Assembly (NCBI RefSeq): GCF_006345805.1 | Contig: NC_043017.1 | Coordinates: forward strand, 28,892,001-28,956,000 | Direction of reading: 5' to 3' | DNA length: 64,000 nucleotides | DNA from: Octopus sinensis | Taxonomy: Eukaryota | In this document: positions 1 through 64,000 of the stretch, one piece after another | How the letters are laid out: each line of letters opens with the position of its first letter | Position numbering within the stretch: position 1 is the stretch's first letter | Notes under the pieces: model-generated | The model's input: only the letters and a program-made list of their open reading frames with translations | What the model was told of the DNA's origin: nothing | Database searches by the model: none | Position numbers and translations under genes: made by a program

Positions 1-119
1 TAAGAGTGGTACTTGCCACTATTTTATCGTATTTGGTGGGTGAACATTCCCTCTTGAATAGAAGTTTCGGTAGTCACCGGGATGTTTATCTAATTCACAG
101 TTGTGTATCTACTTCAACC

Positions 120-494
120 TGGAGGCGCAATGGCCTAGTGGTTAGGGCAGCGGACTCGCAGTCGTAGGATCGCGGTTTCGATTCCCAGACCGGGCGTTGT
201 GAGTGTTTATTGAGCGAAAACACCTAAAGCTCCACGAGGCTCCGGCAGGGCATGGTGGTGATCCCTGCTGTACTCTTTCACCACAACTTTCTCTCACTCT
301 TACTTCCTGTTTCTGTTGTACCTGTATTTCAAAGGGCCGGTCTTATCACTCTCTGTGTCACGCTGAATATCCCCGAGAACTACGTTAAACGTACACGTGT
401 CTGTGGAGTGTTCAGCCACTTACACGTTAATTTCACGAGCAGGCTGTTCCGTTGATCGGATCAACCGGAACCCTCGTCGTCGAACCGACGGAGT
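120..494 (+). mobile_element. tRNA-derived SINE, family A (OR-like octopus SINE)
   Basis: Pol III A-box TGGCCTAGTGG and B-box-like GGTTTCGATTCC; near-identical copies at 15334-15713 and 31416-31796. Confidence 0.85.
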
Positions 495-1451
495 ACTTCC
501 ATCCATCTACTTCAACCATGAAGTAAAACACTGCTTATTTATTATCTACATGTCTTGTTGGAATCCTTCCGTTTTACAAACTTTAGAAACTAGAAATTCA
601 AATTTCATTCAGTTCGAACTGTTGATTGGGTTTGCGTTGAAATTATCATGTTTATCAATAATTACATTATATTAAAACTTAGTCGTATTGACTATAGAAT
701 AAACAGTTGTGATTTGTGCTTTGTCTATGCTAATAGATTTCTCTGCCCAGACAATCATATACATGATGAAAGCTTTGGATGAAATACATCAGCACTCAAT
801 TACAATATCCTTACTAAGACATATTTCTCCAACCAAACGACGAAATAGCATCACATTTTCGGTTCAGTTTGTGTGATACAAATCTCGTAACCATGGTATT
901 TTAAAGCTAATTATTAATGTATCAGAATAATTAGATTTCTCTTTGAGGTTTCTATTTTCAGGTTTCCCTTTCATGGAAGAACTTGAATTTCCAGTTTTAT
1001 CTACTAATTTGTTTCTTTTTACCGTTTACTTAGAATGTACTGCTTAAAAGTGTCTATACGCTTTTGGAAATATCTAATCGAGTTACGAGGTAGGTTTAAA
1101 TAAATATATTCATTAATCAACATCAGTGTATAAAAAAAGAGTATAATAGATGATATTTTGTATCATTTTATTTATACGAGAGAGCACACCCACATTTCTG
1201 TTTACAATTTTTGATTTGTAGGCCATGATCTATCGGTTAAAAAAGAGACAGAAGAAAAATATTGCAGCAAAGTTACATGATAGAATTGTCGGAGGTGGCA
1301 TGCAAACCATCATATAACTTATATTCTTTCCTTCCTTTTATTATGACATGCGCATTTCGTTTTTATACTTCTCCCGTTTTATGAACTGAGTGCGCGCATG
1401 TGCATTGCGTGTTCGTACTTTTCTTCCCGGGTCTTACACTAAACGTTTTAC

Positions 1452-1569
1452 AGATCACAACCATCTCACAAACGCTTATAGTTCACAGCCATCTCACAAC
1501 CATCTCACAAACCCTTATAGATCACAGCCATCTCACAAACGCTTATAAATCTCAACCATATCAAAAACG
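1452..1569. repeat. ~28-bp minisatellite (AGATCACARCCATCTCACAAACGCTTAT), about 4 imperfect units
   Basis: Unit read directly; one partial internal duplication. Confidence 0.8.
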
Positions 1570-2133
1570 TGAGGAGCGCTTCGCACTCCAATGATTCTGA
1601 GAACAGAATGAGTTTTTCTCAAGAGAAGAATATTAAATTTTTTATCAGCACCTTCATTCTTTCATAAAACCTGACCGAGCACATGCATTCATATGTACGT
1701 ATATGTATGCCTACATAAATTAAAACGAGTACACATACACACATACATACGCATATATATGTGTATATAAGCCCATATGTCAACGTATTTAAATTATCAT
1801 GGCAAAAGCATTATACAATATTATACAAAATAAGAATTTTACCTCTAATCAAATGATCGCTTTTGCTTAATATTCTCAAATTTTGAGTGTTAGATGCACT
1901 TATATGTAGTTAATTAGTAATCAAGGAATTTTTCGATACAGGGTAGGTAAATCTCTAATTTTCAATAAGGATTTATATTTATTTCTAGCTTATTTATATC
2001 AATAAATGTGGCCTCTTTATTTAGTCGCACTTCAGTTGAGGTCCAAATAAGACGTTGATATAATGGGAAGATTAGGAATTGTAATTGCAGTTGCTCTGCA
2101 CATCTATCAGCGTGTTCAGTGAGATGTATCTGG

Positions 2134-2524
<391 letters not shown>

Positions 2525-2525
<1 letters not shown>

Positions 2526-2720
2526 GACCTCATGTGTACCGTTGGCTATTTTTTCCTCTGTCTTCCCTTCTCTGGATCTTTCCCTCTCCTATGTTTCCGA
2601 CGAAGAGCTCCGCTCGAAACGTTAAACCCTCCTTCTTTCCTTCTTTCATGAGCGTCCAATAATACTATATTTGTTCCACGTCCTCGCGTTGTTGTGCTTT
2701 TTGTGCTTTCTTGTTTGTAT

Positions 2721-2722
<2 letters not shown>
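2525..2722 (+). mobile_element. Penelope-like terminal (pLTR) fragment with minimal hammerhead-like motif
   Basis: CCGACGA-A-GAGC-TCC-GCTC-GAAACGTT at 2597-2623; flanked by dinucleotide arrays; its 5' part recurs at 25454-25535. Confidence 0.5.
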
Positions 2723-2776
<54 letters not shown>

Positions 2777-3052
2777 ATATATATATCGTCATCACGTGTC
2801 ATCTCATCAAGTGTTCAATCAAATACCCTAAACGTTGAACTACCACTGTACTGCCTATGTATTGTGAGATATAGTCTTGTTAATGACAGACAGCTGTGAG
2901 CTCCACATTTTCTGGCATCTACAGAACTACTCTTCTGTGCTGTGGCTTTGGTCAAAGCGCCAGTGTATGCATCATTCTCATTGATTCCGAAGTATTTGCA
3001 GCTTTAATTACTAGAGATACGGGAAATATACGTAAATATGTATGTATGTATG

Positions 3053-3086
<34 letters not shown>

Positions 3087-3576
3087 TGTATGTATGTATG
3101 TATGTATGTATGTATGTATGTATGAATGTATATATGTGTATGTATATGTGAGTGTGTGAGAGAGAGTGAGAGAGAGAAAGAATGTACATTCTTTGCTTTT
3201 AAGAGTTTAGCTAATACAATAATCGTTAAAATTTATTATTTCTGCTGTTTTTTTCTTTATTTTCTGTTCGATGACTTCTTAATACCTCTATGAATAAGTG
3301 TGTGGTGTGTGCGTGATGTCTGTCTGACTATATGTGATTATATGTAATATATATATTTAAACGTATAGTTATCATTACGTTAATGTACACTGCGAATGAA
3401 AAGAAGATTGAAACATTTGAATAATTGTGTTTGATATAATTAGTAATTTGGATTATACTTAGAATATTTTTTTAGCATTTGTATGGGTGTAGTTTAAACA
3501 TTCGCATAGAAAAACTCTTACTGTTGTTCACTTTCGTTTTTCTGCTTAAGATGAGGATGTGAGAATTAACCATACC

Positions 3577-3984
3577 CTTTTCACTTGTTTCAGTCATTTG
3601 ACTGCGGCCATGCTGGAGCACCGCCTTTAATCGAGCAACTCGACCCCGAGACTTATTCTTTTGTAAGCCCAGTACTTATTTTATCGGTCTCTTTTGCCGA
3701 ACCGCTATGTAACGGGGACATAAACACACCAGCATCGGTTGTCAAGCAATGCTAGGGGGACAAATACAGACACACAAAGGCACACACACGCATATATATA
3801 TATATATATATATACATATATACGACGGGCTTCTTTCAGTTTCCGTCTACCAAATCCACTCACAAGGCTTTGGTCGGCCCGGGGCTATAGTAGAAGACAC
3901 TTGCCCAAGGTGCCACGCAGTGGGACTGAACCCGGAACCATGTGGTTGGTAAACAAGCTACTTACAACACAGCCACTCCTGCGC
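3577..3984 (-). mobile_element. tRNA-derived SINE, family D (internal TA/TG microsatellite)
   Basis: Head GCGCAGGAGTGGCTGTG...GGGTTCAGTCCC, tail GACTGAAACAAGT; at least 7 homologous copies in the window. Confidence 0.85.
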
Positions 3985-4323
3985 CCATATACATAAATTA
4001 TAAAATATATTTCGGGCCTCATTCCTCATGCCCTGCCTTACTCATCCCCACCACAGACGTAGGCCACTTTTCTGCAGCAAAATATATTTCACAAATAAAA
4101 AAAAAAACATAACGTAATTAGCCCACTATTTTGTTTTGTTTTTACATCCAACGACACCACATCATTTAGATACCCCATTATCGTTCCACTTTTATTCAAC
4201 GCACCCCCTGGATCTTTCTACTGTCCCCAGGAAAGCGGACGAAGAACCGTTCACTTTGTGAAGCACTGCTTTAAATTGTAAGATCGCACATAACTATTGA
4301 AAATTTATATGTAAAAGTAAATA

Positions 4324-4520
4324 ATTCTTTTCTACTCTAGGCACAAGGCCTGAAATTTTTGGGGTGGCCAATCAATTAGATCGACCACAGTACGCAACTT
4401 GTACTTAATTTATCAACCCCGAAAGGATGAAAGGTAAAATCGTCCTAGGCAGAATTTGAACTCAGAACGAAAAGACAGACGAAATACCGTTAGGCATTTC
4501 GGCTAGCGTGCAAGTGTTTC
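4324..4520 (-). mobile_element. Older family B-related SINE (B') with GGCCTTGTGCC-type tail
   Basis: Shared B core CTTTCATCCTTTCGGGG and B-box GAGTTCAAATT; different tail. Confidence 0.7.
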
Positions 4521-4522
4521 TT

Positions 4523-4938
4523 ATTTCTTTATTGCCCACAAGGGGCTAAAAATAGATGGGACAAACAAGAACAGACAAAGGGATTAAGTAGATTAAATCG
4601 ACCCCAGTACATAACTGGTACTTAATTTATATACCCTGTGAGGATGAAAGGCAAATTCGACCTCAGCGGAATTTGAACTCAGAGTATAACGACAGACAAA
4701 ATACATATTTCTTTACTACCCACAAGAGGCTAAACACAGATGGGACGGACAAACACAGACAAACGGATTAAGTCGATTATATCGACACCAGTGCTTAACT
4801 GGTACTTATTTAATCGACCCCGAGAGGATGAAAGGCAAAGTCGACCTCGGCGGAATTTGAACTCACAACGTAACGCAGACGAAATACCGCAAAGCATTTC
4901 GCCCGGCGTGCTAACTTTTCTGCCACCTCGCCGCCTTG
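4523..4938 (-). mobile_element. Family B SINE, head plus two tandem ~180-bp units
   Basis: Head AAGGCGGCGAG.TGGCAG, unit repeated at 4523-4705 and 4706-4885. Confidence 0.85.
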
Positions 4939-5384
4939 AATAATTAGAGACAAATGACATTTCTTTCATTTTTTTCTTTTTCATTTTTGTTCTGCAAGCT
5001 ACATTTCTCTAGAATGATACTCATTAAATTCAGCTAAGTTCATTTATTGAAAGACATTTACTACTAAATACGAAAACCATGCTGAATTGTATTCCATGCG
5101 TTGCTATTTATCTATCCGTATATATCATTCTATCATTGTTTCTCTCTATGCTTGTCTGTGTTTGTCTAGCTGTGACGGTAAATGTTAAGTGTACATGAAT
5201 AGTTGTGTTATGTTTTTTCCTGTTTCACTGTATTTGTTGTATCAAAACTATGTTTATAGAAAACAGCAGCACATGAAAGTGAAATGAGCCGCTAAAACTG
5301 TCACACTAAACGTCCATATTTAGAGATTCTTTTTGCTGCTGCTGTTGTTGCTGTCATCGGTAGTGTTGTTGTTTGCTGCTGCTT

Positions 5385-5768
5385 CTGGCCTTGGCAGAAT
5401 CATTAGCATGACGGGCAAAATTACTGAGTGGCATTTCGTACGTCTTCACGATCTGAGTTCAAATTATGCTAAAGTTCACTTTACCTTTCCTTCTTTCGGG
5501 GACAGTAAATGAAATACCTATTTCTTTATTACCCACAAGGGGCTAAACACAGAGGGGCAAACAAGGACAGACATAGGTATTAAGTCGATTACATCGACCC
5601 CAGGGCGTAACTGGTACTTAATTTATCGACCCCGAAGGGATGAAAGGCAAAGTCGACCTCGGTGGAATTTGAACTCACAACATAACGCAGACGAAATACC
5701 GCTAAGCATTTCGCCCGGCGTGCTAACGTTTCTGCCAGCTCGCCGCCTTAGTAAATGAAATACCAGTC
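5385..5768 (+). mobile_element. Decayed B' SINE interrupted by a younger B copy
   Basis: TTGGCAGAATCATTAGC head, GAGTTCAAATT, CTTTCGGGG; resumes after 5749. Confidence 0.65.
5519..5749 (-). mobile_element. Family B SINE with 15-bp TSD
   Basis: AGTAAATGAAATACC at 5504-5518 and 5750-5764. Confidence 0.9.
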
Positions 5769-6002
5769 TCTGCAGGATAGTATTAATGGTAAAAATTTCA
5801 ATTCCTTGGATGACGTAAAAAGATTTCTTTACCTTGAAACCACCTCAATCCTGGGAATTGGGTATTTTCAAGTAAAAGGAAAGATGGAGACGCATTGTAC
5901 AACAAAATGGTTCATATTTGGCTGATTATAAATGTAATGGCATGCATTTATGAACCTTTTTCTTTCTTTTAAAAATCGGCACAAACTTTCCGGAACCCAA
6001 TA
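5766..6002 (+). mobile_element. Mariner 3' end fragment with TIR
   Basis: Encodes degenerate SLQDSINGKNFNSLDDVK; ends in TIR AAAAATCGGCACAAACTTTCCGGAACCCAATA; homologous to 23955-24200. Confidence 0.8.
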
Positions 6003-7021
6003 CTTTAGTTAAGTGTTATTAAACTGGAGCAGTGCTTACTTGTCGGTTAATTTAAATGATGACAAAACCGGTGATGAAGATGCTCTTTCTAGCATGTGAG
6101 TGTGTGATGTTCCTACATCAAATATAGAGATTTGCATTGCCTATAATACCTATCACATACCAAGCCTAAATTACAAATGATCTTCACACACACATACGCG
6201 TATATATAAATAAATTGTGCAGGAGAAAACGGTCGATAATTTGATATTCACATTCTGTCGTAGTATTTATCTTCGACATTTTAACAGCACACTGAAGCTT
6301 CTTTTCTCATTTTCCCATTACGCAACTCTGCATTATCTTCCTGTCAGCCCATCTCTCTAAATTTGCGTGAGAAATACACTTCATACTAAATGAATTTAGG
6401 AAATCATGCCGACACAGCAATTTTCTTTTGACGTTTGTACTACATTATCGTTTGGCTGTTTTCTGGTATTTCCTTTGTCAATTCCCTTATTTGATAACAA
6501 AATAGAAACAAATTGCAGGAAAAAAAAGAAGAAGAAATAATCGACAAGTATATTGTCAACTAATATCGAGTGACACATTTCGGAATTTTATAAGTGGAAA
6601 TTTTTATAAGTGAAATTGTTTCGTGTCTTCGTGGCGTACATTTTGGTAGAACGTTAACTACTGATCTTTATATTCATAAAAAAATTTTTGCATAAATTAA
6701 ATCAATAAAACGATAACATCTAAGGCTTAAGAAGTTAAACTGCCTAGATTAATGTATTGATAAGTGTTAGAATGAACCAGTGAGAATAATATGTAACGGT
6801 GTTTAACTTATGCGTGTTGTAATAATTTGATGTCTGCAGGTTTCATGCTTTGTTTAAGCGATGGAGCATCACTAGGAGCTTTTCGTTTCCTTGAAATGCA
6901 TTTGGTACATATCTGCTCGAGTTAGAGCATTCTAACCACGATGACATATATATATAATATATATATATATTATATATATATATATATATAAGAAAGTTGG
7001 TTTGTGAAAGCACGTGGTTGA

Positions 7022-7220
7022 ATATATAGAAAATAGTAAAAAGTGAAAAAACTACAGAAGGCTTAAAGGTTAAAAACGCGAAACCGGTCTTTCTTCTAAA
7101 TTATGTCATTGTATGGAAAAAAAAATTTATATTCTTCAGACATATTGACGCAAATATATATATATTTTTTAACCTTTAAGCCTTCTGTAGTTTTTTCACT
7201 TTTTACTATTTCCTATATAT
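7022..7220. repeat. 55-bp inverted repeat (7022-7076 / 7166-7220), 1 mismatch
   Basis: Arms compared by eye. Confidence 0.85.
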
Positions 7221-7265
<45 letters not shown>

Positions 7266-7384
7266 ATATATATATATATATAATATATATATATTCAAAT
7301 TACATTTCACAACTTCTGAAGCTTTGTTGTTTTTTTTTTAGGGAAGACATTTATTCATTTCAAAGAAATACGAAACTTGTTCAT

Positions 7385-8345
7385 CTACTTTAGAGTAGAA
7401 CGTCTCATTTCAATGCAGTTGTTGTAGCGCTCCATCCCCTTCGTGGAGACTTAATGGATTTGCTCTAAAAGGAAGTATTATAAAGTAAAGCTGTCACAGT
7501 CTCTTCCATCTCAAAGTCTTCAAAACGACTTCCCATGAGATATCCATTCAGGTTGAGGTTCGGGAATTTTGAAAGTGTTGTGATCTCCATCTTTGTCAAG
7601 TATTTAGTTTTGTGAACGTGTGCATTGTCCTGGTGCAGGTGTCACGGACCGGAGTGGAAGAAATCTGGGCTTTTGCAATGAAATCTCTTCCTGAACTCTC
7701 TCAAATCCTCCACAATGTAATTTTCATGAACCCTCTGGCAAGAAGGTACCCAGTAGTTGTATACGATGCTCATGCCCTTGAAAAGGAGGATCATTATGTT
7801 CTTTCTGATGTAATTGTTTGCGTGGCCTTCTTGGGTCGGCAGAGCCATTCATTAGCTACTCTAACTCTTTTGATTTCTGGATCATTATAGTACACTCATC
7901 TTTCCTCACAGGTCACCAGAGATTCAAATACTGTTGGATTGAAGGTATTGAGTTCAACCATCTCCCCTTTGCCACCAACGGGTCATTCCTTCTGTTTGTC
8001 ACTGAACTCCTCAAGAAAAAAACATTTGCACAAATTTGGTGCATGCTCACATCCTCAATTAATCTGTCAACTCTTATCCCACACACTCCAAACTATATTT
8101 TCATTGTCATTATAGACACGTGACGGTCTTCATCCAGTCAACTGAAATTCCTGAACCAACTCTGACGTTCTGACGTCCCCTTTCGTCTCAATTCGTCCCA
8201 GCTCGCATCACCTCTTACTTTCTCTTTACAGTGCCTGAACCACTGGGACCAGCAAAACATTGATGGTCGGCTCATACAAGTCAGTTCGTCCACAGTCTCA
8301 AGTGCTTCATAAACCTCTGTAGCGTTTTTACACAGTGAAGAACGA
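7385..8345 (-). pseudogene. Degenerate mariner transposase
   Basis: KNATEVYEAL N-terminus, KSPDFFHSGP*HLHQDNAHVH, GSRFEDFE and RYNNCIE-like C-terminus; stops, frameshifts, YSPDLAP block deleted. Confidence 0.8.
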
Positions 8346-9334
8346 AACTTATTGATTTTCGAGCATTAAAATCGTCTTCACACCCCGATTCAAAACAATT
8401 ATTTGTAATAACCAGTGTTTTCTAAGTGTTGTTACAACTGTCTCCTTCCATCAGGGACGTATGGAAGGTAAACCTATTACATGTATAGTAATGATATACT
8501 TAAATTACCATGATGTATGATAGTTATACGAGTTTCAACTGGAGTGCATATTTTATGTATATGATTCCCTGGTGGATGAAGCTTGAACAACGGTATTTGA
8601 TTTAAGCTGAAATATCTACAGTGGCCTAGTTACGTCTCTATGGGATACATACTCTGGTCAGTTGGCAAACCGTCACGTAGACACCTGTTTGGTATTTGAT
8701 CTCTGAACATAAATTATTGCAAAAGATACTGGAAATGAGTACATCCGACTCTTTAGTGATTTCGTCAATTCTTAATCTTAGAGTACAATCCGTTTCAGTG
8801 ATTAGAGCGCGGTCATGCCTTTTCCTAGTCGAAGTTTGCTGTAGGAGAGTCCTTGCCCATAGAGGATGCATACAGCCAATGGAATGAGAAGAGAGCAAAT
8901 GGTGCTTGTGCACAGAATCGGAGAGACAGCAGAAGGAGTCTCCAGCTTGTTATGGAGGAGCAAGAAAAAAGATTTAAGGTGGACGCCAGGAGGAAATGAT
9001 GAGCAGTGATTAGGCCACCTCGGCTAGCCACCAACGGAAAGGCTTTTCAATCCATGGTGGAAAAATGTTATGGTCCTCGTATAGAATTCGATGACATCAA
9101 TTCCTTCTAATCAATAGTTCCATTTACTTCGTTCTAATGTTATCAACACTGTAATATATACCATATATATTATTCTACTCCATAAAATTCTGCATTTCTC
9201 AAACTAAGTTCCAAAATACAAGGATTATCTCTTACATTGAAAGATATGGCTTCATAAGTTAAGTTACAACACATCACTAGTTTACTTCATAGAAATATTG
9301 AATTGAAATACTCACTTCATAGAAATATTGAATT

Positions 9335-9733
9335 AAGGCGGCGAGCTGGCAGAAGCGTTAGCACGCCGGGCGAAATGCTTAGCGGTATTTCCTCTGCCGC
9401 TACGTTCTGGGTTCAAATTTGTCTTTCATCCTTTCGGGGTTGAGTAATTAAGTACCAGTTACGCACTGGGGTTGATATAATCCACTTAATCCGTTTGTAT
9501 GTCCTTGTTTGTCCTCTCTGTGTTTAGCCCCTTGTGGGTAGTAAAGAAATAGATATTTCGTCTGCCGTTATGTTCTGAGTTGAAATTCCGCGAGGTCGAC
9601 TTTGCCTTTCATCCTTTCGGGGTCGATAAATTAAGTAGCAGTTACGCACTGGGGTCGATGTAATCGACTTAATCCCTTTGTCTGTCTTTGTTCGTCCCTT
9701 CTATGTTTAGCCCCTTGTGGGCAACAAAGAAAT
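9335..9733 (+). mobile_element. Family B SINE, head plus two tandem units
   Basis: Second unit restarts at ATATTTCGTCTG (9553) after AAGAAATAG. Confidence 0.85.
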
Positions 9734-9959
9734 AACAATTATTGAATTGAATATGATTTTTGATACGTTTTTTACGGGCACTTTGGAGTTCGTATTCGGT
9801 CGCGGTCAAATTTGATTACAATCCGCGATAGCTGAGAAATCATCGAGAAACATTCACCCACAAATACTGTTGATTTCTGTTCAAAGTAGAAAACAATATT
9901 GAAGACGATGCGTTGGACACATTATTTAGAGTGGCGAAAAAATTGCCTTGCTCTATTAG

Positions 9960-10110
9960 TTACGTATCTTTACATTCTGACTTGAAGTAATCCCGAGGTC
10001 AATTTTGGTTTCCATTTGTTCGGAGTCGATAAGATATTTACCAATCAATTAATGAAGAAGCTATGGTGTCCACAAACATCTCCCCTCAAAATTTCTGGCC
10101 ATTTACCTAA
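9960..10110 (+). mobile_element. Highly decayed B' SINE
   Basis: GAGGTCAATTTTGGTTTCCATTTGTTCGGAGTCGATAA resembles the B core. Confidence 0.5.
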
Positions 10111-10954
10111 AATAGAAACCATTACTATTATTTGATCTTGATCTAGTCAGACGTCTTTTCAAGCGGTGTTTTGAAGCGAATTATTTTTATTGCATAGAAG
10201 AGTGTTTTATTGAACTAACAAACATACAGATAGCTTCGGAAATTTTGGATTTTTCACAGGGTTAGAAAAACAAGACAATAAATATTCGTTTTATGTTATT
10301 TTTAGACAAATTTTATGTTTTCCTCGCGTTGTCTATATAAAAAAGTAAATGACTACGAAAATTCCGAGCCACGATCCCAAAAGTAAATTAACGGCGTAGA
10401 AAATAACAGAATTTACAATCAGAAAAAAAATAAAAAGAATAGTAATTTAATTGCGCTGCAAACTATTGATGTGAACTTGAACAATAAAGTAAACAATAAT
10501 ATTTTAACAGATAAAACTGCCATTTTGAATACCTCGATTTGAAACGACAATAACAACAAAAATAACACATTGTCATGAACACAATCTTCAACAAACGAAT
10601 ATATTTCTACTTTTTATTGATGCAATGGTATCGTTCAAAGCGTACTAAACTACACAGAATTTTTTTATTGCGTATCTTTTCCCCTAGAAAGAAGAAATGC
10701 TGGCAAGAAACGATTCCAATATTGGCATCACGTTCGGTGGACTGCTTACAGCACCAAACAATATTTTGTATATTTGTGTCTCATAAAACTATCGAATGCT
10801 ATGGAAAACATTTTCGAAATACATGAAAAGTTCTATTAAATATGTGGTGGGGAAATAGTTTTATATGAAAGGTGCAGAGCCTGCAGGACCGTCTCAATTT
10901 TTTTTCTTTTTAATTTAAGAATACAACTTTAAAATATAATGTTTCTTCTCGAGC

Positions 10955-11431
10955 CAAACCCTGGCTCATAAGGGCCGGTTTCCTGGTTTCCTTGGCGTAC
11001 GTCTGCCGTTACGTTGTGAGTTCAAATTCCGCCGAGGTCGACTTTGCCTTTCATTCTTTCGGGGTCGATAAATTAAGTACCAGTTACGCACTGGGGTAGA
11101 TATAATCGACTTAATACCTATGTCTGTCCTTGTTTGTCTCCTCTATGTTTAGCCCCTTGTGGATAATAAAGAAATAGGTTTCCTTGGCGTACATATTTTC
11201 CCACCTGGACAGGACACCGATCCGTCGCAGGTGTGCTGCAAGATGCAGGAGGAAAGAGTGAGAGAAAGTTATGGCGAAAGTGTCAGCAGAGGTTCGCCAT
11301 TACCTTCTGCCGGAGCCGCATGGAGCTTAGGTGTTTCGCTCATAAACACACATATTGCCCGGTCTGAGATTCGAACCCGCGATCCCTCGACCGCGAGTCC
11401 GCTGCTCTAACCACTAGGCCACGGACCTCCG
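10955..11431 (-). mobile_element. SINE with family A head/body and family C-type tail, split by nested insertion
   Basis: A head at 11340-11431; tail GGTTTCC..GGCGTA...CCTGGACAGGAC matches the C tail. Confidence 0.75.
11001..11176 (+). mobile_element. Single headless family B unit with 16-bp TSD
   Basis: GGTTTCCTTGGCGTAC at 10985-11000 and 11177-11192. Confidence 0.9.
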
Positions 11432-11464
11432 CAGTTTGTTAATATGCTCACGACAAAATCAATA

Positions 11465-11915
11465 TGAGGAGCTTGGCTGGAAGAATCGTTAGCACAGTGT
11501 ACAAAATGTTTAACAGCATATTATCCGTTTTTACGTTCTGAGTTCAAATTCCACTGAGGTTGAATTTACTTTTCATTCTTTCAGGGTCTATTATATAAGT
11601 ATCAGCTGCGGATTGGGGGCTTTGCAATAGATTTATACTCTTCCCTGGAATTGCTAATCCTGTGCCAAAATTATTAATCAATGCAGTCAAAATCCAAGGC
11701 GGCGAGTTGGCGGGATTGTTAGCCCCCCAGGTAAAATGTTTAGCAGCATTTCGTCTCTCTTTACGTTCTGCGTCCAAATTCTGCCACGGTCGAAATTACC
11801 TGTCATCCTTTCGGGGTGACTAAAATAAGTACCTTTTGAATCCAGGAGTCGATGTAATACACTTAACCTCTTCACCGAAAATGCTGGCCTTGTGCCAAAA
11901 TTGGAACCAATATAC
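11465..11915 (+). mobile_element. Two adjacent decayed B' SINEs (about 11465-11680 and 11695-11915)
   Basis: Two heads (CTGGAAGAATCGTTAGC; GGCGGCGAGTTGGC) with B cores and TGTGCCAAAATT tails. Confidence 0.7.
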
Positions 11916-12949
11916 CCCAAAAAACACAAGAAACGGGCTAGCAGAAATGATGTGTACAACCATTTCTTTTATTGACTGAAACATTTTCAACTGATTTTAG
12001 CATCTATTTCCACAACCTGCGTTTTTGTAGTTGTTTGTTTAATGTAATCATTCTACTCCAGCACGCATAAGTCCATGTTTTCTCAGCCATTACTGCAATT
12101 TTCTTTGTTCTTTTGAAACCGCGTAATTTTTCACTGCTATCTGACATGTGTGGGTTTCCTTTCCATTGTTCTTTCAACATTACATTATCTAATTTCATTT
12201 CCAGTTTCCTTTTTATCTTTTGTCATAATTACACACGTTGTTTCTTTTCTCTCTCTTGCCTAAACTCTCTTATTTCAGTCTGTCTTCGCTTCCATAATTA
12301 CAGAACACTCTCTATTGTAATACCATTCTCACATTTTTATTTGTATTAATTCTCAATTATATATTCTAGCTAATATTTGTAGTCCTCGAGTCAATATTTT
12401 AAATATAGATTTTTATGGCCTAAAGGCCCTTGTAACCGTGAATCCATGGTATATGTATGCTCTTTATACCAAATTTAATTGACGCATTCTAAATGCTGCC
12501 ATTATACCTCTTATTTATTTCTCCTTGTGTCGGATTTTCTTAGTTCATTTAGCACTAGATGAAATTGTTATGATTATAGATTTTTCCAAAGAGTTAAAGA
12601 ATTGATACTTATTACTTTGTTTTATTTTGCATTTATCTCAGTTTTAATAATTAAACTAATGCTTTTAAAAAGAAATGTCTTTACAGATGTTTTTATACGT
12701 TTATGAGCTGGTGTGACATACGTCATATTCTTTCCTGAAATGGATGTATGTGTAAGACGTTGTTAGATCTAACAATTAACACTGTTTCTTCATTTAGCAC
12801 AGTGTTAGAGCTTTCAAATAACTTTTCTCTCTTCAAGGTTGCTTTAACGCATTTTTTCTAATCCGTGTTGACGACATTATGTTGTGTTAAAAACTATACA
12901 ATGGAGACAAATCCATTACGCATTTCTATAAGTACGTATGTGCGCATGT

Positions 12950-13068
12950 ATATATGTATGTATGTATGTTTGTATGTATGTATGTATGTATGTATGTATG
13001 TATGTATGTATGTGTGGATGGATCGATGAATGGATGGATTGATGTGTGTATTAATGTATATAAGTGTG

Positions 13069-13108
<40 letters not shown>

Positions 13109-13239
13109 GTGTGTGTGTGTGTGTGTTGTGTGTTTGTATACATACATAGAGAGAGAGACATAGATAGATAGATAGATAGATAGATAGACAAATATATATA
13201 TATATACATAGAGAGAGAGGCACACATAGATAGACAGAC

Positions 13240-13289
<50 letters not shown>

Positions 13290-13400
13290 AGTTGCTTATG
13301 TGCCCCTCTGTGTGTTTCTGTGTATGTGTATATGTATATGTGTGTGATGGTGCATGTATGTGTGTGTGTTTATGTGTGTGATTATGTGTGTGTGGGGGGG
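12950..13400. repeat. Compound microsatellite tract (TATG, TA, TG, GATA, GA)
   Basis: Seen directly. Confidence 0.9.
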
Positions 13401-14049
13401 GGGTTAGAACACACTCATACACACACGAATGGCTACTCGGCAGTCTCTGTGCTCGGACATTCATGTCCAATGTATCGTGGGACCCACATCTTCGAAACGT
13501 TACAGAAGGTGTTACGAAATGAGGTGCACGTGGTTGCAAAATTAGTCTCGAAACAACAGCTACGGTGGATACCAATTCCTTGTGCCCAAGATTTTCTAAC
13601 GTACTTGCAAGAGAGCTTTTGTCGGAAGCATACATTTACGATGCACATGTCATGAATAGTATACAGGTCCTGAATTATTGCCAATTATTCATTTCGCTCT
13701 CAACTGAAAATATCCATGATTTGAATGCTGTGATTCGGGTTTGTCAAAACTGGCATTTAAGGAGGTAATATTCAGGCCAGAGATGCTGATGAATGCGAAT
13801 AGAAATTCTCATAGAATCAATGATTTGAGTCTGATGTGGAATCGGTGTTGTGACATAGTTGCTGAAACGGGTGATTAGGGCTGTGTTGTTGTCGAGGAGA
13901 ACATTTAGGGGCCGGTCTCAGCAACTGTTATCTATTTCTACTATACTTTACAGGATGCTCTTTATGGCGATGCCGAATCCAAATTCAATCTCTCTGGGAT
14001 AATCAAATGATTGCTTTCACCAGTATTTGCATCTTCTTCTTTAGAAACA

Positions 14050-14112
<63 letters not shown>

Positions 14113-14113
<1 letters not shown>

Positions 14114-14326
14114 CTTTACTACCCACAAGGGGCTAAACACAGAGGGGACAGGCAAAGGGATTAAGTCGATTACATCGACCCCAGTGCGTAACTGGTACTT
14201 AATTTATCGACCCCGAAAGGATGAAAGGCAAAGTCGACCTCGGCGGAATTTGAACTCGGAACGCAACGACAGACGAAATACGGCTACGAATTTCGCCCGG
14301 CGTGCTAACGTTTCTACCAGCTCGCC
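14113..14326 (-). mobile_element. Family B SINE, single unit
   Basis: Close match to the other B copies. Confidence 0.85.
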
Positions 14327-14778
14327 TGGTTTTTGTATTTAGTTTGTGCTTTTGAGAATTTTGTATATAATAGTTTCTTTTCTAGGCTCGCTGATATCAT
14401 TAACATTTTCTGAGACGATACTCATAATTCCATTGATTTTACAAGTTCCATTTTCTGTTGCTGTTCTCTTTTGTTCTTCGGCGCAATGAATTTCCCTCTG
14501 TTACTTCGGACTGTTTATCATCCCCATGCAGTTGATAAAAACTATACATCGTTCGAGAGTAGTCTGATACCGGAGACGGGTGATAGGTAATTGTTACATC
14601 TCAGCTGGGAACAGCCTTAGGGTTATTCTGCTGAGCAAATAAGTGACTAGTAATGAATAATTACTGTTGTGCCACATATTGTGTTAATGCTACAGACGAA
14701 GCTGGAATATCCATTTCTGGCAGCTGGTTTAGAGTTTTGCGTGAGGCTGTGCAATTATATAATAATAATAAATGCGCC

Positions 14779-15017
14779 CTTTTTAAAGCCTTGCCCGGCT
14801 TATGGGCCCGGTTTCCCGGTTTCAATGGCGTATGTGCTCCCCAGCTGGACGGGACAACAGTCCATCGCAGCGTTACTCATTTTTGCCAGCTGAGTGGACT
14901 GGAGCAACCTGAAATGAAGTGTTTTGCTCAAGAACACAACGCGTCGCCATGTCCAGGAATTGAAACTACCATCTTACGATCATGATGCTGACACATAACC
15001 ATTAAGCCACGCGCCTC

Positions 15018-15020
<3 letters not shown>
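14779..15020 (-). mobile_element. tRNA-derived SINE, family C
   Basis: A-like head GGAGGCGCGTGGCTTAATGG; body TTCTTGAGCAAAACACTTCATTTC; homologous to 58096-58575. Confidence 0.85.
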
Positions 15021-15067
<47 letters not shown>

Positions 15068-15333
15068 TATATATATATAGGAATATTGTCATACGAAACT
15101 TATCGTGCATCCTATCACATAAAAAGTGAGACCAACTTCCGATAATCTCAAGAAAACGAATCAACTGTGGATCCTCAATATATGCACTGGATCTGCATCA
15201 AATCTCAGTATATTAAAATTTATTTGTGTCTACTAAAATACGTGTTAGACGCGTTCGGAGTGTTTAAAGGTTTTAAATGTAGAAACAGCTTCGATAGATA
15301 TCTTATGAAAAACTTACACTGAGAACTGGGAAG

Positions 15334-15713
15334 CACTGCGTCGGTTACGACGACGAGGGTTCCGGTTGATCCGAATCAACGGAACAGCCTGCTCGTGAAA
15401 TTAACGTGTAAGTGGCCGAGCACTCCACAGACACGTGCACCCTTAACGTAGTTCTCGGGGATATTCAGCGTGACACAAGAGAGTGACAAGGCCGGCCCCT
15501 TTCAAATACAGGTACAACAGAAACAGGAAGTAAGAGTGAGAGAAAGTTGTGGTGAAAGAGTACAGCAGGGATCACCACCATCCCCTGCCGGAGTCTCGTG
15601 GAGCTTTAGGTGTTTTCGCTCAATAAACACTCACAACGCCCGGTCTGGGAATCGAAACCGCGTTCCTACGACTGCGTGTCCGCTGCCCTAACCACTGGGC
15701 CATTGCGCCTCCA
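15334..15713 (-). mobile_element. Family A SINE
   Basis: Reverse complement of 120-494. Confidence 0.9.
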
Positions 15714-15714
15714 C

Positions 15715-15751
<37 letters not shown>

Positions 15752-16230
15752 CATTCTTGAATAGATCTTCGGAAAGGCAAGCGAGCCAGAAGATTTCTGT
15801 CGTATATGATAAACAATATACAATATTTTTTTCGAGAATTTACAAAATTTTTTTTTTTTTCGAAGAGATTATATAGCGAACGAGAGATGGCTTGCAAACT
15901 ATGAAAATATAAATATTAATAATTTAAGATAAAACGTGTGTTCGGGATTAATGTAGAAACAGTCTCCATTAAAACTGTAAACAATATAAGAGCTGTTGAA
16001 ACAAAACAAATTTAAGAATAAATAAATATACAACTACATACTAAAAAGAAAATTAAAATTTCTGAAAACAGGTAAAAGGTCATACATCATAGATTTTTCA
16101 ACAACAACAACAACAAAAGACTAATAAACACACACACATATATATATATATATTCATATACATATATACATATATAAATATATCTAGATATATATACATA
16201 TATATTTATGTGTATATGTATATATATGTA

Positions 16231-16304
16231 TGTTGTTCAAAATATCTCTACATAGAATATGTGATGTATATATATATACATACATTATATATATAATATA
16301 TATA

Positions 16305-16339
<35 letters not shown>

Positions 16340-16418
16340 AATATATATATACATCACATATTCAAAATATTCTATACATAGAATATGTGAGTATATATAT
16401 ACATACATGTATATATAT

Positions 16419-16474
<56 letters not shown>

Positions 16475-16519
16475 TATATATACATCACATATTCAAAATA
16501 TCTGTACATAGAATATGTG

Positions 16520-16585
<66 letters not shown>

Positions 16586-16621
16586 CATATTCAAAATATC
16601 TCTATAGAATATGTGATGTAC

Positions 16622-16713
<92 letters not shown>

Positions 16714-16768
16714 AATACATCACATATTCAAAATATATCTACATAGAATATGTGATGTATATATATAT

Positions 16769-16816
<48 letters not shown>

Positions 16817-16869
16817 GTATATGTATATATATACATCACATATTCTATGTAGAGATATTTTGAACAACA
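16231..16869. repeat. TA-spaced array of a ~40-bp palindromic unit bounded by a perfect 39-bp inverted repeat
   Basis: ACATCACATATTC...GAATATGTGATGT units at about 16351, 16482, 16580, 16717; outer arms 16231-16269 / 16831-16869. Confidence 0.85.
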
Positions 16870-16974
16870 GCGGCAGAAAAAATAATATGGTGTGTTAAAC
16901 ATATTTATATACAAAGTACGCTGGCTTGAACTGAAATCTTATAAATTTCAGTAAAAAGAAAGATAATTTGACTT

Positions 16975-17038
16975 TACTACTACAACTCCTAATACTCCTA
17001 CTACTATCACCGCTACTGCTGCTGCTGCTGCTTTTGCA

Positions 17039-17091
<53 letters not shown>

Positions 17092-17335
17092 ACTACTGCT
17101 ACTATTGCTGCTGCTGCTGCTAATGCTGCTGCTGACACTGCTACGAATATCCGTATTACTCTGTGAATACCAATATCGTTTTAGTATCGTTATCGTAGTA
17201 GTAGTGGCAGTAGTAGCAGTAGCAATAGTAGTAGTAGTAGTAGTAGTAGTTGTTGTTGTTGTAATAGCATTAGCAGTGATGGTGGTGGTGGTGGTGGTGC
17301 TGGTGGTGGTGGTGTTGGCGGTGGTTGCGAAAGTA
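16975..17335. repeat. Compound trinucleotide tract (CTA, CTG, GTA, GTT, GTG)
   Basis: Seen directly; gives the poly-L/V/H ORFs. Confidence 0.9.
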
Positions 17336-18004
17336 ATGCATAGGTATATTGTGACAAAAACTTGTTAATTTGTAGTCCACTAAAATCAGGCTAAAAAAAA
17401 TACGTTTAAAAATGTATTGCATAAAAAAAAGAAAAAAATACCTCAGAAAATGAATGTCTGCACACGACACGGATTGTTTACCAAAACGTATTCGACAGTA
17501 AAACATCACACATTAATATTAGAGACACTTTACGTAAACAAAGCAGCGCCGATATTGATGCAGTGTATGAAATGTACCATGACAAACTGGAAGTTATCAC
17601 TACAGCAGAAGGTCAAATCAAATCTAATAGCAGCTGTATGGATATATATATATGTAAGGATAAGATCGATATTTAAATACCGATCTTACCAGGTGGCCGG
17701 TATGGGAATATAAGCCTTCAAAGGTAACAGTTATTTAAAATTGTAATTTAAGGTATCTACGAGATACCACCAAGCTGGAAAAAGCAGTCAAAACTTGACT
17801 CTAAATCCACATTAAATATTTATACAGCACCAGGAGAGAAGACAAAGAGACAAAATAAACTAGCAAAATAATTACTGGATAATTCCAGATCTCGGATTTC
17901 TGGCTCTGCGTAAGAAATGCTCTGCCTTCATCAGTGGAATATACACAGATAGTACATAAATACAAATATATATAAATATATATTTGTTTGTTTTTGTTTT
18001 TTTT

Positions 18005-18217
18005 TGTTTTTCCAGTTTCAGCTCTTGAGCTGTGGCCATGCTGGGGCACCGCCATTGTGGTGAAAGAGTACAGCAGGGATCACCACCCCTGCCGGAGCCT
18101 CGTAGAGCTTTTAGGTGTTTTCGCTCAATAAACACCACACAACGCCCGGTCTGAGAATCGAAACCGCGATCCTGCGACCGCGAGTCCGCTGCCCTAACCA
18201 CTAGGCCATTGCGCCTC
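18005..18217 (-). mobile_element. Chimeric SINE: family A 5' half plus family D-type 3' end
   Basis: A sequence 18217-18054 joined to GGCGGTGCCCCAGCATGGCC. Confidence 0.75.
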
Positions 18218-18275
18218 TACTATATATATAATATATATATTATATATATATATATATATTAGATATATAATATAT

Positions 18276-18321
<46 letters not shown>

Positions 18322-18327
18322 ATATTA

Positions 18328-18358
<31 letters not shown>

Positions 18359-19457
18359 GATATATATTATCTATATATATATATATATTATATATATATA
18401 TATATTATATATATATATATATATACATATATATATAAACAACTTATAAATAAGGGCAAACCAAAAACTTTCGAATGCCAAATATGCCGAAATTAGACAT
18501 CTTATCCATAACCATATCGATAAATAAAACCAGTGGAGGTTATTATGTATAACTTGAGAATGCATTGTAAAATCATACACTAAATGAACGTATTGCTTCA
18601 TATTTCTGAGGAGATGTATCCTTTATGCTATAAAACTATCAGAGAGGAAAAATCTAAATATAATCAGATGAATACTGAATCTCAGATTAGTTATGACTCA
18701 GTTCAGAGAAATATATATATAAAGAGTATAAAAATAAAAACAGTACCAAATAATCTGAACATGGAGGAAGAACATGAATTAAACTGAAATATGACACAGC
18801 ATCAATGTATGAGTGTATGAGTCATACTTTGGCTTGATGCGTTTATTCATAATTAAATGTAAAATCACATGTAGGACAGGGACAGAATGCTGCAACTGAG
18901 TTTCATTTCAAGCAACATCTAATAATTCACTGATAATATAAAATATAAAGAGAGGACAAATTGGCAAGGTCACCACAACTAATAACACAATGCTTTCAAT
19001 ATTTGTTCCGGCTTACTATCTTAACATTGTAAAACCTGACAAGATCAAATTTGCTTTTTAGCTAAAGAGGATATCTGGACTAACACTCAGCACTTGTTTA
19101 TCCTGAATTTTGTTTCATCTGATGTTAGAAAACCTACTTAAAGTAATCTTTTAACAAATATTGTAATTTATATTATGTCTGAAATTAGAATGTAAAGTTT
19201 TGGTTTCTTTTCTTTTTCGTTTTTTGTTTCTCTTTTTCTTTACCTTTTTTTTTTTTGTTAATGTTAATTAAGACAGTGGTAGAAATCTCCTCACACAAAC
19301 GAATCTCAGTGGTTGCGAGTCTTATGTTTTGGAGTGTTTTTCTACCGAATTCTCAACTCTAGAACTTTGATGCAACAATTCTAAATCACAAGGAAAAAGA
19401 AACTCATAGTTTGTTTTCGTGTGTGTATGTGTACCTATTTTTATATGTGTATGTTTT

Positions 19458-19512
<55 letters not shown>

Positions 19513-19844
19513 TGTAGATTTCGAAGTTTCAGCACATACTTGTTTCGCTAGAATGCACCACTCCCGAATAAATGTCCGTAAACTAGACAATGACCTCGGG
19601 AAGTACATGGTGAATAGAATTTATAAACTCCTGCACCGCGTCCCTCAAGCATCTTTCCGGTGACCCCCGACGGCCTTCCCTCTGCAAATATAAATGTTCC
19701 TTAATTTTCTTTCTGTTTTACTTTTTTCGGTGCGGCCTCCGTAAAAAATCCAGGTATTTGATCTTACCCGGATATTAAAAAGGGTAGAAAACAACTACTA
19801 TAGATGCTCCTTCGTTACAGACAATGCCGTTTACTATTAGAATA

Positions 19845-20143
19845 AAGGCAGCGAACTGGCAGAACCGTTAGCACGCTAACTTAAAGAAGCCCGTCGTGTA
19901 TATGTATATGTATATATATGTATGCGTGTGTGTGTTTGTGTGTCTGTGTTTGTCCCCTAGCATTGCTTGACAACTGATGCTGGTGTGTTTATGTCCCGTC
20001 ACTTAACGGTTCGGCAAGAGAGACCGATAGAATAAGTACTGGGCTTACAAAAGAATAAGGCCCGGGGTCGAGTTGCTCGATTAAAGGCGGTGCTCCAGCA
20101 TGGCCGCAGTCAAATGACTGAAACAAGTAAAAGAGTAATAGAG
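19845..20143 (+). mobile_element. Chimeric SINE: family B head (~33 bp) plus family D 3' two-thirds
   Basis: AAGGCAGCGAACTGGCAGAACCGTTAGCACGC then AAAGAAGCCCGTCG. Confidence 0.75.
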
Positions 20144-20527
20144 TGTAATTTTTACCCATACGAATAAATAACACGTGACTACACTCAGCAAGCTAATCTG
20201 ACAGCTTAGAAATTAAAAATAAAATATAATTTAGAGTGATTATACTTATATTTGCTAACTCTGCCTAGAAGGATTATTGTTATGCGGATTACGTCAGAAT
20301 ATAAAATCATTAATAAAAGACAGGAATTAGCGATGCGATATAAACATATCTACAAGAAAGCCCCTAAATTACTTCCTAGGTAATTCATAACTAATCATGT
20401 GAGATAATGGATATAACAGCTATAAACCATAGCATACGACATTAGGGAGAGTAAATGCTTAAATGGCAAATGTCACTTTCTGAGTTACCTGATTCTCAAA
20501 TAGTCTACTTTCACTCTCTCTCTCTCT

Positions 20528-20770
20528 CTCTCTCTAATTTATTATATAAAATCCGTTCTGTTGTGTGTGTGTGTGTGTGTGTGCCTTCTAGGATATCGGG
20601 CATCCTCCATCTGATTGCGCTCAAATTTGATATGTAGATAGAGACGGTATCAGGGTGTGTATAAGTCTAGTAAAATTTACAAAAATCGATTCCAGGTGAG
20701 AATGCGATTGATAAAGCCGTGGAAACGTGCATTTGTACGCGCAAGTACATCAGCTGAAATCCGTCTTTTG
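20528..20770 (+). mobile_element. Possible non-autonomous Helitron 5' portion
   Basis: TC..TTATTATATAAAAT start, (GT)n, then CTCAAATTTGATATG; pattern typical of non-autonomous Helitrons; no 3' hairpin/CTAG found. Confidence 0.4.
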
Positions 20771-20934
20771 CTGGTGTCTCAAATTTAGGTTAAATCAACG
20801 TTTCTCAAATGGGAGGCCTATGGGACGATCGGGCAAATTTTTTTGAGAAAATTTGGTTTAAATGTTTGACAACTCAGCACCGTCCATTGGACGGGGGGGC
20901 GTTTTGGTTGAATATATATATATACATATATTTA

Positions 20935-21206
20935 TATATATATATATATGTGTGTGTGCATGTGTGTGTGTGTGTGTGTGTGTGTATAAGTGTGTATGTT
21001 TGTGTGTCTGTGTTCGTCCCCCCAACATCACTTGACAACCGATGGTGTGTTTACGTCCCCGTAACATTAGCGGTTCGGCAAAAGTGACCGATAAGATAAG
21101 TACTAGGCTTACAAAGAATAAGTCCTGGGATCGATTTGCTCCACTAAAGGCGGTGCTGCAGCATGGCCACAGTCAAATGACTGAAACAAGTAAAAGAGTA
21201 AAAGAG
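20935..21206 (+). mobile_element. Family D SINE 3' half
   Basis: Matches D tail, ends AAAAGAGTAAAAGAG. Confidence 0.8.
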
Positions 21207-21454
21207 CATATATATAGATACGTATGTATATATGTATGTTATATATGTATGTATATATGTATGTTATCCTCTTGTCATATTTATATATATATATGACAAG
21301 AGGATAACATTGCTATTTCTTTGTTAATACATCTTTATTGTTATTATTTTCAGCCTCCGTATTTTCCATGTTAATTTCCATTCTTTTATTTAGTATCGCC
21401 ATTTATTTTGTACATCTAATTTACTTCATTTTCATCCATTTTACCTTATTCTGT

Positions 21455-21514
21455 TTATAATATTTCCGCCTCAGCGAAGGCGGAGGTATTATTTTCGGTC
21501 ACGTTTGTTTGTTT
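21455..21514 (+). mobile_element. Helentron/HINE-like terminus
   Basis: Hairpin TCCGCCT-CAGCGA-AGGCGGA followed by TTTTCGGTCACGTTTGTTTGTTT. Confidence 0.5.
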
Positions 21515-22483
21515 GTTAGTTAGTTAGTTAGTTAGTTAATTTGGCTCAAAAGCAAATAGCAAGGCCATGTAGGGGGACATGGAGTTAAGTACAGGGTGGT
21601 GTTCATGTAAAGAGTTCAGGCCACTTGAGGTCCAGGGAGGCTTTGAACAAAGCGGTCGTCGGCATCTTCACCATCTCGTCTGGCAGCTTGTTCCACGGAT
21701 CCGCAACCCGGACGGAGAAAGCTCCTCTCCTTCGATTGAGATGAAATCGTCGCAGGTAGAGCTTTTCGGAATGAACCCGCAGCCGACGCTCCGGGGCAGG
21801 AGTGAAGAACAGCTCTTTCGAGAGGTTACACTTCCCGCTTATGATGTTGTGGGCGAGAATGAGATCACCACGGCGGCGGCGTTTTTCAAGAGAATAAAGG
21901 TCGAGCGTCCTCAGCCTTTCTTCGTAGGACAAATTTTTGAGACCATGAACCATGCGGGTAGCCAGCTTCTGGACTCTTTCGAGATGCTGTATGTCTTTGA
22001 GGAGATAAGGAGAAGAGGCTTGAATCCCATACTCCAATATGGGTCTCACCAGCGTGACATAGAGTGGCAGGAATATGGCTGCTGTGAGCATTCCGAATGA
22101 CCGTCGAATCAAAAACAGAATTCCGTGCGCTTTGTTGGCAGCATGGACGCACTGGGCCGAAGGCGAAAAGGAGGAATCCACCAAGATACCCAGGTCCTTT
22201 ACCTGATCGGTCCTCTCCAGCAGCAGACGACCCGGCTCGAAATCAAGTTGAGTTGCAGGAGGAGAGCCAACAGGCAGATGACAGCACTTTGACACGTTCA
22301 GACACAGGTCGCAATCGTTAGACCACTTCCAAATTTGGTGGAGGCATCGACGAATATCCTCTATACTACCGCGAGGAGCGACCAGTTTGATATCGTCGGC
22401 AAATAGAAGGGTGTGTTGCGTGAGGTCGTCGGGCAAGTCATTTATGAAGACTAAGAACAACAAGGGCCCAAGCACTGAACCTT
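21515..22483 (-). mobile_element. CR1-like LINE 3' part (RT C-terminal half, 3' UTR, (TAAC)n tail)
   Basis: Open frame GSVLGPLLFLVFIND...LFADD...LERVQKLATR...RRRRGDLI...WNKLP; tail (TAAC)n at 21515-21539. Confidence 0.92.
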
Positions 22484-22562
22484 CATTTTTTATGTTTTTA
22501 CGGCGACTGTATTGTATTGTATTGGCATCCTTTCTGTCTCGAGAGACAATGGAGTTGCGCAT
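21603..22562 (-). pseudogene. Fusion ORF: 27 codons of RTE 3'UTR/flank plus CR1 RT C-terminal half
   Basis: ORF track, 319 aa; CR1 homology starts at GSVLGP. Confidence 0.8.
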
Positions 22563-22703
22563 GAAGTAGTCTAGTCCGGCTTTTACATTTCATGTCCTGA
22601 TACATTTCCTGCTGTGGCTGTGTGGTCCTATCCTGGACAAACACTCCCTCTGGCAGGTACCGCAAATGTAGCGAAGACTGTTCCTGGCTGGTTGTAATGC
22701 CAT
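22480..22703. repeat. Left copy of 224-bp inverted duplication
   Basis: Reverse complement of 30336-30559; no mismatch found by eye. Confidence 0.95.
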
Positions 22704-23055
22704 AGTTTCTTGTTTTACATCTTTTCTTGTCTTTCCATTTCTCCTCTCTCTCTCTCTGTCACTCCTTTGTACTCCCTCTTTTACGGTACGCCGCCAGTCT
22801 CCACGGTTGCCGGCAACTGCTTCCCAACCGCTAATATTGATGTTGCAGGCCTTCATGTCCCTGTTGCAAACATCCTTGTAACGTAAGAACGGTCTACCCA
22901 CAGACCTAGTACCCCTAGCAAGCTCTCCGTAGAGTATGTCCTTGGGGATTCTGCCAACTTTCATACGGCTAACATGCCCAAGCCATCTCATACGTCTTTG
23001 CGTGAGGAGTGCAAACATGCTTGGTATTCCTGCTTGGCTTACTTTTGTGTTAGCT
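22508..23055 (-). mobile_element. RTE (BovB-like) LINE 3' fragment
   Basis: QAGIPSMFALLTQRRMRWLGHVSRM..GRIPKDILYGEL..GRP.LRYKDVC; C-terminal CxxC/H motif; (CAATA)n tail. Confidence 0.9.
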
Positions 23056-23954
23056 AACTTTGCACGCTCTTAAGTTGTCCGACTCGCTTCCTCTTGAGAC
23101 TCACGTTTTCGTCATGAAATCAGAAATCAGACACCACACTAACCGTTAGTATGTCCGTAACTCCGTCAACATCGTTTCCATTTCTGCAATCCCCATGCAT
23201 ATTTGCAGACGTCGTCATGTGACGTATCATGCAAAACAGTCACGGTAGCAACCTTGCTTTAACCAGACATGTTAATTATGAGAGCCATGGGCAACAAGCA
23301 CTCTCCCAGACATAGCAAACAGGAATTCATTTGCCTGTTGTTTGTCTTAAGCCTTTGATGTATTTCGCGAACTATTGTCGGTAAAGTTTTTCAATAAATT
23401 TGTATTATATTTATAACTTTTGTAAGTCTGGATTACACCATTGATCTCGCAAATTGAAGAAAACCAGCCGTGTCGGAATGTTTTTATTTTTTAAATTATT
23501 TTTACAGTTTCCAGTTCCATTAAACTTCGCGTAGTTATTTTCTTTTTATTACAAAACCAGTACAAAATATTTCTGTGAAGGTGAATATTCTCAATAAAGC
23601 GAAACTTGTTTTTCGTATCGAAGATTATATTTACACGAATTTATTCAGGAATTCGTCACCCAGATAAAACAGAAACATACATAAGATCATGTAAACACAC
23701 ACACACACATACACAAACAATGAATGAGGGGAAAAAGAAATTGGAATTCACGAGAAACTTTATACCTCACTACGATCGTTTCAACCCATCTTGCATCGGA
23801 GGATGCAACACAACCAGCTGTATACTCTCCCACCCGTAAGGGACAGAGATTTTCAAAGACATTTCGGTGGGGAGGAAAAATATACAGAAATATGGGCGGA
23901 GGAAATGTAACGTTATACAGTGTACTTAGGCAGCGATTTAATAGATTATTCAAA

Positions 23955-24632
23955 TACTGGGTTGTCCGGAAAGTTCGTGCCGATTTTTAAAGGAAAGAAA
24001 AAGGTCAATAAATAAATACTTGCCATTACATATTTAATCAGCCAAATATGAACCATTTTGTTGCACAATGATTCTCCCTCCATCTTTCCTTTTACTATAC
24101 CCTCTTCCCAGAATTGAGGTGGTTTCAGGGCAAAAAATTCATCAAGGTATCTTTTTACGTCATCCAATTAATTGAAATTTTTCCCATTAAGATTATTCTG
24201 CAGAAACCGAATAACTGGAAATCCGAAGGAGCAATATCTGGTGAATACAGAGGGTGGGGTAACACATACCAGTCGAGCTGCAGCAATTTTTCTCTGGTTC
24301 CCAAGGAAACGTGCGGTCTTGTATTATCATGTTGGAAAACAACACTCTTCCTGTTGGCCAATTCTGAACGTTCTCTTGAATTGCTGCTTTTAACTCGTTC
24401 AGTTGTGTGCAGTATTTATCACACTGGATTGTCTGTTTACTTGGGAGAAGCTCATAGTACGTAATTCCTTTCTATCCCACCAGACGCAAAGCAAGACTGA
24501 TTTAGGGTGAAAACCCACTTTGAGGGTGGCTATGGGTTGCTCATATCGTTACCCGAGGATCACTTTCTCTGAACATTTCGGTATATAATCCATTTCACGT
24601 CACCTGTCACAGTTTGCTTTAATAATTTTGAA
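23955..24632 (-). mobile_element. Mariner DD34D fragment: catalytic domain to 3' TIR
   Basis: TVTGDVKWI, HDNTRPH...YSPDIAPSD (34 residues between the two D), DDVKRYLDEFF; TIR TACTGGGTTGTCCGGAAAGTTCGTGCCGATTT. Confidence 0.92.
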
Positions 24633-24657
24633 ATTATTAAGTGGTCTATGCTTTTTG

Positions 24658-24830
24658 CATTGGGCTGTCACGAAAGTTCGTGCCGATTTATAGTAGCTTA
24701 ACTTTCGACTAATTTTAGAATATGGTTGAGTCTACAAAATAGGATTTGACTACATCTCCATTTAGAGCACAGTTTATGCTATCATGTCGTGGAAGAAGTT
24801 TTATGCCCCTTTAACCTGTGTTAACTCAAT
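24658..24830 (+). mobile_element. Second TIR of the same mariner family, probably the 5' end
   Basis: CATTGGGCTGTCACGAAAGTTCGTGCCGATTT in the same orientation as the TIR at 23955, with a different internal flank. Confidence 0.6.
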
Positions 24831-25453
24831 ATTAACTCAAGTTTATGAGTGGATGTGTGCTTTTAAAATTAGCCTGTTTTTTTCTTGTGGAATATATGTT
24901 CCAAGTCTTAAACATGCAGCATACAATTCTTCAATCTTAAGAGATTCAACTTAAAGAATTTCCCTCTCTCCAATATGTTATATTTCTTCTTGTTGATAAC
25001 TCAAAGATAGCTGGAGGTACATTTAAATCATTATATGCATTGTTTCTTCATGCATATATTCTTAGATAAGAGCGATCTATGTACATTCTATGTTTTACAA
25101 ATTTATCTATATACAAGGAAGCTTACGAAAACCTAAAATTTCTAGCGAAAAGCGATTAATGGCATCATGTACATACGTTATTTCACTTTTCTGCAAAATA
25201 GCGAATAATACCAACTAAAGAAAAATGGATCAAATTAAAACGTGTTGGCCAACTTTTTGAAGAATATCGGGACAAAACCATTGACGTTTAATTTATAATT
25301 ATTTGGCCGTAATATATCAAAGCCATGCTCTTCTTCACCGAAAATAGCCGGAAAACATTATTTTCTACCTATAATCCATGAACTGTCACACATACATACA
25401 CACATATTTTTTTTATGTTTGTGTCTGTGCGCGTGTGTGTCGCGTTTATATAT

Positions 25454-25535
25454 ATGTGACCGCGTGTGTACCGTTGGCGATATTTTCCCTCCGTCTTCCC
25501 TTCTCTGGATCTTTACTTTTCCTATGTTTCAAAAA
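25454..25535 (+). mobile_element. Truncated copy of the 2525 Penelope-like fragment
   Basis: TGTGTACCGTTGGC...TCTTCCCTTCTCTGGATCTTT...CCTATGTTTC shared; stops just before the hammerhead-like core. Confidence 0.6.
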
Positions 25536-25670
25536 ACGAAGAAATAATTCAGAATCCTTCCCTGTTTCAAATTAATATTATGAGACCTTCTAGTTTTCTC
25601 TTCTCTTAAATTCCGACCTTCCTTTAGTATTCCTGTTTTTTTTAGATCGATGTATAGAATTACGTATATA

Positions 25671-26052
25671 TCTTTATATATAAAAGTCAAGTTGTGTGTC
25701 TGTCTCCTACGATTTAGATTCCTAACTACTCCCACATTTTGCGGTGCAGTGTAACCAAAAGCGGGTATCTTATAGTCGTGATTCATATCGAGCCCTTCTG
25801 GGTATTAGCGCACGTCTACGATGAGTCTACGATTTTTAAAAAAATTACCATCAATTTTTCCCATTTTTTAATGCATTTTTTTTCTATTATATAAGAGAAG
25901 TAACTCTCTAAAAATGTATTATTAAATCTCAGAACGTAAAAAGCTACAGTAACACCCCTCTTTGTGGTTAGCCATATTGAGATGGCTATTATACTTTACA
26001 TCTCTAAAAATGCTTATATAGTTATTTCCCTTACAAACCCGAGCAACGCTAG
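25671..26052 (+). mobile_element. Non-autonomous Helitron (copy 1; 3' hairpin partly deleted)
   Basis: A|TC start, CTAG|T end; homologous to 42936-43324. Confidence 0.85.
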
Positions 26053-26129
26053 TATAAGTATATTGTAAAATGTTAATATGAATGTACAATATATAATATG
26101 AGAGAGATAATATAATATAAGGGAGATAA

Positions 26130-26325
26130 TCAGGAAAAAGATTTCAAAGAATTCAACTATAGCTAAGTAAATATAACAAAAAAATTAATACAGAATCCTT
26201 GTCCGGTATCGGATCGATCCTAAAATGTAAGTGGTTCGTGCTAGTCAGGAGACGAAACATCCCTGAATGTTTCAACATAATCCATGCAACGGTTCTTGAG
26301 ATATCTTGTGCACGGACAGACATAC
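26130..26325 (-). mobile_element. HINE/Helitron-like body fragment
   Basis: Minus strand GTATGTCTGTCCGTGCACAAGATATCTCAAGAACC...GGATCGATCCGATACCGGACAAGGATTC; pattern typical of HINE bodies. Confidence 0.45.
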
Positions 26326-27039
26326 CTTTTATTGCAATCGCATTATTAAACACGTGGAGAATAAGAAGAAAAAAAAAAGAAAAAGAAAAGAAAAAATACT
26401 ATTTATAGTTTCGCTCTCCTCGTACATGACTCTATTCACAAGTACTGTTTATAGTCGGCCCCTCCTTTGATTTTTCTCAAAGTCAAGGTCACTGTTTCAC
26501 AAGTTCCATCAACACTGTTGCGGCAATTTGAACTCTATTTGACCGACCGTTCTTCATCTCACTTTATGAGCTATTACTACTGCTGCTATCAGAATTTACT
26601 GCAGTTACTACTATCGCTACAATTAGAAACATTCAAGTTGACGATGACACCGAAATGTCTTTCTCCGTGTCTGAATTATACCGGTGGCACCAACGAAAAA
26701 TCCCTTTCTTTCTCTGTGCTGGGAGAAAAGAGAATTTACTATAAAAACAAACCCCCAGCCCTCCCTCCAACGTATAATTTACTTTAAAAAGAAATACTTT
26801 AAGAAGGAAAAACGTGAGAAAAAAAGAAAAATTAATAATATAATTTAATCAATAGACAAAAACATGTGCCTTCTCGCACATAAACACAGTATTCACACAT
26901 ATACAAACATGCGCAGATGCAATTATTGAAGTACTAAATGGCACGTCAAATGATATTTAATCGTGTGGAACATGTTACATGCATATCAATATTCTAAAGT
27001 TTGGACATACTATCCCTTATCCTAAAGCTGCTTCAGACA

Positions 27040-30000
27040 ATTAGGTAGGGTTCCCGACTCGTTGCACCGTCTGCTTTCAATCTTGGATTGTGATTCGGCT
27101 CAGCTCAAACTCTCTCAGATTTTGTCTGCTGTTGCCTACTCCTACAAGGATTGCACCTGTTTTTTGTTCCTGATTTAACGCCGATTTGTCCTAGAGCCCA
27201 TAGAAGATTGTTTTTAGTCAACCATCCATCATGTCAGCTACCTACGCATCGAAACTGAGATCTGCAAGTAGGGCTTCTCATCAAGATGATGGTCCTACCA
27301 ATAGTCAGCTCAACGAGCAGTTGCTGTTGCTCAAACAAGAGGTTGAGCACCTAAAGTCTGTTGTTGCTCTCTTACTGAATAAACAGTCTCCTGTTGACGC
27401 AGAGTCACCCTTGATTTCTTCCCTGGAGACGTCCAAACCGAAGGGAACAAAATCGAAGCGGCCAAAGAAGGCGAAGGAACCGGCGGTCGTTCCTACACAT
27501 GATCGTTCCTGTGCGGATTCTTCCTCATCTGCCTTTTCGGTCCCGGAGATTCCCCAACCTAGTTTGAGGAGCGTAGACTCAAACCCACCTGAAGACCGTT
27601 GTTCTCCCCAAAAGAAGAAACGTAGTGAAAACTCCAGAGGGGCAGATTTGGCTATGAAACCTGATCACGATAAAATCTGTTTGGATTCTCCTTCACTTGT
27701 CCTTCCCATTAATGCCATTGCTCAACCAATTCTGAACGATCTCGATGTGAGTTCATCTGGGCAGTGGTGCTCCCCCAAACCGAAGAAGAGGCAGTGCAGT
27801 TCCAAACCAGGCGGGAAAATTATGACCACTAAATCCATTCCGATCGACCCCACAGGCCGACATAAGTCCGATGGCTATGAAACCACCCTTTCGAAATCCT
27901 CCAATGAAGAATCGAATACCGCAGCTCATAGTAGAGAACTTTTTGCCCACTCGAGATCGGCAATAATATATGGCAAAGCTGAATCCACCTGTGATACAGG
28001 CATAAACCGCCTAAAAGATGACATTAATTTTGTTTCCATTTTGGTTGGAGAATAGTTCTCTGTGAACGAAAATGTCAGTGTTCTTAAGGTCGCTCGGCTA
28101 GGAAGATTCCAAGCGAACCCAACCGCAGATACTAGACCACGCCCAATAAGGGTAATCTTTTCTTCTGATCGGGAGGCTTCAGTCTTTCTGAACAGAGCTC
28201 AGACGCATGCCTGGGAGGACCCCAATATGGGTTTTCGCGAGGAATACTCACTAAGAGAGAGAATTCGCCGGAGGAACCTGATATCCGAGCTAAAGATGAG
28301 GAAACAAATGGGAGAGAAGGGTTTACGAATCCAAGATGGAGAGATAATCAAGTCCTACCTCTGGTCCCATGCTGTAGTGCTGACAGGGAAAGTGATGTGA
28401 GGGCAAATCGAAGTGAAGTTGATACCCCCGTCAACGATGCTATCTCTGATGCCCTTTATTCTGCTTGTTCCCCAACTCCCGCCCCTCAGACTTCACAGCT
28501 CAGCATCGTCTACACCAACTCGTGCTCCTTATTCCCAAAGTTCAGTGAACTATTTACACTGGCCATACGTGACTCCCCTGATGTGATAGCTATCACCGAG
28601 ACTTGGCTGACTCCAGCAGTAAAGGACTCAGAAATCCACCTGCAGGGCTACGTCCTTTTCAGATGTGACAGAGGAAAAAGGCGAGGTGGAGGTGTTGCTG
28701 TGTATGTTAAGTCTGAGCACAAACCGTCCTGCCGTATTCTACCCACAAATGCTCAACCTACAACCAAATTCGATGCCGTCTATTGCAAGCTGAGCCTATC
28801 TGAGTTTTGCCTGCCCGTGTTGGCTGTCTACAGGCCGCCTCTAGCCGACCCCCAGGACGATGCTCATCTACTCGAAGCGATAAGATTCGTTTCAGCTTCG
28901 CATGACTGCTTGCTACTAGGCGACTTCAACGTTCCCACGATCGGTTGGCCCGCATCAATTTGTACAACATCTTCCCGGTTCGGCCAGGCCCTTCTTGACG
29001 TGGCTGAAGATTGTTTTCTATCGCAACATGTTGAATATCCGACAAGGCATCGGTCTGGGCAGCAGCCATCTATGCTAGATCTGGTATTCTCCCGCTATCC
29101 AAGATCAGTGTCAGACGTATCTGTGTACGCCCCTCTTGCCAAGAGTGATCATGCGGTCCTGAAGTTCGTCATGCACACAACTTTTTCCACGCCCACGATT
29201 ACTTCGCTGCCACGTAGAGTCTTCTCTGCAATTAATCTTGAAATTCTAACCGAGGCTTCCGCGCTTCTGGACTGGCGATCCCTGATGACGTTGTCCTCAG
29301 TTGACGAACTATGGTCATCCCTCAAAGCATATGTAATCTGTTTGACTGACCAGGCAGTTCCCGTTGGGCTTCCCAAGAGGAAGAAACACAAGCCCTGGGT
29401 GACGAAGAAGGTTAAACGAGAACGTCGACTCAGAGATATTGCTTGGGCTGAATTCAAAAATCTGGATTCGACTGCAGCTTTTGAGGTGTACAAAACTCAA
29501 CGAGACCGAGCCGTGAAAATTAAAAAGAAAATCGCGGCAAATGCCAGTAGCAATCCAAAAACCTTCTTTGCCCATGTCCAGCGGAATTCCCGCTTGAACA
29601 ACCAGATTGCAACGTTGGTAGACTCAACAGGCGTATCGATTGAGGACCCTTATCAACAGAGTCAATTATTTGCCGAGGCTTTTTCAACTATTTTCAAACA
29701 AGATGATGGTCGTGAACCCCCTCCATTTGATAGATCGGTACCTCCAATGCTTCGATTGATCATCACGCTGGACGAAGTCAAACGTGTTATTCAAGGCCTC
29801 GATGTCAACAAGGGTCACGTCCCTGACGGCATACACCCACGGGTTATCAAAGCGTTGGCTCCGGTCATCTGCGAGCCCTTAACACGACTATTCAATATGT
29901 CATTGGCGACGGGTGTTATACCTGCAGACTGGAGAACAGCGATAATCTGCCCAATTTTCAAGAAAGGGAGCCGCGAAGACCCGCTTAACTACCGACCGGT

Positions 30001-30340
30001 TTCCCTTACATCAATAATCAGCAAGATGTTCGAAACCATCCTTAAGAAAAGTATGATGCTCCACCTCCTAAACACAGCCTCGATCACTGATTCCCAACAC
30101 GGCTTCGTGCCGAAGAGATCATGCTTGACCAACTTACTAGTAATGGAAGAATTGGTGACGCGCATCCTCGATGATAGTGATGCTGTTGACATCGTTTTAT
30201 TGGACTTTGCCAAAGCTTTTGACTCGGTAAACCACCGCCTACTACTTGTCAAGCTTCAAGTATATAGTTTCCATCCGGATATTGTACGATGGGTTGGTGC
30301 CTTCCTCTCAGATCGCTCCTTCCAAGTTCAAGTTAATGGC
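27040..30340 (+). mobile_element. CR1-like LINE 5' part (5' UTR, ORF1, ORF2 to mid-RT)
   Basis: GC-richer block with two long ORFs; 5' boundary approximate. Confidence 0.9.
27231..28400 (+). pseudogene. LINE ORF1 (about 389 codons) with one in-frame TAG at 28053-28055
   Basis: ORFs 27231-28055 and 28062-28400 share a frame; C-terminal RPRPIRVIF...ERIRRRNLISELKMRKQMGEKGLRIQDGEII typical of CR1/L2/Jockey-type ORF1. Confidence 0.8.
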
Positions 30341-30541
30341 ATTACAACCAGCCAGGAACAGTCTTCGCTACATTTGCGGTACCTGCCAGAGGGAGTGTTT
30401 GTCCAGGATAGGACCACACAGCCACAGCAGGAAATGTATCAGGACATGAAATGTAAAAGCCGGACTAGACTACTTCATGCGCAACTCCATTGTCTCTCGA
30501 GACAGAAAGGATGCCAATACAATACAATACAGTCGCCGTAA
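28397..30541 (+). CDS. LINE ORF2, APE endonuclease plus N-terminal RT, fused to out-of-frame RTE sequence after 30340
   Basis: YTNSCSL, ITETWL, RGGGVAVYV, LGDFNVP, LDLVF, SDH; NYRPVSLTS, QHGF, DFAKAFDSVNH; ends FQVQVNG at the breakpoint. Confidence 0.9.
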   Translation: MRANRSEVDTPVNDAISDALYSACSPTPAPQTSQLSIVYTNSCSLFPKFSELFTLAIRDSPDVIAITETWLTPAVKDSEIHLQGYVLFRCDRGKRRGGGVAVYVKSEHKPSCRILPTNAQPTTKFDAVYCKLSLSEFCLPVLAVYRPPLADPQDDAHLLEAIRFVSASHDCLLLGDFNVPTIGWPASICTTSSRFGQALLDVAEDCFLSQHVEYPTRHRSGQQPSMLDLVFSRYPRSVSDVSVYAPLAKSDHAVLKFVMHTTFSTPTITSLPRRVFSAINLEILTEASALLDWRSLMTLSSVDELWSSLKAYVICLTDQAVPVGLPKRKKHKPWVTKKVKRERRLRDIAWAEFKNLDSTAAFEVYKTQRDRAVKIKKKIAANASSNPKTFFAHVQRNSRLNNQIATLVDSTGVSIEDPYQQSQLFAEAFSTIFKQDDGREPPPFDRSVPPMLRLIITLDEVKRVIQGLDVNKGHVPDGIHPRVIKALAPVICEPLTRLFNMSLATGVIPADWRTAIICPIFKKGSREDPLNYRPVSLTSIISKMFETILKKSMMLHLLNTASITDSQHGFVPKRSCLTNLLVMEELVTRILDDSDAVDIVLLDFAKAFDSVNHRLLLVKLQVYSFHPDIVRWVGAFLSDRSFQVQVNGITTSQEQSSLHLRYLPEGVFVQDRTTQPQQEMYQDMKCKSRTRLLHAQLHCLSRQKGCQYNTIQSP

Positions 30542-30559
30542 AAACATAAAAAATGAAGG
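30336..30559. repeat. Right copy of 224-bp inverted duplication (RTE 3' end, tail and ~28 bp of flank)
   Basis: Identical peptide MALQPARNSLRYICGTCQRECLSRIGPHSHSRKCIRT in both ORF-track entries. Confidence 0.95.
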
Positions 30560-30649
30560 GAGCATGCTTGAAATCCAGAGTTTAGTATTGTTTGTTAGGG
30601 CCTCTATTTTCATCTATAGTTGCTTATATCCTTAGACGCGTTTTTAATT

Positions 30650-31150
30650 AAACATATGTTCAGCAGTGATTTCATTTCAAATGTAGAAGTTCTCAATCGA
30701 GGGCTCTACCTAATCTTCGAAAACTCTGGAAAATTGTTGTAGGAAGCATTGTCTTGTTATTAAACACGATGGTCACTCATTGAAATGTAAGCTTTGGTAA
30801 GTTAAAGCATCGGCTATAAGCGATTCTCCGTGATTGAGAAGTTTAAACCTTGAAGCGATCACGATTATTCTAATTTCTTCCTGTTCGTGATTTTTGTTCT
30901 GTTGTGCAATAATATTTTGCATGTGAGGTGATAGGCTTTAAGCTGTTCAAAGAGACTTGACTGTTATAATTCAAAAGAGCATATTACTGAGGTCTGCTTT
31001 CAGGGAATCTATGTAGAGTTGGTAGGAAGTGTCTGACCTGGAAAGCAAATGTATGTAAAGAATGAAGAACGGTAACATCTAAAGATAAGTGGATGTTGTT
31101 AGAAATGCTATCCAATAGATAAAGATTTTCGTAAAAGAACAGCTTAGCGG
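30650..31150 (-). mobile_element. Possible very decayed Tc1-like transposase remnant
   Basis: Only scattered motifs on the minus strand (QDNASY, SIENF). Confidence 0.25.
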
Positions 31151-31415
31151 CACACTGCGTATCATAGGGATCTCAGTCAGTTCAAGCTGATCCAGTATTA
31201 TTTGGAATGAATCCATTAATTCAGAGAAAGTTTCAGTTATTTACAACACGGCAATAGGTGTTCAAATTATATTTGGATGACTAATCGCAATGGTTCATCG
31301 GTTGAACATGCATGAGTAAATTCTGAATGAAAGTATAGCCCACAATTTAATCAATAACGTATTCTCCATAATTTCACTACGTCCCACCGTACTATGTTAT
31401 TATTATATATGGGTG

Positions 31416-31796
31416 TGGAGGTGCAATGGCCCAGTGGTTAGGGCAGCGGACTCGCGGTCATAGGATCGCGGTTTCGATTCCCAGACCGGGCGTTGTGAGC
31501 GTTTTATTGAGCGAAAACACCTAAAAGCTCCACGAGGCTCCGGCAGGGGAGGGTGGTGATCCCTGCTGTACTCTTTCACCACAACTTTCTCTCACTCTTA
31601 CTTCCTGTTTCTGTTGTACCTGTATTTCAAAGGGCCGGCCTTGTCACTCTCTGTGCCACGCTGAATATCCCCGAGAACTACGTTAAGGGTGCACGTGTCT
31701 GTGGAGTGCTCCGTCACTTACACGTTAATTTCTCGAGCAGGCTGTTCCGTTGATTCGGATCAACCGGAACCCTCATCGTCGTAACCGACGGAGTGC
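31416..31796 (+). mobile_element. Family A SINE
   Basis: Near-identical to 120-494. Confidence 0.9.
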
Positions 31797-32663
31797 TAAA
31801 GGAAGGATTTATGGGTATACTTTTCTACGAGATGAGCTTGACATTTTGTGTGCTATACTTCGATCATAAGAAATATTTTTTTTTTAATAATTTGTTCCAT
31901 TCATTTCTTCGGGATATCTCGACTGCAAGCCTCGCGTACTATTTAAACACACATTCGCGTGCACACACACACGCACGAGCGCGCACACAGGCGCGGATGC
32001 ACACACACATCGTGATGAGGATGCGGGTGTTGCTGCTGTTGTTGTTGTTGTTGTTGGTGTTAAGCAACAAGACAGGTAAAGGTGATTAGGTGATGATCTA
32101 TTGCTTAGGAGCGGGAGACAGCGGACCTTGGAAAAAATACTTTGGTCGTCTTGTTGTTGTCGAGGGCCCTTCGTTGACGCCCGACACCATTGGGAGGTGG
32201 CCCTCGAAGTCACTGGAAATGGAGATCTCCAGGTCCAAATACTTGGACGGCTGCTGCTGCAGGTGATGATGATGATGATGATGACGACGACAACGGCGGC
32301 GGTGAAATGTGTGTTACAACAAAAAATGGGTTACACCAAAGAATGGGTTACGTCATTCATTAGAATAGAAACGAAAACCTAAAAACATAGAATCTGTTAA
32401 TATATCACTGATTTGTATCACATCTCACTTTACAATGTAGAAGGTCTTTATTCACATGGGTCTCAATATTCTGTCAACTGATGATCTGCTTATAAAGCAA
32501 GCAAAGATTTGTGTTCTCAGTTTAACCCCTTATATGAAAATCTGTACAGTCCTTACAAAGATAGTTTTGTATGTGTGGTAATAAAACATTAAGAACATTA
32601 TATATATTATAACATTAAGAACATTATATATATTATAACATTATATATATATATATTATATTG

Positions 32664-32950
32664 TGGAGGCGCAATGGCCCAGTGGTTAGGGCAGCGGACT
32701 CGCGGTCGCAGGTTCGCAGTTTCGATTCCCAGACCGGGCGTTGTGAGTGTTTATTGAGCGAAAACACCTAAAAGCTCCGGCAGGGGTTGGTGATCCCTGC
32801 TGTACACTCTTTCACCACTCTTTCTCCAAATCTTTCTTCTGTTGGCCTGCTCGCTTAGCCAGCGGGGTGGCGTCATTCGAAGGCTAAAACAATGTGACCA
32901 GCGATGTGAAACAACATCTGATGGTCTGGTCAGTCATGTGATCACGTGAT
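32664..32950 (+). mobile_element. SINE with family A head and a third tail type
   Basis: A head, then GGCCTGCTCGCTTAGCCAGCGGGGTGGCGTCATT; tail recurs at 50641-50735. Confidence 0.8.
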
Positions 32951-33516
32951 ATATTATATTATAACTGTTATGGATGAGGGCCCTATTACAATTCCTGGCG
33001 TCCTCTCATCCAACATGGATATAAGAATTGTATTTCACTGCACCAAGGTGGCAAATACTCAAACAAACCTACCAGTTATGAGGATATATACAACATCAAA
33101 GAGCATCTAAGGAAGGAGTACAAAGACTAAATGTGTTTCAAAAAGAACATGTTGCTGTACAATATCTATTTGGAATCCAGGACTACTGTATTGGAGCTAC
33201 ACAGCTAAGAATTAAGCAAGAGGAAGATAAGCCGTGGAAGAGAATAAACCCCGGCGAAGTAGACAGAGAGTTTTCAAAAGAGGAAAAGATAACAAATGAA
33301 ATCTTGTCAAAATTGAAAAAGAAGCAGTATAAAAGATATATAAGATATATAGCATAAAAGATGTGTGTGTGGGCGTGTGAGTGAGTGTGTGTGGGTGCGG
33401 GTACGCTTATATGCTTATATATATATATATGTATATATATATATAATGTATGTATGTATATATGTATGCATATGTCTGTGTTTGTGTGTGTATGTGTACA
33501 TGCATACATACTTACT

Positions 33517-33565
<49 letters not shown>

Positions 33566-34380
33566 TATATATCATGTTTTATGTTATAATGTACTATAGT
33601 ATATAAATAGAGATTTAATGATTTGCGTCATTACTGAAATACTATTTGAAGATATAAATCGTGACGAATGAAAAACTACGCTAAGCGAAACGCGAAAGTA
33701 ATGTAAACTATATGAACTTTCTATTCTATAATTTGATTACAATTCACAAAAGATTTTCATTAATATTAAGCTATCAAAGTATTATAATTCTTCTGAAATT
33801 TTAACATTAATTACTATATGCGTTAGTAATTTTTTGACTTGTATGATAATCATAAAATTTCTATCTTCAAACACATCCATTAAGCATAATTTTAATTTGA
33901 AAATGCCAATATACTACATAATATGTTTGAATATTGTAAAAGTTCTAAAGAATAAAATGCATATCTATCGTATCTAATCTGTTAGAAAATTGAATGAATT
34001 TGCCAAATTACATATTTAACTACATTCATAAGAATCTGACATGCATATCGTAGATTGCAGATAACTTGTTTTAATATCGTCAGCAAATATTTAACGAGAT
34101 GCAATATCTGCGAACAGATATATGTAATATATATTACTGACACATCACGGTTGATTGTTTTCCGCTATAATTTATGAGCCAAACGTAAAATAACAAAATT
34201 GTTGACGATTCCCCGGTTATCAAATTTTAAATTTAAAACTATTTGATAAATCATGAAACCAGAAATTAGCGAAATGAAATGCATGCAAATAAAACACATT
34301 CTACACTATAGACAGAAATACGTAATCCGATAAGCTAATACACACACACACACATACACACGTATATATGTCTATAGATG

Positions 34381-34469
<89 letters not shown>

Positions 34470-34670
34470 TACATATGAGTGTGTGTATGCTAGATGGGTC
34501 TAAACAATTGTGGAGATTAATAGAACTTATCGTATCTTCCATCTTCCGTCTTTTATTAACCAAATACACACACACACACCTATATATATGCATTTATATA
34601 TGTAAATTATATATACATGTATATATATATATATTATATATCTGTCTTTCTATTTATCTATATACACACA

Positions 34671-34737
<67 letters not shown>

Positions 34738-35056
34738 AAATAGTGTTACAGATAGAAACACCCACAACTTCATCCACTCCAAACGATATTAACTCAACCA
34801 AACCATAAAATATTAAATAATATACTTACTATTTATATTTATAATTGCAAAATTTTCCATATTGCGGACTACACGCGTTTTATGAGGATACGTGTAGAAT
34901 TGTTAAGACACAAAATCTCATTCAAAAGCTCATAATGTTTACGCGCTTCCAATCGTCAGGTCTACTTTCCGCACATTTATAAATATTACTACTCTTTATA
35001 AATCACACAGTTATAATATATTATAACACAACCACACACCCAACCACACCCACACC

Positions 35057-35116
<60 letters not shown>

Positions 35117-35799
35117 CATAACACGGGATTCACTGAGTTCCAGCTACAACACCAAATCAGAACGAGTTGTTCGGCACCAGGCTATGGTAGAAAATCATTG
35201 TCCAGGTAACGCCTAGGACATTTACCCGCCATGAATTACAACTCCCCTAGGAAATTTACCTGTTGGGACACTTAACCTTAGACATTTAACCCCCCACCCC
35301 GCATTTTCTCTGTTTAAGCCGTTATTTTTTCCCTGGGAAATTTAGTGTGCATCTTAGAGACAGGTGCCCACAATGTGTGTGTTTTTTTATAAGTTCCAGG
35401 AGGAAAATAATTTGTGTATGGAGATCGGATGGTTCCACTGATATTCTCAGAGGAATTCTCGGTCGGTAAACAACGTAAATGTATACTGCTACAGTACTTC
35501 AGTGCCCGGAAGAAAACAAAGCAGATTTGTTTTGTTTTACCATCATGTTTTGATAATGATATTTTCAATCTAATAAACACTTTAACATTGACGAAATGCG
35601 CCTGTTGTTGATTATTTCTGAAATGAAATATTTAGTTGTTTCAGCCACTGTCAATGCCACAGTTATCAATTATGCAAATGTAAATGTTATACAATATTTG
35701 CGAGGAATTGCGTATAATATGCACTTTTAGATGATGATCTAAAACTTCTTAATATATCGGATAGGGGGTATTTAACCAACGGAGAGAAAGTGTTCCGGA

Positions 35800-36040
35800 G
35801 GATATATGTGTGTGTGTGTTTATGTGTGTGTGTCTTTATTTCTGCGTTTATCCCCTCACGCATACCATCGCTTGACAACAGACGTTGGTGTCTTTTACAT
35901 TCCCGTAACCTAGCGGTTTGAGAATAGAAAGCTATAGAATAAGTTCAAACCTGAGAGGAAATAAGTCTTGCGTTCGATTTGTTCGACGAAAATGCTCCAA
36001 ACAGGTGCCTAAGTGTGGACGCGGTAAAATAAAAAAGATA
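35800..36040 (+). mobile_element. Old family D 3' half
   Basis: CATCGCTTGACAAC...TAGCGGTT...ATAGAATAAG. Confidence 0.6.
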
Positions 36041-36059
36041 AAAGGTTATATATGTGTGC

Positions 36060-36122
<63 letters not shown>

Positions 36123-36195
36123 TGTGTGTGTATGTGTGTGTATGTACGAAGTGAGAGCGAGAGAGAGACAGAGAAACAAGTATAGTTATAGATAT

Positions 36196-36428
36196 AAGGC
36201 AGCGAGCTGGCAGAAACGTTAGCACGCCGGGCGAAGTGCGTAACCGTACTTCGTCTGCCGCAAAGTTCTGAGTTCAAATTCCGCCGAGGTTGACATTGCC
36301 TTTCATCCTTTCGGGGTCGATAAATTAAGTACCAGTTATGCACTGGAGTCGATGTAATCGACTTAATCCGTTTGCCTGTCCTTGTTTGTCCTCTCTGTGT
36401 TTAGCCCCTTGTGGCTAGTAAAGAAATA
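36196..36428 (+). mobile_element. Family B SINE, single unit
   Basis: Close match to the other B copies. Confidence 0.9.
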
Positions 36429-37128
36429 GATATATAAATATTGGTGTGTGTGTGTGTCTGTATATGTTAGAATATATGACTGTGAATGATTATTTCTGTC
36501 TCTGCGTGTTTCTATATATATGTGTGTACGATTTTTCCTTGAGTTGAATTCAGATTCTTTATGAAAGTGTTTATAAATATGTGCTTGAGTTGGTATGTTG
36601 GTTGAACTCTTGATGCATACACCCAAGCATTGTGCATGTATACATCACAGAAGCCTTTCACATTAGGAGTGTTTATAATACCTTTAAAAGTTTCAGTGCC
36701 TCCAATAGATTGGACATGGAGAATCCGCGTCACGTTCGTTTGCTGTTCTTTTTCCGCGAAGCCAAATATTTCTAGGTTTTTGTGACATAAACTTGTGATC
36801 CTATGATTATAGGTCAAATAACAATTCGTAGTCAGGGTACAAGAGCAGTTAGTTCCGCAGTAATTCGTCATAAATGTTCCCTGTTTTGTGGACATTCGGT
36901 TGTACATTCATATTTAGGGGGTAGCTGACTTCTACAACAAGGAATGACATTTGTTCCCTGTTCTACAGAACACTATCAGATCTGTTATGTATGTATGTAC
37001 GCATATATCTATGCATTTATGTATGTATGTACGCATCTATGTACGTACGTACGTACGTATGTATGTACGTATGTACGTACGTATGTATGTACGTATGTAC
37101 GTATGTATGGATGCACCTATGTATGTAT

Positions 37129-37436
37129 GTCTATCCTTGTTTGTCCTCTCTGTGTTTAGCCCCTTGGGTGTAGTAAAGAAATGTATATACACACATACAT
37201 ACGTAGGAACGTACATACATACATATGTACGTACATACATATGTATGTACGTACATATGTATGTATGTACGTACATGTGTATGTATGTACGTTCCTACGT
37301 ATGTATGTGTGTATATACATATGTATGTATGTACGTACATATATATGTATGTACGGTTCTACGTATGTATGTGTGTATATACATTTCTTTACTACACACA
37401 AGGGGCTAAACACAGAGAGGACAAACAAGGATAGAC
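37129..37436. repeat. ~90-bp foldback inverted repeat of SINE tail plus flank
   Basis: 37129-37218 versus about 37347-37436, about 3 mismatches. Confidence 0.8.
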
Positions 37437-37612
37437 AAACGGATTAAGTCGATTACATCGACCCCAGTGCGTAACTGGTACTTATTTAATCGACCCCGAA
37501 AGGATGAAAGGCAAAGTCTACCTCGGCGGAATTTGAACTCAGAACGTAGCGGCAGACGAAATACTGCTAAGCATTTCGCCCGGCGTGCTAACGGTTCTGC
37601 CAACTCGCCGCC
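37383..37612 (-). mobile_element. Family B SINE
   Basis: Close match to the other B copies. Confidence 0.9.
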
Positions 37613-38089
37613 CTTGCGTATATATTTGTGTATATATTTATGTATGTATGTATGTATATATTTATATTGCTTTGCTATTCGTAGGCTTCCACTTTTGCGA
37701 ATTCAACCTAAAGTAATCTCGAGGCGAGCGCCATCTTCATTTAACTTGCACGTAACTTACATTCAAGCGCATTAGTTTCTTGTATAATTGTATTGTGAAA
37801 CATCTTGCTTCCATTGTGTATTAGAAAGTATTTTACCTAGATACATTTACTTGATAGCATATGCAGAAAATGTGTAACGAGATATATGTTCAGTTAAGAT
37901 AACTATGATAAAAATTAGTTCGCAAATTGCTGCTATGCTGATATAGTAGTGAACGAGTTGTATTGTTCATGTACCTGCTCATTGATACAGTCATTAATTT
38001 TCTCCTGCTTGTACTGAAAGCTTCCTTCTCTCAAAGTCGATATCTTTTTTTTCATTTTCATGTGATTACTAGAATATGTATAGCATATA

Positions 38090-38499
38090 GTGACTGTGTG
38101 GTAAGTAGCTTGCTAACCAACCACATGGTTCCGGGTTCAGTCACACTGCGTGGCATCTTGGGCAAGTGTCTTCTGCTATAGCCCCGGGCCGACCAATGCC
38201 TTGTGAGTGGATTTGGTAGACGGAAACTGAAAGAAGCTTGTCGTATATATGTATGTATATATATATATATATGTGTATGTGTGTGTGTGTTTGTGTGTCT
38301 GTGTTTGTCCCCCTAGCATTGCTTGACAACCGATGCTGGTGTGTTTACGTCCCCATCACTTAGCGGTTCGGCAAAAGAGACCGATAGAATAAGTACCGGG
38401 CTTACAAAAGAATAAGTCCCGGGGTCGATTTGCTCGACTAAAGGCGGTGCTCCAGCATGGCCGCAGTCAGATGACTGAAAGAAGTAAAAGGGTAAAGAG
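38090..38499 (+). mobile_element. Family D SINE
   Basis: Almost full-length match. Confidence 0.9.
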
Positions 38500-39757
38500 T
38501 ATACGAGGGACCGGCTTAAATGAAATCACCTTTTTAGAGTAATATTGATATCTATACGAAAATTTCTGTTTGAGCAAAGAAACATTTTTCCAGCGTGTCA
38601 CTCAATCACTGTAGGAGGTTACCAGTTGCGTCTTTTCTCCATATCGCCTACAAACTGTTACTCCACCTTGTACAGACTCCCACATTATCATTCTTTCTAT
38701 GAAAATCACATTGAATTTCTCAAACATGTAAAGAATGGAAGCATATGCAGCCAATAACAAAGTCTTCGAATTCTAGAATTTTCTTGCAGCCGCTGCAGCA
38801 GATATCGTAGGTCATCCAATAACAATCTTTAATCAATTGGAACTAAACTTGCAGTGTATAGCCAGATTTACAATAAGGAATCCAATGAAATGTTGCTTTT
38901 GTCGTTTTAACATATTGAAACTATTAACTAAACAGAACGGAGGTTTTGTTTCGCCGAGCATAACAGACATTCAAGAGCGAATAATGCTTGTAGCTTGGCA
39001 ATCGCTAGTAAATAGCATCAGCATAGATCAGGTAGAACGAATTTCAATACAATCTAAACGATATATTAAGCGAACGTCTCTTACACACACTCTACGAGAT
39101 CAACTTTAAGCATACAGACAAATTGTCTATGAATGTATGAATGTGTGCATCTATGTATATATATATATATATATTCGTGCGTGTATTTGTGCGTGTATGT
39201 ATATATACATATGTATATATATGTATATATATATCTGTATATATATATATATATATTATATATATATATATAATATATATATATGTGTGTGTGTGTGTAT
39301 GTATGTATATATGTATATATATATATATATAATATATATATATATATATTACTAACGGATTAAATATTTTCTATCTGATTTTAGCGTAATTAAGTTTGGT
39401 TTTATAACATACATATGCTTCAATGTAGATAGAAACACATTGTAGAATTTATACGAAGTCTAGGAAATTACTATTGTCCATTTGAATTACAAAGTATATA
39501 ACCGTTAATACTTAATTGAAAAATATATATTTCTTCCTCGATAATAAAATGAGGAAACTGTACATTTACCGTCACGACTAATTACCAATAGATAATAAGG
39601 TAAATTTATGTGAAAGCAATAGGTAGTTTAATAAACTGTGTGTCCTAGTTTGGCCTTCTATGAGGAATATTAAAAGTGGCTAAATTGTTATGAGCTGAGT
39701 GAGCCATAATCGGCAGAAAGCTTTGCAATTTTTCAGCATTTGAATGAAATTACACAA

Positions 39758-40016
39758 TTTGAGTGGCAATTAATTCAGTGTATCCTTGCAAAGACGTCTC
39801 ATAAATCTTAGACAAAGAAGGTAGTAAAGGTTGTATATTTCCCTATATTTAATTGAGCATTTGATAAAAAAAAAAGAAATATATGTATTTGAGTGACAAT
39901 TAATTCAGTGTATCCTTGCAAAGACGTCTCATAAATCTTAGACAAAGAAGGTAGTAAAGGTTGTATATTTCCGTATATTTAATTGAGCATTTGATAAAAT
40001 AAAGAAATATATGTAT
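39758..40016. repeat. 130-bp tandem duplication (2 copies)
   Basis: TTTGAGTG.CAATTAATTCAG at 39758 and 39888; about 3 differences. Confidence 0.9.
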
Positions 40017-42040
40017 AGACATATATCGTATAGATATACATATAGATTTACATATATTGTATAGATATACATATAGATTTACATATATCGTATAGATATA
40101 CATATAGATATACATATAGATTTATAGACTTGTTTGTAGGCTGTGCAATATATTTCCGAACATTATATATAGCCGTTGATAAAATAAAAATACGTATGTA
40201 TAGTCATGTATAATATAGTTATACTTATATACATATACATACATAGATATATCTGTAGACTGTGCATATTTGAGTTCATTTATACGATATATAGGAATAT
40301 ATAAGGACCCACAAAATTATTGCATTAAAACTTTTCTAGATTTCGTTTTCTCTATGATTCAAGCAGTATCTGGAAAAAACGATTGCTTGGGTAAGATAAA
40401 TATCTTACAATCACATACTTTGAAAGCAATAAGTTTCAGTATTCTCGGTAGTAACCTACATTTCTAAGTTTCCATTCAAACATCCTCATTTTCTTATTTT
40501 ATCTACCTTGTCTTATTAAGCAATGATTGGGGTTTGGACTTAAGCGTTAAGTAGCACCTATATATGGAGCGTTTTTTTTTTTGGCAATGCAAATATGGAA
40601 AAGATTTCTACCGATGCTGTTGTAATATTTCTTCAATGTATACGTTGATAAAACGATTTTTAATACAATTATCTATCAGGTAAGTGTAGCTTTTCGGAAG
40701 ACTGTTGCAATCGGCTTGGACTTTATTCAGAAAGACACATTAATTTGTTTCGAAATAGACCGTTAACGATGCCGTTGTTAGAATAATGTAATTAAGTGTA
40801 GAGAAATGGGCTCTCATTTCTTGTACTGGAATTAAAATGATAAATGGATTTTGCAGAGTTTTACAACATGAGTAACTTATCTTAATCGTATTTCTATTAA
40901 GAAGATTATGACGTCTACGAGTTATCAGAAATCACGAAGAGATTTAGTTAAAGTAAACTCGAACAATGTCAATGCGGTCATTTATTATATATACTGGATT
41001 TTACAACACATTTCTTATTCTTCTATTACACACTGGTAATCAGGGTAGGCATTGTATAATATTCAAGCTATGAATGCATGAATAAAGTTTTAACTTTAAT
41101 ATGGATTCACTAATGAGTGAATCCTTAAGAGAATTTTATGAATCTTTATTTGTATAATATAGAATTTCATTTGATTTCCTGTAGGAATAGAATATATTCG
41201 TAAATTATGCTATAGTTATAACCAAAATAATTAACATTTTTCAGAGCTTTATTACCTTATGTTGCTAAATGAATTTATATGTTCGTTTTGAAATCTACCA
41301 AACCCGCGACCATCTTATGTAACAATGTCTTTTAGACTCTCGACCCATTATAATTTGAAAGGGGGATATGCATGCACCCGAGTTACGGAGTTAATATTGA
41401 GTCCACACATACGCACAGACACACACAAACACATACACATACACAAACAAACAAATGAACAGACAAGCAGACAAGCATACACGCGCACATAGGTGAGCAT
41501 CTAAGTGCAAAACAAAGTGGGGGAAATAGTATTCGAATATCAAAGGCAGAGTAATACGCATTTATCAAGGCTGAACATATTAAATAGTTACCCGGAATTT
41601 CTACCTAAGAAATTTTGTATTCATATATTCAACCCAGTGCACACCGACCATAACTCATAAATATAACGAAAGCAAATCACCGTCTTCTTCACATTATTTT
41701 TCCTTCTTAATTTTGTTTATTTCGAATCTAAATATCATACCCGTTACACATATCAAATTATTAAATATTATTCCTTTTAATAAATAATCTTTAAATAAGA
41801 ACCTCGGCATGTTTTTCTCCTACTTCCTATTTTATAAGTATTATTAATAACACCCGCATTTTGTTGTTAAATATCTACCATTAACTTACAAAACATAATA
41901 TTCTATCTGTAGTTTAGACACCTATTTCAACCTGAATGTATATCCATAAACCTTATCCACTATTCTTTTACTATTTTTCTTTACTATAGACACCTAGCGT
42001 ATATGTGTTAGCTGCTTTAGTTATATACGTATTTATATAT

Positions 42041-42271
42041 ATTTCTTTACTACCCACAAGGGGCTAAACACAGAGAGGACAAACAAGGATAGACAAACGG
42101 ATTAAGTCGATTACATCGACCCCAGTGCGTAACTGGTACTTAATTTATCGACCCCGAAAGGATGAAAGGCAAAGTCGACCTCGGCGGAATTTGAACTCAG
42201 AACGTAACGGCAGACGAAAAACGGCCACGCATTTCGTCCGGCGTGCTAACGTTTCTGCCAGCTCGCCGCCT
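42041..42271 (-). mobile_element. Family B SINE
   Basis: Close match; TATACGTATTTATATA on both flanks (possible TSD). Confidence 0.9.
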
Positions 42272-42935
42272 GTATTTATACGTATTTATATATTCAAACC
42301 GGTAATCATATTAAATAGCTCTAACATATCTCAGTAACCTATCGGCAAAAGTTATCAAATATAATTATATTAAGTATATTATCGTATATTTCTCTTTGTT
42401 TTTTTCACTCTCGTTATTATTGCATTTTAATTTAGTTTCTATTGTTATTCTTCATTTTTATTCATTTATTCTATTTTGCTTTATTTTACTTTATTTTTGT
42501 TTAGGTGCATATATGCATATATTTATGTATATGCATGTATAAACGTATATATTATATGTGTGCGTATGCATATTTATGTGCATGCTCAATAAATCATTAC
42601 GTATTCGATGCTTATTGGACCTATATCCTATTGCTTTAATCTCAAATTTGCATTTAATTATGCATTTACATACCCTAATCATTAACGGTCGATAAGTAAA
42701 ATTTACGAAATACACATCATAACGGTTATTTTTCAAATTTTCATCCATCACCATGGTCATTTATGTCTCTCTCACTAAACCAATAAGAATAATCCATTGG
42801 TTTTCTTTTTAGTATATTTTATTTTATATTATTTCATTTATTATTTATTTATTTTTTAATGGTTTTATTTTATCTTTAGCTTAATTTCAATTTTTATCTA
42901 TCTATATATTTATCTGTTTTTCAAATTATAACATA

Positions 42936-43324
42936 TCTTTATATATAAAAGTAAGGTTGTGTGCTGTCTGTCTCCTACGATTTAGATTCCTAACTACTCC
43001 CACATTTTTGCGGTGCAGTTTAACCAAAACCGGGTATCTTATAGTCGTGATTCATATCGAGCCATTCTGGGTATTAGCGCGCATCTACGATGAGTCTACG
43101 ATTAAAAAAAATATTTACCATCAATTTTTCCCATTTTTAATGCATTTTTGGGAAGTAAATCTCTAAAAATTTATTATTAAATCTCAGAACGTAAAAAGCT
43201 ACAGTAACACCCCCCCACCTTTGTGGTTAGCCATATTGAGATGGCTATTATACTTTACATCTCTAAAAATGGTTATATAATTATTTCCCTTACAAACCCG
43301 AGCAACGCCGGGTGATACTGCTAG
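42936..43324 (+). mobile_element. Non-autonomous Helitron (complete, 389 bp)
   Basis: A|TC 5' end, ACCCG-AGCAACGC-CGGGT hairpin, CTAG|T 3' end, no TSD. Confidence 0.9.
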
Positions 43325-44302
43325 TAGTATATAGTATATTCACAGATATCTAAAACCCATCAACCAAATACACCTTCAATATATAGCTTTTAGCTTTCAA
43401 CCAATACTCTATACTTCCTTCAAAAGAGAAATGATTAACCTGGCTTCCATGAGCTCGATATTAACAATGAAGAAGTTCTACCACCATATATTTAGAATGA
43501 GGTAACTTCGTTTGCGTCAAACCAAATGCTTCGAAATTCCTATCAACAAGATGAAAAGACTGAAACTTAGATGGGGATTCCTCTGCCTGTGATTCAATTC
43601 ATTTGCACTGTTATGTTCTTAAAAAAAAACTGTCATCATTTTGTACCAATGTAGTAAGTCCTGCATCACGAGTGGTAGCCGCCGACACTCATTCTCCTGC
43701 AATGTCTCTGCAAGTGTCACGACTTGAATGAGTGCCGGTGCATTAGAAGTTAAAGCAGGGCTTACGCGTAACATAGAACGTACTGGCAGTAGTTTAACTA
43801 CCCGAGTGGTGGAATTTGAATCTCCTTTATTATATCTACCTCAAATACTTCTCGGAACCAAACCGTAATAGGAGAAAAGTTACGATGGTTGAGTAGGAGA
43901 TGGTAACACGTTGAATACAACCCGTTCATTCTGCAACTACTTACAAACAGACATTTTGTGGGGATGGTTGTCCTACTTACTCAATACCGCATTCTATTTT
44001 CGATAAACGTGGTATTTGCTAGCAAAATAGACTTAAAATTTCTTAACTGGATACAGGCATCCCCATCGCGAGGCAAGCCTGCTGGTATGTACTTATTTCT
44101 GTAATCATTTCTATGAATGCCAAACGATTTCTTAGGCTTGATTTCACACCTGGCTTGAGAATTGTACCGATGGCCTCTCCGACGGTGCTCGATATGATTC
44201 GGGTTTCCTCATGCAGGGATCCGGTCCTCAAGGACTCGATTTGTAGGATATGTCTCTCAATCAATTAACTCTAGATCTAGCACAACAATAATTGACATTC
44301 CA

Positions 44303-44332
44303 TAACCCTAACCCTAAACCTAATCCTAATCC
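44303..44332. repeat. Degenerate telomere-like (CCCTAA)n
   Basis: TAACCCTAACCCTAAACCTAATCCTAATCC. Confidence 0.6.
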
Positions 44333-45289
44333 ATGCCACACACAAACACACATGCACAGAAATACATGTCCACACACAAATGCACAAACACACACACGCT
44401 CGCACGCACGTACGCGCACACACAATATACAAAAACACGCACACAAACGCAGATAAAATACGCACAGACACTCACACACACAAACACAAACACATACACA
44501 GATGCAAGCATATGCACACACTGTTATACGTGTGAGTACATATGAGCATATTTATGATTGCGAGCAGGGTATGTGGGTTTGCGTATTTAGAAGCTAATAT
44601 CTGTTACTAAATATTACTTATAAAAAATAATAAAAATAATAAAATAAATTCAGTCTTAGTTTGTTCACAAGCTTCGATTCTCAACACATTCTGATCATTT
44701 TCTTGGTCATATGTATATTTAAGATCGCTTTGATAAACAAGAAAGAAATTAATTAATTTTCTCTATCTCTCTGTAACATATTATTTTTATATCTACCCAC
44801 CTCTCCCACCTCTTTCTTTCTCTTTCACTATCTCTCTCTCTATCTCTCTCTCCCCTTTTTCTCTCGCTTGCTATTTTCTTTAACTTTCCCGAGCTCTCTT
44901 TTCAACAATTCTCTGCAAGACCCACCCCCGCGTCAAACCGCCATATTTATTTTTCTCTCCATTCTAAACTTCTAAATGTTTGGCCAATAATATATAGTTA
45001 CATTCTAATAAACATTGAAGATATCGTAAAATTATCCAGGCAATTGATTCTATATTTAGTTTAGCATATTAATTCGGTAAAGCACACACGAAAAGCGTAG
45101 ACAGACAAAATTAGATAAATTGGCTGATGATTAACGACATATTTAAATCTGAATTTAGGTGCTGTTTGTTATTGCGAAGATAATATTTCAATCGAATTCA
45201 TACAGAACATTAAATGCCATTTTTGTGAAACAGCCGAAAACGTATGTTATTATATCTGCAACTAAACGTGCACTAACACACACAGAGAC

Positions 45290-45371
45290 TCATGTATATA
45301 TATTATATATAATATATATATTATATATATATATATATTATATATATATATATATATTATATATATATATG

Positions 45372-45429
<58 letters not shown>

Positions 45430-45450
45430 TATATATCACATATATATAAG

Positions 45451-45513
<63 letters not shown>

Positions 45514-45675
45514 CATATAATATATTATATATATATATATTCAAATTATATAATATATATATATACATATATATAATATACATATAATATATTATATATA
45601 ATATATATAAATATTATATATATATATATAATATACACACAAATATAGATACATATATATGTATATTATATAATA

Positions 45676-45729
<54 letters not shown>

Positions 45730-45790
45730 ACTATCTATATATACATATATATTTATGTAAGTAAGTATATGTGCATATATGTGTGTGAGC
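45290..45790. repeat. Long imperfect (TA)n tract
   Basis: Seen directly. Confidence 0.9.
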
Positions 45791-46103
45791 AAAATGTAAT
45801 TAATTTTCACTCACGTGCACCGGGAATATTCAAAATGAAAATGATATACATATTCATTCTTAATACGTTCTCTCAGAGCTGAGCGTGAATATGTTTGGTA
45901 ATGGCTGTCAAATTACATTATCAGGTATCACCTTTTTCACGATATTTTTGAACAACACATTGGATTTCTCTCCAGAAAGCACCTTTGAAATCACGATGTT
46001 TTTGATCCGTGTTTGTGTTTTCGGTCGAATTCTACACCCGGGTCAACAGATCTAAGTATGTCGGTTTTGTTTTTAATATACGTACATACACACAATACAT
46101 ATA

Positions 46104-46153
<50 letters not shown>

Positions 46154-46736
46154 ATATACAAATAACAAGAGAGAGTCCACCATGTGGTCACTCTAACGCT
46201 AGATATAGATCCGCAAAGGGAATCCGCCACTAAAGAATTGTTCTCAAGAATTAATTCAATACGCCAAGAATGTAAGCGAGCAGGACAAATGAAAATAACG
46301 AAAAAATAGATTAACTCTATACAATTGTTTCATCCTTAATAGATTATGTAGTTTTACTTACATAAGTATTTTCGAATCGTCGGTAGAGTATATCAGAAAT
46401 ATAATTTGCTGAACCAAACGGCAAAATCCACACGAAGCCGAACAAAGACGAACGGTACAGCCAATTATATTCGCAGTTACGTTGAAATGATTAATTATAT
46501 ATATATATAGATATATATATATATATATATTATATCTTATTATACAACTTACTCTTTTATGTTCGCTTTTATGTACGTTCCTTTATGTACACTGATTTGT
46601 CCTGCTTTTTTATGTGTAACCCTATAGTCTCTTAGGTGGTGGTTTAATAAAGTATGTGATTGAGTATTATCTGGTAATGATATTTGATTTAGATGTATTT
46701 CTCCATTTTCTTTTCTTGTATCTATCTATCTATCTA

Positions 46737-46814
<78 letters not shown>

Positions 46815-47255
46815 AACAAAACTGTCCGTCGAATGGGAACGTGGATTCCGAGAACAGTTTTCGTTGAATTTCTGGTGCTTTTAATAAGTGTTATATATAT
46901 ATATATATATATAAAATTTATAAGTAAGGGCTAAAGAACATTATTTCAATGCCAATATGCTGATAACAGACTATTATATCGTCAATTTCCACATATTAAT
47001 TACTCGCTACAGAAAAAAACACGAAGAACTGAAATCGGGCAAACCGGCCGATAGAATTTTTTTTTAAAGTTCGTTATTTCTATATTGAATCAATTTCGGA
47101 ATTAATCTCATAAAAGATTCTTTCCTCTTTAGTAGAACATACGAAAGAATATAAATAAGATACCTACATGCGCCCATGGAAAAAGCCGTAGCAAAAATCA
47201 TGAGTACATCCACTACAGGTTATAGTGATTACCAGTCCCTATAGCGAGTAGTAGA

Positions 47256-47293
<38 letters not shown>

Positions 47294-47806
47294 TATGTGA
47301 GTGTGTGTGTATGTATGTATGTACGTATGTAATAAGTAAATTATTTGTTGACTTGTGCTGCTGTCTTTTACACCAGGAATATCTTGTGTCGTTCGGACAC
47401 AAAGGACAGCGAAAACCGAAACGATAACTTATTATAATTCTTTATAGGTGCCGACGTATTCGAACGTGGCCATGTTAACGGATGTTGCATTCTGTACTCG
47501 GAAAACACTTCTTTTTAACCGATGCTAATGACTTCTAGTGACACGGTATTTCTTTATGCAACAATAATATACTATAAAATATATTAATCGTTTTTATAAG
47601 TTGGTGCCATGTTCTACTGTGTCAATTGTTAAATCGATCTCTACAGATCTCGTTCCTTAATTTCTATAGAATATCTGCACTGATAACCGTAACAAGTGAT
47701 TTAAAATATGTGTGCTACGAAGCACTTCATCTATCTACATTTGTCTACCTGGCATTGTGTTATATGTTTGCTGCAAATGTTCAGCTTTTAAATCTATAGT
47801 AGTCCT

Positions 47807-47927
<121 letters not shown>

Positions 47928-48719
47928 TTATATGTCAAGCCTATGAAACAGTCAGGATTCTGAAATTTTTGCAACTTTAGTTTTAGCTGTAAAATCTCAA
48001 AATTACATGCCTTGCATTATCGTTTCGTCTCTGATTTACCACACTGCCATAATTTATTAAGAACAAGGGTATTTTATTTTATTGTATTTTTTATTTGTTG
48101 TTTACTTCCTTATTTTAATATTTTTCTAATGGTTTCGTTTTGGGATTTCGTTTGCAAGATTCTTTATATGAGTTCGTGTGTTGCAGCATATTCTTTTATG
48201 TCTGGGGAGATTCATTTTCTTTTTGTGCCTTATAATTTAATACACTCACCGGTAAAATTTCCACTAATTTCTTATTCTTATTTTCCAAAAAATTACGTTG
48301 CGTCTTGTGTTAAATTCTAATGGATTCATTTGATACATATTATTATTCCGTTTTCTTAGTTTCTGATTATGTATTGAGCTGTAGTCTTTTCCTGGTATGC
48401 TTTCCCTTCATATTACAAGACTGAGTAACCTGTATCTTTTGCGTACTGATGTTGGCTAACGTATACAAAATGGTGAACGTTGCATTAAACGGATTTATTT
48501 ATTGTTGCGTTTGTAAATCAGAAAAGTAAATGTCTCCTACACAGAGATTTTAGTGCTGGAATTTTGTATTTAGATGATTATGTTATCTCGCCATGAAGCC
48601 GTATGGAATTACTGGTTTATTTTATGTAAACTAGTGTAAGGTTTCTATAGTTTTTAATTTGAGTGTTTATGAGTATAATTACTGTTTAGTAGTCTTCTTT
48701 TGGAAAAATAGAACGACAT

Positions 48720-48880
48720 GCGCAGGAATGGCTGTGTGGTAAGTAGCTTGTTTACCGACCACATGGTTCTGGGTTCAATCCCACTGTGTGACATCTTGGG
48801 CAAGTGTCTTCTACTATAGCCCCGGGCCGACCAATGCCTTGTGAGTGGATTTGGTAGACGGAAACTGAAAGAAGCCTGTC

Positions 48881-48924
<44 letters not shown>

Positions 48925-49140
48925 ATGTGTGTGTATATGTTTGTGTGTCTGTTTTTGTACCCCTAGCATAGCTTGACAACCGATGCTGGTGTGTTTACGT
49001 CCCCGTCAATTAGCGGTTCGGCAAAAGAGACCGATAGAATAAGTACTGGGCTTACAAAGAATAAGTCCCGGGATCGATTTGCTCGACTAAAGGCGGTGCT
49101 CCAGCATGGCCGCGGTCAAATGACTGCAACAGGTAAAAGA
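48720..49140 (+). mobile_element. Family D SINE, full length
   Basis: Head to tail match. Confidence 0.9.
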
Positions 49141-49581
49141 AAGAACAAAAGAAAGAAACGGTATTCTTCTGCAAGTATGTCGATTCGGTGCAAGTAAAAT
49201 AAAAATCATGTTTGTTATTCAAATTTCTATGCTTTCAAAAAACATCCAACAAGTATTAATGGGAACTGGAACCATTTTATTTTGGGTAACGCTGGATTAT
49301 CCTGTAATTTGTAGAAAGTAGCGTTGCAGATATTTGGGCAGGTGTAATACGTCCAGAAGTGTTGACATTCAAAATGTTATTTCACATTGAAAAAAATGGG
49401 TCGCATTGAACAAAAATTCGATGTTTGAAACATTTGCTTGAAATATTCAATAAAAGAATAAATTATAGATAATGAAATTTTAACTTCTCCAAACAGTCTA
49501 CGACGTACATTATCCACTTAGGTTTAGTAAAAATCTAAACCACATAATTAGTAAGCCGCTTTCTTTAAACATATATATATA

Positions 49582-49796
49582 CTCTTTTACTCTTTTACTT
49601 GTTTCAGTCATTTGACTGCGGTCATGCTGGAGCACCGCCTTTAATCGAGCAACTCGACACCGGGACTTATTCTTTGTAAGCCCAGTACTTATTCTATCGG
49701 TCTCTTATGCCGAACCGCAATGTGACGGGGACATAAACTCACCAGCATCGGTTCTCAGCGATGTTGGAAGGGACAAATATAAACCCACACACACAC

Positions 49797-49849
<53 letters not shown>

Positions 49850-50046
49850 CATAATATATATATATATATATATTATATATATACGACGGGCTTCTTTCAG
49901 TTTCCGTCTACCAAATCCACTCATAAGGCATTGGTCGGCCAGAGGCTATAGTAGAAGACACTTGCCCAAGGTGCTACGCAGTGGGACTGAACCCGGAGCC
50001 ACGTGGTTCGGAAGCAAGCTACTTACCACACAGCCACTCCTGCGCC
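49582..50046 (-). mobile_element. Family D SINE with expanded internal (TA)n
   Basis: Head to tail match. Confidence 0.9.
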
Positions 50047-50604
50047 TATATATATATATACTGAGAAAGAGAAAGAGAGAGATGTATATTTTGTTTGTGA
50101 CTATATGTGTTTGCGCGCGCGCGTATATGAATATATAGACGGAGCAGCGCCGAACTGTTTGGAAGACACCTTCAGAGGTACGAGGTACTGCGTTTTGTCA
50201 CTTGTTTTATTATATCTAAATGTAAGTGTCTATACATTCAAATCAAATCCTATATTTGTAGAGTCTGTGGTATAAACGCAAGACAGTTTCAAATATTTTA
50301 TATATACTTCAAAGTTACTGGTTTTTCACTCGCTATTTACCACTAATGAAGATCTGGTATTATACCAGGTGAACATGCGTTGGTAAAGACCACCGCCAAA
50401 TGCACGTAAAGTTTATGACAGGGTCATTCAGCTGAAGGAATAACTAAATATTCATCGTCGAAGATTTAGTGGGAAATCAATGCGCTTTTGTGTGCATATG
50501 TGCGTACGAGTGCATGCTTCGTACACACACACATTCGCACACACATACGCACGCACATGCACAAACATACATATATACATACCTACATACATACATACAT
50601 ATAT

Positions 50605-50640
<36 letters not shown>

Positions 50641-50735
50641 CATGGCCTGCTTGCTTAGCCAGCAGGGTGGCGTCATTTGGAGGCTAAAACAATGCGAAGC
50701 GCATTGTGACCAGCGATTTGTAGCAACATCGATGT
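50641..50735 (+). mobile_element. Headless copy of the 32664-type SINE tail
   Basis: GGCCTGCTTGCTTAGCCAGCAGGGTGGCGTCATT...GGCTAAAACAATG. Confidence 0.7.
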
Positions 50736-50736
50736 G

Positions 50737-50790
<54 letters not shown>

Positions 50791-50791
50791 C

Positions 50792-50834
<43 letters not shown>

Positions 50835-50835
50835 C

Positions 50836-50895
<60 letters not shown>

Positions 50896-50914
50896 GAAGA
50901 TAGACAGACAGACT

Positions 50915-51002
<88 letters not shown>
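50737..51002. repeat. (GATA)n microsatellite
   Basis: Seen directly. Confidence 0.95.
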
Positions 51003-51009
51003 CATTCCA

Positions 51010-51775
51010 GGTGCGATGGGAAATTGTCGCCATTTTATATTTTGCTTTTTGTGCATGTGCATGTGTATTATAATATTTTGATTTTGTCGACTACTCAGTG
51101 TAGTAGAGTCAGTTGGGCACCGTCTGTGAGAACAGCAGCATCATGACGCAATTTACTATGTCAAAAATTTTAAAATGTCATGCTGGACTACTAGGCATTC
51201 GCACCCTAAGCTCCAATACAAACATTTCAAGGTGTTTTGGGGGGTCAATCTTTTGGCTTGGCGTATCACCAAAAGATGTACCGCGAGTGCGTAAACTAAA
51301 CATCTAGTCAACTTCATGGTGTTTGCAGTGATGGCGATGTTATGTCTCCATTCCTCTTTCAACGCAATCTCAGACTCAACACGGAGGCCTAAATCAAGTG
51401 ACTGCATGTGGTAGTGCCATGGGTCAAGAGGGTGGCTGCTAGGAATCTCTGTCTGACAACAGGACTCTGCCCTATCCCACACAAGCAGGAGAAACCACTC
51501 ATGGCTGTCACACAATTTCTGTGACCACACCACACCTAACATCTGGCCAACTAACTCCCCAGACTGTAACCCCGTTAATTAATATGTGTGGGGTGCAGTT
51601 GATCGTAAGTCCAACAAAACCCCTTTTAACACCCAAGATGAACCGAAGGCACATGTTATTGCAGCATTCACCAACTTAAACAAAGTGACCATCCAGAAGA
51701 GTTGTAGGAGATTCCGAAGTCGTCTGGATGTCGTGGTTGAAACCAATGACAATTTTATTGAAGAAATTTACATTC
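51010..51775 (+). mobile_element. Internally deleted maT (DD37D) Tc1/mariner transposon
   Basis: QQDSAL...NSPDCNPV(N), 37 residues from D to the third catalytic position; VWGAVDR...RFRSRLDVVVETNDNFIE; stops and frameshifts. Confidence 0.85.
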
Positions 51776-51955
51776 TCTTTGCTTCTTATGATTGTAGCCT
51801 ATGTGTGTGTGGTGTCAGCGAATATTGTGTGCTTGATACCGTGTCTGTGTGTGTCTGGTAGATAGTGTGTGTGCGCGTAGTGGTATCTGTATGTGTGTGT
51901 TTGTGATATTAGCTATTTACATGTGTTTATATGAGTGATCTGAGTGTGTCTATCA

Positions 51956-52004
<49 letters not shown>

Positions 52005-52689
52005 TATACATATATATATACATAAACATACATACATAATATATGTATATATATACATATATATATATATTTATATATATATATAACATACATGCGCTTA
52101 TGTGAAAACTTGGATACTCTCAATAATACAAACTCTCTCCCATACATATACACCCACATATATACATTAATTTGTGTGTATATGTGTTCATTTATTTGCT
52201 GTTTATTTACAATTTGGCAACTATTTCATCTCCAGCTTCTTCAGAGGAAACCACTAAAATGGAGATATTTTAAATGATTTTAAGATGGAGACCAGAATTC
52301 AATTAGAAATGAAAAGGCTATGTAAACTAAATAATTACGAAGAGTGAAAGGAAGAATACAATTCGCGATGGTTTCGAAATTAAGTGCAACAAATCGAAAC
52401 GAGAAATATTGGATTAACATGAAGACATTCGGCAAAATATTAGGTACAAAGACACAGGAAATAAGAAGAAAAATAGAAGACAGACTTTGGGAAAAATAGC
52501 AGATTAAAAGAAGTGGATTAAATGTAGAATACAAAATGCAGAAGATATGTTGATGTGGAAACAATGTGTAATCATATAGAAAATTAAGGAGTTTATAAAA
52601 TAGGTAATAGAGAAAAATTGAACATCTGGTTGACAAATGTGTTTAAGACCGAAGGAGAAATTGTTTTCAAATTTAGTCTCCAGGCCAGC

Positions 52690-53100
52690 AACATCTGTCG
52701 AATTGGGAAGTTGATTAGATCGACTCCAATGCTCAGCTATTATTTATTTTATGGACCCCTGGAGGATGAAAGGCAAAGTCGGACTCGGAGCAGTTTGAAA
52801 TCGAAATTTAAAGACAGACGAAATTGTGCCAGGCGTTTCGCCTGGCTTGCTGGTTATTTTGCCATACCACCGGTTTACAACAGAGAAATATCGGATTCAA
52901 ATTTTGGGACAAGACCAATACTTATGTCAGTGGGGGTAAGTCGATTACATTGATCTTAGTACTCAACAAGCACTTATTTCTTCGACCCCTAAATGATGAA
53001 AGACAAATTTCGACCTCTGCAGAATTTGAATGCACAACGTAAAACCGGAAGTTATGCCGTTAAATAAGTTGCCTGGCGTGATAACCACGCTACCAGCTCT
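52690..53100 (-). mobile_element. Two adjacent decayed B' SINEs
   Basis: GGATGAAAGGCAAAGTCG and GATGAAAGACAAATTTCGACC cores with heads at about 52860 and 53095. Confidence 0.6.
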
Positions 53101-54170
53101 CAACCTCAGAAAAGCGAAACATTGAGAGATTGCAACAGAGGAGAAACATAAAGAGGAAATAAGAAAGATAAAGTTGTAAAGAAAACAGCTAAGATTAAAA
53201 AGAAAAGTTAGGACCTGTACTAGAAATATGAGGAAATAAGTGTCATAGGAAAAATAAAATGATGCTTAACTTAAGAAGGTGAACTAAACTATTTGAAATT
53301 AGCTGAGAACGTTGTCTATAGTATATTAAAATATATGATTATTTTTGTTGAAGTAGATGGATAATATACACATTTTCACACATCAATGTAGTTAATGCAA
53401 TTTAAAATAAGGTAAAATAAGGTTAGTCTGTGAAGAACCATTGATCAACATTCTCTGAAAGTATGGTACACAAATATATTTAATTATAAAAACGACTGTT
53501 TTGTAATTGGTCGAATGAACAAAGATGTACTAAATTTAAATTAATTGTAAATTACATTTATTGGCTAAAGGCAAACACAAAATTTTACAAGATTAGAATG
53601 GAAATAAATAATGTATTATCAAAAACTCTAAACGCAAAAATATGAATACTTTGAAAAAGCAATAAATGAATGCAAAAAGAAATTAAAGGAGCCCTAGTAA
53701 TTATAATGGCGCAGATATAACAGTACGGTAAAATGTTTGCAGAAACCTTGTTTGAGTGTTCGCTAGTCGGAAGCTGACAATGATGATTTCCTGCATTGGA
53801 GATGCGAGCCTAGGCAGGTTTTTATAACATGCCTTTTGTCTCCAAGCAATATGTGGACTGAGAACAGATGGCTTAATGAAACTATATATTAGGACTCCGA
53901 AACAAAGAAATAACGAGAAAGAAGGTAGATGAAATATGTAGGAGGATGGGGAAGGGGGAAACAGAAAAAGATGATAGAAGACGAAAAAGAAAACAGAAAA
54001 TTAGAGGCATGGCCCTTTGTACAGTAAAACCATAATAAAGCTAGTTTTGTAGAAAAGTGCAACGGGAAGAGGTGTAAATTCTACGAAACAGCTGCTCACT
54101 CTGGAGTTGGGAGTGGATTCCAGTTCTTTCGCGTGTCACCTGTGCATAAAATTTTTGTATTTCTTATACG

Positions 54171-54559
54171 CTTTACTCTTTTACTTGTTTCAGTCATTTG
54201 ACTGCGGCCATGCTGGTGCACCAGCCTTAATCGAGCAACTCGACCCCGGGACTTATTCTTTGTAAGCCCAGTACTTATTCTATCGGTCTCTTTTGCCGAA
54301 CCGCTAAGTTACGGGGACATAAACACACCAGCATCGGTTGTCAAGCAATGATAGGGGGACAAACACATACACACAAACATATATATACATATATACGACG
54401 GGCTACTTTCAGTTTCCGCCTCCCAAATCCACTCACAAGGCTTTGGTCGACCCGAGGCTATAAGTAGAAGACACTTACCCACGGTGCCACGCAGTGGGAT
54501 TGAACCCGGAACCATGTGGTTGGTAAGCAAGCTACTTACCACACAGCCGCTCCTGCACC
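54171..54559 (-). mobile_element. Family D SINE
   Basis: Head to tail match. Confidence 0.9.
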
Positions 54560-55349
54560 TATTATATTTATACTTTGTACATTAAATGATGTTTATCACT
54601 TGCTGGATGGAATACCGTTTTTGTGGATCTCATCTTAAGAGAACAATAAATGTCAAAAATACAGAATACATGCGTCATATAAGGGGCGAGATACACATTC
54701 AAAATCTCTGTACTGAATGCAAATACTTCTCCTTATATTCTAATTATATATTTATTGAAAGTGAACCAATATATAACTGTTGATTTTCTTATGTCCAAGC
54801 TCATGTCAAGTTTCAACTCTATTTCCGTTTTACATCGTTCATGCAACCCATGGGAAAGTAAGGATGGGGCCTATCATATTGCTTTCAATGTTTTTCCTCA
54901 CGTTCCGTTAGTTCTACCGGTTCTCTCTTTTCTCTCTCAAAACTGAAACACACTCACGACTTGTAAAAATCTTAAGTATTAAATGACATCTGTTATATAT
55001 AATCATCCATTTATTAATCTAGATATACGTCCTCACGCTCATTTATTTTCAGACCTATGCATATATTCTCCTGTTAAAGAGTTAATTCTGAAATAATTGT
55101 TTTCATCATTAATTATACATGTATTTCTCTCATTAGTTTGTCTTTTTGACGTACGACGTTTCATTATTTTTTCTAACATGCTCTTTTGTAACTTCTATTG
55201 TAACTGAAAGAATAACTGTTAAAATCGAATTTCACTCTTCAAAACTTGTACCAAGTATAAATACGTGGTAAAATTAATACCTTGTTTTATTGCAACTTGC
55301 TGCATGCGCTTGAAAAAACTGCCTTATTTATGGGATGACACCCTCCCTT

Positions 55350-55389
<40 letters not shown>

Positions 55390-57198
55390 CCTATATATAT
55401 ATATATATATAATTTAAAATAGGATGAAGTCTTTATAAGAATTTATCAAGTTGTCGGCGTGAAAGCCTCATAATGGAAAACAATTATAATTATTCCTTTT
55501 AAAGATTTTATCCTATTTTAAATTTTAAATTTAACCGGAATATATTCAGTGCTGAATTATTCTGATTATACATGTGTACCGAGATGCAATTTGGAAAGCC
55601 CGCCTCTTACATAGACATATAAGAGTGAACATCTCTATGTACTGTGTTGGATACACTTGGTGTTCGACTGATATTTTGATTTTCTTTATTTTTTTTCTAT
55701 CTGGATTATACCTGCACTGTCGATTAGGAAGTGGATTATGTATACTAACTATGAAGTCATATGACTTGCGGTTGAATCTGTTTTTAAGAGTTCGCTTCAA
55801 AGTTTGCATTCACTCGCGTTCGGTACACTGTATATTTATTATGGTAGTTTTGACTTTAAGAGTCCGTAATTGCATGAGGCATTTACGTGTAGTAATGCCC
55901 TTAATATAAATAAATATGTGCATATATATATATATATTTTATATATATACATAGAGAGAGAGAGAGAGTGTGAGAGAGAGAGAGAGTGTGAGAGGGAGTG
56001 TGAGAGAGAGAGAGGGGGGAGATACGTATATGAATGTATACGTGTATATACAAAGAACCAGGCACTCAATAAATTTAGTGGGAATTACATATGTTGTTAT
56101 TGGAAACAGTGAGATTCAGACCCATACTGCAAAAAGCATACAGAACGAAAACTTTAATTTGTATGAAGTTGAATCAAATGGTGGAGTAATTAGAAGAGAA
56201 TCACAATAGAATTAGAATGGAAATAGCATTGTATATTTACGCTACGAAATTATGTTTGTAGCTATTTAACATGAAATGATAGTCCTCATTTTTGCATAGA
56301 CATCCATTGCATATGCATGTATGGTACCTCTGTGTGTATTTGCATGTTGTCATGTATATATTATTGTGTACGTATAAATGTGTGTCTAAATATATGAATA
56401 TATGTATTAGTAATATTTGCGTATAGTTCATAGACTTACATTTCAGTGTATTATATTTTCAAAATAAGTAAAAAATATTTCTAAATATTTTACCGGAAGC
56501 AGTAGAAGAACATTAGTGTTCAACAAAAATATAAAATCTATTTCATGTATATTTTCAAAAAATTACACCTCTTCTTTGTAGCTAGGCATTATGTGTATTG
56601 TTCTGTTTTTCGCGATACAAGTAACTGCACCATATAATTCATTTTAGTGTCCATTTGCAACTGTTTGAATGTGGAACATCGTTGATTGCGATTTTTTTCT
56701 TATCATCACCGTGGTTTTAAACTAAGAGCAACTTTGATATTCAAGTTGTATCCACACAATGCGTAAACATTTTAGCATAAAAATCAGAGGTTTTGGAATA
56801 AGAGAAATAATGAAAAAATTAGGAGTATTAAAAATTAGATTTTCGTTAATGCAACAAATATTGTAGCTTAGTGATATACCTTAAGTGAATAACAGGATGA
56901 GAAAAGTTATTTACTATCTCTTTATATATTATATGGTATTATGTTATATAGGATTAACAGGGTTGCTATTCGATAAGTGATAATCTTATTAAAAAAATTC
57001 CCTACAGCATCGGTTTGTATCCTCAGACACCAAATACAAATACCTGTGTGTAAATATATATATATATATATATATATATAATGTATATATGTATGTATAT
57101 CTGTATCCTGTAAATAAAAGTAATGCTACCTTTATAAAAGTTAAAGCTTATGGCTGTCACCGTGCAATGACTAAAGAAAATAGTCTCCGAAATATATA

Positions 57199-57260
<62 letters not shown>

Positions 57261-57292
57261 ATATATATGTATATATATGTATTTATATATGC

Positions 57293-57359
<67 letters not shown>

Positions 57360-57800
57360 TATATATATATATATATATGGAATATATATTTATATATGGA
57401 TGTATATATAAACATGTACTTGGGGGATATGTTAGAGTGTTGTACTTCCGATCAGGTGATCATGGTTTCGTATCACCATTTGGCTGTTTGTGTTCTGGAC
57501 CAAAACATTCATATCCCGTTACTCCTGTTTATTAGTGTGTAAATGTGTATCTATATGACAAACTTTATCTCTAGCTTTCACTCTATATTACTCGTTGCAA
57601 AAAAAAAGAAAATGTTCGATACAGCGGCTTTGATTTTCTTATAATTAAGCAGAAAATTTAAGAGAATATATATACGCTGTAATTGGAGAGCAAAAAATTT
57701 TAAACATAATATGTTAGTAAATATTCCCTACGAAAGAAATATGCTTGTTTGCCCATTGTTATTTTCACACGTAGCTGCTACTTTAATATATTCAAGAAAG

Positions 57801-58100
57801 AAGGCCGCTGGCCGAAACGTTAGCAGGCCGGGCGACATGCCTAGCAGTATTTCGTCTGTCGTTACGTTCTGAGTTCAAATTTCGCCGAGGTCGACTTTGC
57901 CTTTCATCCTTTCGGGGTCGATTAAATAAGTACCAGTTACGCACTGGGGTCGATATAATCGACTTAATCCGTTTGTCTATCCTTGTTTGTCCTGTCTGTG
58001 TTTAGCCCCTTGTGGGTAGTAAAGAAATAGGTATTTCGTCTGTCTTTACGTTCTGAGTTCAAATTTCGCCGAGGTCGACTTTGCCTTTCATCCTTTCGGT
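57801..58100 (+). mobile_element. Family B SINE, one unit plus partial second unit
   Basis: GTATTTCGTCTG at 57847 and 58031 (period 184). Confidence 0.85.
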
Positions 58101-58575
58101 GTCAGCATCATGATCGTAAGATTGTGGTTTCGATTCCTGGACATGGCGACGCGTTGTGTTCTTGAGCAAAACACTTCATTTCAGGTTGCTCCAGTCCATT
58201 CAGCTGGCAAAAATGAGTAACGCTTCGATGGACTGGCGTCCCGTCCAGCTGGGGAACACATACGCCATTGAAATCGGAAAACCGGGCCCATGAGCCTGGC
58301 TACGCTTTAAAAAGGGCGCACTTATTAGTAGATCTGCGTGGCTTAGTGGTTAGGGTGTCAATATCGTGATCGTAGGATTGTGGTTTCGATTCCTGAACCG
58401 GGCGACGCGTTGTGTTCTTGAGTAAAACAATTCATTTTCACGTTGCTCCAGTCCACTCAGCTGGCAAAAACGAGTAATGCTGCGATGGACTGGCGTCCCG
58501 TCAAGCTGGGGAATACACACGCCATTGAAACCGGGAAACCGGGCCTACGAGCCTGGCTAGGCTTTAAAAGGACGC
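58096..58575 (+). mobile_element. Two tandem family C SINEs (58096-58318 and 58335-58575)
   Basis: Both match the reverse complement of 14779-15020. Confidence 0.85.
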
Positions 58576-58757
58576 ATTTATTTATTTATCTATTTATTGT
58601 TATTATTAACTATTTGAAAATTAGTGTTGTACAATGATAGAAATGAACAGTTAGAAAACTAAAAGGTACAACATAAAAAGAAAGGGTAAATTGTGAGAAA
58701 TACAATGTTCATTACCCCGATCTTTATATATATATATATATATAATATGTGTGTGTG

Positions 58758-58914
58758 TACGACGTTTGCTGAAAAGTTCCTGACTTTAATGGTATCGCGG
58801 AAGCAATAATTATGTGAGTCTGAGATGGAAATATGTTCAATAAAATCATAATTAAATGATCGTTCTAATTTTTTTTTAACCAAAGACGGAAATTTTTCAG
58901 CACACACTCGGATA
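58758..58914. mobile_element. Mariner-derived MITE (~157 bp)
   Basis: Imperfect ~30-bp TIRs TACGACGTTTGCTGAAAAGTTCCTGACTTT / AAAGACGGAAATTTTTCAGCACACACTCGGA. Confidence 0.6.
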
Positions 58915-58984
58915 TGTCTGTATCTATATATGTATATATATATGTGTGTGTATGTACATGTGTGTGTGTGTGCGTGTGTGTGTG

Positions 58985-59400
58985 TAGGCCTCCGTGTTGA
59001 TTCTGAGGACTCGAGAGAAGATGAATGGAGGCATAGCGTCGCCATCTCTTGTGATCATTCCAAGCACCATTATGTAGACTGGATGTTTGATTTTTATCAC
59101 TCTCGGTACATGTCCTCAGATTGAAATCTAAACACTCTTCAATGTTCGTATTGACGCTTCCGGCTCGAATGCCAAGCAGTACAGCATGTCGTTTCCAAAT
59201 TTCTGGCGGAGTGAATTGCGTCATGGTGCTGTTTTTTCTCACAGACGGTGCCCAACTGACCCTACTATAACTTTAGTTCACAAAATCAATAAATAATGCG
59301 CATGCGCGAAATAAAAAATTTGAAATAGCGAACCAATTTCAAGTCATTGCTTTGATGCTGTAAGCAAAATAACTAAGCATGCGTAGTTTGCTGGCTTCCA
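58985..59400 (-). mobile_element. Second maT fragment (5' region, N-terminus, central deletion, 3' truncated)
   Basis: Homologous to 51095-51390; MTQFTPPEIWKRHAVLLGIRAG. Confidence 0.8.
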
Positions 59401-59589
59401 CAGAAGCATCTGAGACGCATAATAATAAATTTGATGCTTCATAATGCCTGTCGTTGAAAAATCTATAAAATCTTGGTAATCTATAATGGGGAACGAGTGT
59501 GCTTGATAATATAAATACGGGAAGAAAAGTGGATGTTGTCGAGATTAGATTATGAAGGGATTAAATGGATTGATGGTCTGTATTTTATT

Positions 59590-60608
59590 TATGTATATTT
59601 TTATATAAATACATGCGTATAGGCATGCACACATGCATGCGCACATACATGTACACACATACATACATATGCACATACATACATACATGCATACATACAT
59701 ACATCATACATACATGCATACATACATACATTACATACATACATACTACATACATACATACATGCATAATACATACATACATACATTACATACATACATA
59801 CATACATCCATACATACATACACACATACGTACGTACGTACATACATACATACATACATACATACATACATAATACATACATACATACATACATACATAC
59901 ATGCATACATACATACATACGTACATACATACATACATAACATACATACATACATACATACATACATACAGACATACATACATACACACATACATACGTA
60001 CATACATGCATACATACATACATACCTACATACATACATACATACATACATACCTACATACATACATGCATACATACATACATACATACATACTACATAC
60101 ATACATACATACATACTACATACATACGTACATACATACATACAGACATACATACATACATACATACATACATACATGCATACATACATACGTACGTACA
60201 TACATACATACATACATACATACATACATACATACATACATGCATGCATGCATGCATACATACATACATACATGCATGCATACATACATACATACATACA
60301 TACATACATACATACATACATACATGCATGCATACATATATACTACATACATACATACATACATACATACATACATACACACACACATACATACATACAT
60401 ACATAATACATACATACATACCATACATACATACATGCATACATACATACATACGTACATACATACATACATACATACATACATACATACATACATGCAT
60501 GCATGCATGCATACATACATACATACATGCATGCATACATACATACATACAGACATACATACATACATACATACATACATACATGCATGCATGCATACAT
60601 ATATACAT

Positions 60609-60639
<31 letters not shown>

Positions 60640-60733
60640 TACATACATACATACCTACATACATACATAATACATACATACATACATACATACATGCATG
60701 CATCATACATACATACATACATACATACATACA

Positions 60734-60764
<31 letters not shown>

Positions 60765-60922
60765 TACATACATACATACATACATACATACATACATGCA
60801 TGCATGCATGCATGCATACATACATACATACATACATACATACATACATACATACATACATACATACATACATACATACATACATACATACATACACACA
60901 CACATACATACGTACATATATA
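59590..60922. repeat. 1.3-kb (CATA)n/(CATG)n microsatellite
   Basis: Seen directly; source of the long HTYI/MYVC ORFs. Confidence 0.95.
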
Positions 60923-61299
60923 TCATGAACTAACTGTTACTTTCTCAGATGCAGCACGAAGCTTTGTCAGTGAAGAGGTCGCGGTTTCAAAGCGACGAAA
61001 ATATTTCGACAAATTAAATTTAAATGTTGAAATGAATCTAACGGTTTTGTGTGTTTCTTCAATGGCTTATAAACACCTTCCACGCTGCAATTGTTTATAT
61101 AAATAGTTTTCTAGATTTGTACGTTTGAATTGGTTAAATTAATATCGAGTTCAGCTAATGAGAAAACGACATTACACATTATAGACGATTATCTTGTGAA
61201 TTTCATTTATGAGTGCCAATGGAACACTTTTAAATTCATCAGAGCCTCCGTAAGAACAAGCTAAATTTTGCTTGTCTCAATTAAATATGAGATAAGGTA

Positions 61300-61520
61300 A
61301 AATATTGGTCTCAAAATTTAGGACAACGCCAGCAATTTTGCGGGATGTGGTAACTCGATTAGATCGACTCAATTGTTCATCTGGTACTTATATTATGACG
61401 CTGAGAGGATAAAATGCAATGTTGACCTCGACGGAATTTGAACTCGGAACGAGAAGATGGATGAAATGCCGCTAAGTTATTATGCCCGATGCGCCAACTA
61501 TTCTGCTATGTCACCGACTT
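61300..61520 (-). mobile_element. Decayed B' SINE
   Basis: GACCTCGACGGAATTTGAACTCGGAACG core. Confidence 0.6.
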
Positions 61521-62187
61521 AAACAAGATAAAATATTCACGTATTTGTTTGTGTAATTTCTAGTTATTCGTTATTAAGAAAGAAAAGAAAATTACATTAA
61601 CTCTTTCAAAGAAGTTTAAACGCAGCTCCATTTAATAGTGTCATATATAGCAGAACTCTTCAAATTAGAAAATTGAAATAATTGATTTAGACTTTTTGAA
61701 CAAATAACATAAAAGTTATGAGACCTGAATGTTTACTCAATCTTTTCTAGCAGTGTTCATATTTATCATAATCATACCAAGAATATATTAACAGTTAGCT
61801 TATATATATTAATACTGCTAAGTCTCTCCAAATGAGACTACGGCAACGGTACTGATATTAACAGTTATCACCAAGTTAACTTGGCAGTCCAGAACTATAG
61901 GTCGAATGCTGCCGTTAAATATCTGCAAGAGGCTATCGCCTCTAGCTCACTGCGTGACAAACGAACCTATGTGACAAACGAACCATTATAACCTTCGAAC
62001 AGGTGAGGTGAGCCGCTTCCCCTTGCTGGTCTGGCATATACAGACTAGTTTCAGGGTATTTGCTCCTTGTGAATTTAGAGCAGCCGAACCAGGCAGGTGT
62101 CGTTACTAACCGTCTATTCGAAGGATTTTAATACTTATCGCTAAGCTAATATGGCAGTGCTGAAAAATAGGACGAATGCTGCCATAA

Positions 62188-62288
<101 letters not shown>

Positions 62289-62389
62289 ATATATATTATA
62301 TATCAATTCACTACTATTATTTTCTGAACACTCTACGAGAACGGATTGTGTAATCTTTCTGTTACGCTTCAATTGTTTTCGTTAATAAT

Positions 62390-62414
62390 AATGATAATAA
62401 TAATAATAATAATA

Positions 62415-62456
<42 letters not shown>

Positions 62457-62460
62457 TAAT
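62390..62460. repeat. (TAA)n microsatellite
   Basis: Seen directly. Confidence 0.9.
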
Positions 62461-62986
62461 TCGGACGACGAGGTGGTGTAGCGGAAGTTAATGACAATAG
62501 AGGTGGCAATAACGATGTTGATAACAATTAAAGTGAAATTGATGATAATTATCACCATCATCATCGTAGCTATCATCATCATCTGTATGATAAAGAAACT
62601 GGAAAAAAACTACAGAAAAAATACAATGCAATGAGAAATATAGAGTAGAGAGAGGCAAACCGCCATTAGCCTCTTAGGGATCGCACGCCGACCATTGGCA
62701 ATCTACCAAAAACATATAATCACTCCAAAGGTAAATTGATATTACCTGTGATTATAACTTACTACGTTTTGTGTAGCTGTCAATGTATTTTCTATGCATT
62801 GTATAATAATCTATTCTTGTTTCGAAATCTTATTTTTGATAGTGCATCTTTATTGTCAATCCCAATGTACATTGCTCCCACAAACACAAATATATACATT
62901 ATCTCCTTATGCTATCACAAATTGGGGACTGTAAGACTGTAATAAACACTACACAAACGATGTTTCCAGGTATATACATGTATTTA

Positions 62987-63307
62987 AGGCGGTGAGCTGC
63001 CAGTACCGTTAGCACGCTAGGCGAATTGCTTTGCGGTATTTCGTCTGCAGCTACGTCCTGAGTTCAAATTCCGCCGAGTCGACTTTGCCTTTCATCCTTT
63101 CGGGGTCGATTAAATAAGTACCAGTGGGTCGATATAATCGGCTTAATCCATGTGTCTGTCCTTGTTTGTGCTCTCTGTGTTTAGCCCCTTGTGGGTAGTA
63201 AAGAAATAGGTATTTCTTCTGCCGTTACGTTCTGAGTTCAAATTCCGCCGAGGTCGACTTTGCCTTTCATCCTTTCGGGGTCGATTAAATAAGTACTAGT
63301 TACATAT
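62987..63307 (+). mobile_element. Family B SINE, one unit plus 3'-truncated second unit, 19-bp TSD
   Basis: AGGTATATACATGTATTTA at 62968-62986 and 63308-63326. Confidence 0.9.
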
Positions 63308-64000
63308 AGGTATATACATGTATTTATACTCACAAGATACCTAAAAAGAAATCAAACCATTTCTGTTTAAATCAGCTTAATGTTGTGGAGAATGAAAAAA
63401 TTGCGAGATTTTATATAAAATTATATACAGAAGAAAGCGAAATTCCAAGTGGTTCTGTGTGAATCCTGAAACTTCATAGGAAAGAAAACTTGCTGCTGAT
63501 GATGATTATGACGAGTATAGTAAGGATATAATGAAAATAATAATCGTGATGCTGAGGGTGATGTTGATGAAGATGATGGCGAGTGTGATGCTGATGATTA
63601 GGAAGGCAGGGTGGAGGAGAAGACCAATGAGAAGGAGTAGAATGAAGGAGCGTTCTTCGAGGATGATAATAATGATGATGACGATGTCCAAAATGGCGAT
63701 GATGACAGCGAAGATGATACGTTGGGGACGATGTCAATGAAGAAGATGGTGAAAAGTTGCATGATATTTGCGCTAAATGCATGGGTTGCATTATACACAA
63801 GAAATCTCGAATTAATAATAGATATTTCATTAGAATAGTTTCAGATGGATGAATAATGCTGGCGAAAATTAACATGAACGGCCTTGGGCACGACGTTATA
63901 AATATCATACAATTTAATAATGATTTATGGTTTCAGCGAGCGATCGAAAATTAAATTGCATTTTTTGCAACGTTGAATGTTAGTTCATTTTCTGTTTATC

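What the first reader, a model, noticed from the sequence alone, without database searches (positions are those of the whole stretch)
21515..30559. Recent ~8-kb inversion that cut a young CR1 LINE in two and left a perfect 224-bp inverted duplication at both breakpoints
Seen: CR1 ORF2 on + stops at FQVQVNG (30340). The missing RT half resumes on the - strand 8 kb upstream at GSVLGP (22483). Segments 22480-22703 and 30336-30559 are exact reverse complements by eye. The duplicated unit holds an RTE 3' end, its (CAATA)n tail and ~28 bp of post-tail flank, so it is a copied genomic segment rather than two independent RTE insertions. The right junction has 5 bp of microhomology (ATGGC, shared by CR1 and RTE). 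The left probably has 4 bp (AAGG, if the CR1 read the consensus CAAGG, QG). About 13 codons of the CR1 (up to GVPQ) appear lost. Known: inverted duplications at inversion breakpoints are the signature of staggered-break or microhomology-mediated template-switch repair, as opposed to ectopic recombination between repeats. Inference: flipping 22704-30335 makes the CR1 collinear, and zero divergence implies a very recent, possibly polymorphic event.
Basis: partly seen in the sequence, partly recalled or inferred. Interest (0 to 1): 0.85.

Follow-up and report, generated by a model that had tools for sequence, protein, structure and literature searches.

The report
Small inversion splitting an octopus LINE
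In an octopus genome, a stretch of about 7.9 kb has most likely been flipped, cutting a young CR1 retrotransposon in two and leaving an exact 224-bp copy of the far breakpoint at each end; this is a clean but ordinary example of a known way inversions form.

Summary
Bases 22480-22703 and 30336-30559 are exact reverse complements (224/224), and the unit occurs nowhere else in the window.

A CR1-type ORF2 runs on the + strand to ...FQVQVNG (30340). It resumes on the - strand at GSVLGP (22481). Both pieces share the same nearest relative.

The duplicated unit is the last 196 bp of an RTE-like LINE, its (CAATA)3 tail and about 28 bp that relatives indicate is flank, not element. In the left arm the RTE continues for another ~360 bp into the interior. 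So each arm has one ancestral and one novel junction, which is the signature of an inversion with a breakpoint duplication rather than recombination between two insertions.

The best explanation is a single non-homologous inversion of a pre-existing CR1, by staggered break or template switch. Not excluded:
- a templated inverted insertion followed by a flip between the arms;
- a CR1 twin-priming event coupled to the inversion;
- an assembly error.

"Very recent" is bounded only to under about 0.7% divergence per arm, and polymorphism is untested. A same-family CR1 copy on an Octopus vulgaris chromosome places the window in an octopus. This is a known kind of event: a tidy specimen of modest interest.

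The parts
21503..21538 (-). CR1 3' microsatellite tail, (TAAC)n/(AAAC)n read on the - strand
   Evidence: TRF reports (GTTA)9 at 21503-21538; sequence
21539..22479 (-). CR1 3' part: 3' UTR plus the ORF2 C-terminal 292 codons (21606-22481), starting at GSVLGP
   Evidence: RVT_1 profile 122-193. Aligns to residues 584-866 of P0308. 96.4% nt identity to a CR1 copy on O. vulgaris chromosome OX597823.1
22480..22703 (-). Left arm of the inverted duplication: about 28 bp of flank, the (CAATA)3 tail and the last 196 bp of the RTE-like element, which reads on the - strand. Outer junction 22479|22480 is novel; inner junction 22703|22704 is ancestral
   Evidence: Exact reverse complement of 30336-30559. 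The tblastn alignment of RTE relatives runs unbroken across 22703/22704
22704..23060 (-). Remainder of the same 5'-truncated RTE-like copy (about 560 bp in total), open reading frame with no stops
   Evidence: tblastn of P0121-P0137 covers 23060/23042 to 22602; ORF
23061..27040 (.). Non-LINE interior DNA carried along in the inverted segment. It includes a mariner-type transposase remnant at 24196-24548 (-). The right limit (the CR1 5' end) is not defined precisely
   Evidence: Pfam Transposase_1 hits, E=5e-8 and 4.5e-4. Base composition changes at about 27040
27041..30335 (+). CR1 5' part: putative 5' UTR, ORF1 (27231-28400, one in-frame TAG at 28053-28055), and ORF2 endonuclease plus the N-terminal RT half (28397-30340), ending at ..FQVQVNG
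   Evidence: Exo_endo_phos and RVT_1 profile 4-107; alignment A1; ORF1 translation
30336..30559 (+). Right arm of the inverted duplication: the last 196 bp of the RTE, the (CAATA)3 tail and about 28 bp of flank, reading on the + strand. Inner junction 30335|30336 is novel; outer junction 30559|30560 is presumed ancestral
   Evidence: tblastn hits to the RTE C-terminal zinc-knuckle region at 30369-30437
30560..31400 (.). Flank E, unique sequence that continues from the 28-bp post-tail segment
   Evidence: No other copy in the window or in L011

Best explanation
A full-length, young CR1-type LINE once lay intact on the - strand. Its 3' tail was at about 21503 and its 5' end pointed right. Some 4 kb to its right, on the + strand, lay a 5'-truncated RTE-like copy followed by unique flank.

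One rearrangement then inverted the segment running from a break inside the CR1 RT domain to a break about 28 bp past the RTE tail. That segment is now 22480-30335 (7,856 bp).

At the right-hand site the two strands were cut, or the template was switched, 224 bp apart. Those 224 bp therefore ended up at both ends of the inversion in opposite orientation. At the CR1 site, 42 bp (14 codons) were lost. The ends were joined without long homology, probably through 2-5 bp of microhomology. Possible routes are staggered single-strand breaks with fill-in and end joining (the Ranz et al. 2007 model) or two microhomology-mediated template switches during replication.

Shown: the exact inverted duplication; the collinearity of the CR1 halves once the segment is flipped back; one old and one new junction per arm.

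Inferred: the ancestral order, the repair pathway and the microhomology lengths.

No function is implied. It is a neutral structural change in repeat-rich DNA that killed one CR1 copy.
For: - The arms are 224/224 identical and present only twice in the window.
- The CR1 pieces cover RVT_1 positions 4-107 and 122-193. They abut residues 569 and 584 of the same nearest relative, P0308. They rank 74 relatives alike, rho 0.87, with a modal gap of 14 residues.
- The RTE runs unbroken through 22703/22704, so the left arm's inner junction is ancestral. The right arm's inner junction joins CR1 to the RTE at ATGGC.
- In independent relatives of the RTE, similarity ends 3-10 nt after the conserved hairpin+GGAYGCCAA. 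The 28 bp shared by both arms is therefore flank, and the arms are a DNA-level copy.
- The two copies are 7.6 kb apart in a genome that I recall being gigabase-sized. This fits a local DNA event, not retrotransposition.
- Two mutually consistent junctions make a balanced structure.
- Precedent: 17 of 29 Drosophila inversions carry such duplications, most at one breakpoint only, with a median of 321 bp (PMC1885836).
- Young CR1 and RTE families are documented in O. vulgaris (PMC13282606).
Against: - No reads, second haplotype or sister-species locus could be examined, so the ancestral arrangement is inferred and assembly error is not excluded.
- No target-site duplication tying the two CR1 ends to a single insertion was found.
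- No same-family CR1 or RTE DNA covering the junctions was available. The microhomology lengths and the exact RTE 3' end rest on relatives that are only 50-60% identical.
- Two other routes give the identical sequence (see rivals).
Confidence: 0.65

Rival explanations
1. Templated inverted insertion followed by a flip. A break in the intact CR1 was repaired by copying 224 bp from the RTE end 7.6 kb away, in inverted orientation, replacing 42 bp (a microhomology-mediated template switch). That gives the order CR1 3' half - arm - CR1 5' half - interior - arm. Recombination between the two identical arms, or an orientation error in the assembly, then flipped the interior to give the order seen.
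For: Flipping 22704-30335 between identical arms reproduces exactly the same four junction sequences. This follows from the sequence. Probable microhomology at both novel junctions fits template switching. The arms are exact, so they are good recombination substrates.
Against: It needs two events where one suffices. As assembled, each arm has one old and one new junction, which is the direct product of an inversion, not of an insertion. A 224-bp repeat is short enough that most sequencing reads or read pairs would resolve the orientation.
Confidence: 0.1
2. Retrotransposition-coupled inversion (twin priming across two breaks). The CR1 was never intact at this locus. One CR1 RNA was reverse-transcribed from two DNA 3' ends: from its tail at the target nick (21503 side) up to GSVLGP, and from an internal site (AUGGC), primed by the broken RTE end, up to the RNA 5' end. 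The roughly 4.5-kb fragment between the two breaks was rejoined in inverted orientation, bridged by the two cDNAs.
For: The layout has the hallmarks of twin priming. The two LINE segments are in opposite orientation. Their coordinates are 42 nt apart. The 3' segment ends in the tail. The 5' segment is joined to a genomic end through probable microhomology. A preprint reports L1-induced genomic inversions and twin-priming cDNAs sitting at separate breakpoints in cell models and cancers (10.1101/2024.12.14.628481).
Against: It requires a second, 224-nt staggered break 4.5 kb from the target site and four coordinated priming or joining steps. The same features (a small loss, microhomology) follow just as naturally from cutting a pre-existing element. 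No germline or non-mammalian precedent was retrieved.
Confidence: 0.08
3. Assembly artefact: a chimeric join or mis-orientation produced a structure that does not exist in the animal.
For: No read-level data were available. Exact look-ups of six window ORFs, including the two that read across the novel junctions, found nothing in the public protein collection, so there is no independent support for the junctions.
Against: Two independent junctions fit together into one balanced rearrangement with a precise 224-bp duplication and a 42-bp loss. Random chimeras give single, unbalanced joins. There are no N gaps in the window.
Confidence: 0.1
4. Two independent insertions of the same RTE-like element, one of them into the CR1, followed by ectopic recombination between the two inverted copies. 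A variant has the second copy arising by retrotransposition of a read-through transcript that carried the 28 bp as a 3' transduction.
For: In the flipped arrangement the 224-bp unit sits in the CR1 in sense orientation, as a 5'-truncated LINE insertion with a small target deletion would. Microhomology at LINE junctions is usual.
Against: The shared 28 bp lies beyond the point where all independent relatives of this RTE stop resembling one another. No new tail follows the 28 bp. A retrotransposed copy landing within 8 kb of its source in a genome that I recall being gigabase-sized would be a rare coincidence (order 1e-5). It also needs at least two events.
Confidence: 0.03

Closest known systems
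Inversions with inverted duplications of breakpoint sequence (staggered-break model; Drosophila melanogaster group, Ranz et al. 2007, PMC1885836)
   Same: An inverted duplication of otherwise non-repeated breakpoint sequence flanks the inverted segment. [quoted passage not shown] Its size (224 bp) falls within their range of 46 bp to 1.9 kb. There is no pre-existing inverted repeat pair.
   Different: This inversion is far smaller (7.9 kb against chromosomal scale). The host is a cephalopod. The arms have zero divergence, against about 88% identity in the flies. The second breakpoint can be read to the base because it lies in a coding LINE. The ancestral state was not observed here.
Twin priming / 5'-inverted LINE-1 insertions (Ostertag and Kazazian 2001, as cited) and L1-induced genomic inversions (10.1101/2024.12.14.628481)
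   Same: Two parts of one LINE lie in opposite orientation. A few tens of nucleotides are missing between them. The junctions probably carry microhomology.
   Different: The two parts are separated by 4.5 kb of non-LINE genomic DNA and are flanked by a 224-bp inverted genomic duplication. In classical twin priming the two parts are adjacent and the insertion is flanked by direct target-site duplications.
Inversions by ectopic (non-allelic homologous) recombination between inverted transposon copies
   Same: Identical inverted repeats containing transposon sequence sit at both ends of the inverted segment.
   Different: The repeat includes about 28 bp of non-element flank. One arm is a fragment that starts at an arbitrary point in an element which continues uninterrupted in the other arm. 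Flipping the segment back restores a CR1, not two intact RTE insertions.
Replication-based template switching (FoSTeS/MMBIR) rearrangements
   Same: A local inverted copy, short probable microhomology at both joins, and a small deletion at one join.
   Different: Nothing here separates this route from break-and-join. No extra templated insertions or multiple switches are visible.

Membership tests
Inversion with breakpoint inverted duplication (non-homologous origin) | Two copies of a breakpoint segment, in inverted orientation, flank the inverted DNA | tested here: met
   224/224 exact reverse complements at 22480-22703 and 30336-30559
Inversion with breakpoint inverted duplication (non-homologous origin) | Each copy keeps one ancestral junction and has one novel junction | tested here: met
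   The RTE is continuous across 22703/22704. The CR1-to-unit joins at 22479|22480 and 30335|30336 are novel. That 30559|30560 is ancestral is presumed
Inversion with breakpoint inverted duplication (non-homologous origin) | A sequence split by a breakpoint becomes collinear when the segment is flipped back | tested here: met
   The CR1 ORF2 halves abut residues 569 and 584 of P0308, a 14-residue gap; concordant ranking of 74 relatives
Inversion with breakpoint inverted duplication (non-homologous origin) | The duplicated segment was single-copy before the event and is not two independent repeat insertions | tested here: inconclusive
   The 28 bp beyond the tail lies outside the conserved 3' end of all independent relatives. 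No same-family copies were available. A strict pattern scan found none
Inversion with breakpoint inverted duplication (non-homologous origin) | The ancestral (uninverted) arrangement is seen in another haplotype, individual or species | not testable with these tools
   No octopus assemblies or reads are searchable by DNA. The only octopus locus reached (L011) is a paralogous CR1 fragment
CR1-clade non-LTR retrotransposon | ORF2 with an AP-type endonuclease followed by reverse transcriptase; the closest named relatives are CR1-type | tested here: met
   Exo_endo_phos, Exo_endo_phos_2 and RVT_1. The named hits are avian reverse-transcriptase proteins; that these are CR1-type is my recollection. 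No repeat library was available for formal clade assignment
CR1-clade non-LTR retrotransposon | 3' end made of a short tandem repeat rather than poly(A) | tested here: met
   (TAAC)n/(AAAC)n at 21503-21538
RTE-clade non-LTR retrotransposon | Clade-level assignment of the 560-bp fragment | not testable with these tools
   No Pfam hit for the C-terminal 159 aa and the relatives are unnamed. The 'RTE' label rests on recalled C-terminal motifs. What is shown: it is the 3' end of a mobile element, with a conserved hairpin+GCCAA+short-repeat terminus found in unrelated contigs

The most novel reading that the evidence does not exclude
The CR1 was never intact here. A single CR1 retrotransposition event, with twin priming from two separate DNA ends, both created and bridged the 7.9-kb inversion. 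That would be a natural germline example, in a cephalopod, of a LINE directly causing a genomic inversion with a breakpoint duplication.
Probability: 0.08. Interest if true: 0.65.

Novelty: new member of a known kind. Interest (0 to 1): 0.3.

Why it matters
Most inversion breakpoints are studied long after the event, when the junctions have decayed. Here both junctions can be read to the base. One lies in a coding LINE, which fixes the loss at 42 bp. The other carries an undiverged 224-bp duplication. That makes this a good specimen for asking how inversions form without repeat-mediated recombination, in a lineage (coleoid cephalopods) noted for genome reshuffling and active LINEs.

If the locus is polymorphic it would also give a simple PCR marker. 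The identical arms could allow the segment to flip back and forth. On its own, though, it confirms a known mechanism rather than revealing a new one, and it lies in repeat-rich DNA with no visible gene.

Tried and rejected
- Target-site duplications. I searched for shared words of 6-14 nt between the sequence after the CR1 tail and the sequence before the CR1 5' end, and for shared words of 8-12 nt between the RTE post-tail sequence and the sequence upstream of its truncation point. None were found. This is uninformative, because the CR1 5' end is not defined.
- Same-family RTE copies. A strict 29-nt pattern that included the (CAATA) tail gave 0 hits in metagenome and viral contigs. A looser pattern gave 7 loci holding only distant relatives.
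- Apparent conservation after the tail in L004, L008 and L010. This first suggested the element extends further. It runs to the contig ends and is absent from independent copies L005 and L007, so I read those contigs as orthologous or nested loci.
- Same-family CR1 DNA across the break. The only close copy, on O. vulgaris OX597823.1 (96.4% nt identity), is 5'-truncated 311 bp short of the break. An exhaustive protein search reached only 58% identity.
- Independent support for the junctions. Exact look-up of six window ORFs in 15 billion proteins found none.
- Rfam. There were no hits in the window.
- Rejected idea: the two CR1 pieces are unrelated fragments, one a 5'-truncated copy and the other a CR1-RTE chimeric retrocopy. 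That needs their end points to coincide within 42 nt of a roughly 4.4-kb element (about 2% by chance). It also needs the same 224 bp, including non-element flank, beside both.
Full report
**Observation**

The claimed inverted duplication is real. The repeat finder reports arms 22469-22703 and 30336-30570 at 98%. A direct comparison shows that 22480-22703 equals the reverse complement of 30336-30559 at all 224 positions. Identity ends abruptly on both sides, and the unit has no third copy in the 64-kb window.

On the + strand an ORF from 28397 carries Exo_endo_phos domains and RVT_1 profile positions 4-107. It leaves CR1-like sequence after ...FQVQVNG at 30340. On the - strand an ORF carries RVT_1 positions 122-193 from GSVLGP (codon 22481-22479) down to a stop at 21603-21605. 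That ORF is followed by a (TAAC)n/(AAAC)n tail at 21538-21503.

**Are the two CR1 pieces one element?**

In an alignment with six full-length relatives, the first piece ends and the second begins 14 columns apart (xxSxxxxVxSGVPQ). Over 74 full-length relatives the modal gap is 14 residues. The two pieces rank the relatives concordantly, with Spearman 0.87.

An exhaustive search found a closer relative, P0308. It is the best match to both pieces: 48% identity ending at its residue 569, and 54% starting at residue 584. Across the gap it reads FRVQVNG-SLSMEADVSSGVPQ-GSVLGP. So 42 bp, not about 39, are missing. The terminal N-G and the following G are genuine CR1 residues.

Both pieces are open for 648 and 292 codons. 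ORF1 (27231-28400) has a single in-frame TAG. The 3' piece is 96.4% identical in DNA to a 5'-truncated copy on Octopus vulgaris chromosome OX597823.1, and the window's SINE-like families occur at that locus too. The window is therefore from an octopus, and the CR1 belongs to a young family. This agrees with the 13 recently active CR1 families reported for O. vulgaris (PMC13282606).

**What is the 224-bp unit?**

Read in its own sense, it contains four things:
- the last 23-35 codons of an ORF whose relatives are 50-61% identical;
- a 3' UTR with a perfect 14-nt palindrome (TGTCTCTCGAGACA);
- the motif GGATGCCAA, followed by (CAATA)3;
- about 28 bp more, TCGCCGTAAAAACATAAAAAATGAAGG.

Ten relatives' 3' ends from unrelated contigs share the hairpin and GGAYGCCAA, then diverge within 3-10 nt into unrelated sequence. 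Independent copies L005 and L007 lose similarity to L010 exactly 3 nt after GCCAA. The longer downstream similarity among L004, L008 and L010 runs to the contig ends and is best read as orthology or nesting.

Hence the element ends at the short repeat, and the 28 bp is most likely genomic flank. The caveat is that these relatives are distant and no same-family copy was found. The label "RTE" itself could not be tested with these tools.

**Anatomy of the junctions**

In the left arm the RTE-like reading frame continues without a break across 22703/22704, up to about 23060. The left copy is therefore part of a roughly 560-bp 5'-truncated insertion, and its inner junction is ancestral. The right copy begins abruptly at ATGGC, directly after CR1 codon AAT/GGC, and continues on its outer side into unique flank. 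The left copy's outer end (..GAAGG) is joined directly to CR1 at TTCAGTGC.

Each arm thus has one old and one new junction. Writing the present order as A D' C' B' D E:
- A = CR1 3' part
- D = the 224-bp unit
- C = the rest of the RTE plus about 4 kb
- B = CR1 5' part
- E = flank

Flipping D'C'B' back gives A B C D E: an intact CR1 on the - strand and one RTE end followed by its flank.

**Mechanism**

This is the pattern described for most Drosophila inversions: inverted duplications of breakpoint sequence, usually at only one breakpoint, with a median of 321 bp. It is explained there by staggered breaks with fill-in and end joining (PMC1885836). Two microhomology-mediated template switches during replication would give the same product.

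The microhomology is only partly verifiable:
- At the left junction, the GG of the invariant Gly codon is shared for certain. AAGG is shared if the Gln codon was CAA.
- At the right junction, between 1 and 5 bp (ATGGC) are shared, depending on the third codon positions of Asn and Gly.

By my own rough calculation for random blunt joins, 4 bp or more at a junction has a probability of about 1.6% (not a tool result). If confirmed, the two junctions together would argue for microhomology-mediated repair.

**Rivals**

1. Templated insertion plus flip. Because the arms are identical, flipping the interior leaves all four junction sequences unchanged. The same sequence could therefore arise from a 224-bp templated inverted insertion into the CR1, followed by recombination between the arms or by an orientation error. 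This needs two steps.

2. Twin priming coupled to the inversion. The two CR1 parts have the geometry of twin priming: opposite orientation, 42 nt apart, and the 5' part joined to a genomic end at a probable microhomology. L1-induced breaks are reported to produce genomic inversions, with twin-primed cDNAs at separate breakpoints (preprint 10.1101/2024.12.14.628481). A CR1 insertion coupled to the inversion would yield the identical sequence. It differs only in predicting that no allele with an intact CR1 ever existed.

3. Two independent RTE insertions plus ectopic recombination. This is disfavoured by the shared non-element 28 bp, by the lack of a new tail after it, and by the improbability of a retrotransposed copy landing within 8 kb of its source.

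4. Assembly artefact. It cannot be excluded without reads, but two junctions that complement each other into one balanced rearrangement are not what chimeric joins produce.

**Age**

Zero differences in 224 bp give a 95% upper bound of about 0.67% divergence per arm. Gene conversion between the arms could also keep them identical. The open CR1 frames bound divergence to under about 2.9% from substitutions alone. "Recent" is fair. "Very recent" and "polymorphic" are untested.

**Verdict**

It is a clean, probably young instance of a known class of inversion, in repeat-rich octopus DNA with no gene in view. It is of modest interest, mainly as a well-preserved specimen. There is a small chance that it records a retrotransposition-coupled inversion.

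Noticed in passing
window 24196-24548 (- strand): Frameshifted remnant of a mariner-type transposase (Pfam Transposase_1, E=5e-8 and 4.5e-4) inside the inverted segment.
   Followed up: partly
window, e.g. 120-500, 15329-15713, 31416-31797; 3573-3998, 38089-38494, 48720-49138, 54174-54562; and ~230-bp units at 4372-4937, 9334-9738, 14104-14326, 36196-36433, 37377-37612, 42035-42271, 57807-58103, 62981-63303: At least three SINE-like repeat families, with 6-15 copies each at 72-95% identity. Copies of the second family (3573-3998 and its relatives) also occur in the O. vulgaris locus L011 at 87-90%. No Rfam family matches.
   Followed up: partly
window 59600-61100, also 13051-13635, 34382-34792, 36951-37409, 50452-51033: Long compound microsatellites (ATGT/ATAC/TATC-type) that produce spurious ORFs of up to 401 aa on both strands.
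   Followed up: no
window 28053-28055: CR1 ORF1 (27231-28400) has a single in-frame TAG. ORF1 ends at 28400, overlapping the start of the ORF2 frame at 28397. ORF1 has no Pfam match.
   Followed up: partly
protein P0186 / locus L011 9925-10569: The 94%-identical CR1 fragment is encoded on O. vulgaris chromosome OX597823.1, but its source name carries the locus tag 'llap_6084'. That prefix looks, from memory, like locus tags of the bird Limosa lapponica, a species that also appears among the hits. This hints at a mislabelled or contaminant record.
   Followed up: no
protein P0211: A protein annotated in the pipefish Stigmatopora argus is 65% identical to the octopus CR1 C-terminal half over 53% of it. 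The other named vertebrate hits in the same list are 40-44%. It could reflect horizontal transfer or contamination.
   Followed up: no
loci L004, L008/L009, L010 (JGI metagenome contigs): These contigs share not only the RTE-like 3' end but hundreds of bases of downstream sequence at 76-92% identity. L008 and L009 are identical. They look like host-genome contigs from related organisms within metagenomes.
   Followed up: partly
window 22531-22544 and 30495-30508: A perfect 14-nt palindrome TGTCTCTCGAGACA in the RTE-like 3' UTR. The same hairpin position holds a near-identical sequence in all ten relatives' 3' ends, so it may be the 3' recognition hairpin of this LINE lineage.
   Followed up: partly
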